IMG/VR virus record: IMGVR_UViG_3300032931_000510
Location: 1-52,494 of that record
DNA length: 52,494 nucleotides
Origin: a virus
Taxonomy: Duplodnaviria > Caudoviricetes
Reading direction: 5' to 3' (one strand)
The translations under genes and the position numbers were made by a program. The number at the start of each line of letters is the position of its first letter. Positions within the stretch are counted from its first letter, which is position 1. The notes beneath the pieces were generated by a model. The model searched no databases, was not told the origin of the DNA, and saw only the letters and a program-made list of their open reading frames with translations. Shown in pieces: positions 1 through 52,494 of this stretch.

Positions 1-1503
1 ATCACTCTGGGAACGAAGGTTCTTACGCAGGGCTTCGTGAATCACGGTCTTGACGGTGTTGAAGGTGTTGGGATGCTCGGCTTTGGTGATGGTATAATTG
101 AGGTGCTCTGGGGACATATTCTCGGCCATGATCCTGGAAGGCTTTGCTAGTTTCTTGGCTGCGCTGATGATACCTGTTTCCCTGTTGATTTCCTTCCGAA
201 TGTGCTTACTCTGCTCCTGGTCATGATAGGCCTTGGCTGCTGCGCTCTTAGTTTTTTCTTTTTCTTGATAGGAAATATGTGCCATTTTAGAATGAAAGGC
301 CAAGTCAGGAGCCGACTGACTCACCCGCGCTTCTGCACTCCATTTGGCGGCCATGGCATCTGCTGCAAAATCCTGTGCTTCACTGAAATTCTCACCACGG
401 CGAGGTGGTGTCATCGCTTCCCCTGGTTCCTTCACATGGTTATGAGCGGCCACAGCGGAGGGCCAGAGTTTTTCATGGAGCTTATAGGCGGCTTCATGAT
501 GGATATTGTGCCCATGTTTCTTGAGTTCATCAGCAAAGAACTTGGCTTGGGCTTGATCCGCTTTCGTCCCAAAATGCTTGGCCAGATGCACAATATTCGC
601 GGTATGACGATTGGCGTTCTCATTGCTATTATAGGTACGCATAAAGGATTCGTCAAGTTCCATACTTTCCTCCATCTTACTGTAGCCTGGGCGATCCGCC
701 GTCTGACTACGATATAACTGATTGAACAGGGATCGTCGCTTGTGTCCCGCAGGCTGCTTCAAGGCCTGGCGCGCCTTCTCGTCCTTCTCCCATTGTCTAT
801 CGGCTTCGTCGCCGTGGTCCAAATGTTTCAGACCAGGGACACCTTTGGTACCTTCTGCCAATTTCTTAGCGTCGGCATGGGCCTTCTTGTAGGAATAGCC
901 ATACGCATTATGAGCCTTCTTATTCAGTTTCTCGGCCTTACCTGCAAAGACTTTCTTGACCAATGGATCGGTTGAACGATCCGACATACCATAAAATTTG
1001 AGTCCTTGGGAATGCCGCTTGTCGCCGACATGCTTCGCGGTCAAGGCAGAAATTTCATCGAGTTGGGTGCTTTCCTCAAATCGATACGGACCATCATTAT
1101 TCTGTTCATGTTTGCCGTACATACCTGTGGCTGGCATAGGCACCACCTTGATATTCTTCCATTGGGTCATAGGCACACCCTTGGGATGAATGGTACCACC
1201 AACACTCACGGCCTGTTTCATGGCATCAGTTCTATCTTTGGCCAATACTTCCCACCGTTTACCCTCATGATCGATAATCATCCAACTAGATTCTTGAATG
1301 GAGGTCTGTTCAGATGTGGTCACATCATTCGGGGACGCCTTGGCGGCACCGAGATGATAGCGATTCTTGCCTGGACGGACAGGGGTAATATTCAGATGCC
1401 CGGTGTCATGGACATGAATGACCCGATGGACCTGCCCAGCGTGAGGACCGATCTTAGGTACGACATGATCGCCGACCTTATATTGTTCGTTGAGAGTTGC
1501 CAT
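1..1503 (-). CDS. Probable capsid-internal (head) polyprotein, His/Lys/Ala-rich; runs off the window edge
   Basis: Missing from the ORF track because it has no stop in the window. Hand translation from ATG at 1503 (GGAG upstream) is open to base 1: MATLNEQYKVGDHVVPKIGPHAG... Repeated L/I-x-E motifs (TLNE, SIQE, EESTQLDE, KLAE, EESMELDE). Confidence 0.75.
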   Translation of the reverse strand, partial: MATLNEQYKVGDHVVPKIGPHAGQVHRVIHVHDTGHLNITPVRPGKNRYHLGAAKASPNDVTTSEQTSIQESSWMIIDHEGKRWEVLAKDRTDAMKQAVSVGGTIHPKGVPMTQWKNIKVVPMPATGMYGKHEQNNDGPYRFEESTQLDEISALTAKHVGDKRHSQGLKFYGMSDRSTDPLVKKVFAGKAEKLNKKAHNAYGYSYKKAHADAKKLAEGTKGVPGLKHLDHGDEADRQWEKDEKARQALKQPAGHKRRSLFNQLYRSQTADRPGYSKMEESMELDESFMRTYNSNENANRHTANIVHLAKHFGTKADQAQAKFFADELKKHGHNIHHEAAYKLHEKLWPSAVAAHNHVKEPGEAMTPPRRGENFSEAQDFAADAMAAKWSAEARVSQSAPDLAFHSKMAHISYQEKEKTKSAAAKAYHDQEQSKHIRKEINRETGIISAAKKLAKPSRIMAENMSPEHLNYTITKAEHPNTFNTVKTVIHEALRKNLRSQSD

Positions 1504-1516
1504 TGAGCGGTCTCCT

Positions 1517-3859
1517 TTATGTACGGGTATCTGGTTCATCGAATTCTTCAGCATATTGCGTCGGAATACCGCGGAGGGTATCCATCATTTCCGACAAGGA
1601 CTTCTTGACTGGTGCGACCACAGGTGGCGGTGGTGGAGCCAAATGGAGCTTGGCCGCTTCAAATTTGCGAATGTCCTTATTCCATTCTCCATGCTGGTCT
1701 TTTGGGAGGGCATCGCGCTTCTTATACAGGGTATCTAAGTGCATTTGTGTTCCGGTATGACCGAGTTCCTGGGCCTTGTTGAAGGTACTCACCGGTCCCC
1801 CAACAGGAGAGGCTTCTGCGAGGAAGTCTTCAAAGGCTTCGTTGAGTGCCTTCTTCTTTGGTGCTGGGGCCGCTTGGGTCTTCGCGGTCTCGGCATATTT
1901 CTTCTTCTCTTCTGGTGTGGCAGGGGCCTCACGCTGTTGGAGCTTCCCATGCAAGGAGAAATGGGTGACGACCCCACCTTTTCCATACTTTCCAAATCCA
2001 TAATATTCCAATCCCTTGGCCCGTGCTTCCTCAGAGGCCTCAGAATTAGGATCGGGATTCGACTTGACAGGTTTCTTTTTGGCACCTGGGAACTTTGGAG
2101 GCGCATCCTTGACCAGTTTGCTGGCCATCTTCGGTTGATTAATCAGATTCCCCAATGATTTCGCAATCCATTGCTGGGCCGCTGGATGGGCAGGTGGTGC
2201 CTGGGTAAATTTCTTGACGGTCTTATGGAGATCGGTGAGTTGTTTCTCTTTTTCCGCGACGACCTCAGGTGGTGCCGTCTTATGATCTTCGGAATTATCA
2301 TATTCATGATAGTGATCGGTCCCAAACATCTTGGCATAATCGACCCGCTGATCCTGTGACTTCTGCCATTTGGCCGCGCGAATCTTCTCTGGGACCATGC
2401 GGCCGCCACGCTGACCTCGGGCGATATTGCGTTCGGCCGAGACTTTATCGGACGCATGAACAAAGACCAGTTTGGTATCATACCCCTCGTCTTCCAACAT
2501 GCCCTTGAGTTTCTTGATCTTGGTCTTATCATCCCCTGTGGAATTGATAATCATCCCATTCTTCCCATGCAGGGCCAAACGATGACGGAGATCGGTCACC
2601 GACTTGGCGCGGGCCCGCACCGCATCCCGTTGATCCTTTTCGGAATCTGGCATCGTCTTGTCCAGCTTCTTCTTGTCTATCATATATTCCAGGGCCACAT
2701 CTGAATTGATTTCGACCATACCATGACCGTCCAAGGCCTTGTGCATCACAAAGTCTTTACCTGATCCAGGTCCGCCTGCCAGGAAGACCGCCTTGAAGAT
2801 CCCTTGATCGTGGACACCTTCGGTCAACATCTGATAGTCCATCTGATGGTCTTCGTTCACGGTCTGTCCCTTTCGCACATCATGATACAATTCCTTGGCA
2901 TGAGCATGGGAGACCCCAGGCGCCACACCCTTCTTGAATTCATGGAAGTTGCCTGACTTGGCGTGTTCGCGCATCTTGCTGGCTGACATTCCTTCTACTC
3001 CTTTGGCATCGGGGTCCCGGTGACCTGCTGAATGGACTGTGATGCTCTTGAACTTATAGCCATGACCTTCTTTATCGAAGTGTCCGTTATATTTATGAAG
3101 GGAAGCATGGAATTCCTTGACCCGATCTGATCCCACGACCACATGGAGATGCTTGGTGCCGGCTTTATGGAGCAGGGCAGCATGATGAAAAATTGTCGGA
3201 TGTTTGGGGGACGAGGCGGTGACATGCGTACCTGGGAAGGCATGTTTGGCGTGTTTGAGCTTATCGGCCTGGCTCAGGGGATTCTTTTCGGCATCCTGGG
3301 AATGACTCAGCACCACATGATGATCGGCATGATGTTCCTGGGCGACTTCATGGACCTTATGGACGAGTTTGGCGTGGCCCGCGGTCGGCGGATTAATCCG
3401 CCCGAATGTCAAAACACTATGTTTCTCAACGGATTCCGTCAATGATCGAAAGGATTCCACCACAGACTTAGTAAAAGACTTGGGGTACTCTTGGGTCGCC
3501 TTGAGTAATTCGGGAAAGTTTACACTCATCTTATACACCGGGACCTGAGCATAGGGGTCCATGTTCAGGAGCGCGAGATATCGGTGATGCCCGTCCAAAA
3601 TGATATAGTCAGAGGAGATGATAATCGGTTGATCCAGGTCCTTGCGGTCCAGGGTCAGAAAATGTTCGATTTTCGCTTTGTTGAAGTGACCCTGAGAAGG
3701 GGTCAGATGGTTCGCAGGAAGACGGGTCTGGGTGCTGTGAATGTGCTTCTGCTTCGTCATCCAACGCAGATAATCCTGCACATCAGCGGTTTTCACTTGG
3801 GGGAGGGCTGAACGATCTATATTCAGTGAATATTTTGGTATGAACAGTTCAGACAACAT
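1517..3859 (-). CDS. Multidomain protein: ParB/Srx-like domain + HIGH-family nucleotidyltransferase (phage 'cytidylyltransferase') + P-loop kinase (zeta-toxin/PNK-like)
   Basis: LTPSQ...PIIISSDYIILDGHHR (ParB-like); TFGRINPPTAGH, VVGSDR, MSASKMR (HIGH/KMSKS-type); FLAGGPGSGK (Walker A). Domains are separated by SLTE, MLTE and ALNE motifs. Confidence 0.8.
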   Translation of the reverse strand: MLSELFIPKYSLNIDRSALPQVKTADVQDYLRWMTKQKHIHSTQTRLPANHLTPSQGHFNKAKIEHFLTLDRKDLDQPIIISSDYIILDGHHRYLALLNMDPYAQVPVYKMSVNFPELLKATQEYPKSFTKSVVESFRSLTESVEKHSVLTFGRINPPTAGHAKLVHKVHEVAQEHHADHHVVLSHSQDAEKNPLSQADKLKHAKHAFPGTHVTASSPKHPTIFHHAALLHKAGTKHLHVVVGSDRVKEFHASLHKYNGHFDKEGHGYKFKSITVHSAGHRDPDAKGVEGMSASKMREHAKSGNFHEFKKGVAPGVSHAHAKELYHDVRKGQTVNEDHQMDYQMLTEGVHDQGIFKAVFLAGGPGSGKDFVMHKALDGHGMVEINSDVALEYMIDKKKLDKTMPDSEKDQRDAVRARAKSVTDLRHRLALHGKNGMIINSTGDDKTKIKKLKGMLEDEGYDTKLVFVHASDKVSAERNIARGQRGGRMVPEKIRAAKWQKSQDQRVDYAKMFGTDHYHEYDNSEDHKTAPPEVVAEKEKQLTDLHKTVKKFTQAPPAHPAAQQWIAKSLGNLINQPKMASKLVKDAPPKFPGAKKKPVKSNPDPNSEASEEARAKGLEYYGFGKYGKGGVVTHFSLHGKLQQREAPATPEEKKKYAETAKTQAAPAPKKKALNEAFEDFLAEASPVGGPVSTFNKAQELGHTGTQMHLDTLYKKRDALPKDQHGEWNKDIRKFEAAKLHLAPPPPPVVAPVKKSLSEMMDTLRGIPTQYAEEFDEPDTRT

Positions 3860-3900
3860 GAAAACCCCTCTACAGGATCTTGGGAATGGATGTTATCTGT

Positions 3901-3908
3901 TATTTATA
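3901..3908 (-). promoter_or_regulatory. T4-type late promoter TATAAATA
   Basis: Exact T4 gp55 consensus about 40 nt upstream of the 3859 start. gp55 is encoded in the window. Confidence 0.7.
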
Positions 3909-4395
3909 CAATTTCGGTCTTCTCGCTCAGGTATGCCACCAGGGTGCCCACATGATCGGAACAGAGGCCAGATCCCTCATATCCAGCGAGTTCTTCACGA
4001 TAGGAGTCATCCACGGGCTGGTCGCGTTCTGGTATCACATACACAAAGGAATTCCCAGAGGACGGGGCCCCATAGAATCCCAACAAATCGCCCCAGGAGG
4101 TCAGGGCATAGGAATCAGTTTGGTGCCAAAATACATTCAATCCCTGTTCAGCCGCGGCCAGAAGGGCCTCAGGATTGCGGGCCCTGAGCAAGACCGAATT
4201 ACTCGCATACGGGAGCCAATCGAGATGAGGTTTCCATATCGGTTTCCGCTCACCAAACCAGAAACACCCCTCATGATACCAGGCATCCACCATGACATGA
4301 TATCCCAGATGAATCGCCTCATTCAAGTACTCTGGGGTATTTTCCCGTTCGGGCACTCGACCGAAGAGATTGCCTCGATGGGCGATGAGGATCAC
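3904..4395 (-). CDS. Short GDPD/PLC-like phosphodiesterase-fold protein
   Basis: N-terminal LIAHRGN...ENT motif and C-terminal GLCSD. Last gene of the sugar island. Confidence 0.6.
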   Translation of the reverse strand: MILIAHRGNLFGRVPERENTPEYLNEAIHLGYHVMVDAWYHEGCFWFGERKPIWKPHLDWLPYASNSVLLRARNPEALLAAAEQGLNVFWHQTDSYALTSWGDLLGFYGAPSSGNSFVYVIPERDQPVDDSYREELAGYEGSGLCSDHVGTLVAYLSEKTEIV

Positions 4396-4955
4396 TGTGT
4401 CACCGGCTTCCAGGCAATCATTTTCAAGACGGCTTGGTTTCCTGGCGCAGGATTCCGAGTATCGGACTGACGAAAGGGATTCCTGAATTCATGGAGGACC
4501 AACAAAGTATGGAGCGAGGCGGCATCAAATCCATTGACATGCCCCATCCCGGCCAGTTTGTACTCGTCCACATTCTGAAATCCACCATACAGATAGCTCA
4601 TTGCGTTCCGCCATGGATCAGTATGTTGATTGAGCCAGCCGATGTTTCCGCATTGTTCTTTCCAATCGTTCTTGACAATACGCTCGGCAATCCAGCGCAC
4701 ATCAGGGACCGTGATTTCCAGCAGGCCGCCTGGAGCTAAGATACGAAACACTTCATCCAATACCCGATCCACATCAAAAATGGTGATATGCTCGACCACA
4801 TCGCCCATATACACTTTCGAAAAGGTATGTTCAGCAAAGGGATACGGTGTGATAAGCAAATCGTGGAGACAATTCACATAGGGCCATTCATGGAGGTCCA
4901 TGCGAACGTCGGCATCGGCCTTGGGGTGGGGACCTGAACCAATATCTAGGATCAT
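4392..4955 (-). CDS. Class I SAM-dependent methyltransferase
   Basis: ILDIGSG motif I; VVEH; EVFRILAPGG. Confidence 0.8.
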   Translation of the reverse strand: MILDIGSGPHPKADADVRMDLHEWPYVNCLHDLLITPYPFAEHTFSKVYMGDVVEHITIFDVDRVLDEVFRILAPGGLLEITVPDVRWIAERIVKNDWKEQCGNIGWLNQHTDPWRNAMSYLYGGFQNVDEYKLAGMGHVNGFDAASLHTLLVLHEFRNPFRQSDTRNPAPGNQAVLKMIAWKPVTQ

Positions 4956-5383
4956 GATAATTCCTTCCAGCGTTTCAAAATTGCCGAGGAGGCATTCACT
5001 TTCTGCGTACCCCCGACACCAAAGACAAATTCACAATTCAGATCATCAAACGCGGCTTCAGCATTATTTAGTGCGGTCCGATCACCCCCGTTGGCCACAA
5101 TCAACGGGTAGTCAGGAAATTCCGCCCGTACCTGACGGAGCAAATCTAAGGCCGTACCATCTCGATCATCAAAGGCCCGGACACCAGAGACCATACGAAG
5201 ATGCTGGACCAAGTAAGACCGTTCATGCCAGGGAAGGAAATAGTTGCCCTTCTTGTTGATCAACCAGGCATCAGAATTCACTCCCACAATGAGGATATCG
5301 CCCAGGAACGAGGCCTCGTTCAGGTATTGGATATGGCCAGCATGGAGCGGATCAAATCCACCTGAGGCAATGACGATCTTCAT
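4952..5383 (-). CDS. HIGH-family cytidylyl/adenylyltransferase (TagD / RfaE domain II-like)
   Basis: SGGFDPLHAGHI, GVNSD, ANGGDR. Confidence 0.85.
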   Translation of the reverse strand: MKIVIASGGFDPLHAGHIQYLNEASFLGDILIVGVNSDAWLINKKGNYFLPWHERSYLVQHLRMVSGVRAFDDRDGTALDLLRQVRAEFPDYPLIVANGGDRTALNNAEAAFDDLNCEFVFGVGGTQKVNASSAILKRWKELS

Positions 5384-6348
5384 GATGAGTGCCTCTGAAG
5401 ATAATCAAGATAGGCCCAACGGAGTCCATCATATAAGTTCACCTTCGGCTCCCATCCTAGCGCACGAATACGGGAAGAATCCGACAGCTTCGAGAATACG
5501 CCGTCGGGTTTTGTGGTATCAAAGTTAATGCCGAACTTACCGTCAAACCCTACCACACGGGCGATCAGTCTGGCAAAATCCTCGACCGTATGATCTCCCC
5601 CAGATCCCACATTGACCATATTACATCGTGGATCAACGCCTGCCCGAGAATGCCATACAGACTTCTCAGTATTCATCACCAGGAGGCAGGCGTCTGCCAG
5701 ATCGTCACAATAGAGAAATTCTCTCCGAGGACGACCCGTACCCCAGACCGTGACGGTTGACGATCCTGTGATCTTGGCCTCATGGAAGGTCCGAATCATG
5801 CCTGCGGTAATGTGTCCGCCTTCAGGATGATAGTTGTCATTGAGACCATAGAGATTGCAAGGCAGAACGGTCCGATAATCAGTCTTGAATTCCCGATTGT
5901 AGGACTCACACATTTTGATCCCGGCGATTTTCGCAATGGCATACGGTTCATTCGTGGGTTCCAATGGACCCGTCATGAGCGATTCTTCCTTGATCGGCTG
6001 TTGGGCATCAGTGGGATAGATGCAATTAGAACCAAGAAACAGGAGCTTCTTGATACCCGCCGACGCAGCACCATCAATCACATTCGTTTGAATCATGAGA
6101 TTTTCGTAGATGAACTGACCTGGATAGGTGTTATTGGCGAGGACACCGCCCACAAACGCGGCACACAAATACACTTGATCGATGTCGCCTCTGGAGAGGA
6201 ATAATTTGGTTGATTGGGTATCGGTCAAATCCAGTTCTTTATGACTCCGAATCAGGATATCCTGTTCACGCACCCCCGAACGAATTAAGGCCCGTATAAT
6301 AGCGGAACCCACTAATCCGCGGTGTCCTGCCACAAAAATTTTCCCCAT
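5380..6348 (-). CDS. fcl: GDP-L-fucose synthase family epimerase/reductase
   Basis: AGHRGLVGSA, FLGSNCIYP, LEPTNEPYAIAK, PCNLYG, WGTGRPRREF. Confidence 0.85.
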   Translation of the reverse strand: MGKIFVAGHRGLVGSAIIRALIRSGVREQDILIRSHKELDLTDTQSTKLFLSRGDIDQVYLCAAFVGGVLANNTYPGQFIYENLMIQTNVIDGAASAGIKKLLFLGSNCIYPTDAQQPIKEESLMTGPLEPTNEPYAIAKIAGIKMCESYNREFKTDYRTVLPCNLYGLNDNYHPEGGHITAGMIRTFHEAKITGSSTVTVWGTGRPRREFLYCDDLADACLLVMNTEKSVWHSRAGVDPRCNMVNVGSGGDHTVEDFARLIARVVGFDGKFGINFDTTKPDGVFSKLSDSSRIRALGWEPKVNLYDGLRWAYLDYLQRHSS

Positions 6349-6349
6349 G

Positions 6350-7351
6350 TTATTTCTCCTGGTCCTGATAGTCGTGATAGATCAATTGGGAACCTAAAAA
6401 CTCAAACGCCACAGGGACATGCTTGAGCTTCAAGGCCTCCTGGACTTGCTGTTGTTTCTCGGGTGGGGTCAAGAACAGAATAAATCCACCTCCGCCTGCG
6501 CCCAGGATCTTTCCCCCGACCGCTCCGGCGTTGATCCCTGCCCGATAGATATCATCAATCTCTGGATTGGTGATGCTCGTGGCGATATCCTTCTTGAGTC
6601 GCCATTGGGTGTTCAACAGAGAGGCAAACTCATGAATGCGATTATACTCCACACCAAATAAGACGGATTCGGCTTCTTTGGTCAGGTCCTGCATTTCCCT
6701 GAGATCCACGGTCTTGTTGAGAATATTTTCGATCTTCTTCTCAGTAATATCAAAGGAATTCCGCAACTTCGTGGTAAAGAATATCTGGACCCAGGATTCC
6801 AATTCCTTGACGACCTCGGCGCGAAGTGGCAAGGGATGACACATAAATTCCGATTGCCCACCAAACTCAATCCGATTGAATCCCCCAAAGGCCGCGGCCA
6901 CTTGATCCTGTGATCCCACCGACTCACCAAGGACTTCTTGTTCCAAGGTAATGGCCAGACGCGCCAATTCTCGCTTGGTCTTTTGTTGATGCTTCAGGGC
7001 AGAAAGACCGTGAATCAACGAAACCGCAAAACTGGAACTGGAACCGATCCCTGTCCGATTCGGTAAATCACCATGATGGGTAATATCGATCCCTGTGTTG
7101 ATCTTCATGTACTTGATCGCCTCACGAATCACAGGCACCTGAATCTGGTTGACCTCTTGGACTTCCTCTCGATCATAGTACCGTATCCGATACTTGTAAT
7201 CAAAGATGTCTGGCAAGGTTCGCAGGACCAAAAATGAATACTTGTTGATGGTCGTCGATAGCACCGCACCCCCATGTTCTCGATACCAGGCGGGATAATC
7301 GGTGCCTCCACCAAAAAAGGAAACCCGATAAGGGGTTCGGATGATTAACAT
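6350..7351 (-). CDS. GHMP kinase, D-glycero-D-manno-heptose-7-phosphate 1-kinase (HddA/WcbL)-like
   Basis: RTPYRVSFFGGGTD, GIGSSS, GSQDQ, GGKILGAGGGGF. Confidence 0.85.
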   Translation of the reverse strand: MLIIRTPYRVSFFGGGTDYPAWYREHGGAVLSTTINKYSFLVLRTLPDIFDYKYRIRYYDREEVQEVNQIQVPVIREAIKYMKINTGIDITHHGDLPNRTGIGSSSSFAVSLIHGLSALKHQQKTKRELARLAITLEQEVLGESVGSQDQVAAAFGGFNRIEFGGQSEFMCHPLPLRAEVVKELESWVQIFFTTKLRNSFDITEKKIENILNKTVDLREMQDLTKEAESVLFGVEYNRIHEFASLLNTQWRLKKDIATSITNPEIDDIYRAGINAGAVGGKILGAGGGGFILFLTPPEKQQQVQEALKLKHVPVAFEFLGSQLIYHDYQDQEK

Positions 7352-7361
7352 TGAGAGGCTC

Positions 7362-8378
7362 CTATCGGGTCAAAAATTGTCCATAATTCAAATCCACTTC
7401 TTCGCGCCAGTAATTCAACAGATCCCGCATGGTCACCAAAAAAGGAATCTCAGGCTTCCATCCGGTATGCGCTTCAAACTTTCTGGTATCAGGCACTTGC
7501 AGATCGGCATCAATGGGACGAAGACGCTCTGCATCTAGCCCCACTCGTATCTGATCTTTCATTGATGAGAAAGAGAGGAGGGTCGTCAGCATGTCCCGAA
7601 TCGTCGCGGTATAGGTGCCTCCAATATTATAATATTGTCCGCCTATGGGATTGACCGTCAGGAGCATGTGATAGGCGCGTACGGCATCACGCACATCAGC
7701 AAAGGTGCGAAGACTCTCAAGATTCCCCACCTTGACCACAGGATCTTTTGTATAGCCCGCTTCGATCATCGCAATTTGTTTGGCAAACGATGATTCCGCA
7801 AACACATCGCCACGGCGAGGTCCGGTATGCGTAAACATCCGAGTGGTCATAATTGTCATACCATACGCTTCCGCATAATACCGTCCAATCAAATCTGTAC
7901 CGACTTTGGAAATCGCATAGGGTGACGCGGGATGAAAGGAACATTCTTCGTTGATTGGGAGCTTCTCCTTGGGAACTCGACCAAAGACCTCTGAGGAGGC
8001 ACAAACATGAATAATCGCGTCAGGCTTATGGTTCCGCAGAGATTCCAATAATCTCAGGGTTCCTTGGATGTTCGTATCTAGTGTATTGATCGGCGCTGTG
8101 AAACTCGTTTGAGGAAAGCTTTGTGCGGCCAGATGAAACACATAATCAGGCTGATGGTGCTTGATCACCCGATCCAGGCTCCCGGCATCAGTCAAATCCC
8201 CGTAGGTCAACTCGACTCGATCTTTTGTATTGATCCGACCTGTGAGATGTGCGATATTCTTGAGGGAATCGGCCCAGCGATACATACCGACGAGATGCCA
8301 ATCAGTGTGTTGTAACAGATAATCCGCTAAATGTGAACCGACCATCCCGGTGATGCCTGTAATCAATGCAATCGTCAT
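7362..8378 (-). CDS. GDP-sugar 4,6-dehydratase, WcbK/DmhA (GDP-manno-heptose dehydratase)-like
   Basis: ITGITGMVGSHL, HLAAQS, ASSEVFG, SPYAISK, RMFTHTGPRRGDVF. Adjacent to the heptose kinase. Confidence 0.75.
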   Translation of the reverse strand: MTIALITGITGMVGSHLADYLLQHTDWHLVGMYRWADSLKNIAHLTGRINTKDRVELTYGDLTDAGSLDRVIKHHQPDYVFHLAAQSFPQTSFTAPINTLDTNIQGTLRLLESLRNHKPDAIIHVCASSEVFGRVPKEKLPINEECSFHPASPYAISKVGTDLIGRYYAEAYGMTIMTTRMFTHTGPRRGDVFAESSFAKQIAMIEAGYTKDPVVKVGNLESLRTFADVRDAVRAYHMLLTVNPIGGQYYNIGGTYTATIRDMLTTLLSFSSMKDQIRVGLDAERLRPIDADLQVPDTRKFEAHTGWKPEIPFLVTMRDLLNYWREEVDLNYGQFLTR

Positions 8379-9382
8379 GCTAACTCCGCGGCGGTAATCA
8401 TATCCTGTAAACGATTGACATAGGTATGTTTCTCTTTAATGATCGTCATTTGTCGAAGGATCTTGTCTAGGGTGCGGGGATCGTGTCTCATCTCACAGGC
8501 CACATCAAACAGCGCATAGGGATCGGAATGGAATGCCACATCTCCCCCAAAAAATTCATAGGTCGCGGGACAATTCGTTAATCCGAGTTGTCCATAGCTG
8601 ATGTTTTTCATGATACGACATGAGATATACTTATTCGCCAAATGATTGCGAGGTCTGACATCCAAGGCCAAATACGCATTCGTCACCGCCAAACGGATCT
8701 GTGCGATGGGCAACGGGTTCTGCCATGGGGTGTTGTAATAGAATGGCATCGCGTGTTCCACACAGGCCCGAATAAAGGGATCAAACATTTCCCGGTTGTC
8801 CTCACGAATCGTCCCACCAAAAAACGCATGATAGGGCTTCACGGGTATCCGATAGCGATCTTCAACACGAATCTCCTCTGGCATCAAATCTGTCGCCCAC
8901 ATTGAATAGAAGAGGGTCACAGGACCGTCTTGCTGAAGAAAGGAGGTGCCTTGGTTAATCGGCATACAGGCAGACTTGTCGAAGTGATAGGCATAATTTT
9001 TATCTGGTACCCCATCCACGCCCCAGTTACACGCAAAGCGGAAATCAATCAGCTTCCCGACCTTACCAAGATACATGGATGCCCCTGGATTGCCTTCGAC
9101 TGGACCTTTATTACCGAGATAATGAATCAGATAGGCCGAAGTCGGTCTCAGGGGTAATTGATTGGACAGTCCGTTTGCAAACACCAACCATTGCTCAGAG
9201 ATTATCAGGGCATGATCAAAAAATTCGACAGGGAGATGGGGAAGATCCCGATTATCCAACCAATAGGCCGGATACCCAAGATGCGAGGCGGCCCGCATCA
9301 ACGGCTCATGGACAAAGGCATGGGTATGCCCTGAATCGAACTTGGCGCCCCAGATGATGATTTTGTTATATTTTCGGTTCAT
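8375..9382 (-). CDS. Putative GT-B glycosyltransferase (CgeB-like C-terminus)
   Basis: C-terminal YISCRIMKNISYG...KEKHTYVNR pattern; position within the sugar cluster. Confidence 0.55.
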   Translation of the reverse strand: MNRKYNKIIIWGAKFDSGHTHAFVHEPLMRAASHLGYPAYWLDNRDLPHLPVEFFDHALIISEQWLVFANGLSNQLPLRPTSAYLIHYLGNKGPVEGNPGASMYLGKVGKLIDFRFACNWGVDGVPDKNYAYHFDKSACMPINQGTSFLQQDGPVTLFYSMWATDLMPEEIRVEDRYRIPVKPYHAFFGGTIREDNREMFDPFIRACVEHAMPFYYNTPWQNPLPIAQIRLAVTNAYLALDVRPRNHLANKYISCRIMKNISYGQLGLTNCPATYEFFGGDVAFHSDPYALFDVACEMRHDPRTLDKILRQMTIIKEKHTYVNRLQDMITAAELA

Positions 9383-10019
9383 CGGCTACCCATCTCCCCC
9401 AACCCCAGACGGTATCCCATTGCATCTGTTCAAGGATATTATATCCTAATGGGGTGAGAAAGTCAACAATATTCTGATAGTGACCATTTTCAATAATCAA
9501 CAGCGGATGATGGGTCATGATGGTATCAATGGCGCCCTCCAAGGCCCGGAGTTCATACCCCTCAACATCGAGTTGAATCACATCCACCGTAGGAAACTGG
9601 AAGGCATCAATCGGAACAATTGGGAGACAGAGATTCTCCACACCGGTATCGATTCGTGCCCCCATACCATTGTCGACCATCGCGCCCATAGAAGGCTTCT
9701 CCCCAACGGCGCATTGCAGTTTGATCACATTCGGGAACTGGACATTATTGACCAAACAATAGAAATGCAGGGGATCAGGTTCAAACACATACACCGTCTT
9801 GAATAATTCCGCATAGCCACACGCATATAATCCAATGTGTCCACCGGCCGAGATGATTGTTCGTCGTTCGGTCGTATGGGTTTCCAGGACTCGTTTGAGA
9901 TTCGGCCAGTCAGGCGTTAGCACACCCCAATGGTCATCATTCACCGGCGTGGTCATCCACGCCGAATTACTAAGAAAGCTCGTCTCGTTTACTATGGCAA
10001 GATTTTTTAGCTCATTCAT
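9366..10019 (-). CDS. FkbM-family methyltransferase
   Basis: [19 protein letters not shown]. Start chosen at the ATGA overlap with the upstream stop. Confidence 0.85.
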
Positions 10020-10684
10020 GATTTGACGATGTACCATCCCTCATTGCTTACAGTCACCACTTTGCTCGGATCGGGGAAGAAGGTCTTCACGGCCTGTTGG
10101 ATGGTCGGGAGGTTCCAATCATGTCCGGCAAAGATTCCGCCCGGCCTGATGTGATCCCAATACAAGGTAAAATCCTTCATGACGCCTTCGAACGAATGAT
10201 CCCCATCTACGAAAATGAAATCCAGCAAAGACGATTGGGTCAAAAATTCTGTGGCAAACTGTTCACTGGTCTGATACCGTAATTGGGCGCGTGTACCATA
10301 GGCCGACAATCGCTGGAGGGCATCACCCTTCATACAGGCCTGGCGTTCCTCACTCATCATGGTCCCGTTCCAATCAATAAATGAGGGATAATGATCGATA
10401 CAATACAGCGTCTCAAGAGACGGCAGTTCTTTGAGGAACAACTCCGCACTAAACCCTAGGCAGGTCCCAATTTCCGCCCCTACAACCGGCGCAATTGACT
10501 TGAGCGGGTCGATCAGCCCTGAAGCTGAGATGTGATTCACGCCCCACTCAATTTGCTTCTGGACCCATTCTACTGGGGGCAAATGATGAAAGGGATCGGT
10601 TGATCCTGGTACCGGTCCTCCGGTGGCGCTATCGACCTCTCGGACAACCCCTCTGACGGTATCAATAATGAATGCTTCTCCCAT
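10016..10684 (-). CDS. Class I SAM methyltransferase (Methyltransf_24-like)
   Basis: [34 protein letters not shown] before ATG 10684. Confidence 0.8.
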
Positions 10685-10694
10685 AATCAATCTC

Positions 10695-11666
10695 CTATGT
10701 TTTGTAATACCGAAGATCGGACTCAACCATCTCTTCCACTAATTCAGTAAAATCAATCGAATGTTTCCATCCCAATTTCCTATGGGCTTTTGTGGGATCA
10801 CCGAGCAAGACTTCGACTTCTGCTGGACGATAGAACTGGGGGTTCACGGTCACATAATTTATGTAGTTCAGACCCACATACTCAAAGGCCGACTGCACAA
10901 AATCCAAGACCGAATGTTTCAATCCTGTGGCAATGACATAATCATCGGGGGTCTCTTGTTGGAGCATGAGCCACATGGCCCGAACATATTCTTTGGCGTG
11001 CCCCCAATCACGGAGGGCATTGAGATTACCTAGGGACAGTTCTGTGGCTTGCCCCAATGAAATCTGGGCGACGGTCGAACTAATCTTTCGGGTCACAAAC
11101 TCAAATCCGCGGCGAGGAGACTCATGGTTATAGAGAATACCAGTGGAACAATGGAGTCCATACGCTTCCCGATAGTTGCGAGTCAAATCAAATCCTGCCA
11201 CCTTGGAGATCCCATAGGACGAACGAGGATGAAATCGGGTGCTTTCATCCTGGGGCATGGCTTCGACTTTCCCAAACATCTCGCTTGATCCAGCAAAATA
11301 AAATCGAGTACGGGGAGACGCATCCTTCAAGGCAGAGAGGACATGATGGGTGCCACCAATGTTCGTTTGGAGTGTGGAGAATTCATCTTCAAACGAATAG
11401 GAGACAAAGCTTTGTGCGGCCAGATGGTAACACTCGTCTGGTTGTAATTTGGTAAAGACTCGATAAATGCTCGGATAGCTTTCCAAGGAGGCCGCATGAA
11501 GATGGAGACGATCTTTGAACTCCAGCAAGCGGTGCATCCGATGGCTCGGGTCTTCGATGGCCACACGGCGGACAATACCATGGACTTCATACCCCTTTTC
11601 CAGGAGTAATTCTGCCAGATACGATCCATCCTGTCCGGTAATCCCGGTGATTAGTGCTGTTTTCAT
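10695..11666 (-). CDS. gmd: GDP-mannose 4,6-dehydratase
   Basis: [47 protein letters not shown]. Confidence 0.93.
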
Positions 11667-12640
11667 GGTTGTACCAATCGAAGGATATCATCCACACATT
11701 GTTGGCTGGTATGATTACCGATGGTATAGGACTCGGCATGATCCAGCGTGAGATCAGAGACGCCTTTGAATTGTCGCATATAGGCGATCAGTTCTTCTTC
11801 CCATCGATAAGTGAATCCATACTCCTGCATTGTTTCGGCGCCTGCCATGAGATAGGCCGCCCAGGGTGTGCGATTCAACATGGCTTCCAACAGCACGATA
11901 CCAAATCCCTCTGAGGTCGAGTGCATGATATACAAATCTGCGTCCTGAATGCCGGACAAGACTTCCCGACGATCTGGCATCATCAGGACCTTGATCTGGT
12001 CCGTGGGTCCAATCACCGGAGCAGACTGCCAACAATCGTATCCCGTCAGGACTAAGGTCACATCCTTTCGATCCGCCTTTCGGAACGCCTCAACTAAACG
12101 GACCATATTTTTATTGGGCCAATAACCACCACAAGAAATAAACATATACTCGGTTGTGATCCCATAACGAGTCCGAAAATCCCCTTTGGGTTTCTCAGAG
12201 ACCGAATCATTCAAATTGATCCCATAACGGTATTGGATACACTTCGCTTCCACCCCATACTTCTTCACATGTCTCCAATCCGCCATGGTGGAGGCCCCGA
12301 TATATCGCGCATTCTGGAGGGCTTTCACGCAGGTCGGAGAATTCGACGGAAGAATCAACAGATACAGGATGGGCGACGGAATATTCGGCGCATGTTCCAA
12401 GACAAAGTTTTGCACATTGACATCGCCGCCGTGGACAATGACCAGATCCCACGGATGGAGGAGGAGTTCTGGGTTTTCCGTGACATGCACCCCATTCAGA
12501 TCCCCTTGGTGTTGACCTGCAAAGACCCAGGTGTCTACGCCGCGGCGAACCATTTCCTCGGCCATGTTCTTGACATTGTTCTCAGATCCGCCTGGATAGG
12601 GGGCATACCGATGCACGACAAACAGTATTCTAATTGCCAT
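11663..12640 (-). CDS. GT4-family glycosyltransferase
   Basis: PYPGGSE N-terminal motif; STSEGFGIVLLEAM (E-x7-E). Confidence 0.85.
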   Translation of the reverse strand: MAIRILFVVHRYAPYPGGSENNVKNMAEEMVRRGVDTWVFAGQHQGDLNGVHVTENPELLLHPWDLVIVHGGDVNVQNFVLEHAPNIPSPILYLLILPSNSPTCVKALQNARYIGASTMADWRHVKKYGVEAKCIQYRYGINLNDSVSEKPKGDFRTRYGITTEYMFISCGGYWPNKNMVRLVEAFRKADRKDVTLVLTGYDCWQSAPVIGPTDQIKVLMMPDRREVLSGIQDADLYIMHSTSEGFGIVLLEAMLNRTPWAAYLMAGAETMQEYGFTYRWEEELIAYMRQFKGVSDLTLDHAESYTIGNHTSQQCVDDILRLVQP

Positions 12641-13508
12641 ACTTGGCCTCATATATCGCCTTCAGGGCAGGCACACGATCATACTGATGGACCAAATAAT
12701 GTGGGGTACCGTGGGAGGTACAGACTTGATCGTTCAACACAATGGGAGCAGGTTCCAAGAGGGACGGCCGATAGACTTCTATTTTATGAGGGTCCATTGT
12801 GGTACCAAGTTGTGCGGCCCATCCATCTTCTGATGTGGCACCATAGAAATGGCGATGATAGGCGTCAGTGTTCAAGAGGATATTCAAGGCCGCTTGATCG
12901 GGTCCGCCGCCTCCAGGTTGATGATGTTGGGTCCCATTGGACAACAAATAGATTGACAGGAATAGTCCCAGGGCCGTCTCGAATTTTGCGGCAAACGATC
13001 CGCAATTATAGATAGGGGAATCCAACAAGGTTTGAGCCACAGGGGCACCAAACGAGGAGATCAGATTATTCACACCCCATTCTTCATCCCGATAGTGCAT
13101 CGATTCACTGGCCGCCACGACAGAAGGGGATTCACCTTGATTATCCCACTGATCGAAATACGCTGAGGGATTGCGCTGAAAGACCACATCCTTGACATCG
13201 GTGGCAATGACATACCGAATATCCTTCTTCATCGCAGGAGACAGTTGGCGGAGGAAGATCCAATAATGCAGGAAGCGATTCACTACAATAGACAATGAAG
13301 GATCGGCCGTAAAGGTACCAAACCCGTCCACATTCAATCCACCAAGAAGAAAGCCTCGGCGCGACAGTTCGGCAGAGGTCTCCTTGTCGATGTTGTAACA
13401 CACCAACATCTTATAGCCGTCGAACCCCGATTGCTCTAAGGAATTGGCCCACAGTTTGATTTGATCGAAGTTGTAGTTGCTGATTGCCCCAATTACTAGG
13501 TCTTTCAT
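12630..13508 (-). CDS. Putative GT-A glycosyltransferase
   Basis: IATDVKDVVFQRNP, YNCG, DQAALN, VHQYDR. Confidence 0.65.
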   Translation of the reverse strand: MKDLVIGAISNYNFDQIKLWANSLEQSGFDGYKMLVCYNIDKETSAELSRRGFLLGGLNVDGFGTFTADPSLSIVVNRFLHYWIFLRQLSPAMKKDIRYVIATDVKDVVFQRNPSAYFDQWDNQGESPSVVAASESMHYRDEEWGVNNLISSFGAPVAQTLLDSPIYNCGSFAAKFETALGLFLSIYLLSNGTQHHQPGGGGPDQAALNILLNTDAYHRHFYGATSEDGWAAQLGTTMDPHKIEVYRPSLLEPAPIVLNDQVCTSHGTPHYLVHQYDRVPALKAIYEAKYGN

Positions 13509-13542
13509 GATTACCTCACAGGTTCATTATGTAACTAACACT

Positions 13543-13550
13543 TATTTATC
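13543..13550 (-). promoter_or_regulatory. Late-promoter-like box GATAAATA heading the sugar island
   Basis: 7/8 match to TATAAATA about 35 nt upstream of ATG 13508. Overlaps the upstream TAA stop. Confidence 0.5.
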
Positions 13551-14778
13551 CCCAGTTTTTCACCGCATTGAAGTTGGCGCTCGAAAAATTCAAACGATCT
13601 ACCAGCTTCACGACCCCACCTTTCAAGTGGTCCACGGCCACAAAGCCTTCAGGTTTCGTCACGGTCAATCCCCCATCGGCAGAGCGAAGGAAGGTGCCCA
13701 TAGACTTCGCCGTTTCCAATTTTCTGACGATCTGTATTTTAGCATCATTGAGCATTTTTGTCAAGAGAAAAATTTTAACCAGTTCGGCATAGGACGAACG
13801 GTAAAACCGCAACCATTCACTCTTCTCAGTCAGACGCTTATGTTTGGTCGCAGGCAGCTTCGCTTGTAAAATAGATTCATTGGCCTGTTGTTCCACCCAA
13901 CGAGTCAATGCCAGCACATGATCTTTGGCAGTCGGTTGCGCTTTTCCTGCTCGTATCACGGAATTGTTGTACTGCTTGATCTGTCCTAGCAGCGTGGCAT
14001 CCAAGGAAATACGATTCAACACTTTACCATCAATACTCTGAAACACACGGCCCGCCTGGGCTAATAGATCCCCCAGGGCCGTCGATTCCGCTTCGGTAAA
14101 TGTCGCCGTACCTGATTGATCCACAAAGGACGCATCCCGATACCAGACATCAGCCGTATGACGCAGGGCACCGATATCCACTTTGAAAGACGCCTTCATC
14201 GATGCCATCGTGGGACCATGATAGGTCGTATGAAACACCACACCCAACTTGGAGGCGCGGATACGGTCGGCCAAGATCGAGGCACTTGGAATGGCATACA
14301 CAATCGTATTCGGCTGAAAGGTGAGGTACTTCTCTCCGCCGATCACATCCTTTTGGAGATCGCCATGGGTATACAGCATATCGCCTTGAAGGACACCAGT
14401 GATACCGAGTTTGGGTAGATGTTCCAAGGCAATCAGCAGCTTGTTCTGAAGACCTTCGGAGGCATGGTTCTTCTTGATATCCGCCGGGGTATAATTCAAT
14501 TTCGCCTCTTTGGCAAAGACCCCTTTGGTTCCCACAAAGAATCGACCGTTATCGGGATTGAGACCACAAAAAATAGCCGGTGCTCCGTCCCATTTGGTCG
14601 TGATATTGATATGAGATTCCACATGACCTGTCAACATCTTATGGAGAGACAACAGAAAGGTCACGGCCCTCCGAGCACCAGTCACACCGCCATTAAAGAC
14701 TTCATCTTCCAGGTGTTCAAGATGGAGGTTCTTGCCTTCGGCGGATTCTGTGATAAAGGAGGTAAAGGATGTTGTCAT
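13546..14778 (-). CDS. Conserved T4-like protein with DNA/RNA ligase-superfamily nucleotidyltransferase motifs and a capsid-targeting-like N-terminus
   Basis: TTKWDG (KxDG), LQGD, PEGFV, VKLV. N-terminus MTTSFTSFITE. Start moved from 14862 to ATG 14778 to avoid overlap with the upstream gene. Confidence 0.65.
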   Translation of the reverse strand: MTTSFTSFITESAEGKNLHLEHLEDEVFNGGVTGARRAVTFLLSLHKMLTGHVESHINITTKWDGAPAIFCGLNPDNGRFFVGTKGVFAKEAKLNYTPADIKKNHASEGLQNKLLIALEHLPKLGITGVLQGDMLYTHGDLQKDVIGGEKYLTFQPNTIVYAIPSASILADRIRASKLGVVFHTTYHGPTMASMKASFKVDIGALRHTADVWYRDASFVDQSGTATFTEAESTALGDLLAQAGRVFQSIDGKVLNRISLDATLLGQIKQYNNSVIRAGKAQPTAKDHVLALTRWVEQQANESILQAKLPATKHKRLTEKSEWLRFYRSSYAELVKIFLLTKMLNDAKIQIVRKLETAKSMGTFLRSADGGLTVTKPEGFVAVDHLKGGVVKLVDRLNFSSANFNAVKNWG

Positions 14779-14791
14779 AGTGGCTTTCCTG

Positions 14792-16036
14792 TTATTTGGC
14801 AATAACAAACTTACCGGATAAATCGGAACGGGAAGTAATATACGAAAACACCAAACGAACAAATTCTGTGCTTTTCTTTTTGTCGCGTTCTAACCAATCC
14901 CTAAAGATAGGAATGACTGGATTCGACACATTGAGCGCACTAGATTCGCTCCTAGCTCTATCATATGCCTCACGATTACGGGTTTTTAGTTGTGTCATAA
15001 CAGGGGTACGAACCAGTTGCTTATGTTTGTCATTTCCCGTCTCATATAGGGTGTTGAATTTCCGGCTAAATGTGGTATTACCATCGGTGATAGACATAAG
15101 ATCAGCAAGAATAGAAGCCGAACCAATCGATCCTTCGCGGGCTTCCTTTCCTGTTTCCACAACCTCAAATTTCATTGCAGCAGTTGACGCATCGTGTCGC
15201 CATTTCAAACGCCGACCTTTATTCGCGGTATCGAAATATATTTCAAACGATCTACTAACCGTTTTCCCATCAGCTTTAGGTTTGACCCATGGCGACCACA
15301 CAACATGCCCGGCATACACATATTCTCTCATGTAGTCGATTTCATGCTTCCGATCAAAATTGACTTTGAGGATTGTGACCTCTTTTTTCGTTGTCTTTTT
15401 AAGCGACAATGGAAGTAATTCCCCTAGATCGATCAAATGACCCACTTCGGAGTTGAGTGTGATGAAATCCAAAGGAAGACTCTGATGTTCCAAGAGAAGG
15501 GTTTTGATTTTTCGTTTCGCCTTTTCAGACGCAAAATAAATGTCGGCAGGACTCCATTTATTAACATCCCCAAATACCAGATGATGTTTCCCACCTGGTA
15601 GTGAGGACGCTTTCTTCTGTGTCTCGTTCGCCAACTTAAATAATTCCTCAACCGATTTCATCACATCTTCATCACCGCGTGTATAGATGAAGTCAGACCA
15701 CTTCGGTTGTTTAATGCGAGTGAACTTACCTGATACATCAGTGATATCACTAATCAACTTCTTTGCGATATTCATCGAAGAGACATACCAATCTAGATTT
15801 TTACTAAAAAACGACTCCAGGTCCCTCAACGTCACCCCAGGAGTTTTTACATGGGTCGAAAATACCGTGGCCAGGGGCATTGATTTTTGAGTCTTTTCCC
15901 ATTCCATCTTAAATGAGGAAAAGGTGGGATAGACCTCAGTATCTAACATTTTCTTGGCACCAGCAGCACCAAGATAATCTGCAAGCGCACAAAATAATGC
16001 TTGGGCACTTTCAGCTAAAGACGTTGGATCAGCCAT
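14792..16036 (-). CDS. Hypothetical protein, possible PD-(D/E)xK nuclease fold
   Basis: NKWSPADIYF...LLPLSLKK motif; GGAGGA SD before ATG 16036; visibly more AT-rich than its neighbours. Confidence 0.5.
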   Translation of the reverse strand: MADPTSLAESAQALFCALADYLGAAGAKKMLDTEVYPTFSSFKMEWEKTQKSMPLATVFSTHVKTPGVTLRDLESFFSKNLDWYVSSMNIAKKLISDITDVSGKFTRIKQPKWSDFIYTRGDEDVMKSVEELFKLANETQKKASSLPGGKHHLVFGDVNKWSPADIYFASEKAKRKIKTLLLEHQSLPLDFITLNSEVGHLIDLGELLPLSLKKTTKKEVTILKVNFDRKHEIDYMREYVYAGHVVWSPWVKPKADGKTVSRSFEIYFDTANKGRRLKWRHDASTAAMKFEVVETGKEAREGSIGSASILADLMSITDGNTTFSRKFNTLYETGNDKHKQLVRTPVMTQLKTRNREAYDRARSESSALNVSNPVIPIFRDWLERDKKKSTEFVRLVFSYITSRSDLSGKFVIAK

Positions 16037-16053
16037 TATATCCTCCAATTCCT

Positions 16054-16061
16054 TATTTATG
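16054..16061 (-). promoter_or_regulatory. Late-promoter-like box CATAAATA
   Basis: Overlaps the gp41 stop, 17 nt before ATG 16036. Confidence 0.45.
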
Positions 16062-17487
16062 TTTTAATTCCGTTGAAGTTCTTGGTCCTTCGGATCATCG
16101 TTTTGTGTGTAGTCGCCGGTTCTCCAGGTCCGGTCAACATACGTTGTTGATTTCCTTCAATGAGTTGTCCCGACCCTTGGATATTGAGTTGGGCATCCTG
16201 GGCCACATCAAACAATTTCATACGGCTTTTGTCCACTCCGATCACAAATCGTTTGTTGATATTGGGATCAGAATACCGATTTTTGAGCTGTTTAATCATA
16301 TATTGCCCCATGAGTTGCAATTCCTCGGTCTCAATGATGGCACACATGAAATCTGCGGTCATGGGGAGACCAAACGACTCAGAGGTATCGGTCAGATCCA
16401 CATCTGAGTTATCGAATCCCTGTCGATTGGTTTGTGTGGCCGATACGACTGGTACTTTGCATTCCACGCTGAGGCCTCGGAGTTCTTCGGCGACACTCTT
16501 AATGTATTGATAAGATGAGACATTGCCTCCGGCCTTGATCCTGGCCGAGGAGCAAATATTCAAATAATCAATGAAAATGATATCCGCTTTGAAGGATCGC
16601 TTCAAGGCCAGTTCGGCCACCAATGCCCGAAAATGGAGGGTCGAGGCTCCGGCAGTGGGATATTCTTTGATAATGAGTTTACCGTGGGTGCGACTTCTGA
16701 GTGCCGCAAACTTTCTGGTATACTCGTCATGACTCATGGCCATGATATCATCCAGGCGCACATTCAAGAGATTGGCATCCACTCGTTTGGCGATCTGTTC
16801 TTCTGCCATTTCCAATGTGATATACAGGACATTTTTGCCGATGGACATGGCCGCCGCTGCCATATGGGCCATGACCAAGGTTTTTCCCACCCCTGTGCCT
16901 GCCAGGAGGATATTCAAGGTCTTTTCCCAAAATCCACCTTTGGTAATCTTATTGAAGAAATCGAGATCAAACGGAATGCGCTTATGGGTCTGATGATAAA
17001 ACTCATACCGATCATCCGATTGTTCTATATAATCGTGACCGACATGGGTATCAAATGTGACGCCTAAGGCCTTAGAGAGGAGATCAGGAATGGAATTCTT
17101 ATTCTTCTTCCCGTCTTTGTTGTCGATGATGGAGACGGCTTCCAGCACCGCGTTATAGATCGCTTTATCCTGACAAAATTTCTCGGTCTGATCCACAAGC
17201 CATGAAACATCTGTGGGATTATCTTTATCTTGAAAACATTGCTTGAGCACCTCGACCCCACCGCGGACCTCGTCTTCCCGCAGGCTCGCCGCTTCGGTCA
17301 GATTGATAACTAAGGCTTCATAGGTTGGTGCATGGTTATACTTCGTGACAAATCGGTTGATTTCCTCAAAGACCAGCCGCTCGGCGCTATCGCCGAAGTA
17401 AGACGCTTGAAGATGGGGCAGGACTTTCCGAAGATAGGGTTCGTTATAGATCAGGTTCTTGAGGAGCGTGAGTTCCAAGCGTATCAT
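16057..17487 (-). CDS. 41: Replicative DnaB-like helicase gp41
   Basis: AGTGVGKT, YITLEM, IFIDY, SATQTNR, SESFGLP, KQLKNRY. Confidence 0.95.
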   Translation of the reverse strand: MIRLELTLLKNLIYNEPYLRKVLPHLQASYFGDSAERLVFEEINRFVTKYNHAPTYEALVINLTEAASLREDEVRGGVEVLKQCFQDKDNPTDVSWLVDQTEKFCQDKAIYNAVLEAVSIIDNKDGKKNKNSIPDLLSKALGVTFDTHVGHDYIEQSDDRYEFYHQTHKRIPFDLDFFNKITKGGFWEKTLNILLAGTGVGKTLVMAHMAAAAMSIGKNVLYITLEMAEEQIAKRVDANLLNVRLDDIMAMSHDEYTRKFAALRSRTHGKLIIKEYPTAGASTLHFRALVAELALKRSFKADIIFIDYLNICSSARIKAGGNVSSYQYIKSVAEELRGLSVECKVPVVSATQTNRQGFDNSDVDLTDTSESFGLPMTADFMCAIIETEELQLMGQYMIKQLKNRYSDPNINKRFVIGVDKSRMKLFDVAQDAQLNIQGSGQLIEGNQQRMLTGPGEPATTHKTMIRRTKNFNGIKT

Positions 17488-17842
17488 TATTCGTGGTGCC
17501 TTCCCGCAATAGAATAGATTCCAAGACCAGACCTGCCACCGTCACAAAGTCACGGTCCACCTTCAAGGCGGCCACATCAAAGTGTGCGGTATCCAGGAAC
17601 GAATACTTGAAGGCGAGTTGTCCCGTCCCTCCATGCTCCGATACCCGGACATTCAAGTAACAATATTCGACACCCCGATAGGCGGTGGTCAACAGCTTGA
17701 CCGTGGAGATAGGCTCTGAGCCATCCCCAATCACATACTCACCGAGGACATAATCGATATGTTCAATCAGCAGCTTACTCGGCGTCTTCGTCCCCATCCA
17801 CCACTGATAGAGTTTTGAGAATAGACCCATAGGCGACCTCAT
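17444..17842 (-). CDS. Hypothetical protein between uvsX and 41 (start uncertain)
   Basis: Fills the gap in the operon; no motif recognised. Confidence 0.55.
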   Translation of the reverse strand: MRSPMGLFSKLYQWWMGTKTPSKLLIEHIDYVLGEYVIGDGSEPISTVKLLTTAYRGVEYCYLNVRVSEHGGTGQLAFKYSFLDTAHFDVAALKVDRDFVTVAGLVLESILLREGTTNNDTLGTHAPQEPDL

Positions 17843-18818
17843 ATTTCTTCTTCATGAATGTGCGAAACTCTGGGTCAACGAGAATACTGTCCCAAAATTC
17901 CTTGGTTAAGGTATCCGCTTCACGGACCTTCTTGGTGTCGCCCTTCTTGAGGTACCATCCCACCAATGGCTTGGTCACATGACCCGATTCCAGTGCGGTA
18001 TCTAAGAGCCCTGAGTATTGCTCGATCCCGCCATTGAAGGTCACCGAAATCGGGATGCGGCTTTTTTCTTTGACAAAACGAGACTTCTCCACATTGATAA
18101 TAAAATTATACCCTTGGAGTTCGGTGCCGTCCTTCTCTTGTTGCCGTCCCATGAACCACACGGTATCGGAATTGTTCATCAGTCCCGTACCACCACCCAT
18201 AATATCCTTGGGATACAGACCAATTTCCTTGTAGGTATGATTGACCACGATCATCGGAATGTCTTTGATCCGCAGATGGATTGTGACCATACGAAACAAC
18301 GACTTCAGGGCCTTGGCGCGAGTCATATCGGCCACAGACTTTCCTTCCAAGGCATCGTCCACTTCTTTCTTGGATGCCAAGGTGCCCAACGAATCGATCA
18401 CGATGATGACATGATCCCCCTTCTTAATGGAGGCGAGTTGGGTCATGATATCATGCTTCAAGACTTCTACATCGGTCACCGGTGTATGGATCACTTTGTC
18501 CATGTCGATCTTGAAGGCTTCAAAATACGATTTGGGTGTGCCAAATTCGGTATCATACAGAAGCACGGCCGCATCGTCATATTTGTTCAGATACGCTTTG
18601 GCCAGGAGTAACGCAAAATTACTTTTGAAATACCGAGAAGGTCCTGCAATCGTCGTGATACCAGGCGCCAGTCCACCGTCCAAACTTCCTGATAAGGCCA
18701 CATTAATCATGGGGACTTCTGTGGTAATCATGTCCTTTTCGTTGAATAACACGGAATCGGACAAGACATCCGTTTCCTTAATCGTTGAGTTCTTTTTCAG
18801 TGTATCTAAAATGCCCAT
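17775..18818 (-). CDS. uvsX: RecA-like recombinase UvsX
   Basis: AGPSRYFKS, YDTEFG, VIDSLG, ADMTRAK, VEKSRFVKEKS. Confidence 0.95.
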   Translation of the reverse strand: MGILDTLKKNSTIKETDVLSDSVLFNEKDMITTEVPMINVALSGSLDGGLAPGITTIAGPSRYFKSNFALLLAKAYLNKYDDAAVLLYDTEFGTPKSYFEAFKIDMDKVIHTPVTDVEVLKHDIMTQLASIKKGDHVIIVIDSLGTLASKKEVDDALEGKSVADMTRAKALKSLFRMVTIHLRIKDIPMIVVNHTYKEIGLYPKDIMGGGTGLMNNSDTVWFMGRQQEKDGTELQGYNFIINVEKSRFVKEKSRIPISVTFNGGIEQYSGLLDTALESGHVTKPLVGWYLKKGDTKKVREADTLTKEFWDSILVDPEFRTFMKKKYEVAYGSILKTLSVVDGDEDAE

Positions 18819-18835
18819 TATGTCTCCTGATGAAG

Positions 18836-19186
18836 TTAGAATTTACGGAGGGTCTCGACCAATGCCGCAAAGATATAGTCTTTGGTGCGTTGCTCGCGGG
18901 GCAGTTCACTATAGGCGACCATACAGGGATGTTCTTTCTTGTCGGCATCCTTGATGGGTCCATAGACCCAACCATCCGCTTTCTTGAAGTTATACCAATT
19001 GGTATGACTGGCATCGGGGCTTGAATCGGGATGGGCCAGATGGAAGGTGACCCCATCAAGGGCAGATTGCTTGATATTCGCAGGGACCAGGGACCAAGGT
19101 AATTGAGAGTAATCCCCCTGGGCATGGCAATACGCACGATTGGCTTCATGACACGTTTCGGCAATTTGTTCATAGGTCAGACGCAT
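18836..19186 (-). CDS. RyR-domain protein
   Basis: SHTNW...GWVYGPIKD...HPCMVAYSELP...KD. GGAGG SD before ATG 19186. Confidence 0.8.
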   Translation of the reverse strand: MRLTYEQIAETCHEANRAYCHAQGDYSQLPWSLVPANIKQSALDGVTFHLAHPDSSPDASHTNWYNFKKADGWVYGPIKDADKKEHPCMVAYSELPREQRTKDYIFAALVETLRKF

Positions 19187-19204
19187 AGATCCTCCATTCA
19201 TGAT

Positions 19205-19233
19205 ATCATATCACATTCAGATAAAAAAGTCAA
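19205..19233 (-). promoter_or_regulatory. sigma70-type promoter TTGACT-17-TATGAT (extended -10)
   Basis: Read directly from the sequence; upstream of RyR/uvsX. Confidence 0.75.
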
Positions 19234-19451
19234 TGACTATCTTCTGTCACGCTCACAGGCACGATATCGTTGCCACTACCATAACACTTATCCATACCAC
19301 AATACCACTTCCAAAAGTGGGGACCAGGACCTTCAAGTCGGCGACCATAGACCTTCCTGGTACTAGGGTATTCTTCTCCACACCGGATGCAATGGACCAG
19401 ATGGCTTGGAACAATATGGCATCCTGGTATTTCTTCAAAATGTGTTTTCAT
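19230..19451 (-). CDS. Small Cys-containing hypothetical protein (possible Zn finger)
   Basis: ATGA overlap with the gp43 stop; CIRC...CGMDKC. Confidence 0.55.
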   Translation of the reverse strand: MKTHFEEIPGCHIVPSHLVHCIRCGEEYPSTRKVYGRRLEGPGPHFWKWYCGMDKCYGSGNDIVPVSVTEDSH

Positions 19452-22042
19452 GAAAAGAAATCCTCCAAACTCGATTCCACTTCTGGCGTCCAACCGATGA
19501 CCTTCAGCACGATATTGAGCGGATCAAGAAACGACTTATTGAACTGCAACTCATAATCCACACAGGTCTGTAACTGAAATTCCTTAGGGCAGCGCGTCAA
19601 AAACGCCATGACATAGGAGTTAAATGGGTTAGGTTCGCGCAGATAGATATACTTTAATTTATCTCCGTCACGAATCGGCTCATAATGTGCTTCCAATCCA
19701 AGCTGTTCGATGAAATAGTTATAGACAAGGGCACCACGCGCATTGATGGGCGTTCCGCCCTTACAGACCACACCAGGATCATCCTCGATCAATTCCAGGA
19801 TGCCGGTGACTTCCCCTTGACTCTTCTCGGTCCCACTGACCGAACGAGGGAAGGCAATCTCTTCTAGAGGCAAGGCATTGAACTTCGAACGAAAATCCGC
19901 AATGAATGCTTGGAGTTCCTGTTCGGAACCATTCAGAATAATCTTCAAGGCCTCTTTGATTTTTGTTCGACTGGCCGATGGGGTCGAGGATTTGATCGCC
20001 TCAAGACCCGTGATCTTAATCTTTGGTTCGGTATAGCGGACCCCTTCTTCGTCATAGACATTCAAGATATAGCGTTTCTTGGCCGTCCAGATTGCGGTAT
20101 CACACAACGATTCCCGCTTCATCTGCATCTTCTGCCCATAGGCATGCACGTAATCCGACAACGACTGAAACGCAGGATCGATCACCGTGCGCTGAATAAT
20201 CGCACAGGCGCCATCCATCCACTCAATGACCGCGGGAGTTGGAGGATACTCAACTCGTTTGCTGATCTTATTCCAATAGACTTTATCCACCAAGGGACCT
20301 AAATTCAAATAGACCGAATCGGTATCCATAGCCAGAATATAATCCACATCCGTGGTGTTCAGCAGTTTCCTCATGTAGCCATTTAACTTCGATTCGATCC
20401 ACTGGATGCTCAACTGTCCTGCCAGGGTCACACCCTCGGCAATGCGAACATCAAAGAAGCGGAAATATTCATTGCCCATCGCACCGTACGCAGAATTGAG
20501 TGCGACCTTCTTGGCTAATTGAAGAATCTTATATCGAGAAATGAGATAGCTCAACTCTTTCTTCCGAACGGGATCTTTGCAGGTCTCTTTCTCTTTTTGT
20601 GCTTGGATCTGCTTGGTCTTATAGATCACACGACCATCATACATGGTCTGCATAATCTCCGATAAAAATCCCTGTCGATCTGTCCGAAAGAACTGACCAT
20701 TCGGTGTCATGGTACAGCCTTGCAGACCTGACAAATCAAGCGTCTGTTCCAGGAGTTTCGTCACCGTGACCTTTTGCTCTCTGATTGCGGTCATGGAGGG
20801 GGTATAGTCTTGTTCTTCGATCAACATCTCAGGAGACAGATTATACTGCATAATCAAATGGGGATACAAACTATTCAGATCGAATGATCCCACCCAACGA
20901 TGGCGACCCAACTGCGGGACCTTGACAAAGGCGCCCTCATAGGACTTCTCTTTGGTATGTGTCCGTTTCTGTGGGACAATGATGTTTTTCTTGAGGAGAT
21001 GATTATAACAAATGCAATCCCACATACGGACCTGGGTAAACACATCATCAAAATTTGTTTTGTTGTCATACCCCAAGGTGATGGCCATGTCCACCAGTCG
21101 GCTCTTGTCGTTCAGCTTGACGACCAGTTCAACGTCCCGAATGTTATATTCAATGAACTTCTGATAATTTTTGAGATATAACATCTGGAGGGAGTCGTAT
21201 TCATCATAGGACAGCTTGGTCTCGTCCAGTTCGACCGACGCAATATCACCCAGCTTATAACTTTCCTGGGCATGATTGGGGGCATACTTCCGAAACAGTT
21301 GGAGATAATCGAGCGTACAAATACCAACCAGATCCCAGGTAGAGATGTCCTTACCATAGAAGTGTTCGGTCTTATTTTCTAGGATACCCCAAGGCGAGAG
21401 TCGGTTCCCTTCATCAGGATTCCATAAATTCGTGATACGATTCACCAGATACGGAATATCGAAGGTCTTGACATTCCAACCTGTCACGATATCGGGCGGG
21501 GAGTCAGTCCAAAATGTCAAAAATTGTTGGAGCATATGCTCCTCGTTCTGGCACAGATGCCAGCGCACATCACCGCGATGAGGTGTGTACGACCCATATC
21601 CAAACACATGATAATTCACAGAGTTCGAATATTTCACGGTGATCGCGGTCACGGGCTGAGTGGCATGATCTGGATGGGGGAATCCCTCAGCAGAGCCGAC
21701 CTCAATGTCCAGATACGCGACCACCACGTCATCAAGCTTCCATTGGATTTCCTCTTCGGGATGTTCTTCCGCAATGAAGGCATATTCATGGTTGGCCATG
21801 CCATAGGTTTCGAATCCTGCCACCTTCTCATAGCGTTTCTTATGGAGGAACGCTTCATACATCGTCTCAAATTGAATGGGGGCGAGATACTGGCCCTTCA
21901 GATTCGTATATTGGGTGGGAGTAGGGGAGCGAAGATAGGCGGTCGGCTTATACGGGATTTTGAGCCGTACAGGCCGACCATCTTGAATGCCACGATAGAG
22001 CAGATTCGAACCAGACACCGCGACATTTGTGTAATATCTCAT
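19448..22042 (-). CDS. 43: Family B DNA polymerase gp43
   Basis: DIEV (ExoI), GWNVKTFD, SFDLNSLYP, KKVALNSAYG, MDTDS, KKRY. Start placed at MRYYTNV (22042). Confidence 0.97.
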   Translation of the reverse strand: MRYYTNVAVSGSNLLYRGIQDGRPVRLKIPYKPTAYLRSPTPTQYTNLKGQYLAPIQFETMYEAFLHKKRYEKVAGFETYGMANHEYAFIAEEHPEEEIQWKLDDVVVAYLDIEVGSAEGFPHPDHATQPVTAITVKYSNSVNYHVFGYGSYTPHRGDVRWHLCQNEEHMLQQFLTFWTDSPPDIVTGWNVKTFDIPYLVNRITNLWNPDEGNRLSPWGILENKTEHFYGKDISTWDLVGICTLDYLQLFRKYAPNHAQESYKLGDIASVELDETKLSYDEYDSLQMLYLKNYQKFIEYNIRDVELVVKLNDKSRLVDMAITLGYDNKTNFDDVFTQVRMWDCICYNHLLKKNIIVPQKRTHTKEKSYEGAFVKVPQLGRHRWVGSFDLNSLYPHLIMQYNLSPEMLIEEQDYTPSMTAIREQKVTVTKLLEQTLDLSGLQGCTMTPNGQFFRTDRQGFLSEIMQTMYDGRVIYKTKQIQAQKEKETCKDPVRKKELSYLISRYKILQLAKKVALNSAYGAMGNEYFRFFDVRIAEGVTLAGQLSIQWIESKLNGYMRKLLNTTDVDYILAMDTDSVYLNLGPLVDKVYWNKISKRVEYPPTPAVIEWMDGACAIIQRTVIDPAFQSLSDYVHAYGQKMQMKRESLCDTAIWTAKKRYILNVYDEEGVRYTEPKIKITGLEAIKSSTPSASRTKIKEALKIILNGSEQELQAFIADFRSKFNALPLEEIAFPRSVSGTEKSQGEVTGILELIEDDPGVVCKGGTPINARGALVYNYFIEQLGLEAHYEPIRDGDKLKYIYLREPNPFNSYVMAFLTRCPKEFQLQTCVDYELQFNKSFLDPLNIVLKVIGWTPEVESSLEDFFS

Positions 22043-22048
22043 GATGCT

Positions 22049-22077
22049 ATTATAACACAACCGTCGTGAAATGTCAA
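22049..22077 (-). promoter_or_regulatory. Perfect sigma70 promoter TTGACA-17-TATAAT
   Basis: Exact consensus; the -10 box ends 6 nt before the gp43 ATG. Confidence 0.85.
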
Positions 22078-22079
22078 CA

Positions 22080-22445
22080 TTATACGCGATGCAGGCCACC
22101 AGGAATACCACCAAGAGGCGGCGGTATAATCAATCCACTCTCGCTGTAGTTCTGCCGATACGCATTTTCCACTTGCAGCAAGGGAGTCAGGGTATGGAGA
22201 ATCGAGGACGCGGCAAAAGGGACGCCTGCTTCAAATTCGGTGCAAAATTCCAGATAGGGATTGAATCCCAATTGACCCTTTTCTTGTGGGGTTCTTCCAG
22301 GTACAACACCGACCATCACAGGTCGCTTGAGGACGGTCGGGGGCGTTTCGGGAGCGAGTGTGCCGTGACTCCAAGCACTCACCTCAACCAATTCACCTAC
22401 GATGGGGCCCACACCTTGAATCATCAACATCACGATCTTCGACAT
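22080..22445 (-). CDS. Hypothetical protein (T4-like, upstream of gp43)
   Basis: AGGAG SD; fits the operon. Confidence 0.65.
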   Translation of the reverse strand: MSKIVMLMIQGVGPIVGELVEVSAWSHGTLAPETPPTVLKRPVMVGVVPGRTPQEKGQLGFNPYLEFCTEFEAGVPFAASSILHTLTPLLQVENAYRQNYSESGLIIPPPLGGIPGGLHRV

Positions 22446-22448
22446 AAT

Positions 22449-22808
22449 CTAGTTCTCCTTTTTCATAAATGGGGTTAACTCCGGCGGTGTCCAATCCGCA
22501 GGTTTCAAAATTTTCCCGTCTTCACGACGGCGGACATGCCCTGTACTCGGATCGACTTTCGCCATATTAGATCGCTGGACTTCATTCCATCCACCTTGAC
22601 CATCCCATCCACGCTGAATCATATGTCCGATAATGACATAGATCAGATCAAGGCAGGCATCGAATTCTTCCACTTCATCGTTGGCCTCGACGGCATCAAA
22701 CAATTCAGTGAATTCTTCTTTGATCAATCGATGATAAAAATTATGCTCAGGACGATGGGTATCGAACTGATTGGTCGCCTCTTGAAATGCCAGCACATCC
22801 TTAATCAT
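22449..22808 (-). CDS. MazG-like / PRA-PH family NTP pyrophosphohydrolase
   Basis: LIKEEFTEL, DACLDLIYV, EVQRSNMAK, REDGKILKP. Start at the ATGA overlap (22808). Confidence 0.85.
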   Translation of the reverse strand: MIKDVLAFQEATNQFDTHRPEHNFYHRLIKEEFTELFDAVEANDEVEEFDACLDLIYVIIGHMIQRGWDGQGGWNEVQRSNMAKVDPSTGHVRRREDGKILKPADWTPPELTPFMKKEN

Positions 22809-23323
22809 GCCACAATGCCTTTCGTATAGATCACTTGACCATGCACACGGGTGGAGGTAAACACTTCTTTCCTCGGTTTCCAGTTTGGATCGACTTGTAC
22901 CAGCGGGGCCGCACACCAACTCACATGCACCCAGCCTGAATTGGGATCGCCTGGGGTATAAAATTCGAGAATGACTTGATCGAAGTCTCCAAGATGACCC
23001 ACACACCATTGCGCCAGGGTCACATTATCTACCCCCTGCACTTCGAAGTCGGCCGCCTGTCCTAGACAATGTTTGCTGATTTTCGTCAGGGTGGTCGTCA
23101 TCGGATTCACGACCATGTTCAGGGCCATCGAACGATAGCCCGAATTCACCGTGACCGCGCCATACACTTTCCGTACAGGCTCTAAGACATATTGACAGAC
23201 CAATCCAAGATTGACCAGATGCTCTGGTGTGGGAGTATTATCCACTCCCATACGAATCGCGGTTCCCGAACGAGTCAGTTCTTTATAGGAAAAATGCGGC
23301 GTCATCATCCGTTGTTCAGCCAT
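22805..23323 (-). CDS. Peptidase M15 (Zn D-Ala-D-Ala peptidase fold), probable endolysin
   Basis: HFSYKEL, NSGYRS, SKHCLGQAAD, WVHVS. Confidence 0.85.
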   Translation of the reverse strand: MAEQRMMTPHFSYKELTRSGTAIRMGVDNTPTPEHLVNLGLVCQYVLEPVRKVYGAVTVNSGYRSMALNMVVNPMTTTLTKISKHCLGQAADFEVQGVDNVTLAQWCVGHLGDFDQVILEFYTPGDPNSGWVHVSWCAAPLVQVDPNWKPRKEVFTSTRVHGQVIYTKGIVA

Positions 23324-23555
23324 GGGGCACCCCCTGTAATTGTTGAATGAGTTGTCGCATAATGATCTGACCCACTTGTTGATTGAATAGTTCCCCATCT
23401 CCATCAGACGCCGATTGGACCGTCTCAAGCCCCAGGGTGACCGTAAACGAGATTTTGGGTACGGACTCATTCACCTGCACATCAGACACCTGAAGTGAGA
23501 TGCCTTGGGCCTGTTGTCCTGGTAACAGTGGAGGCATGTTAGCGATTAGGTCCAT
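23316..23555 (-). CDS. Hypothetical protein
   Basis: Short overlaps with neighbours on both sides; GAGG SD. Confidence 0.55.
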   Translation of the reverse strand: MDLIANMPPLLPGQQAQGISLQVSDVQVNESVPKISFTVTLGLETVQSASDGDGELFNQQVGQIIMRQLIQQLQGVPHG

Positions 23556-24142
23556 AATCCTCGGCGCACCTTCATCAGACGGATCAGTTGAGCTTCGTCC
23601 TCGTCATGGTATCGTTCTTCAATCGCCCCTGCCTTTTCGAGTTCAGCAAAATATTTCGCCTTGAGGCCATCAGCATCATCGCTCCTATCGAACAATTCTT
23701 TGATGCCACAACGAAGATCGCTGACCTGCGACCAAGGGTCCAATCGTGCCGGTCGGTCCACGGTCCACCAGGTATACAAGGCGAGCATTTCTCCTGCATG
23801 ATGCGCTTGACTCGGCGAGTCTTCCAGACCGATGGCCCAGAGCAAATGCTTACATCCACCGACGGCATCCCGCCGGGCATCGTCATACCACGACACAAAC
23901 GGAATATAGCGGCTCCAGCGAGACCAACGGGATTCGTCTGGGTCTCCACACCAACGATCATGTTGGGGCAGTTCCAGTTCCACAAAATCAACAAGAATTT
24001 GAAACACGGCACACAACATGATATGATCCCGATCATGCCACTGCCATCCACGAATGTCTGGATGGCGGATATACAAATGCCGTGGATGATAGACCATCCG
24101 ACAACGAAGGGCATTCCACCAATTTGATATATTAAAATCCAT
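23546..24142 (-). CDS. Hypothetical phage protein (Trp-rich)
   Basis: WHDRD...FQILVDFVE...LYTWW...RLMKVRRGLWT; AAGGA SD. Confidence 0.6.
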   Translation of the reverse strand: MDFNISNWWNALRCRMVYHPRHLYIRHPDIRGWQWHDRDHIMLCAVFQILVDFVELELPQHDRWCGDPDESRWSRWSRYIPFVSWYDDARRDAVGGCKHLLWAIGLEDSPSQAHHAGEMLALYTWWTVDRPARLDPWSQVSDLRCGIKELFDRSDDADGLKAKYFAELEKAGAIEERYHDEDEAQLIRLMKVRRGLWT

Positions 24143-24455
24143 AATTGTCCTTGGGGTATAAGTGTGAATTACTGGTCCCGGCCGGTCGCGCAAGAAGCTC
24201 CTGCCTCAGTTGCTCGCACATGGCAATCGTTTCATTTCGTCGTAAGGTCATCTCGGCGAGCCGCTGCTTGAGGGCCTGAACGTACAGGTCCATAGGACGG
24301 CTCTCTGCCCCTGTAAGTCCTAATACACGACTAATTGCCTCCAACTCGTTTTGGCATGCCGCCAACTCTGCGGCTTGGTCCACAAACATCTGATAGCGTT
24401 TGCGGTTCATCTCTTCAGGCGAATCTTTCATGGACTTAATGATATCTGGTAACAT
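24132..24455 (-). CDS. Hypothetical coiled-coil protein
   Basis: Fits the operon; heptad-like composition. Confidence 0.55.
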   Translation of the reverse strand: MLPDIIKSMKDSPEEMNRKRYQMFVDQAAELAACQNELEAISRVLGLTGAESRPMDLYVQALKQRLAEMTLRRNETIAMCEQLRQELLARPAGTSNSHLYPKDNYGF

Positions 24456-24456
24456 C

Positions 24457-24606
24457 TCAGTGGACCTTCACCATGGCCGGGGCCGACACGATCAGTTCAT
24501 AGTCTGGATTTGTCGTTAAGAATTCTTGTAATTCAGTCCACGACATTGGTGGGAACTGGACCACGGTTTCTGGATGCTCAATCACACGAACAGCATAAAG
24601 TGGCAT
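24457..24606 (-). CDS. 49-aa hypothetical protein (not in ORF track)
   Basis: AAGGAG SD; MPLYAVRVIEHPETVVQFPPMSWTELQEFLTTNPDYELIVSAPAMVKVH; exactly fills the gap. Confidence 0.7.
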   Translation of the reverse strand: MPLYAVRVIEHPETVVQFPPMSWTELQEFLTTNPDYELIVSAPAMVKVH

Positions 24607-24614
24607 AGGACTCC

Positions 24615-25268
24615 TTACAGATCAATGACGGTAATCGGATTCGTTGGCCGATAGCTCAGATCACACACCGACACATTGAAGAATCGCGTTCGCACCGTGG
24701 GATGCTGATAGGTGCCATACCCTTCATGGATATGCCCAAACAGATGAACGCGCGGCTGAATCTCCATCACACGGCGGAGTAAGTTCACATCACCCACATG
24801 CGGATCTTCTCCTGGACAAGGTTCTTTGACCAGATCCAAAATGCCTTTAGGTGGCCCATGCGTAATCAACACATCAATCCGTTTGGGGATATTATCCCAC
24901 AGGTCCCTGGAACGATCCCCATTCGGGGGATAATCGAAGGCCCAATCAGACGGATCATGAATCGCCGGAGAGAAAGGCGAACCAAAGAAGGTCAGACCTC
25001 CAAGGCTCACCCGTTCATGGGCCAGATAATGCGCCGGGGCAAATTCCTCTTTGGTCCAGTGACGATCCCCTTCCAAGCATACATCATGATTGCCTGCCAC
25101 GATGATCTTGTGTGTATGGGGTAAGGCCTTGAACCATCGGGCAAACTCACAGACCTGGGGGATGTTGGCCCGCATCGAGAAGTCGCCGACATGAATCAAG
25201 AAGTCACCATCAGGGATGGTCAATTTTTTATGGTACCCGTGGGTATCACTCAGACAAACTAATCTCAT
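24615..25268 (-). CDS. Calcineurin-like metallophosphoesterase
   Basis: SDTH, VGD, GNHD, THGPP, FGHIHE. Confidence 0.9.
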   Translation of the reverse strand: MRLVCLSDTHGYHKKLTIPDGDFLIHVGDFSMRANIPQVCEFARWFKALPHTHKIIVAGNHDVCLEGDRHWTKEEFAPAHYLAHERVSLGGLTFFGSPFSPAIHDPSDWAFDYPPNGDRSRDLWDNIPKRIDVLITHGPPKGILDLVKEPCPGEDPHVGDVNLLRRVMEIQPRVHLFGHIHEGYGTYQHPTVRTRFFNVSVCDLSYRPTNPITVIDL

Positions 25269-25301
25269 GGTTGTGTTGTATATCCTTCTCGCATATCAGA
25301 T

Positions 25302-25330
25302 AGTATACTACAATTCCGGAAGATTGTCAA
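25302..25330 (-). promoter_or_regulatory. sigma70-type promoter TTGACA-17-TATACT
   Basis: Read directly from the sequence. Confidence 0.8.
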
Positions 25331-25338
25331 GAAGTATT

Positions 25339-27495
25339 TTATGGTATGGATATCGGTGCTATCGGTACCCCTATGGTAAATCCCCACCAGTTTTCAGGTA
25401 AATCTGAAGTAAAGGTCAATGTGGTCATGGTACCAGGAAATTGTAGCAGACCGTTGCCTTCAAATCCTGAGACCACGGTACCTAACACCGTGAGTGGTCT
25501 ACCGGTTCCCCAATTTCCGGGTCCGGTCTTGAGGAGCACTACCGGCTGTGTACCAAAATTCAGATTCACGGTGCCTATGCCTCCCAACGAGAGAATCGCC
25601 ATAATCGGATTCGTCACAGGCTGAGCAAAGGTAATCGTATGGGTACCGGGTCCTGTGATACGAATCGCATCCGCCGTCCCTGGTGAGTTGGTCACCACCG
25701 GCGAGACCGTATAGGTCTGTGGAAAATTCTTAAAGAAATTGACTTCGCCCGCCGTGCCGAGTTGTGGCGCAAGAATCGGACCAGTCGAATCAAACACCAA
25801 TGCCGCGCCACTCAACGTCCCGACCACACGAGCCGGCACCAAGGTACTTGAAGTCAGATCGGCCCATGCCACCGTGGGAGCAGGTGGTGGAGGCGGAGGA
25901 GGCGGAGGAGGCGGAGGAGGCGGAGGCGGTGGAATGATCCCGGTCGATGTCGGACCCGGAAAGGTCATCGATACTTCATTGGACGGTCCGCTTTCTCCCG
26001 TCACATTGAAGGCCGTCAGACGAAAAAAGTAGACCGTCGGACCCAAGACCATACCAGAATCAAGGATTTCGTCCATGGTGATCGGATGGGGCACTTCCGT
26101 CAATGGCGTCACAGGATAGACACCTGAGGTGGTGGAACGATAGAGACGATAGCCATCAGTGGGCCCTGTGACATTCGGAATCGGATCGGGATTCTTGTCC
26201 CAGGACAGGGTCGCCGTACCTGTGACGGCCACACTATCCAGGGGCACCACATTCAGGGTCAGATTCACGGTCACTGACGGGACAATCGCGGTGGTGCTCC
26301 GAATCGTCATGGTTCCGGTATAGACGCCATCAGCAAGCCCTGTCGGATTCGCCGTGAGAGATAGGCTAGAAGGGGTCGAGATGACTCCCAGCCATGCGAT
26401 AGGGGTCGGACTCATCGTAACACTCACGCCGCCTAATGTTCCTGTGCCTCCATTCACGATATTCACGATCTGAGATCGGATGGCAGGACCGCCATTCGCC
26501 CCAGTAAACGTGAGGTTGAGGGGATGCACGACCAGTGTCGGGGCTTTGGTCACCGTCAGCGTCACCGGCACGGTCAGATTGGACTGACCTGGAGACGAGA
26601 TCGTGATCGTGGCCTCATAGATCCCTGGTACAAGACCTGTGAGCAACGCCTGCACATTGAACGAACTTCTAAAGGTATCGATACGCACATACGGCACCAC
26701 AGGGGTGGTCGGGACAGGAGTCGGGACAGGAAAGGTGACCACGGCCGTAAAGGTCGAGACCCCCGTGACCAGGACGGTTTGGGGTGCAGGATTGGTGCCG
26801 GTCTGACCAAATTGACGCCCGATGATCGTGACGAGCGCCCGATCTACCGCAAACGGCACAGGGGCCACAGGGGTCGTGACCACATTCAAGGCCACAGGAA
26901 TTCGGGTATCTGGTGCGCCAGGGACCACAAGGAGCAAGGTGCCGGTATAATTCCCCGGTGCCAGGCCAGTTTGGACCACGGCCAATTGGACCGTGTTGAA
27001 TTTCAGCAGGGAGACCTTGAGCCATGTCGGGACTTGACGAATGGACCAACTACTGGTGGTCGTGATGTTCAAGGTTTGGGTCGCCGGGGCGCCAGCATTC
27101 TGTTGGGCCGTGAACGTAAAGGTGGCCGGGCTGACCGTGACGGTCGCTGGTGGTATCACTCCCGCAATTTTGTCTATCGTGATCGTGATGGATTGTTTAT
27201 TCGTAAAGACGAATTGGCAGGCGTTGCCGGTGCAGTTGGGTAGACTCCATTTACTGACCCGTGAACCGACCTCAGGCACGACCGTGAGTGTTGCCGTTCC
27301 CGTGGGTGTTGTACCAGGTAGATACAGGAAGTCTAGGACGCAGGTGGTGCCGCACGATACGCCTGCTGGTGCCGACGTAATGATGCCTTTGCCTGTGCCT
27401 CCTTTACGGACTTCAAGAATGACAGAGGCTTCGGTAGAGATCGAGAAGCCTAATGTACCCAGTAACAAGAGGCCAATGAAGAATAATTTATTCAT
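25339..27495 (-). CDS. Signal-peptide protein with tandem Ig/BACON-like repeats, FN3-like domain and polyproline linker
   Basis: MNKLFFIGLLLLGTLGFSISTEA signal; three L(AP/VP/AD)GxYxxT...V.V.L.V repeats; ATLSWD...YRLYR...YFFRLTAFNVTGESGPSNEV; long Pro run. Confidence 0.75.
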   Translation of the reverse strand: MNKLFFIGLLLLGTLGFSISTEASVILEVRKGGTGKGIITSAPAGVSCGTTCVLDFLYLPGTTPTGTATLTVVPEVGSRVSKWSLPNCTGNACQFVFTNKQSITITIDKIAGVIPPATVTVSPATFTFTAQQNAGAPATQTLNITTTSSWSIRQVPTWLKVSLLKFNTVQLAVVQTGLAPGNYTGTLLLVVPGAPDTRIPVALNVVTTPVAPVPFAVDRALVTIIGRQFGQTGTNPAPQTVLVTGVSTFTAVVTFPVPTPVPTTPVVPYVRIDTFRSSFNVQALLTGLVPGIYEATITISSPGQSNLTVPVTLTVTKAPTLVVHPLNLTFTGANGGPAIRSQIVNIVNGGTGTLGGVSVTMSPTPIAWLGVISTPSSLSLTANPTGLADGVYTGTMTIRSTTAIVPSVTVNLTLNVVPLDSVAVTGTATLSWDKNPDPIPNVTGPTDGYRLYRSTTSGVYPVTPLTEVPHPITMDEILDSGMVLGPTVYFFRLTAFNVTGESGPSNEVSMTFPGPTSTGIIPPPPPPPPPPPPPPPPPAPTVAWADLTSSTLVPARVVGTLSGAALVFDSTGPILAPQLGTAGEVNFFKNFPQTYTVSPVVTNSPGTADAIRITGPGTHTITFAQPVTNPIMAILSLGGIGTVNLNFGTQPVVLLKTGPGNWGTGRPLTVLGTVVSGFEGNGLLQFPGTMTTLTFTSDLPENWWGFTIGVPIAPISIP
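25884..25934. repeat. GGAGGCGGA-type repeat encoding a polyproline tract
   Basis: Seen directly. Confidence 0.85.
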
Positions 27496-27684
27496 ACCAG
27501 AGTCCCACAACACTTACCTAGCCATTGAAGGAAGTATTGAATCATTATCCTGTCGCTTCGCGTCAGCTTCACTCCACTCACTATCGTTCGTTTCGTTCAG
27601 CGGCAGGCATTAATTCATTAATCACGACTCAAGGCAGGATGAAAGGTGAATTCAAACCGGATTCATCTAAGACTATCTTCGGAT

Positions 27685-27735
27685 TATTTATACATGATTT
27701 TTATGCCGAAACGGCTGTTATGGCGCATATTTATG
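27685..27735 (-). promoter_or_regulatory. Two late-promoter boxes: TATAAATA (27685-27692) and CATAAATA (27728-27735)
   Basis: Intergenic region upstream of the Ig-like gene. Confidence 0.55.
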
Positions 27736-27808
27736 GTAACACAGGTGTATCTTCTTAATATGATACGCGAAAAAATATTTTAAAACATTTGGTGTTACTC
27801 GTTACTAC

Positions 27809-28216
27809 TTAGACGGTCTTTTTCCCGATGGTATACTTGACGACCAACTGCCATTGAGATTTTTCCCGATGGGGAATGATGCGAATTTGATGGAGGGGTG
27901 CGAAGTTGCCCGCACAGATGGCCGGATTCAGAATGGTGCAGAGATGCCATTCTTCCAAGAGACGGGCAATGGCATTGCGCCGACCTAGATCAGCGAGATC
28001 CAGATTGGTCTCTTTGCCATCCAAGGCGAATAATTCCTTGAAATGAAGAATCGCATACCGTCCTTGTTTGTGGAGAATATGGCAGGATTGATAGAGGGTA
28101 AGGTCTTTGGTGGAGGCCACGCCTATACGGGTAAGAGTTTCTCGAATTTTTAAAAAGGCATCAGGATCAGGAAGAGAAATTTCAACTCCAGTTCCTTTGA
28201 AAATATCATACGACAT
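27809..28216 (-). CDS. regA: Translational repressor RegA
   Basis: FLKIRETLTRIGVAS, LYQSCHILHKQGRY, HFKELFALDG. Confidence 0.96.
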   Translation of the reverse strand: MSYDIFKGTGVEISLPDPDAFLKIRETLTRIGVASTKDLTLYQSCHILHKQGRYAILHFKELFALDGKETNLDLADLGRRNAIARLLEEWHLCTILNPAICAGNFAPLHQIRIIPHREKSQWQLVVKYTIGKKTV

Positions 28217-28802
28217 AAGAGCACCTATATCCCTTATGTTGGTATTCTTTTCCTCTGGCGACTTGTATCATTCTTCCTTGGTTGAGTGAATATTCTCGAC
28301 AAAATTGGCTCATATTTGTAATGATAGAGGAATTTCCGGTTGGAAATATGATTCTGAACTGTTTAGATGTCGCAATCGCATGATTTATGTTATGTTCTTC
28401 TGTTCTTGGTGGTTTTCTTTTTCCCTTTAGTCCCTTTGATATTTTTTCTTTATGTTCTTTTGAGTGGGGACCATATTTCTTGCCAAGCTTGGCTAAGGAT
28501 AAATTTTGACAATGTGACTTACTCTTTATCCTACCTTTATTAGTTTCTCCTCCTTTTTTGGCTGATTCGGAAACAGCCTCTTCGTGCCCGACAATTCCAG
28601 ACAAAGCCAACCAAGCTAAGCGGTCTTGCCATCGACCGAATCGTTCGTAAAGTTGTTTGTGTGCGAGCGAGTGTTGTTCCACTGTCAAGTGGATTATGTT
28701 CGAATCGTCGTCTGAGCCGCCGGCGTGCCTAGGAAGAATGTGGTGTTTATGTAGGGGGGTAGAGGGTAATTGGGTTTGCATCGGTACAGTCACTTTCTTC
28801 AT
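28206..28802 (-). mobile_element. Free-standing HNH homing endonuclease with NUMOD3-like repeats
   Basis: HKHHILPRHAGGSDDDSN...H...H; HSKEHKEKISK; AT-rich; GATAAATA box at 28822-28829. Confidence 0.85.
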
Positions 28803-28824
28803 AAAAAGTCACGATACCATGTAT

Positions 28825-29229
28825 TTATCCTTTGGGGTTTTTTGCGACACCTCCGGTATCACAGAATTGCATGATCGACAGGAGAGCATCAGGAGAGAGG
28901 ATGGCCATGGCGTCTTTGGCCTTGAGCGGGGAATACCCAAACACCTTTTGGATATTGGTCAGGGTCGCATGGACCTCAGGCTTGACGGACTTGATAAACG
29001 GTCGTTTGGTGCGCCGAATCGTCTGAAACAGATAATCATGCTGCATCCGTGGTTCCAGATGATACCGTTGATTCATATCCTGGACAAACGAGAGGCAATC
29101 GTAGTGGTAGGACATGGCCTTATTCATCAGGAACGGGATATACGACTTTTCGTTCGTGGCATCCTGCTCCATCAGATTGACTTTGGTGCTCTGGATGCTT
29201 TTGACAAAATCAAAGGGGTTACCCATCAA
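28825..29229 (-). CDS. 62: Clamp loader small subunit gp62
   Basis: NPFDFVKSI, YIPFLMNKAMS, FGYS..KA; position between 44 and regA. Confidence 0.9.
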   Translation of the reverse strand: MMGNPFDFVKSIQSTKVNLMEQDATNEKSYIPFLMNKAMSYHYDCLSFVQDMNQRYHLEPRMQHDYLFQTIRRTKRPFIKSVKPEVHATLTNIQKVFGYSPLKAKDAMAILSPDALLSIMQFCDTGGVAKNPKG

Positions 29230-29782
29230 TTTTCTCCATGATTCTATATCCTTTATTTCTATAAAATAACTTTGTTATTGGAGAAATTCTTGTCATATTA
29301 CCAATATCAAGGCCATGAATTTTACAATAGTTATATAAACTGATAATAACGTCTATATTTCCTTGTGGATTCAATATTCTCCATCGTTTGGCAGCATTAA
29401 GATTCCCTCTTTTACCTAAACTTTGATGGTGTCTCGCCGTCATTGATAGTGTTCTACCAGAAAGCTTTCTGCTAATCTTCCCTCTTATTTCCGGGGTTCT
29501 TTCTCTGGAAACATGATCCCAACCACCATCACCACCATTCTTCATATTATAGGAATGTGGCCCTAAAGTCACCAATTGTTTTTCTTTGGTAAACATCTCT
29601 TCAGAGGAAGAGGCTTCAACCAAAATGTCTTTTTTGAAATTTTCTGCCCCATATTTCTTGACGGCTCGTTTGATAAGCTTACCTGAGCCCATGTATCCAT
29701 CGTCTTTATTCTGGGTCTTGTGGCAACCGATGTAAGTCTTGCCGTTCAGAACATTTGTAATTTGATATACAAGATAATACAT
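29219..29782 (-). mobile_element. Free-standing GIY-YIG (Seg-like) homing endonuclease
   Basis: VYQITNVLNGKTYIG, YMGSG, KYGAENF, YN...GG; AT-rich. Confidence 0.88.
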
Positions 29783-29783
29783 G

Positions 29784-30740
29784 CTATAGAAATTCACAAC
29801 TGACCATCAATTCTGTCAAGGCCGCCATCAGACAAATCTCTTGATCGGCCGAGAACGAATGCTTATACTGATAATCGGCAATCAACAGCACCGCTTGGGG
29901 TATCGACGCAGGTTTCAGAATGACATACAAGGAATCATACAGCTTTCGATAGAAGGTGATCGGATCAATATCGGTGGAGGCGACCCAGGATCTCAAGGCC
30001 CCAAAATCTTTGGACTTCAGATGCGTCACGGCTTCCTGGATGGCGATATCGCCGATCTGTGCCAGGATGCCAGTATCGATCTTCCCAAATTGAGCATACC
30101 GTTGCAATTCATTTAAGACGCGCCGAAAGTCGGGGAAATGCTTCTTCAACAGTTCGGCAATGACTGCCGGCTCATGTTCGACCTTCTCGGTCTTGAGGAT
30201 GGTAATGACCCGCTTGAAGAATGATTTGGCCATGGCTTCTTTTTCAGAAGTCTTGAGCGCAAAATCAATCACCGCACACCGAGAATGGAGCGGCTCAATG
30301 ATGCGATGCTTGAAGTTGGCCGTGAAGATGAACGAACAATGCCCAGAAAATTCCTCAATGGCATTACGCAGGGCCGGCTGGATGGAGTTAGGATTCAGAT
30401 AATCCGCTTCATCCAGGATGATGACTTTTCGCCCACCTGAGAGGGACATGGCCGAGGCATACTGCTTGATCTTGGTCCGAAACACATCAATACCCGATTC
30501 GTCGGAACTGTTGATGACCATGTAATCCAGACCGATCTCTTTACACATCGCTTTGGCAATCGTGGTCTTCCCGACCCCGGCACCGCCTGCCAATAAGAGA
30601 TTAGGGATCTGCTTCTGATTCACGTATTCTTGAAACGGAACTTTGAGACGTTCTGGTAGAATACAGTCGGCCACCGTCTGGGGTCGATACTTTTCGACCC
30701 AGAGAAGATGGGACATATCCGCACTGTCAAAATTTGTCAT
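29784..30740 (-). CDS. 44: Clamp loader large subunit gp44
   Basis: WVEKYRP, GGAGVGKTT, ILDEAD, LHSRC, FPDFRR. Confidence 0.95.
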   Translation of the reverse strand: MTNFDSADMSHLLWVEKYRPQTVADCILPERLKVPFQEYVNQKQIPNLLLAGGAGVGKTTIAKAMCKEIGLDYMVINSSDESGIDVFRTKIKQYASAMSLSGGRKVIILDEADYLNPNSIQPALRNAIEEFSGHCSFIFTANFKHRIIEPLHSRCAVIDFALKTSEKEAMAKSFFKRVITILKTEKVEHEPAVIAELLKKHFPDFRRVLNELQRYAQFGKIDTGILAQIGDIAIQEAVTHLKSKDFGALRSWVASTDIDPITFYRKLYDSLYVILKPASIPQAVLLIADYQYKHSFSADQEICLMAALTELMVSCEFL

Positions 30741-30829
30741 ATTTTCCCCTTGAATACGAGTCACTTAGATGATGCTTTTGGGTGATTCCATAGAGAACAT
30801 CGCGTTGTCCAACAGAACCGTTCCTAGGC

Positions 30830-31504
30830 CTATTTTGACCGTTTGGACCCTGTTTCCAGCGACATCCAATACTGGATCTTCTTGGTGGTATGTTGGAAGT
30901 GTGCAATGCCCTTCAAGGAAATCGTGACCGTATAGTCACCAGGGATCAGGCGCCAGTTCTCGGCCTTGAATAAGGCTTTGGAAGCCGGGGCCACCGTCTC
31001 GGTCAAGCGGCGTGACGCATAGCTGGCCGAATCGTTGCTGGAATCCAAGACATCTAAGGAGAGGTGTCCGTCCTTGGAGATCAAGGCGATCTGTGGGGAT
31101 TGGAGCACCGATCCTGTTTTCTGGGCCCAGAGGAGATCCTTTTCGGTCAGGGCGATCACATAATCATTGGTCGGCAGGGCGATGTTGCGCTCAAAGGGAT
31201 TTTTGATGAGTTGAGCATCACAGCACCGATAGACGAGATTGGTCTTGAGGTCTTGACTGGTAATGCGAATCTCTGTGGTCGTGATATCCAGATTGGACTG
31301 TGCATCCAGGGACAGCACCGACAAGAAATTACCCAGATCATAGAGGGCGAATTCGACCGGGATCGATTCGTCGATGGTGGCCTCGACTAGGATGGTTTTG
31401 GACTCATTGACCGTTCGAATGACATTCCCTGGTTTCAAGAACATTTGGGTATTCAGTCCCGCAAAGCTTTTCAAGATTTGAAGGGTGGTATCAGAAAATT
31501 GCAC
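30830..31504 (-). CDS. 45: Sliding clamp gp45
   Basis: MQFSDTTLQILKSFAGLN, FALYDLGNFL, IPGDY.V, YWMSLE. GTG start with GAGG SD. Confidence 0.9.
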   Translation of the reverse strand: MQFSDTTLQILKSFAGLNTQMFLKPGNVIRTVNESKTILVEATIDESIPVEFALYDLGNFLSVLSLDAQSNLDITTTEIRITSQDLKTNLVYRCCDAQLIKNPFERNIALPTNDYVIALTEKDLLWAQKTGSVLQSPQIALISKDGHLSLDVLDSSNDSASYASRRLTETVAPASKALFKAENWRLIPGDYTVTISLKGIAHFQHTTKKIQYWMSLETGSKRSK

Positions 31505-31535
31505 AGTGCACCTCACGAAGATTAATAATGTATTG

Positions 31536-31564
31536 AGTATAACACAACTAGAGGGAAATGTCAA
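31536..31564 (-). promoter_or_regulatory. sigma70-type promoter TTGACA-17-TATACT (extended -10)
   Basis: Read directly; heads 45-44-62-regA. Confidence 0.8.
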
Positions 31565-32211
31565 GAGGAGGCTGTGGTACGAAGATGGCCTTCAGGTCCG
31601 CGAAGGTGTGCGACCAGAATCTCGACCCCCTTCGTGAGATCGTCGAGGCTACCATCATTCACTAAGGTAATGTCCATCGGTTGGCCGACCCATGCCGTTT
31701 CTGATGGATGGATACCGAAGGCATCCAAGGCATCTTGATGTTCTTTGGTAGGATCAAGATTGGCAGCACGGGCGACTTCATACCATACAGGTAGTGGTCC
31801 ACGCCGGACATGCACGATCACACCACCTTCTTTATGGATACCCTCCACTTCATTCACAAATCGGCAGTCAGTCACGACCACCTCTCGACCCTGGGCCCGT
31901 TTGAACAAGGAGGCGGTCCAGATATCAGGATGGATGCCGTTACGGCAGGCTTCGGTACCAAGGAGCTGAAGTGCCATGCGAGGAGTAAAAGGTTTACCAA
32001 ATGACTGGGACCAAAATTCATCAAGTTCTTCGCGCCACTCACGGGATTCTTTGGTCGCCCCTTCAAGGAGGGTACGGTCCCAACCAAAGATACTCGCGGC
32101 CGCGTCTTTGAGAGGCGCCGCAAACGAATCCTTCACGAATCCATGCTGGGCTAGGATGTTGCCTACAGTTCCCTTGCCCGCTCCGATCAGACCAACTAAA
32201 CCTATAATCAT
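31561..32211 (-). CDS. Deoxynucleoside monophosphate kinase (T4 gp1-like)
   Basis: GLIGAGKGT, SFAAPLKD, PRMALQLLGTE, DCRFVNE, HPSE. Confidence 0.9.
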   Translation of the reverse strand: MIIGLVGLIGAGKGTVGNILAQHGFVKDSFAAPLKDAAASIFGWDRTLLEGATKESREWREELDEFWSQSFGKPFTPRMALQLLGTEACRNGIHPDIWTASLFKRAQGREVVVTDCRFVNEVEGIHKEGGVIVHVRRGPLPVWYEVARAANLDPTKEHQDALDAFGIHPSETAWVGQPMDITLVNDGSLDDLTKGVEILVAHLRGPEGHLRTTASS

Positions 32212-32220
32212 AATGTACCC

Positions 32221-32301
32221 CTAGATGAGACCGAAATACCACAATCCAATGACTACCCAGAGCACCAACCACAGCGCCCAGAGTAGCCAGAAGATCACCA
32301 T
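32221..32301 (-). CDS. 26-aa Trp-rich hydrophobic membrane peptide (not in ORF track)
   Basis: MVIFWLLWALWLVLWVVIGLWYFGLI; starts 1 nt after the upstream stop and fills the gap. Confidence 0.5.
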   Translation of the reverse strand: MVIFWLLWALWLVLWVVIGLWYFGLI

Positions 32302-32302
32302 A

Positions 32303-33097
32303 TTACAACTTCCCAGTCAACTCCGCTATTCTGGCCATATTCCCAGTGAAAGCATACGTCCCGATGTGCTGACATTGCATCCACGGACACAACCAGATTG
32401 AGACACCAATGCGCCGAGCCCATTGACAAAACGCATAATCTTCTGAGAGATAGCGTTCTGACACCTTATCGATTTCGGTATCGAAGTAGGCGTGAATATA
32501 CCGGGTACCATCAAAGTTCGCTTGTCCGACATGATCGGGACGATACTTCTTTTCGGGATAGGCCTCTGCCCACTTCGGGAATACCGACCGATTGATCAAC
32601 ATATACCCTGTGCCGATTTCCATGACTTCCAATGGTTCAGAGACCTGAAACTGTTGGGTGCCTTTGACCACATTGAACACATAATCTCCCACGACCTTTT
32701 CGAGTTCCGATGCCACGATATCAGGATGGGCTTGGACCGACGCCTTGACGTTGCTCCAATTGATCGCTTTCTTGGGATAGGGCGCCCCAATAATTTCACG
32801 ATCTAAGGCCAACAAGGCCAGCACATCTTGTGGGTTGAAGTGGATATCAGAGTCGATAAAGAGGAGATGGGTAAAATCGGTACGGAGAAATTCATCAACG
32901 AGATAATTACGGGCCCGGGTAATCAGTGACTCGTTGAACAGAAATGAGAATCGGGTTTCGATGCCATAGCGGGTCATCAGACCTTGGAGGTCCAGGACGG
33001 ACTTGGCATACATGCCGTGACACATGCCGCCATAGCATGGTGTGGCAATAAACAACTTTTTCGTCTTCAGCAGATCGAGATTCACTTGAATTTCCAT
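32303..33097 (-). CDS. GT-A (GT2-like) glycosyltransferase
   Basis: LFIATPCYGG, SLITRARN, LFIDSDI (DxD), GTGYMLI, LSEDYAFC, HIG. Confidence 0.7.
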   Translation of the reverse strand: MEIQVNLDLLKTKKLFIATPCYGGMCHGMYAKSVLDLQGLMTRYGIETRFSFLFNESLITRARNYLVDEFLRTDFTHLLFIDSDIHFNPQDVLALLALDREIIGAPYPKKAINWSNVKASVQAHPDIVASELEKVVGDYVFNVVKGTQQFQVSEPLEVMEIGTGYMLINRSVFPKWAEAYPEKKYRPDHVGQANFDGTRYIHAYFDTEIDKVSERYLSEDYAFCQWARRIGVSIWLCPWMQCQHIGTYAFTGNMARIAELTGKL

Positions 33098-33139
33098 TAC
33101 AACATCCTCCCATAATAAACGGTCATTATCCTCTCTTAC

Positions 33140-33655
33140 TTATAACAGATCAGGCGCCTCCACTTCGATAGCGGAGTAGATGACCCCCGACTCGTTCAAC
33201 ATCTTTTTCGAAAAGTCCGCCATCTCCTGCCAACGACCCTGAGGGTTGGGGTTATGATAACAGACCAAACGGTGAATCCCATGCTGGATCACAGACTTGC
33301 AACACTCAGGACAGACAGGCGGGAACATCATGGTGGGCCACACATAGAGCGTACAACCACGAACAGAACTATTCGCATTAATTAAGGCATTCACTTCGGC
33401 ATGGACCACAAACTTATATTTGGTCTCACGATCCCCATAGCGTTCCGCGGTGTCTTTGACGCCACGAGGAAATCCATTATAGCCCAGGCCTTTGACCGTC
33501 ATGTCAGCATCCACCACGACGGCGCCGACTTTGGTGCTTGGATCTTGGCTCCATTGCGCGACATGCTTGGCCATTTCGAGAAATCGACGATCCCATTTCA
33601 ATTGTCGGATCTGGTTTTTCTTTGTGGTATAGATATCCATCAAGTGCCCCCTCAC
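33140..33655 (-). CDS. cd: dCMP deaminase
   Basis: SQDPSTKVGA, GYNG, VHAEVNA, CPECC. Confidence 0.9.
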   Translation of the reverse strand: MRGHLMDIYTTKKNQIRQLKWDRRFLEMAKHVAQWSQDPSTKVGAVVVDADMTVKGLGYNGFPRGVKDTAERYGDRETKYKFVVHAEVNALINANSSVRGCTLYVWPTMMFPPVCPECCKSVIQHGIHRLVCYHNPNPQGRWQEMADFSKKMLNESGVIYSAIEVEAPDLL

Positions 33656-33656
33656 A

Positions 33657-33690
33657 ACACAAAGCGGGCCTACCAGAACGATAGGCCCGC
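33657..33690 (-). terminator. Probable intrinsic terminator
   Basis: 9-bp stem GCGGGCCTA/TAGGCCCGC followed by TTTGTGT on the minus strand. Confidence 0.6.
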
Positions 33691-33717
33691 CATGCGAATT
33701 AATAGTAAGTGGAGAAC

Positions 33718-33978
33718 TTACCGGGCGGAGATGCTGAGACCCTGGGCCGCCTTGGTCGGCGTACCGAGGCGATACACACCCACCTTGGAACCATCAGCGC
33801 GGCGCTTGGTGTTCAGGTAGATTGGATAGCCATCCTTCCGAAGGCGCCAAATGGTGGCGGTCACATTGGCCGCACCAAAATACTTGGCTGCTTGTGCCAC
33901 AGAGAAGGTATTATACCCCGTCTGCTTCTGCAAAAACGCCAACATCCGATCCTTCACGCCCATCTTACGATCACTCAT
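33718..33978 (-). CDS. Small basic winged-HTH-like DNA-binding protein
   Basis: FSVAQAAKYFG..NVTATIWRLRKDGYPIY...YRLG; GAGG SD before ATG 33978. Confidence 0.7.
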   Translation of the reverse strand: MSDRKMGVKDRMLAFLQKQTGYNTFSVAQAAKYFGAANVTATIWRLRKDGYPIYLNTKRRADGSKVGVYRLGTPTKAAQGLSISAR

Positions 33979-34088
33979 TACAAACCTCTTATAATTATTT
34001 GGGACTCGCTTGAATTGGGGGAGTCCCATCACCCAGATCACTGTTTCCTGATTCATACTCATTCAATCCAGGAGAACTTTATGATGTT

Positions 34089-34117
34089 ATAATAACACAA
34101 TTTCATCTGTTTGTCAA
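34089..34117 (-). promoter_or_regulatory. sigma70-type promoter TTGACA-17-TATTAT (extended -10)
   Basis: Read directly from the sequence. Confidence 0.75.
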
Positions 34118-34133
34118 GAACTATTTTTCGTGC

Positions 34134-34460
34134 CTACCAGACATCCATTCGGGCATCGGCATTCAAGGCCAGACCACCGATCTCCCAGGCAGGGGTATCG
34201 GCGCTATGACTCATCATACCACGAATGGCATTTTTGAGTAACTTAATCCGTTCCCTCTGTTGATCGGTTTCAATCAGCAGGACATGGGTCATGGCACCCT
34301 GGAACTTGAAGGCATCCAAGATTTCTTTGTGGGGTGCGGTCTCCCAGGAAGGATGCACATTGGTATTGGCATCGGCCACGAGGACGCGCCGCTTCATCTG
34401 CATCAACTCAAATTTGACCTGGTCGAGTTCTGTTTTGAGTTTGGCAATCTCGTCTTCCAT
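34134..34460 (-). CDS. Hypothetical protein
   Basis: Fits the operon. Confidence 0.6.
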   Translation of the reverse strand: MEDEIAKLKTELDQVKFELMQMKRRVLVADANTNVHPSWETAPHKEILDAFKFQGAMTHVLLIETDQQRERIKLLKNAIRGMMSHSADTPAWEIGGLALNADARMDVW

Positions 34461-34461
34461 G

Positions 34462-34632
34462 TTAGTACTCTGTCATTCCTGCCGCACCGTCCAGGATTCT
34501 ATTGATATCCGCATACTCAGTGCCATTGAACAAATTATACAATTTATCCATTTCCTCTGAGGACGCATCCACATATTCCACGGATTCAGTCTTCTTCGTG
34601 GTCTTCTTTTTTATCGTCTTATTCTTTTTCAT
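34462..34632 (-). CDS. 56-aa hypothetical protein (not in ORF track)
   Basis: MKKNKTIKKKTTKKTESVEY...GAAGMTEY; GAGG upstream; fills the gap. Confidence 0.55.
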   Translation of the reverse strand: MKKNKTIKKKTTKKTESVEYVDASSEEMDKLYNLFNGTEYADINRILDGAAGMTEY

Positions 34633-34783
34633 AATCAAATTCCTCTAGTTGATCCACGCGGCCCACATAGCATCGTGCCACATCTTTATTATGTTCACCA
34701 TTCTCCACGGCCCACTTGGCCTCCTCTTTCGATTCAGCAAACACATTATACACGCAGATGCTATTTACCTCAAACTTTTTCAT
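34619..34783 (-). CDS. 54-aa hypothetical protein
   Basis: AAGGAG SD; MKKFEV...AESKEEA. Confidence 0.6.
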   Translation of the reverse strand: MKKFEVNSICVYNVFAESKEEAKWAVENGEHNKDVARCYVGRVDQLEEFDYEKE

Positions 34784-35285
34784 GATTCTCCTTCCAGATT
34801 TCATACGCTTCGGCCCACAACTCAGGGTCCCCTTTGCACAAGAACGACAACAGGTCCCGCAGTTCACTTAAAAACACCTTGGCAAATTTAGGATCGTGTT
34901 CGATGATACTCTTGGCATTATCGATCGAATCTGCTAACTTGATTGTCTGGGCTTCAGCAGGGGCCCTGTGTAATCGCTTGCACTCCGAGACTTTACGGAA
35001 TGCTCGATTCCCTGGGACTTCCACTTTGGTCAGCCAGCGCACAAGGTCCAAGACTTCACGGCCGAATTCATGCAGCAAGGTGGCTTCGGACACTTGGGTA
35101 TCCTCTAGGACATCATGCAGCAAGGCCGCACAGATCATGGCTTCGGTGCCGCCATGTTCGCCGACGAGGGTCGCCACCGCCAGGGGATGCACAATATAGG
35201 GCTCATTGGTATACTTGCGAGACTGACCCATGGCACCGTGAGCGGCCGTCGCAAACACCCTGGCTTTTTCAATCAAGTTCATCAT
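34770..35285 (-). CDS. HD-domain hydrolase, SpoT-HD/Mesh1-like small alarmone hydrolase family
   Basis: AH..Q.RKYTNEPYIVHP, LLHDVLEDT, IKLAD..DN. Confidence 0.85.
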   Translation of the reverse strand: MMNLIEKARVFATAAHGAMGQSRKYTNEPYIVHPLAVATLVGEHGGTEAMICAALLHDVLEDTQVSEATLLHEFGREVLDLVRWLTKVEVPGNRAFRKVSECKRLHRAPAEAQTIKLADSIDNAKSIIEHDPKFAKVFLSELRDLLSFLCKGDPELWAEAYEIWKENHEKV

Positions 35286-35305
35286 ACACTTCCCATCTTG
35301 CGGTC

Positions 35306-36526
35306 TTAAATTGTCGCATCCAGAGGTGATTCCTCTGTCGGCACCGCCGTAGGTGCCGCTGGGACCTCTTCCGGCATGACCGTCGGGTCGATCTTGGTAT
35401 ACATATCTAAGAAGGCCACATTGGTCTCCCGATCAAAGCGGTTCAGGCAATAGCCAATTGCTTTCATCCGATCACCGAAGATCCCATAGGCGCGGGTAAT
35501 ATGGACCAAGCGCCGAGTAGAGATCACTTCATTACAGCCCTGTTCCTCAAAGGTTCGGCGAATCGTCGTGGCCCAGGTGACCAGATACTCCGCGAATTGA
35601 TCGTCGGCACGGCCAGCACTCACCAATTCCTTTCGGACGATCTTGCGCTCCACCGCTTCAGGCGCCCAATCCTGTTCCAAGGTAATCGGGAACCGCTCAA
35701 GAAACGCCTCGTTGAGGATATTCGTAAACATATATCGGCCGTCCTCAGACCCCTTGCCTTTGGTATTCGCGGTTGCAATGACCGTGAAGCCCGCAAACGG
35801 GGTGACCACTTCGTTCTTCTTCTTCAGCAAGAACGGTTTCCCTTCAAGCACTCGCTGAAGGCAGGACAAATTCTGGGCGCCATAATCGATTTCATCGATC
35901 AACAGCACCGCACCATGACGCGCGGCCACCGTGACCGGACCATCACGCCAGACCATCTGATTATCGAGCAACACAAAGTTGCCGAGCAGATCGCTTTCAT
36001 CGGTATCCGGCGTCATAGACACACACACAAATTTCCGTTTGACCTGGGCACAAATCTGTTCGATAGACATCGACTTGCCGTTGCCAGAATGTCCAGTGAT
36101 AAACACCGGATAAAACTCGCCCGATTCGATGATCGAACGGAGATCGTGATAATTCCCAAAGGGAATATAATTGGGATAGGGTTTCGGTACCAGGTTCGAT
36201 GATTCTAGATCGGTCACCAATGACTGAATGCGAGGACCAGACACCACAGACAGCGGCCGCGTGACGGCTTCAACGGTATCCACGGTCGGCTGAGCCTTCG
36301 GCTGAGCCTGCGTCACAGACTTGGCCCCGGCAGCCGTCTTATGAAACGGGTTCTTATACAAACCACGCTTGACTCGGCACTCAGGATCTTTCGTAAACCA
36401 TTGGGGGACCTTGACTGCATTTTGTTCGCACAATGCCGTCAGATCATCCAAGGAAATCGTCGGTTCGACTAATTCGCTTAACAGGGCCACAATTTTATCT
36501 CTAGAACTATTCTTGGTCACTTGCAT
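35306..36526 (-). CDS. CobS/MoxR-like AAA+ ATPase
   Basis: GHSGNGKS, LLIDEID, ATANTKGKGS, NEAFLERF, ISTRRL. Confidence 0.9.
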   Translation of the reverse strand: MQVTKNSSRDKIVALLSELVEPTISLDDLTALCEQNAVKVPQWFTKDPECRVKRGLYKNPFHKTAAGAKSVTQAQPKAQPTVDTVEAVTRPLSVVSGPRIQSLVTDLESSNLVPKPYPNYIPFGNYHDLRSIIESGEFYPVFITGHSGNGKSMSIEQICAQVKRKFVCVSMTPDTDESDLLGNFVLLDNQMVWRDGPVTVAARHGAVLLIDEIDYGAQNLSCLQRVLEGKPFLLKKKNEVVTPFAGFTVIATANTKGKGSEDGRYMFTNILNEAFLERFPITLEQDWAPEAVERKIVRKELVSAGRADDQFAEYLVTWATTIRRTFEEQGCNEVISTRRLVHITRAYGIFGDRMKAIGYCLNRFDRETNVAFLDMYTKIDPTVMPEEVPAAPTAVPTEESPLDATI

Positions 36527-36562
36527 TCTCCTTGTTTGAAACTCGTCAATCTCTATAGTGTA

Positions 36563-36591
36563 ATTATCGCATAACCCCTCAGAAATGTCAA
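36563..36591 (-). promoter_or_regulatory. sigma70-type promoter TTGACA-17-GATAAT (extended -10)
   Basis: Read directly from the sequence. Confidence 0.75.
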
Positions 36592-36605
36592 CACAAAAGA
36601 CTCAG

Positions 36606-36623
36606 ATTAGAGGATTATAATGT
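36606..36623. repeat. 18-bp element ATTAGAGGATTATAATGT, copy 1
   Basis: Identical to 39019-39036. Confidence 0.9.
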
Positions 36624-36647
36624 GCTGACATTTCAAAGAGTTACGCA

Positions 36648-38969
36648 TTATCTCGCAATTTTCTCAATGAACCGCGAGACCAGGATTCGATTGCTATACT
36701 TGGCTTTGCCCTGCTTGATAAACGCTTGCGACAACTTACGGGCCGTCACGGTGCCCTTGATCGTGATCGCGGCATCCTTCACGACCAGCGAGTCTCCATC
36801 AGGCAGCAGATAGAATCGATCATAGCCTGAGGTCCAGCTTTCCAAGAACTTTTCGCTCTTGAGCCGCTTGGCCAAGACCTTTGATTGCAGCATCAATAGT
36901 CTTCGTGCCTCTCGGGTGTGGAATTGCCCGACGGTGCCGGTGGCACCCTTTTCCGGTACATAGTATTGGACAATATCCGACGAGGTGCCACCGATAAAGA
37001 ACCCGTAAATCCCGATCCCACAGGATTTTCTCAAGAGATTCATGAGGCCACAGGTCGTGGCACGATAGCCATCAGAGGCCATCAACATCACTTGGGTGTT
37101 ATCCGCTGGATTGCGAAGATAGACCCGCTCACGGTCACTATTAAAACGAGTTGAGTGATTATCAAGATCAACATAACTCGTGGTATGATTGGCATCGCCA
37201 TCATGCACAATCACCAGATTCACCAGGTCCAATCGTCGGGCCGTCTTGAATTCCTTAATGATCGGCAACATGGCCACCAAGGCTTCATCCAATGGTGTGC
37301 TATCCAACGATTCTTCGGGTAACTCCGTCAAGATATCCTGGTTATACATGTGATTATTGGCATTATTATGATGGGGGTTATATGATGGATACTTGTGATT
37401 GGAATACGCTTCCGCCAAGGCCAATTGATTCATCATCGCCTGTGTGAACTGTTGCCCCTGCATATTCGAATTAATGATCTCCCTCAGGCCCAGGGTACCC
37501 ATCGTCAAGGTACCGGGAATCTTCTCAAACGAATGTGTGGCAGGGAGATATCGGTTATCGCTCTTTCGGTCCGCTACCCCATAGGCAACAAACGGGATAT
37601 TGACCTTCCGGCAAAAGCTTGCCAGAATAAGGATCTGCTCGATGGCACCCTTCATCTGGTTCCGCATCGAACCAGACTTATCTAACAATAACACCAGACC
37701 GTGACTCTTGCCCTGTTGTAAGGTCGTGATCTTCTTGAAAATACTATCCTCGGTCCGAAACAAGCCCAGTTTCGACATATTGATATCGCCCGAGTCTGCC
37801 ACTTTAGCCCGGATGAACTTCTTGGCCGCTTTCTTCATTTCGAATTCTTTGACCATCGTATTGATATACGACTGGTTTTTCTCTTGAAATTGCACCAATA
37901 ATTCATGTGATCGCTGGGTGTTATTGAGCACCCTCGTCAACTTCTCATTGACCACTTTTTGTGAGGTGACCACATTCTTGATATTCACCGTAGGGATATC
38001 AATATAGCGGGTCATGGGCGCATCTTTGGCATTCAACAGATGTTCGTTGGCTCGAAACGCTTCCTCGGTTTTTGCAGAAGGAACAAATTCCTCACTGGAT
38101 TCGCCCCCAGTACCGTCAGCATCTTTCTTACCTTTTTCGTCGCCATCTTCGTCTTCGCCATCTTCGTCGCCGTCCTCGTCGCCATCTTCGTCTTCGCCAT
38201 CTTCGCCATCTTCGCCATCTTCGCCATCTTCGTCTTCGCCATCTTCGTCTTCGCCATCTTCGCCGCCTTCTTCGCCGTCTTCATCTTCGTATTCGTCTCC
38301 GGCCTCTTCTTCGTCGCCCTCTTCTTCGTCGCCCGACAAGCTATCGGACATATCCTGCATCTTTTGCTTTTTATTGTCGCGGTCTTCCTGTTGTTCTTTT
38401 TTCGAGTATTCCCAAATTTTATCAGTGGCATCGAGGACATCGGCCCATGATTCCGCTTTCTCGACCAGCGCCAACAAGGCCCGTTCTTGTGTGTTGAACC
38501 GAATATTCATCGCAAACCCCATTTTGCAATGGAGATTAATACGATCAATAAAAAACAGGGTGGAAGTATCGGTGCCCTTGACTTTGAACAAATCCCGTTC
38601 ATGGAGCGTATTGTACGCCTTGATAAACGGTCTCCGCAAGCCGGGGTACTGTCTCTTGATAAGCTTTTCGATACGGGCATCCTCAACGATATTGAGAAAA
38701 TGCTTATAGGATTGCTGCCGCTTGGTCTGACCCGTGATGGCCGAATGCCATCCAGCAAACGGGGTATTTCTGGCATGGGAAATTTCATGGCCGAGCAACA
38801 TATCGTACATATCGCCATCCATGGCTTCCCATACCGGACAATTCAAGACCCGATTTTTGAGATCAAAGGAGGCGGTACTGAGTTTCGGGTTATGCTCAAC
38901 CCGGATGTTCTCGGTGGCCAGTAATTTTGCGAGGAGTGATTTCGATTCAATCTGTGTGTTATTCATCAT
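36648..38969 (-). CDS. CobT-like protein: N-terminal HExxH metallopeptidase-like domain, acidic linker, VWA domain
   Basis: LAKLLATEN, GHEISHA, NIVEDARIE, LDKSGSM (MIDAS), STPL, HDGD. Confidence 0.85.
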   Translation of the reverse strand: MMNNTQIESKSLLAKLLATENIRVEHNPKLSTASFDLKNRVLNCPVWEAMDGDMYDMLLGHEISHARNTPFAGWHSAITGQTKRQQSYKHFLNIVEDARIEKLIKRQYPGLRRPFIKAYNTLHERDLFKVKGTDTSTLFFIDRINLHCKMGFAMNIRFNTQERALLALVEKAESWADVLDATDKIWEYSKKEQQEDRDNKKQKMQDMSDSLSGDEEEGDEEEAGDEYEDEDGEEGGEDGEDEDGEDEDGEDGEDGEDGEDEDGDEDGDEDGEDEDGDEKGKKDADGTGGESSEEFVPSAKTEEAFRANEHLLNAKDAPMTRYIDIPTVNIKNVVTSQKVVNEKLTRVLNNTQRSHELLVQFQEKNQSYINTMVKEFEMKKAAKKFIRAKVADSGDINMSKLGLFRTEDSIFKKITTLQQGKSHGLVLLLDKSGSMRNQMKGAIEQILILASFCRKVNIPFVAYGVADRKSDNRYLPATHSFEKIPGTLTMGTLGLREIINSNMQGQQFTQAMMNQLALAEAYSNHKYPSYNPHHNNANNHMYNQDILTELPEESLDSTPLDEALVAMLPIIKEFKTARRLDLVNLVIVHDGDANHTTSYVDLDNHSTRFNSDRERVYLRNPADNTQVMLMASDGYRATTCGLMNLLRKSCGIGIYGFFIGGTSSDIVQYYVPEKGATGTVGQFHTREARRLLMLQSKVLAKRLKSEKFLESWTSGYDRFYLLPDGDSLVVKDAAITIKGTVTARKLSQAFIKQGKAKYSNRILVSRFIEKIAR
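38138..38335. repeat. Degenerate tandem repeat encoding an (E/D/G)-rich linker
   Basis: Repeated TCGCCATCT/TCGTCT units; translates as EDGEDEDG... Confidence 0.9.
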
Positions 38970-38975
38970 GGTGTT

Positions 38976-39004
38976 AGAATAACATAGTCGGCAAAATTAG
39001 TCAA
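38976..39004 (-). promoter_or_regulatory. sigma70-type promoter TTGACT-17-TATTCT (extended -10)
   Basis: The -10 box ends 6 nt before ATG 38969. Confidence 0.75.
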
Positions 39005-39018
39005 TAACAAAATGCAAC

Positions 39019-39036
39019 ATTAGAGGATTATAATGT
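39019..39036. repeat. 18-bp element ATTAGAGGATTATAATGT, copy 2
   Basis: Identical to 36606-36623. Confidence 0.9.
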
Positions 39037-39173
39037 CCAAAACTGAACATCAATAATATCAATGAGTTATGAAATTATAACTGATTTTAGTATTTTTTAT
39101 GGGGGTGTGGGATAGATCCACTTGAGGAGAGATCGACCGTCCTGGACCGTTCTAGGAGGTTCTAGAACATAAT

Positions 39174-40772
39174 CTAGACCGGCTTCTGGAAGACATACAG
39201 CGGTTCATATTTGAGGTACAAGCCATTAGACTTGCAAAAGTTACGAGTTTTGGGGATTCCCGTTTCGGTATCGCGCCGATTGCCGCCTGGCATCGATGCC
39301 AAGGCCATCTTATACTTTTTCTTGAATGTGAGACCATACTGAGCAAACAACTGACAGGAATCCGATTCTAGCGGTAGAACCTCACCACTGAATTCAGCAT
39401 CGGCGATATTCCAGACCACATAGCCTCCAGGTCGAAGCCATTGGGCAATCGTCTTGATGGTTTCCTCAAGAAATTCCGTCTTCCATGCCGCATACCCCGT
39501 AAACTTGATACAGGATTGCTCAGGATCTTCTGAATAGCGTTCCTTGGAGAAGTACGGAGGACTGGTAAAGACCAAACTCACCTTCCCTTTGTATTGCTGG
39601 AAGGCGGGATCAAACTGCATCATTTCAGATCCAAGCTGCCAGAACTTGAAGTCATTATGAGGAATCGCCCACAGGCCACTCCGTAGCACATGGGTCCGAT
39701 AGAAATCATATATCTCGTGGTATTTCGTCCGTCCTGGGGTCGTGTTATGGTCGGTATTGGGATCATTACCCAGATAGGTCAGATGCCGAGTATCGTCGGC
39801 CGACAGGGCCCCCACCAAACGACCGCCCCAGCCGCTCGACGGGTCCCAGACGATAATGTTCTCGTCCTTTCGAAAGTCTTTGGTAAAGGTATCATAGATC
39901 CACTTGGCAATCGGTGGGGGAAAATTCACGGCGTACTGACTAAAGGAAATCCGAAAGGACTTGAATCCTACAGGAAACAACTGTTGCCCTTTTTGATAAA
40001 TCCGAATACGATAGGACTCAGACCGTTCCCAATCAATGTTGGTACGACACTGAGACGGAATCAGCTCGCCTAGTGATTCGATCTCTGTCCGAGTGATGGC
40101 CAGTTGTTGGACGGTTTTCAGGGCGTCGTTGTGTCCGGTATAGCCTTGTTCGTCATCAAACGGTCCGAGCCAATAATCCACACCATGATCCCGTTTCCGA
40201 TAATCGTGTTCAAATTGACGAATCCAATCCACCGCTGTCTCGGCCGTGGGATACTGTTCATACTGGACCAGATCATTCGGTTGTGCCGGGACGGAATAGT
40301 GATAAAACGAATCGCGCTTGAAATGTCGTGTGGCATAGGTCACAAACCGATCCAACAATTCATCTTGCACAAAAAAGTCATAGATCGAACGACCTGAACC
40401 GGCATCCTTGGTATAATTGATTCGGGTCTTCAGCATCGTCGGAAAGAATTGATTGACGGCATTCCCCAAACGCGAGGAGATACGAATCACATCGAGTTCA
40501 TTCGTCAGTTCATCCTTCACTAGAATCGTCTTGTTCTTGGTGTCCAGATAGGTGAAATCGTGAAGTTCCTGGAATTGCCTACACAGTTCTTCCATTGGGG
40601 CCCCAGCGACCGGAGGCTGCCCCTCATGATCCCAGAGATGGACCACCAACTTTCGGAGATCAATGATCCACTGACGAAACTCATCGGTCGTCATGACCAA
40701 GACTTGATCGAAGGTGATATTGATCGGTGAGTTGAGGAATTGGGCATTCTTTTCATAGAAATATTGTGTCAT
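39174..40772 (-). CDS. Large SAM-dependent DNA amino-methyltransferase-like protein
   Basis: WDPSSGWGGR (motif I-like), FTSPPYF (motif IV), LRPGG, YEP. Confidence 0.8.
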   Translation of the reverse strand: MTQYFYEKNAQFLNSPINITFDQVLVMTTDEFRQWIIDLRKLVVHLWDHEGQPPVAGAPMEELCRQFQELHDFTYLDTKNKTILVKDELTNELDVIRISSRLGNAVNQFFPTMLKTRINYTKDAGSGRSIYDFFVQDELLDRFVTYATRHFKRDSFYHYSVPAQPNDLVQYEQYPTAETAVDWIRQFEHDYRKRDHGVDYWLGPFDDEQGYTGHNDALKTVQQLAITRTEIESLGELIPSQCRTNIDWERSESYRIRIYQKGQQLFPVGFKSFRISFSQYAVNFPPPIAKWIYDTFTKDFRKDENIIVWDPSSGWGGRLVGALSADDTRHLTYLGNDPNTDHNTTPGRTKYHEIYDFYRTHVLRSGLWAIPHNDFKFWQLGSEMMQFDPAFQQYKGKVSLVFTSPPYFSKERYSEDPEQSCIKFTGYAAWKTEFLEETIKTIAQWLRPGGYVVWNIADAEFSGEVLPLESDSCQLFAQYGLTFKKKYKMALASMPGGNRRDTETGIPKTRNFCKSNGLYLKYEPLYVFQKPV

Positions 40773-41170
40773 AGCGGCAATGTCCCTGCGGTGGTTGTGG
40801 TATTGGAATGGTTGAAGTGTTGGATCAGTAGCTTATGTGTCTTGGCGCGTCTGAGCATGTCCTTGGTGCCCTTGGACTGGGCGAGATCATCATGGAAGGC
40901 AAAGACGAGATCCGGTTGACCCTCATCGATCATCTGTTGATTGCGAAGTGGTCCCGCGATTTTTCCATGATCTTCCCAACGGGCGCGATATTCGAGATAG
41001 GGGATCGTGTGAATCTGTGCGACCTGACGGGCACAGGAATCCGCACCCGTGGCACCACCTTCAATAATCATCGAGGGTTGATACCAGAGGAGTATCCGCT
41101 CGATCATCTCAAAGTCGGTCCAGTTTCGATCACCACAGACCAGGATGCGTTTGTGCTTATTAAAAATCAT
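40769..41170 (-). CDS. SLOG-family (YspA/DUF2493-like) protein
   Basis: ILVCGDR, EGGATGAD, AGPLRNQQM, SKGTKDM. Confidence 0.85.
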   Translation of the reverse strand: MIFNKHKRILVCGDRNWTDFEMIERILLWYQPSMIIEGGATGADSCARQVAQIHTIPYLEYRARWEDHGKIAGPLRNQQMIDEGQPDLVFAFHDDLAQSKGTKDMLRRAKTHKLLIQHFNHSNTTTTAGTLPL

Positions 41171-41175
41171 AGGAC

Positions 41176-41204
41176 AGTATAACACAGATCAACAGAAAAG
41201 TCAA
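41176..41204 (-). promoter_or_regulatory. sigma70-type promoter TTGACT-17-TATACT (extended -10)
   Basis: The -10 box ends 5 nt before ATG 41170. Confidence 0.75.
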
Positions 41205-42037
41205 GAGGCCACATTCCATATCAAGACCGTTTCAGGTCGGTCGTGTGTCTTGTACCACTCAATCATGGGACGCCAGACCTTGGCATCGTAGGTGGGGGCG
41301 GAAGGAAACGGAGGGGCATCACAGGATTTGACGGGGCGATCAAACTTATAGGGGGAACGATGATGGATGGCCCGACCGATTTCCCGTTCTTTCATGGCAT
41401 GACCTACCGAGACCACATGGATTTCTGAATAGGGCCATGCCAGTTGGAGGCCTCGATTCAAGGTACCTGATGATCCGACGGTCCATACATGCTCAGGGGT
41501 AAAGGGAATTTGTCGCCGCGCCACTTTCATGATACTGACCAGCACCGAAGGATGTTCCAGTCCGATAGGTAAGAGGACTCGATTGGTAGGGTTCGCTTGC
41601 TGATATTCACGGGCCCGGGCATTCGTCACATTGAGCATTCCATCCTTGATCCAATGATACTGGGCACCAAGTTCAAGACCTCGTTTTTGATACTCGGTAT
41701 AGTTTTCAGGATCGCGCTTGGCCATAAAGAGATGGACAGACTTTCCATATCGAGAGGCCACGACCGGCAAACTGATCTGAGCATAGCCTGTAGCCGGGCA
41801 GGAACCAAAGACAATCTCCTGTTCGGGCATAGTCCGAATGAGATAATCCACAAACCGTATCTTGGAACCATAACCCAAGAGATCGTCGCGCACAACCTGG
41901 TAGCCCTCATGCTCAATAATTTGAATGGATGGATTCGGGTCCGTCCAGGCAGTGTGTCGCATTTCTTCGAACATATTATCAATCATATTATCAATCATAC
42001 TAAATGGGGGATTCGGGTCAGACCACTGATTATTCAC
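41201..42037 (-). CDS. Fold-type II PLP-dependent enzyme
   Basis: VVRDDLLGYGSKIR (PLP lysine), WTVGSSGTL (phosphate loop), TYDAK, LIWNVA. Confidence 0.75.
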   Translation of the reverse strand: MNNQWSDPNPPFSMIDNMIDNMFEEMRHTAWTDPNPSIQIIEHEGYQVVRDDLLGYGSKIRFVDYLIRTMPEQEIVFGSCPATGYAQISLPVVASRYGKSVHLFMAKRDPENYTEYQKRGLELGAQYHWIKDGMLNVTNARAREYQQANPTNRVLLPIGLEHPSVLVSIMKVARRQIPFTPEHVWTVGSSGTLNRGLQLAWPYSEIHVVSVGHAMKEREIGRAIHHRSPYKFDRPVKSCDAPPFPSAPTYDAKVWRPMIEWYKTHDRPETVLIWNVAS

Positions 42038-42581
42038 TTTTAAGTAAAACCCACCCTTTGGATTTTCCTTTAATTATTGGTCGCTGTAGACGGAAGGATT
42101 TCAATAATGCTTGATGGTATATGCCATGCTCCTTACAAAATCTGACGATTGATCCAATGATGGAAAATTGATGCCCATTTGGGGATTGGATTAGGAAAGT
42201 TTTTGCGTTATGATTGCTACTCCCTGTATATCTTCCTACCTTGGCGTCCCGCATTTTCTGTCTTGTTTGTTCTGACGGGTTCAATTGACCTATTCCTCCC
42301 GAATTCGAATTATACCCTTTTGGTGCCAAGCTACCATGATGAACGATTAACTCCTTTTCTTTGGTGAAGGCCTCCCCTTCCTCCTCACACTCGAAAATGC
42401 TCTCAATGGTGAATTCGTCCTTGCTGTGTTTCCGTAAAGCATTATGGAAATAAAAATCATACACATTACAACGGGCATCCTTTAGATGTTGTTGCCATCT
42501 CATGAAAAGTGACCTTTTCGTGACTCCTATATACACCTTTGATGAAGGAATGTGGGTGACTTTATATAGGGTATACATCAC
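42030..42581 (-). mobile_element. Free-standing GIY-YIG homing endonuclease with NUMOD3-like motif
   Basis: LYKVT...VYIGVT...RWQQH, GYN...GG, SEQTRQKMR; AT-rich. Confidence 0.85.
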
Positions 42582-43722
42582 TTATCATTTTTTCTAATTT
42601 GGGGGTCACCACAACATCACATACTAAATGGATTCTCTCTTCTGTGCCATGGTTTATCACACGGTGGGGTTTTCTTGTATCTAGTATCCAACATTCTCCG
42701 AACCCGAAGTGATACTCTTCTTGTTCATCGTTTCCGTTCCAGGTACTAAAGAGGACTTTATCGTTTGTTCTTAGAGGGAAGTGCAAGCGGGCGAGGGCGC
42801 CAAGTGTGTTGCCAGCATCCGTATCAACTTGATCCGTGTGGCGATAAATCTCTCCACCACCTGGGGTCACCTTCATTAGTCTGACCCGGTGCACTTCCCC
42901 ATCTAAAAAGGAAAGGAGTTCGCGCACCTCAGGAAATTGTTCATACAAATATGTATCTTGGAGCGCAAACTGCTCATGTTTATGTTCCTCCGCCCACTTA
43001 TCATTCATTTCTGATGGTTTGGTAATAAAACTAGGATCAGGAGAATACCCTCTGAGGCTCAAAGCTGACCATGCCCTGTCTCTGTTATAGTTTGAGTAAT
43101 GGGCAGTATAGTTCAACTTGAGGGAGTCAATCTTCTGAAGAATACCGACAAGTAAGGTGCAGTCCACTGGGCGAATCTTCGCCATGCCGACCAGATCGGC
43201 TATGGAGACTTTGGGATGTTGTCGGGGTCCAAAACTTGATGCAGCCGAGTCCCGAAAGTACACGGCCGTGATTTCAGCAAACGAGGAGACTTTATAGCCT
43301 ATTCTCTTGAATCCATTCTCTTCTGCCAGGGTACAGATATCCTTTTGTCCCGCATAACAGGTGAGCCAGGTGTTCTCTTCGACAAAGACCCAGAGTAGAG
43401 ACCTGAATAAGTCATTCAACCCCTGTGGGGTGGCACAGAGATGGGAAATGGTGCAGTCCCCTTTCATCTTTTCCCCGATCACGGTCTTGCCGTGCATCAC
43501 GATCTTGCTGGGCATCTTCGCACGTTTGGAGACATAGCAGGCGTCGATATGCTGATCGGAACCCCCACGGATGACAGACAACCCACCCAGATGAAGTTGC
43601 TGGGCCACATTGTTCTTTTTGAATTTCCCAAAGGGCGACAGTGCATGGGCATTATAGGGAGCATAGAAGGCCTCAATCTCCTTGAGGAGATCCATCTGAA
43701 CCCCATGTTGCCAGTCTTTCAT
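42562..43722 (-). CDS. Fusion: GNAT-like N-terminal domain + aspartyl/asparaginyl beta-hydroxylase-like 2OG-Fe(II) oxygenase
   Basis: C-terminal RVRLM...IYRHTD...RLHFPL...DTRKPHRVIN...RIHLVCD (HxD...H, R). N-terminal ISHL...WLTC...ENGFKRIG resembles GNAT motifs A/B (weaker call). Confidence 0.7.
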   Translation of the reverse strand: MKDWQHGVQMDLLKEIEAFYAPYNAHALSPFGKFKKNNVAQQLHLGGLSVIRGGSDQHIDACYVSKRAKMPSKIVMHGKTVIGEKMKGDCTISHLCATPQGLNDLFRSLLWVFVEENTWLTCYAGQKDICTLAEENGFKRIGYKVSSFAEITAVYFRDSAASSFGPRQHPKVSIADLVGMAKIRPVDCTLLVGILQKIDSLKLNYTAHYSNYNRDRAWSALSLRGYSPDPSFITKPSEMNDKWAEEHKHEQFALQDTYLYEQFPEVRELLSFLDGEVHRVRLMKVTPGGGEIYRHTDQVDTDAGNTLGALARLHFPLRTNDKVLFSTWNGNDEQEEYHFGFGECWILDTRKPHRVINHGTEERIHLVCDVVVTPKLEKMISDVYPI

Positions 43723-43726
43723 GATC

Positions 43727-44329
43727 TTAGACTTTCTGTGCCTGCTTGAGTTCCGTGATTCGCGCAATCTTCTTGAGCATCTTATCGCGTTTCTTCTTGG
43801 CCATGCTCAGGGTCAGCGTTCCGACCAGGGAGGTAAAGACAATGCCATTCAGATGATCCAGTTCATGACAGAACACCCGGGCCGTCAGGCCACTGAATCG
43901 CGCCTTCTGTGGGGCACCAAAGATATCATACCATTGGACATCAATCCAATCGGGTCGCGTCACAGGGAGATAGAGATAGGGGAAGGTCAAACACCCTTCG
44001 CGCTCACGATTGGTCGTCTCAGACTTCCCACAAATTTCGGGGTTGATGCAGGCCGTCACGGTCTCGCCGGTCATGACAAACATTCGCAGTTTCAGTCCCA
44101 CCTGATTCGCGGCCAGACCCATACCACCATGCTTGAGCATCGTGGCTTCCATGCGCTTGACGATATCCTTGAGTTGTTCAATCGACAGATTGGAATGCAC
44201 AAAATCGTATTCCGACAACCGATCTGCCAGATGGGGATTTTTATGATTGAAGACAGGCAAGGGCTCATAGGTCTTGATGGTGTTGGTGCCTGTGTTGATG
44301 GTCATGATGGAAGGGGTGGTCGTATCCAT
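43727..44329 (-). CDS. def: Peptide deformylase
   Basis: GMGLAANQVG, EGCLT, HELDHLNG. Confidence 0.95.
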   Translation of the reverse strand: MDTTTPSIMTINTGTNTIKTYEPLPVFNHKNPHLADRLSEYDFVHSNLSIEQLKDIVKRMEATMLKHGGMGLAANQVGLKLRMFVMTGETVTACINPEICGKSETTNREREGCLTFPYLYLPVTRPDWIDVQWYDIFGAPQKARFSGLTARVFCHELDHLNGIVFTSLVGTLTLSMAKKKRDKMLKKIARITELKQAQKV

Positions 44330-44342
44330 AATAAATCTCCGG

Positions 44343-46055
44343 TTAGACGGTCGCGTGGGAAAATCCACTGAGCTTTTTCAGATGAATGATGTGCTTATAT
44401 TTATCAATGAGAATATCTACCCGATGGCTGATAATAAAGACATTGGTGGATTCGAGATTATTAATGATCTTGGACAGTTCATCCACCCCCGCGCCATCCA
44501 AGGAGGAATCGAAAATTTCATCCAGGATCAGGAGATTGGTATTGGCGGAGTTTTTGAGTTTCGCAATGGCCCTCCAGGTGAGTAATAACGCCATATCGAT
44601 CCGTTGTTTTTCACCCTCAGAGAAGGACGCATAGGAGAAGGTATCCCGATGCCGGGATTTGATCGTTTCCTCAAAGGCCTCATTGATCGTAAAGTTCACG
44701 AAAAAATCCATCGCGGCCAAATACTTGTTGACCAGGGTATTGATGATGGGGAGATATTGACGAATGATCTTGGTCTTGATACCTGTATCCTTCAAGAGGA
44801 CAGCGGCCGCTTCATAATAGGATTTCTGCTCGACCAACGATTCCCATTGCGACTTGAGCGCGAGCACCTCGGATTGGAGAAGCTGCAACTTATCCTGTTC
44901 CTTCCCGGTCAATGGGGTCGCCTGTTGAAGGGCCAGGATCTTCTTGTTCAATTCGGTATTAAACCGAAGAATCTCCGTGATGGAGGTATTCCAACCAAAG
45001 CTTTTGTTGTTGTGTTCATGAATCAGGGACACCACATTCGATACCGCTGACAGCTTTTCAATTTCGATACTCAATTTTGTGGTCAGACTTTCCATGGCGG
45101 TATGACAGGCCTGGATTTTCCCTGTCAATGCGGTCTGTTGCTGCCGCTTAAAGGTCTCCTCAAGTGACTGACTGCACATAGGACAGGAATCATTTTTCTG
45201 GAGAAATTGAATATGTTTTTCGTGTTTGGCGACCGTGTTCTCCACTTGCGATTCAATGTGATGGAGTTCCTTCAGACGCTTTTCGACACTAGACTTCTCT
45301 TTGGTCTGAGGTGTCAAGGTATCAATGATCGCATTGGTGTGAGTAATCAATAATTCAAGATTAGCGATAGCCCCTAGGTTCTTGGTCTGCTCCTGCTGAT
45401 ACTGTTGGATCTGGTCTTCGTGATTGGTCATCATGGCCGCCAGATAGGATTGCTGCATCACCACTTTGTCTTTGCCGTTCTCCAGGGACAGCTTGGTGCG
45501 CCCAATCTCTTCTTTATTCCCAGAGAGATGTTCCTTGACGACCTGATTCATCGTGGAGAAAATTTGAATGTCCAAGAGGTCTTCGATCACCGCTCGCCGA
45601 TCCTGTGCAGAGAGTTGCATGAATGGGGTGAAGGAGGCCGATCCCAAGATCACAATCTGGGTAAAGGACTTGAAATTGAATTTGAGGATATACTTTTCGA
45701 GATAATCTTGATAGTCGCGGGTTTCCGCATTCTGATTGAGCAAGGTGCCATCCTTGAAAATTTCAAAGACATTGGGCTTGATACCACGGCGCACCTTATA
45801 CTCGGACCCATCAATGGCAAACTCACATTCGACCAGACAGTCTTTGTTGTTGATTGAGTTGACCAGATTCGGTTTGTTGATCTTCCGAAAGGGGAGACCA
45901 AATATGGCATAACACAGCGCATCCAGAATGGTCGACTTCCCGCTCCCATTGATTCCCACGATCAGGGTGGTTTGATGTACATTCAAGGCCACCTCGGTCC
46001 AGTAATTCCCGGTCGAGAGGAGGTTCTTATAGCGAAGGTGTTTGAAATACAGCAT
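44343..46055 (-). CDS. 46: Recombination endonuclease ATPase subunit gp46 (Rad50/SbcC-like)
   Basis: GINGSGKST, CPMC hook, FSEGEK, LILDE. Confidence 0.95.
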   Translation of the reverse strand: MLYFKHLRYKNLLSTGNYWTEVALNVHQTTLIVGINGSGKSTILDALCYAIFGLPFRKINKPNLVNSINNKDCLVECEFAIDGSEYKVRRGIKPNVFEIFKDGTLLNQNAETRDYQDYLEKYILKFNFKSFTQIVILGSASFTPFMQLSAQDRRAVIEDLLDIQIFSTMNQVVKEHLSGNKEEIGRTKLSLENGKDKVVMQQSYLAAMMTNHEDQIQQYQQEQTKNLGAIANLELLITHTNAIIDTLTPQTKEKSSVEKRLKELHHIESQVENTVAKHEKHIQFLQKNDSCPMCSQSLEETFKRQQQTALTGKIQACHTAMESLTTKLSIEIEKLSAVSNVVSLIHEHNNKSFGWNTSITEILRFNTELNKKILALQQATPLTGKEQDKLQLLQSEVLALKSQWESLVEQKSYYEAAAVLLKDTGIKTKIIRQYLPIINTLVNKYLAAMDFFVNFTINEAFEETIKSRHRDTFSYASFSEGEKQRIDMALLLTWRAIAKLKNSANTNLLILDEIFDSSLDGAGVDELSKIINNLESTNVFIISHRVDILIDKYKHIIHLKKLSGFSHATV

Positions 46056-47131
46056 TAGTTCTTCTCAATGGTATGGGCTTCGTTATAGACTTCGCGGAGC
46101 GTGTCAATCAAGCGAGCTTTGTTGAGTGGTGTTTCGAGTGCCTGGACCGTCTTGGTCAGAATGGTAAAGGTATCTTCGGCTTGGTTGACCAGTTCCGTAT
46201 CCTCTTCGACTGGTGTGTCTGTGAAGTCTTCAACGATATTGATATCAATAGGTCCCGCCTTATAGAGCGCATCGATCATGGTCTCAAAGAGATAGGGATT
46301 TGTTTTTTTGAGGACCACCACTTTGATGTAGCTATTCGTACAGCCCGAGAAATCATACTGCTGCCAGAACTGGAAATCCTGGACGGTATCATCATAGGCA
46401 ATCTTATAGAACAGCTTGAGCGGATTTTCAATGTATTCCAGTTTCCTGGTATCCGTATCAAACACATGGAACCCGCGAGGATCGCCGTGATCGGCCCAGG
46501 TCATTTGGTACTGAGCACCCAGATAGAAGACCGTGCCGTCATCAGACTTATGATGGAAGTGTCCGGTGAGGACTTTATCGAATCGATCAAACATCGACCG
46601 CTTCAATCCCTCCATGCAGTAGTTCCCGCGGTCCATTTGAAATCCCGCGATTTCTAGATGGCCGAAGATGATTTGTGCGGGCGTGGTGTTCAGAAAGTGC
46701 TGGACCTCATCGAAATTCGTGGCATTGACCCAGGGTACCAGCGCAATAGGAATACCATCGAAGACCACCGTCTTGGGTCCGGTATAGATGAAGGGTTCAT
46801 TGACGCCATCGAATGAGGTACAGAGATTCTCGATGGCATTGACCTCATTGGTATCTTTGAAATAGATGTCGTGATTGCCGATCAGGATATGGGTATCAAT
46901 ACCCTCTTTCCAGAACCGATTCATGAATCGTTCTTTAAAGTCTTTGGCAATCTTGAAGTTAATGAACTTCCGACGGTCGACCACATCACCCAGATGGACC
47001 ACGGTTTTGATACCATGTTCGGCCAGATAGGGAAAGAACTGTTCTTCCCAAAAACGGAAGATATAATCATTGACCAGGGGGTTGTCACCACGAGCGCCGA
47101 AGTGACTGTCATTAATCAAACCAATTTTCAT
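46055..47131 (-). CDS. 47: Recombination endonuclease nuclease subunit gp47 (Mre11/SbcD-like)
   Basis: DSHFG, LGD, GNHD, GHFH. Confidence 0.95.
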   Translation of the reverse strand: MKIGLINDSHFGARGDNPLVNDYIFRFWEEQFFPYLAEHGIKTVVHLGDVVDRRKFINFKIAKDFKERFMNRFWKEGIDTHILIGNHDIYFKDTNEVNAIENLCTSFDGVNEPFIYTGPKTVVFDGIPIALVPWVNATNFDEVQHFLNTTPAQIIFGHLEIAGFQMDRGNYCMEGLKRSMFDRFDKVLTGHFHHKSDDGTVFYLGAQYQMTWADHGDPRGFHVFDTDTRKLEYIENPLKLFYKIAYDDTVQDFQFWQQYDFSGCTNSYIKVVVLKKTNPYLFETMIDALYKAGPIDINIVEDFTDTPVEEDTELVNQAEDTFTILTKTVQALETPLNKARLIDTLREVYNEAHTIEKN

Positions 47132-47571
47132 ATCCGCCCGCCTTTTTTTCTATTATCTGTCATTGTTAGAATTTGTAAATTATGTTCATGATGGTGACCG
47201 CCTCTACAGATAGGAATAATATGATCTACCTCATGTTGGATTCCGGTATCTTGTGTCAACCGCCTGGCCTCTTGGTAAATCTGTAGTATTGATTGTGTAT
47301 TTGCTGTAGTTGGTGTTTGTTGATGGATCTTGGCTCGCCGACCGCTTTGGTAAGCTGCCTGGTAATCTCTAACACGGATTCTTTGTTGTTGAACTTTTTC
47401 GGGAAATTTCCCTCTCCACTTTTTGGTGGCATTCACCCTAGATTGGAGGGTAGATGGATCGAATTGTCTTTTTCTTGACCTTTTTCTGGTACATACTACA
47501 CAAAGATCGCAAGAGATATATTTCTCTGTGCTGCCGCACGATTTGCATGGGCATCCGGGGTAAGTTTTCAT
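47128..47571 (-). mobile_element. Free-standing HNH endonuclease with N-terminal Cys pairs
   Basis: CKSC...CVVC; HEVDHIIP...GGHHHEHNLQ...N. Confidence 0.85.
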
Positions 47572-47587
47572 AATCTCTTACTATACA

Positions 47588-48190
47588 CTATTCTAGGAAC
47601 ATTGTCAAGTGATTTTTTATGCGTGAGTTCGACTTCGGTTCTTTTTTGGCAAGCTTCCTTCTGGTAGCCGCTTTGGTCGATTCATCCCGCTTCTTTTGGT
47701 CCTGGGTGAACTCAAAGGCATGGATAAATTCTTGGATATTCTCATAGAGGTTATCTTTTGATCCCGATGAGGTCCCTTCTTCGTGTTGTGGGGCAATCAC
47801 GGACTTTCCCCCTTGCAGTTGGAATTCCATGGCCTTGTACTTCACATAGAGATGCTTTTTCTCTCGATTGATGCGACGAAGAAAGGCAAAATAGATAATC
47901 TGGGTAAAGTAGGAGAAGGGATTCTTTGATTCGGCCGCATCGAAATTGCCCACATACTGGCAGCAATTCTCGACCGCATCGGCGACCATATCCTCCCGAA
48001 AGGTATAGGACGCAAAATTCGGCTTACGGACCAAACGATCCGCGATCTTGAGAAACGCCTCTCCCACCGCATCAGGGAGCCGAGGGAGAGGTTGCCTTCG
48101 GGCTTTGGCCTCCTTCAAGGCCAACTGATAGGCCATCAGATTTTTGAAGAGGTCCTCATTGGAGACATAATGTGTTCGGTTGGATGCCAT
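47588..48190 (-). CDS. 55: Late transcription sigma factor gp55
   Basis: HYVSN, PNFASYTFREDM, NPFSYFTQIIYFAFLRRI. Confidence 0.95.
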   Translation of the reverse strand: MASNRTHYVSNEDLFKNLMAYQLALKEAKARRQPLPRLPDAVGEAFLKIADRLVRKPNFASYTFREDMVADAVENCCQYVGNFDAAESKNPFSYFTQIIYFAFLRRINREKKHLYVKYKAMEFQLQGGKSVIAPQHEEGTSSGSKDNLYENIQEFIHAFEFTQDQKKRDESTKAATRRKLAKKEPKSNSRIKNHLTMFLE

Positions 48191-48207
48191 AATATAGTGG
48201 TCCTTGA

Positions 48208-48837
48208 TTAGTGAAAGGTGAGGGGTCCTTCGTCTTCTGATGGGCGGTCCATGCCCTGTTCGGTCATATACATTTCTAGATCGTGTAATTGCTGCAAGAT
48301 ATGGCTCAGACGATTAATTTCAACATCGGCCGCATTGAGGACCTCGTCGTGTTGGTGTTGCCCCGGCGCCTTCTTGCTGTCGATCTGGGTCTGTTCTTGC
48401 TCGATTAACCGCGCGGCATCAATAGAGGCTACCGCGATACCGCGTCTGATATTTTTATCTTCCTTCATGATATTGACCTGAATGAGGTCCACGGTCTTCT
48501 TGTAGTAGGCCTTGAGTTCGTGTTTGGGTTCCATGACCGTGATGATATGCCCAACTTTAATCGTGACCTCATGGGCGTCCAGGAGTTCATCAGGCAACCA
48601 TTGAATGATACCGATGGCCATCTCGGTCGCTGGTCTCAGAGGGGTGACCCGATGCAGAATCAATTTGAGCGGGCACGACAACGTAATTTCGTCAGTCGGC
48701 TTCATCTCGTCCGTGGGTTCATCGCGCAGCACACAGAGAATATCTTCACCCGTGACCAGACGGACCAATTTAATACAATCGATCTCAGGTGGAAGTTCGG
48801 TGGGTCGTGGGGATTGTTCAGCCGCGTCTTCTGTCAT
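48208..48837 (-). CDS. Conserved hypothetical protein (Sm-like N-terminal pattern) between uvsW and 55
   Basis: KLVRLVTGEDIL...P...WLP; AGGAG SD. Confidence 0.65.
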   Translation of the reverse strand: MTEDAAEQSPRPTELPPEIDCIKLVRLVTGEDILCVLRDEPTDEMKPTDEITLSCPLKLILHRVTPLRPATEMAIGIIQWLPDELLDAHEVTIKVGHIITVMEPKHELKAYYKKTVDLIQVNIMKEDKNIRRGIAVASIDAARLIEQEQTQIDSKKAPGQHQHDEVLNAADVEINRLSHILQQLHDLEMYMTEQGMDRPSEDEGPLTFH

Positions 48838-48849
48838 GATACTCCTTTC

Positions 48850-50313
48850 TTAGGGAAGATCAATAGGAAACAACTTATAGGAAAACTGTTCGGCATTATA
48901 GATGTCCACCCGCTTCATGAAATGCTTCAGGGTGAAATTGGTATGCCGCCCGCTTCGAAGATCATCCACGATATCATAGAGCGTCATCGTCTCTTTGTCC
49001 TCGGTTCGACGAAGACCACGACCAATGGATTGTAACACCCGAATCACAGATTTCGAGGGAGAGGAGAAGATCACATTATGAAGACGAGGTATATTTATGC
49101 CTGTGGAGAATGTCCCATAGGAGGCGATCACCAAGGCATTCTCTTCCTGTGCCACAATCTCACGAATCTTCTCCCGTTCCTCGGTCTCGGTACCACCAAA
49201 GACAAAAAAGACCTTCCGACCTGAGTCAGAGGCCGCCTTCAATCCCGTAAAGAGGAATTCCCCATGTCGGGCCACAAACTGAAACAGGACCAGGGTATTG
49301 CCTTTGAGTGATAAGGCCAGATTGGTGACCACGCGCATCCGCGCCGCATGATCCAGAATGAATTTCATTTCATCAGGATACTCCAACTTGGCGGCCGCTT
49401 TGGCGTCTTCTTTTGAATACTTGAGGACCAGACATTTGATCGTCAGGGACGAGATATGTTTGGCATCCATCAACGCTTTAGTGGTCGTCGCCCGATAGAT
49501 CGTACCAAACAGACCTTCCAGCACGATGGCATGCGTCTTGGTCCCGTCTAAGGTGCCCGTACAACCGATGCGATACCGGGCCCGCTGGGTCGATTCCATA
49601 ATCAGCTTGAGGGATTTCGACTTATACTGATGGCATTCGTCACCCAGCACCGCACCAAATTGGAGAAAATAGGATGGGGGCAGGGTATAGATGGATTGCC
49701 ATGTACTAATAGTCAGAAACTTATCGGTGTGTTTGGCATGACCCTCGTATTGTCGATGCACAAAGGCATCAGGGCTCCATCCATAGGATTCAAAGTCTTT
49801 ATAGAGTTGTTCGACCAAATTGGTCGTGGGGACGATCAGCAGCACCTTCTGGACCTCATGGACCATGAGATAGCGCACAATGAGATAGAGAATGAGGCTT
49901 TTCCCTGAGGCCGTGGGGGAGACAATGAGTTGGCGCTGGTATTGAATCGCCCGGGCGAAGGCTTCCAGTTGATAGGACCGAGGTGCATGAGGTAAGCAGA
50001 GACTCTGGGCAAAGGCCAGGGCGTCCTCCGTGTTGAAGGCCTCTACCTTCAGCAGGATGGGATCACAGGCGCAGAGATAGTCTCGTTCCTCACAAAAGCG
50101 TTGGATATAAGGCAGGAGACCACGATAGAGCAACGAATGGACGCGCTTATAGAGGCGGATCTTGCCATCCCACAGCTTTTGTTTATACAAGGGAGTGAAC
50201 CGGCAGCCAGGTACTTCAAAGGTAAAGTGTTCTGCCAGTTCTTCAATGATCCCCGGTTCCCCTGATAGGGTCACATAGACTTCATCATAGGGCGCGACAT
50301 ACAGATCCGCCAT
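48850..50313 (-). CDS. uvsW: SF2 helicase UvsW
   Basis: WDGKIRL, SPTASGKS, DECH, TGT, FSTGINI, QSIGRGLR. Confidence 0.95.
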   Translation of the reverse strand: MADLYVAPYDEVYVTLSGEPGIIEELAEHFTFEVPGCRFTPLYKQKLWDGKIRLYKRVHSLLYRGLLPYIQRFCEERDYLCACDPILLKVEAFNTEDALAFAQSLCLPHAPRSYQLEAFARAIQYQRQLIVSPTASGKSLILYLIVRYLMVHEVQKVLLIVPTTNLVEQLYKDFESYGWSPDAFVHRQYEGHAKHTDKFLTISTWQSIYTLPPSYFLQFGAVLGDECHQYKSKSLKLIMESTQRARYRIGCTGTLDGTKTHAIVLEGLFGTIYRATTTKALMDAKHISSLTIKCLVLKYSKEDAKAAAKLEYPDEMKFILDHAARMRVVTNLALSLKGNTLVLFQFVARHGEFLFTGLKAASDSGRKVFFVFGGTETEEREKIREIVAQEENALVIASYGTFSTGINIPRLHNVIFSSPSKSVIRVLQSIGRGLRRTEDKETMTLYDIVDDLRSGRHTNFTLKHFMKRVDIYNAEQFSYKLFPIDLP

Positions 50314-50762
50314 CACGCACCCCTCATGAATTTTTCCCAACCACAATATTCCTTGGCTTCCCAGGTGCGATTATTCAAGGCCTTGAGGATCGCGGTGGCC
50401 ACTTCGACCATTTCCTCACAGATATCCTGTTGGGCCCTGAAGGCTTGGATATCCGCATCGGCTTCCATATAGGTATGGATATCCGCTTTCAGCACAAACG
50501 GAAAGGGCGTCCATCCCCGTTGGGCCAACGCCGCCTGGTCCATTTTACCGTTGTAATATTCCCACTTCACCTTCTTGAGACGGGCCAGCTTGCGTTCCCA
50601 GGCTTTAGCTTGGAGTCGATACTCTGTGAGAATGCGAAGATATTTGGCATGCAGGGCCCCGATCCCCGCGAGGACACCAGACGGATCAAGCTTATCAAAG
50701 ACGGCATCCTCTTTCCAGAGTTCATGGAGTTGAATGACGGTATTCGCAGACAGATCGCCCAT
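50313..50762 (-). CDS. uvsY: Recombination mediator UvsY
   Basis: LHAKYL, WEYYNGK, position upstream of uvsW. Confidence 0.85.
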   Translation of the reverse strand: MGDLSANTVIQLHELWKEDAVFDKLDPSGVLAGIGALHAKYLRILTEYRLQAKAWERKLARLKKVKWEYYNGKMDQAALAQRGWTPFPFVLKADIHTYMEADADIQAFRAQQDICEEMVEVATAILKALNNRTWEAKEYCGWEKFMRGA

Positions 50763-50798
50763 AACAGACACCTCTCCTCTTGAGTGAGACCTAGTGAC

Positions 50799-50827
50799 AG
50801 TATACACGATATTGGGGGCGTTGTCAA
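50799..50827 (-). promoter_or_regulatory. sigma70-type promoter TTGACA-17-TATACT
   Basis: Read directly; heads uvsY-uvsW. Confidence 0.8.
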
Positions 50828-50836
50828 GGAGATTCG

Positions 50837-51376
50837 TTAGCGGATCACGGTGACATTATAATAATCGAAACGGAATGTGGCATCGGCCGTCATGACCTCG
50901 GCGGGACCGCCTGTGGTAGAGAATTGAATGGAACTGAGGGACGTAGGAAAACAATTGACGAATTTGACTCGAAAGTTGGGATTTTGATTCGAATCTAGGA
51001 TCACCAGACCGGCATCGGAATATTGTGGCATGATCTTCTTCACATGAGAAGGCGTCATGGTACCCAGACGGGCATATTCGGCAAATTCTACCGGAAAGGT
51101 CATGGCCCGCATCCAATCATGGATTTCTAGCCAGGATTTGAGGTCTTCATCGACCATGAAGGTGATGGCCAAGGCATCATACTGCAATTTATCCCCAGGC
51201 ACAAACAAATCAATAAAGGGGGTCTGTCGGATACCTTCTCCCATCGAGAGACCAGGAAGAGGGACGCCTTGTGTAAAATACTGCACATTGGGAATTCGCA
51301 CAAAGGACAAGACGAATTTATTGGCATGGAGGAGACTGGTATTGGTCGGCACGGTCGGGGTATGGGGCATAAGCAT
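50837..51376 (-). CDS. 3: Tail completion / tube terminator gp3-like
   Basis: PGDKLQY, FMVDEDL..WLEIHDW, SDA.L, FPTSLS; GATAAATA box at 51395-51402. Confidence 0.85.
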   Translation of the reverse strand: MLMPHTPTVPTNTSLLHANKFVLSFVRIPNVQYFTQGVPLPGLSMGEGIRQTPFIDLFVPGDKLQYDALAITFMVDEDLKSWLEIHDWMRAMTFPVEFAEYARLGTMTPSHVKKIMPQYSDAGLVILDSNQNPNFRVKFVNCFPTSLSSIQFSTTGGPAEVMTADATFRFDYYNVTVIR

Positions 51377-51393
51377 GTTCCTTTCGTATATCT

Positions 51394-51897
51394 CTATTTA
51401 TCACAAATTTTCTTGCAGCGATAGCCTTTATGCTGTATATGAGTCCCCTTCGCCACCTGCACCATATTGGTCTGTTGGAGACCATGTTGTCTGGAGTATT
51501 CACAGAGATTTGAAATAACTTCTTTGGTGCCTGAGGGTGTTGTGATTTCCCATTTGCTTGCTTTTTTCTGAGCCATCAGATTTCTGGATTCTTGGTTCAT
51601 TGATATTCCGCGCATGGTACCAGCTTTACCATAACGAGGATTACCAGCACCTTTCATGCGTTCTGACATATTGCGCTTCCATTGTTCTGATTTGGGAGCT
51701 TTTTGAGCGAGTTTCGTGGCCTCTTCGCAGGTTATTTGTTTGGTGAGGCCTTTCCAAGCCACTTCATCTTGCCAATGGCCATGAGCCTCGAATAAAAGGC
51801 GATGCCGTTCAGCATGTTCTTCGATAGTGATAGATTCGATATTTAAAGGATCATCCGATCCTCCCATATGTTTAGGAATGATGTGGTGTTTGTGCAT
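51394..51897 (-). mobile_element. Free-standing HNH homing endonuclease
   Basis: HKHHIIPKHMGGSDDPLN...EEHAERH; GNPRYGK; QHKGYRC. Confidence 0.85.
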
Positions 51898-51914
51898 TTA
51901 AGATAGCCTCTAGT

Positions 51915-51944
51915 AAAAGAAGGGGGTTCCGAAGAACCCCCTTC
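51915..51944 (-). terminator. Intrinsic terminator after gp23
   Basis: GAAGGGGGTTC-TTCG-GAACCCCCTTC-TTTT (11-bp stem, UUCG loop). Confidence 0.9.
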
Positions 51945-51969
51945 AATGAATCATAGATTCGTTCAATGA

Positions 51970-52494
51970 TTACGCGATATTAGCTACCTTAAACGCCCTG
52001 TAATAGGTGTTGGTCTTGGCATTGATCACGCCACTGCCTTGGGTCAGACCTTCGGCGAATGGGTTGGCGACCAAACCATAGCGGGTCTTAAACCCGATCT
52101 TTGGCTGGAAGCTGCCTGTATCAATTGCGCGGACCATCTGGAGAGGCACATATGGACAGTAGAAGAGTCCGGCATCATAGGCATTGGTGCCCTTGTAGCC
52201 GATGACTGCGAATTCTGCTGTGGATGTGGTTGGGAAGTAAGGGTCAATGTAGACCTTCACGCGACCAAACAACGTACCTGCATAGGTGTTGCCTGTGTCA
52301 TCGACGAGCAAGTTGACTTCCTGCTTGAGACCACTATTGTAGTCCAAGATCCCTGCCATGGCGAATGCGGAGGCCACGTCCGAAGACACGATCAACACAT
52401 TGCCCTTGCCGCGACGAGTCTGCTTGGAGATTTGGTTGGCTTCGCGTTCGATTTGGAACGCCAATCCCTTGATCTTTTCCACCATCCAACGACC
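51970..52494 (-). CDS. 23: Major capsid protein gp23 (C-terminal part; 5' end outside the window)
   Basis: TRRGKGN, VYIDPY, DAGLFYCPYVPL, FQPKIGFKTRYG. Confidence 0.97.
   Translation of the reverse strand, partial: GRWMVEKIKGLAFQIEREANQISKQTRRGKGNVLIVSSDVASAFAMAGILDYNSGLKQEVNLLVDDTGNTYAGTLFGRVKVYIDPYFPTTSTAEFAVIGYKGTNAYDAGLFYCPYVPLQMVRAIDTGSFQPKIGFKTRYGLVANPFAEGLTQGSGVINAKTNTYYRAFKVANIA

What the first reader, a model, noticed from the sequence alone, without database searches (positions are those of the whole stretch)
39174..43722. Candidate new DNA base-hypermodification pathway: amino-MTase-fold + SLOG + PLP enzyme + GNAT/2OG-Fe(II) oxygenase fusion
Seen: four enzyme genes in a row directly downstream of 47-46-def. 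They encode a 532-aa SPPY-type MTase-fold protein with a long N-terminal extension, a SLOG nucleotide-binding protein, a fold-II PLP enzyme and a GNAT-like/HxD...H oxygenase fusion. A homing endonuclease sits inside the block. Known: PLP decarboxylases and acetyltransferases tailor amino-acid adducts on hypermodified thymidines in ViI/M6/PaMx11-type phages; 2OG-Fe oxygenases hydroxylate bases and adducts; some MTase-fold enzymes transfer the aminocarboxypropyl arm of SAM rather than a methyl group. Inference: no hmdU kinase or amino acid:DNA transferase is visible in this window, so the SAM enzyme itself may add an aminocarboxypropyl group to an exocyclic amine (A-N6 or C-N4), which is then decarboxylated, hydroxylated and/or acetylated. 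A plain methyl mark would give the PLP enzyme nothing to act on.
Basis: partly seen in the sequence, partly recalled or inferred. Interest (0 to 1): 0.85.

Follow-up and report, generated by a model that had tools for sequence, protein, structure and literature searches.

The report
Phage methyltransferase–oxygenase–PLP enzyme module
An uncultured T4-like phage carries a DNA-methyltransferase-like enzyme that travels with, and in other phages is fused to, two enzymes that normally work on amino acids, which points to an undescribed nucleic-acid modification more complex than methylation.

Summary
The genes are real and lie where stated. On the minus strand the order is gp47, gp46, def, oxygenase, GIY-YIG endonuclease, PLP-like enzyme, SLOG, then a 532-aa SPPY methyltransferase-fold protein (MT).

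Three of the four enzymes form a true module:
- MT, oxygenase and PLP enzyme recur together in at least three kinds of phage genome context and in different gene orders.
- In loci long enough to judge, the oxygenase never lacked the MT (63 clusters with, 0 without, 10 unknown).
- In other phages they are fused into one protein: MT-oxygenase-PLP, MT-PLP, and oxygenase-YunG-like-PLP.

The SLOG gene is facultative. The endonuclease lies in a 622-bp insertion absent from an 80%-identical relative.

The oxygenase domain is closest to amino-acid hydroxylases: L-proline cis-4-hydroxylase, then Cpz10, which hydroxylates a SAM-derived side chain on a nucleoside. The PLP enzyme is fold type II, so the proposed decarboxylation is unlikely. 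The GNAT label is unproven.

Related PLP domains sit inside DNA methylase genes of cultured phages (Erythrobacter phage vB_EliS_R6L, Microcystis phage Mae-JY30).

My best reading, at about 0.4, is a SAM-derived amino-acid adduct on a base amine, then tailored. The main rival is plain methylation, with the two helper enzymes processing SAM or SAH. Only chemistry can decide.

The parts
39174..40772 (-). MT: a 532-aa protein. The C-terminal class I amino-methyltransferase domain (about 285-532) has motif I DPSSGWGGR (about 310-318) and motif IV TSPPY (403-407). The conserved N-terminal extension of about 280 aa has no known fold match.
   Evidence: PF01555, 28.8 bits. Alignment A1 shows invariant residues along the whole length. 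AF2 model pLDDT 80. The best BFVD match is N4-cytosine DNA methyltransferases, E 7e-12. PDB gives only generic class I MTases. TSPPY occurs in 118 of 118 unique full-length relatives.
40769..41185 (-). SLOG-superfamily protein of the YAcAr family, 138 aa. It is a facultative occupant of the slot between def and MT.
   Evidence: PF10686, 48.8 bits; phrog_289. Present in 11 MT clusters, absent in 24, unknown in 32. It occurs with or without the oxygenase and the PLP gene.
41201..42037 (-). Fold-type II PLP-like enzyme. The conserved core runs from about 41201 to 41947. The first 30 or so codons of the ORF lie inside the endonuclease insertion.
   Evidence: phrog_7093, 1.7e-33. PALP in 7 of 19 relatives. 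Invariant K59 and S189-S190-G191. Atlas PALP clusters score 0.95. Insertion boundary.
42030..42581 (-). Free-standing GIY-YIG homing endonuclease, within a 622-bp insertion (41948-42569).
   Evidence: PF01541 and phrog_314. Absent from relative L004, where oxygenase and PLP genes abut.
42562..43722 (-). Two-domain protein of 386 aa. The N-terminal alpha/beta domain (about 1-200) is of uncertain kind. The C-terminal domain is a 2OG/Fe(II) oxygenase of the AspH / proline-hydroxylase type, with H295-x-D297 and H365.
   Evidence: PF05118. AF2 model pLDDT 91. Foldseek: 4p7w L-proline cis-4-hydroxylase E 1.3e-12, then 7v4f Cpz10 7.7e-10. Invariant residues.
43727..44368 (-). Peptide deformylase. This is flanking context, not part of the module.
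   Evidence: PF01327, 1.1e-35. It was next to the module in most loci that carry gp46/gp47, but not in most loci of the other contexts.
35306..38969 (-). CobS-like AAA+ ATPase (35306-36526) and a 773-aa vWA/CobT-like protein (36648-38969). These are downstream context.
   Evidence: AAA_5, CbbQ_C and a weak CobS match. They follow the MT in many loci of the gp46/gp47 context only.

Best explanation
MT, oxygenase and PLP enzyme are one phage-specific modification module. It is anchored on a SAM-binding enzyme of the DNA amino-methyltransferase type.

The proposed sequence of events:
1. The MT flips out a base and uses its SPPY pocket to present an exocyclic amine (A-N6 or C-N4) to SAM.
2. It installs a group that still carries the amino-acid end of SAM, a 3-amino-3-carboxypropyl type adduct, rather than a bare methyl.
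3. The oxygenase, an amino-acid hydroxylase type, hydroxylates that side chain.
4. The fold-II PLP enzyme then performs an elimination or replacement step on its alpha-amino-acid end. Decarboxylation is not expected from this fold.

The likely purpose is to protect phage DNA from host nucleases. SLOG and the YunG-like gene are optional additions, and the endonuclease is a selfish insertion.

Shown:
- The genes are real and functionally linked, and the three domains occur fused in one protein.
- The enzyme classes are as stated, and the catalytic motifs are conserved.

Inferred: the DNA target, the nature of the transferred group, the order of steps and the biological role.
For: Linkage:
- In loci long enough to judge, the oxygenase had the MT within 6 kb in 63 clusters, lacked it in 0, and was unknown in 10. 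For PLP the counts with MT were 38, 3 and 12.
- The trio recurs outside the gp46/gp47 context in other orders: MT-oxy-x-PLP (L192, L212, L181), oxy-x-PLP-MT beside sugar-nucleotide genes (L199), and around a family B DNA polymerase (L223).

Fusions:
- Of the 34 listed PLP-family representatives of at least 340 aa, 13 also match the MT profile and 3 the oxygenase profile. Two of these are MT-oxygenase-PLP triple fusions, of 1081 and 1138 aa.
- The fusions recur on separate contigs and in separate sources. The MT-PLP fusion P0244 is on 14 contigs of up to 217 kb.
- They keep SPPY, the PLP lysine motif and SSGT.

MT type:
- PF01555. Fusion relatives also match Eco57I and N6_N4_Mtase.
- The best viral structural matches are N4-cytosine DNA methyltransferases.
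- Distant relatives in cultured phages sit beside dCMP deaminase, DHFR and thymidylate synthase.
- The PLP family lies inside or next to ParB / N6_N4 DNA methylase genes in cultured phages.

Amino-acid chemistry:
- The oxygenase's closest structures are L-proline cis-4-hydroxylase and Cpz10. Cpz10 beta-hydroxylates a four-carbon amino-acid side chain on a uridine nucleoside, a chain proposed there to come from SAM (PMC9814697, abstract and passages).
- The PLP enzyme belongs to the PALP fold.

Presence pattern: among 30 MT-seeded clusters there were 9 with oxygenase+PLP, 9 with oxygenase only, 3 with oxygenase+SLOG, 2 with all three, 2 with SLOG only, 2 with none, 2 with a C-terminal-only oxygenase and 1 with PLP+SLOG. 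This fits the MT making the substrate for either tailoring enzyme.
Against: - No chemistry was tested, and nothing shows that the MT transfers anything other than methyl.
- Its SAM-binding and SPPY motifs look like those of ordinary methyltransferases.
- The same PLP family is fused to a different methyltransferase type. The authors of the phage vB_EliS_R6L paper call the ORF1 domain CcrM-like. It is unlikely that all these enzymes have switched to aminocarboxypropyl transfer, so a role tied to SAM or SAH in general would explain the association more simply.
- PLP occurs without MT or oxygenase in 3 clusters with 6-kb flanks, and stands alone in 6 clusters, some of them on short loci.
- MT-only phages exist.
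- IMG's automatic name for the fusion proteins is 'tRNA1(Val) A37 N6-methylase TrmN6', and PDB structural matches include tRNA m2G enzymes. An RNA target is therefore not excluded.
- The co-occurrence counts pool loci found with all three seeds, so they are not free of ascertainment bias.
Confidence: 0.4

Rival explanations
1. The MT is an ordinary m6A or m4C DNA methyltransferase. The PLP enzyme and oxygenase act on the amino-acid end of the cofactor or its by-product. For example, they could destroy SAH to relieve product inhibition, or remodel SAM, rather than acting on the DNA.
For: - The PLP family is fused to or adjacent to several different DNA methyltransferase types, including a domain the authors call CcrM-like in vB_EliS_R6L ORF1 and a ParB/N6_N4 gene in Mae-JY30. 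What these share is SAM and SAH, not a special adduct.
- Both helper enzymes are amino-acid-type enzymes, and SAH and SAM are alpha-amino acids.
- A figure legend of the Cpz10 paper says the enzyme can oxygenate methionine (PMC9814697).
- MT motifs are canonical.
Against: - No fold-II PLP enzyme or AspH-type oxygenase that degrades SAH is known to me (recalled, not searched).
- Two different enzymes for one clearing task is redundant.
- The oxygenase carries an extra conserved N-terminal domain with no obvious role in such a task.
- MT-only phages manage without the helpers.
Confidence: 0.25
2. The module modifies RNA (tRNA or rRNA) rather than DNA. It would build an amino-acid-bearing base of the kind known in tRNA, such as acp or hydroxylated wybutosine-type side chains.
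For: - PDB structural matches of the MT model include Trm11 and TrmN tRNA m2G methyltransferases.
- IMG names the fused proteins TrmN6.
- Recalled: in wybutosine synthesis an MTase-fold enzyme (TYW2) transfers acp from SAM and a 2OG oxygenase (TYW5) hydroxylates it.
Against: - Pfam matches are to DNA methylase families.
- The best viral structural matches are DNA N4-cytosine methyltransferases.
- Partner domains and neighbours are DNA-linked: ParB, DNA polymerase, gp46/gp47 and dCMP deaminase.
- No tRNA gene lies in the window, though only about 31% of the genome is held.
Confidence: 0.12
3. The enzymes act on a protein or a free metabolite. Examples are glutamine methylation and hydroxylation of a translation factor, suggested by the def neighbour, or synthesis of an unusual amino acid.
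For: - The closest solved relatives of the oxygenase act on free proline or on proteins (AspH).
- A weak HemK-family match exists for the MT (E 0.078).
- def lies directly upstream in the window.
Against: - def was not next to the module in most loci of the other genome contexts.
- The MT and its fusion partners match DNA methylase families.
- The family is found on phage contigs beside replication genes.
Confidence: 0.13
4. The genes are unrelated cargo that has accumulated in a variable region between def and the MT.
For: - The slot is variable. It holds SLOG, YunG-like, vWA-like, small GNAT-like and homing endonuclease genes in different relatives.
- MT-only arrangements exist.
Against: - The same three families occur as fusion proteins.
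- The trio also recurs in unrelated contexts and orders.
- The oxygenase never lacked the MT in judged loci.
Confidence: 0.05

Closest known systems
Post-replicative thymidine hypermodification pathways of phages ViI, M6 and PaMx11 (seen only in a search listing: PMC8989533 and PMC11472151; details recalled)
   Same: These are phage-encoded multi-enzyme pathways that put amino-acid-derived groups on DNA bases and tailor them with PLP enzymes. They are thought to block host nucleases.
   Different: As I recall them, those pathways start from 5-hydroxymethyluracil, a DNA kinase and a pyrophosphorylase-type transferase, and use decarboxylase-type PLP enzymes. Here the anchor is an amino-methyltransferase-fold SAM enzyme aimed at an exocyclic amine. 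The PLP enzyme is fold type II. An AspH / proline-hydroxylase-type oxygenase is present.
Caprazamycin/muraymycin nucleoside antibiotic tailoring: Cpz13, Cpz10, Mur23 (PMC9814697; abstract and passages read)
   Same: A four-carbon amino-acid side chain, proposed there to come from SAM, is attached to a nucleoside. It is then either beta-hydroxylated by a 2OG oxygenase (Cpz10) or decarboxylated. Cpz10 is the second-best structural match of the window's oxygenase domain.
   Different: The substrate there is a free nucleoside antibiotic intermediate in Streptomyces, not a polymer. Sequence identity to Cpz10 is only 15-17%. No MTase-fold enzyme is named in the passages I read.
Microcin C aminopropylation, MccD/MccE (recalled; not searched or read here)
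   Same: An MTase-fold enzyme transfers the aminocarboxypropyl arm of SAM to a nucleotide conjugate. A PLP domain then processes it, and a GNAT domain is fused in the same protein.
   Different: The PLP domain there is a decarboxylase of another fold, the acceptor is a phosphate oxygen, and there is no oxygenase. The GNAT nature of the domain here is unproven.
Ordinary phage N6-adenine / N4-cytosine DNA methyltransferases (PF01555), including ParB-methyltransferase fusions
   Same: They share the (S/D/N)PPY catalytic motif, a glycine-rich SAM loop and a class I fold.
   Different: The window's MT has a conserved N-terminal extension of about 280 aa with no match. It has obligate-looking partners that handle amino acids, to which it is fused in other phages.

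Membership tests
N6/N4 DNA amino-methyltransferases (Pfam PF01555) | Motif IV (S/D/N)PP(Y/F) directly after strand beta-4 | tested here: met
   TSPPY lies at 403-407, after the strand at 398-403 in the model. It is present in 118 of 118 unique full-length relatives.
N6/N4 DNA amino-methyltransferases (Pfam PF01555) | Glycine-rich SAM-binding motif I, and a family score above Pfam's gathering threshold | tested here: met
   DPSxGWGGR occurs in 94 of 118 relatives by a strict pattern. PF01555 scores 28.8 bits against a cutoff of 26.7, so it is only just met, and only profile positions 1-106 of 221 are matched.
N6/N4 DNA amino-methyltransferases (Pfam PF01555) | Transfers a methyl group to an exocyclic amine in DNA | not testable with these tools
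   This needs biochemistry. Structural matches include DNA N4-cytosine methyltransferases but also tRNA methyltransferases.
Fold-type II PLP enzymes (Pfam PF00291 PALP) | Schiff-base lysine near the N-terminus and a glycine-rich phosphate loop | tested here: met
   K59 is invariant within RDDLLxxGSK (85 of 98 by strict pattern), and SSG[TC] occurs in 93 of 98. The lysine also aligns in the cultured-phage relatives. Which residue binds PLP is inferred from a recalled motif of ACC deaminase / D-cysteine desulfhydrase.
Fold-type II PLP enzymes (Pfam PF00291 PALP) | Family score above Pfam's gathering threshold | tested here: inconclusive
   The window's protein has no Pfam hit. 7 of 19 relatives match, the best at E 2.7e-4. 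More distant family members reach 36.5-46.3 bits against a cutoff of 35. There is no PDB sequence match, even with the profile.
2OG/Fe(II) oxygenases of the AspH / proline hydroxylase group (PF05118) | Double-stranded beta-helix fold with an HxD...H iron triad | tested here: met
   PF05118 occurs in 17 of 17 relatives. H295, D297 and H365 are invariant. HTDQ occurs in 92 of 104 by strict pattern. Foldseek gives 4p7w at E 1.3e-12.
GNAT acetyltransferases (N-terminal domain of the oxygenase protein) | GNAT fold with an acyl-CoA-binding motif | tested here: inconclusive
   The secondary-structure order in the model is compatible with a GNAT fold by my reading. No Q/RxxGxG/A-type motif is evident in alignment A2. 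Only weak leads exist: Atlas 0.80-0.81 to clusters partly labelled acetyltransferase, and Acetyltransf_3 in 1 of 17 at E 0.1. The listed Foldseek matches all have the aligned length and description of oxygenase-domain matches, so the N-terminal domain was not resolved.
SLOG superfamily, YAcAr family (PF10686) | Family score above the gathering threshold | tested here: met
   48.8 bits against a cutoff of 28.2. Membership of the pathway is not supported.
Known thymidine hypermodification systems (5-hmdU DNA kinase plus amino acid:DNA transferase) | Presence of the kinase and the transferase | not tested
   No dedicated search was made. 38 window ORFs were scanned against Pfam. They include a protein with a P-loop kinase domain (1517-3859) and a T4 gp1-like dNMP kinase (31561-32211), neither examined further. 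Only about 31% of the genome is held.

The most novel reading that the evidence does not exclude
Many aquatic T4-like phages carry an amino-acid side chain on A-N6 or C-N4 of their DNA, and so do some siphoviruses that have methyltransferase-PALP fusion proteins. The side chain is the 3-amino-3-carboxypropyl arm of SAM, optionally hydroxylated and then remodelled by PLP chemistry. It is installed by an enzyme that looks like an ordinary DNA methyltransferase. This would be the first DNA base modification made by alkyl rather than methyl transfer from SAM. It would also mean that some genes annotated 'DNA methylase' do something else.
Probability: 0.3. Interest if true: 0.9.

Novelty: new variant of a known kind. 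Interest (0 to 1): 0.72.

Why it matters
Phage DNA modifications decide which restriction and other nuclease defences work. They have also supplied tools for biotechnology. All well-described complex phage modifications that I recall start from C5 of pyrimidines or from 7-deazaguanine. A pathway built on an amino-methyltransferase-fold enzyme would open a new chemical class.

The module is common, so it may affect how metagenomic and long-read data from aquatic phages should be read. Profile scans kept 282, 290 and 196 IMG/VR stretches for the three families, and the PLP family has 1379 representatives at 50% identity.

The question is directly testable, because cultured phages carry the methyltransferase-PALP pairing.

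My paper searches found no description of this association. The library lacks most subscription journals, and supplementary files were not consulted.

Tried and rejected
- DNA search of the block against cultured phages found no match. Protein searches found only distant, partial matches for the MT and the oxygenase (3 records).
- PDB sequence searches gave little. The MT profile reached only 2zie at E 0.011. The PLP protein and its profile found nothing meaningful. YunG-like and SLOG found nothing.
- Foldseek of the MT model against PDB gave only generic class I methyltransferases at low TM-scores. The N-terminal extension found no match.
- NCBIfam gave no useful names.
- Complex prediction on the MT catalytic domain with the PLP protein gave no verdict, with scores of 0.00 in both runs and controls not run. 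This is neither for nor against binding.
- The 'YunG' label is below Pfam's cutoff in every case seen (20-26.6 bits against 27), so it is used only as a handle. A paper search for it returned nothing relevant.
- A YunG-like gene or second copies of the three families were sought in the window. None was found.
- Rejected: def and the CobS/CobT-like genes as parts of the module. They flank it mainly in the gp46/gp47 context.
- Rejected: SLOG as a required step.

Full report
**What is there**

The window is a 52,494-base IMG/VR virus record, estimated about 31% complete. It carries a T4-type replication and recombination set:
- Family B DNA polymerase, UvsX, a DnaB-like helicase, clamp and clamp loader, UvsW, gp46 and gp47.
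- The polymerase is at most 44% identical to any cultured phage. The nearest are cyanomyoviruses.

On the minus strand the order is gp47, gp46, def, oxygenase, GIY-YIG endonuclease, PLP-like gene, SLOG, MT, then a vWA/CobT-like and an AAA+/CobS-like gene. The genes abut or overlap by a few bases, apart from short gaps of 15 bases between the PLP-like and SLOG genes and 4 bases between def and the oxygenase. The oxygenase protein starts at 43722 (386 aa), as shown by relatives.

**The individual proteins**

MT:
- It has a full class I methyltransferase domain at its C-terminus.
- It carries DPSSGWGGR and TSPPY, just passes the DNA methylase family PF01555, and has a long N-terminal extension conserved throughout the family.
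- Its best viral structural matches are N4-cytosine DNA methyltransferases.
- PDB matches are generic and include tRNA m2G enzymes.

Oxygenase:
- The protein models with high confidence, pLDDT 91.
- Its C-terminal domain is closest to L-proline cis-4-hydroxylase and then to Cpz10.
- Cpz10 beta-hydroxylates a four-carbon amino-acid side chain on a uridine nucleoside. The authors say that chain is proposed to be transferred from SAM (PMC9814697, abstract and passages).
- The N-terminal domain remains unassigned. GNAT is only a weak lead.

PLP-like protein:
- It has no Pfam hit itself, but it belongs to a large family with the PALP fold.
- 7 of 19 close relatives match PALP, and more distant members score above the curated cutoff. 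A lysine and a glycine-rich loop are invariant.
- This is fold type II, the fold of dehydratases, synthases and ACC deaminase, not of decarboxylases (recalled).

SLOG: a clear YAcAr member. [quoted passage not shown]

**Do the genes belong together?**

I collected IMG/VR loci seeded separately with profiles of the MT, the oxygenase and the PLP protein. This gave 282, 290 and 196 relatives, with 80 kept each. I labelled all ORFs with profile searches.

Among 62 MT-seeded loci that hold both def and MT, there were 30 clusters at 90% identity:

| Content between def and MT | Clusters |
|---|---|
| oxygenase + PLP | 9 |
| oxygenase only | 9 |
| oxygenase + SLOG | 3 |
| all three | 2 |
| SLOG only | 2 |
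| none | 2 |
| C-terminal-only oxygenase | 2 |
| PLP + SLOG | 1 |

So the four genes are not an obligate set.

The trio is nevertheless linked. The next counts pool all loci and judge absence only where 6 kb of flank is held on both sides:

| Seed → partner | Present | Absent | Unknown |
|---|---|---|---|
| oxygenase → MT | 63 | 0 | 10 |
| PLP → MT | 38 | 3 | 12 |
| MT → oxygenase | 52 | 3 | 12 |
| MT → PLP | 45 | 12 | 10 |
| MT → SLOG | 11 | 24 | 32 |

These pooled counts are not free of ascertainment bias.

The trio also recurs away from gp46/gp47, in other orders and beside other genes: a radical SAM gene, sugar-nucleotide enzymes, and a DNA polymerase with a chaperonin. In these loci a further small gene often sits between oxygenase and PLP. 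It weakly resembles Pfam YunG, below the cutoff.

**Fusion proteins**

I searched the PLP profile against 1.84 billion representatives. It found 1379 proteins at E ≤ 0.001.
- Of the 34 listed proteins of at least 340 aa, 13 also match the MT profile and 3 the oxygenase profile.
- These include two MT-oxygenase-PLP triple fusions (1081 and 1138 aa), several MT-PLP fusions and one oxygenase-YunG-like-PLP fusion.
- The fusions recur on separate contigs and in separate sources. One MT-PLP form is on 14 contigs of up to 217 kb.
- They keep the catalytic motifs.

This is the strongest evidence that the three enzymes act in one process.

More distant PLP-family members lie inside or beside DNA methylase genes of cultured phages:
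- Erythrobacter phage vB_EliS_R6L ORF1 has PF01555 plus PALP, and is annotated only as a methylase whose domain the authors call CcrM-like.
- Phage ZS04 has a match under a gene annotated DNA methyltransferase.
- Microcystis phage Mae-JY30 has an N6_N4 methylase gene, annotated ParB/sulfiredoxin, followed by a 236-aa PALP gene.

**The endonuclease**

Compared with an 80%-identical relative, the window has a 622-bp insertion (41948-42569) exactly between the oxygenase and PLP genes. It holds the GIY-YIG gene and supplies the first 30 or so codons of the PLP ORF. It is a mobile element, not a pathway part.

**How it most likely works**

Both helper enzymes belong to classes that recognise alpha-amino-acid moieties. 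The anchor enzyme binds SAM, which carries such a moiety, and presents a planar amine through an SPPY pocket. The presence pattern fits the MT producing something that either helper can use: MT alone, MT with either helper, MT with both, but no oxygenase without MT.

The simplest chemistry that satisfies all this has three steps:
1. Transfer of the aminocarboxypropyl arm of SAM to a base amine.
2. Side-chain hydroxylation.
3. A fold-II PLP elimination or replacement step.

I put this at about 0.4. The main rival, at 0.25, is ordinary methylation with helpers that process SAH or SAM. It explains better why the PLP family accompanies several unrelated methyltransferase types. RNA (0.12), protein or metabolite (0.13) and unrelated cargo (0.05) follow.

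**Comparison with known systems, and novelty**

The logic resembles three known systems: thymidine hypermodification pathways, caprazamycin tailoring, and microcin C aminopropylation. The enzyme set and the proposed acceptor differ from each.

Three paper searches found no description of a methyltransferase-PALP-oxygenase module. The library is incomplete, and supplements were not consulted.

I rate the finding as a new variant of a known kind: a phage nucleic-acid modification system. It has a realistic chance of being a new chemical class.

Noticed in passing
window 4392-12652, minus strand: A run of sugar-nucleotide and tailoring genes. It holds a cytidylyltransferase-like gene, three NAD epimerase/dehydratase genes (two strongly GDP-mannose-dehydratase-like), a GHMP kinase, FkbM-type and other methyltransferases and a GT4 glycosyltransferase. 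It could decorate the host surface, virion proteins or DNA. In locus L199 the MT-oxygenase-PLP module sits beside similar genes.
   Followed up: no
window 1517-3859, minus strand: A 780-aa protein whose middle (355-503) matches the P-loop kinase families Zeta_toxin and AAA_33. Its role is unknown.
   Followed up: no
window 31561-32211, minus strand: A T4 gp1-like deoxynucleotide monophosphate kinase (PF21448) lies next to the clamp gene.
   Followed up: no
window 28206-29797, minus strand: Two more mobile-endonuclease-like genes, one HNH (weak) and one SegE-type GIY-YIG, lie beside the clamp-loader gene. With the one inside the block, that makes three in this window.
   Followed up: no
window 41948-42037 compared with 41900-41947: The N-terminal extension of the PLP ORF (…QWSDPNPPFSMI…) resembles the conserved start of the PLP core (…AWTDPNPSIQII…). 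This looks like a partial duplication of the insertion site of the homing endonuclease.
   Followed up: partly
loci L192 9438-9926, L199 9444-9914, L212 9436-9909, L223 5938-6414; also L074, L078, L092: A conserved gene of about 156 aa, weakly YunG-like and below Pfam's cutoff, lies between the oxygenase and PLP genes. It is fused to the PLP domain in several metagenome proteins. It is absent from the window.
   Followed up: partly
13 locus clusters, e.g. L091 15258-15743, L105, L138: A dCMP-deaminase-like gene recurs close to the MT. A distant MT relative in Vibrio phage 2.058.O also lies next to dCMP deaminase, DHFR and thymidylate synthase.
   Followed up: no
loci L189, L203, L222 (about 10728-13900) and L223: Some phages carry two full-length MT paralogues in tandem, or one full-length and one catalytic-domain-only copy. 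All have SPPY.
   Followed up: no
window 36648-38969, minus strand: The 773-aa CobT-like protein contains a long acidic, low-complexity run rich in D, E and G. It follows the MT in many loci of the gp46/gp47 context, together with a CobS-like AAA+ gene.
   Followed up: no
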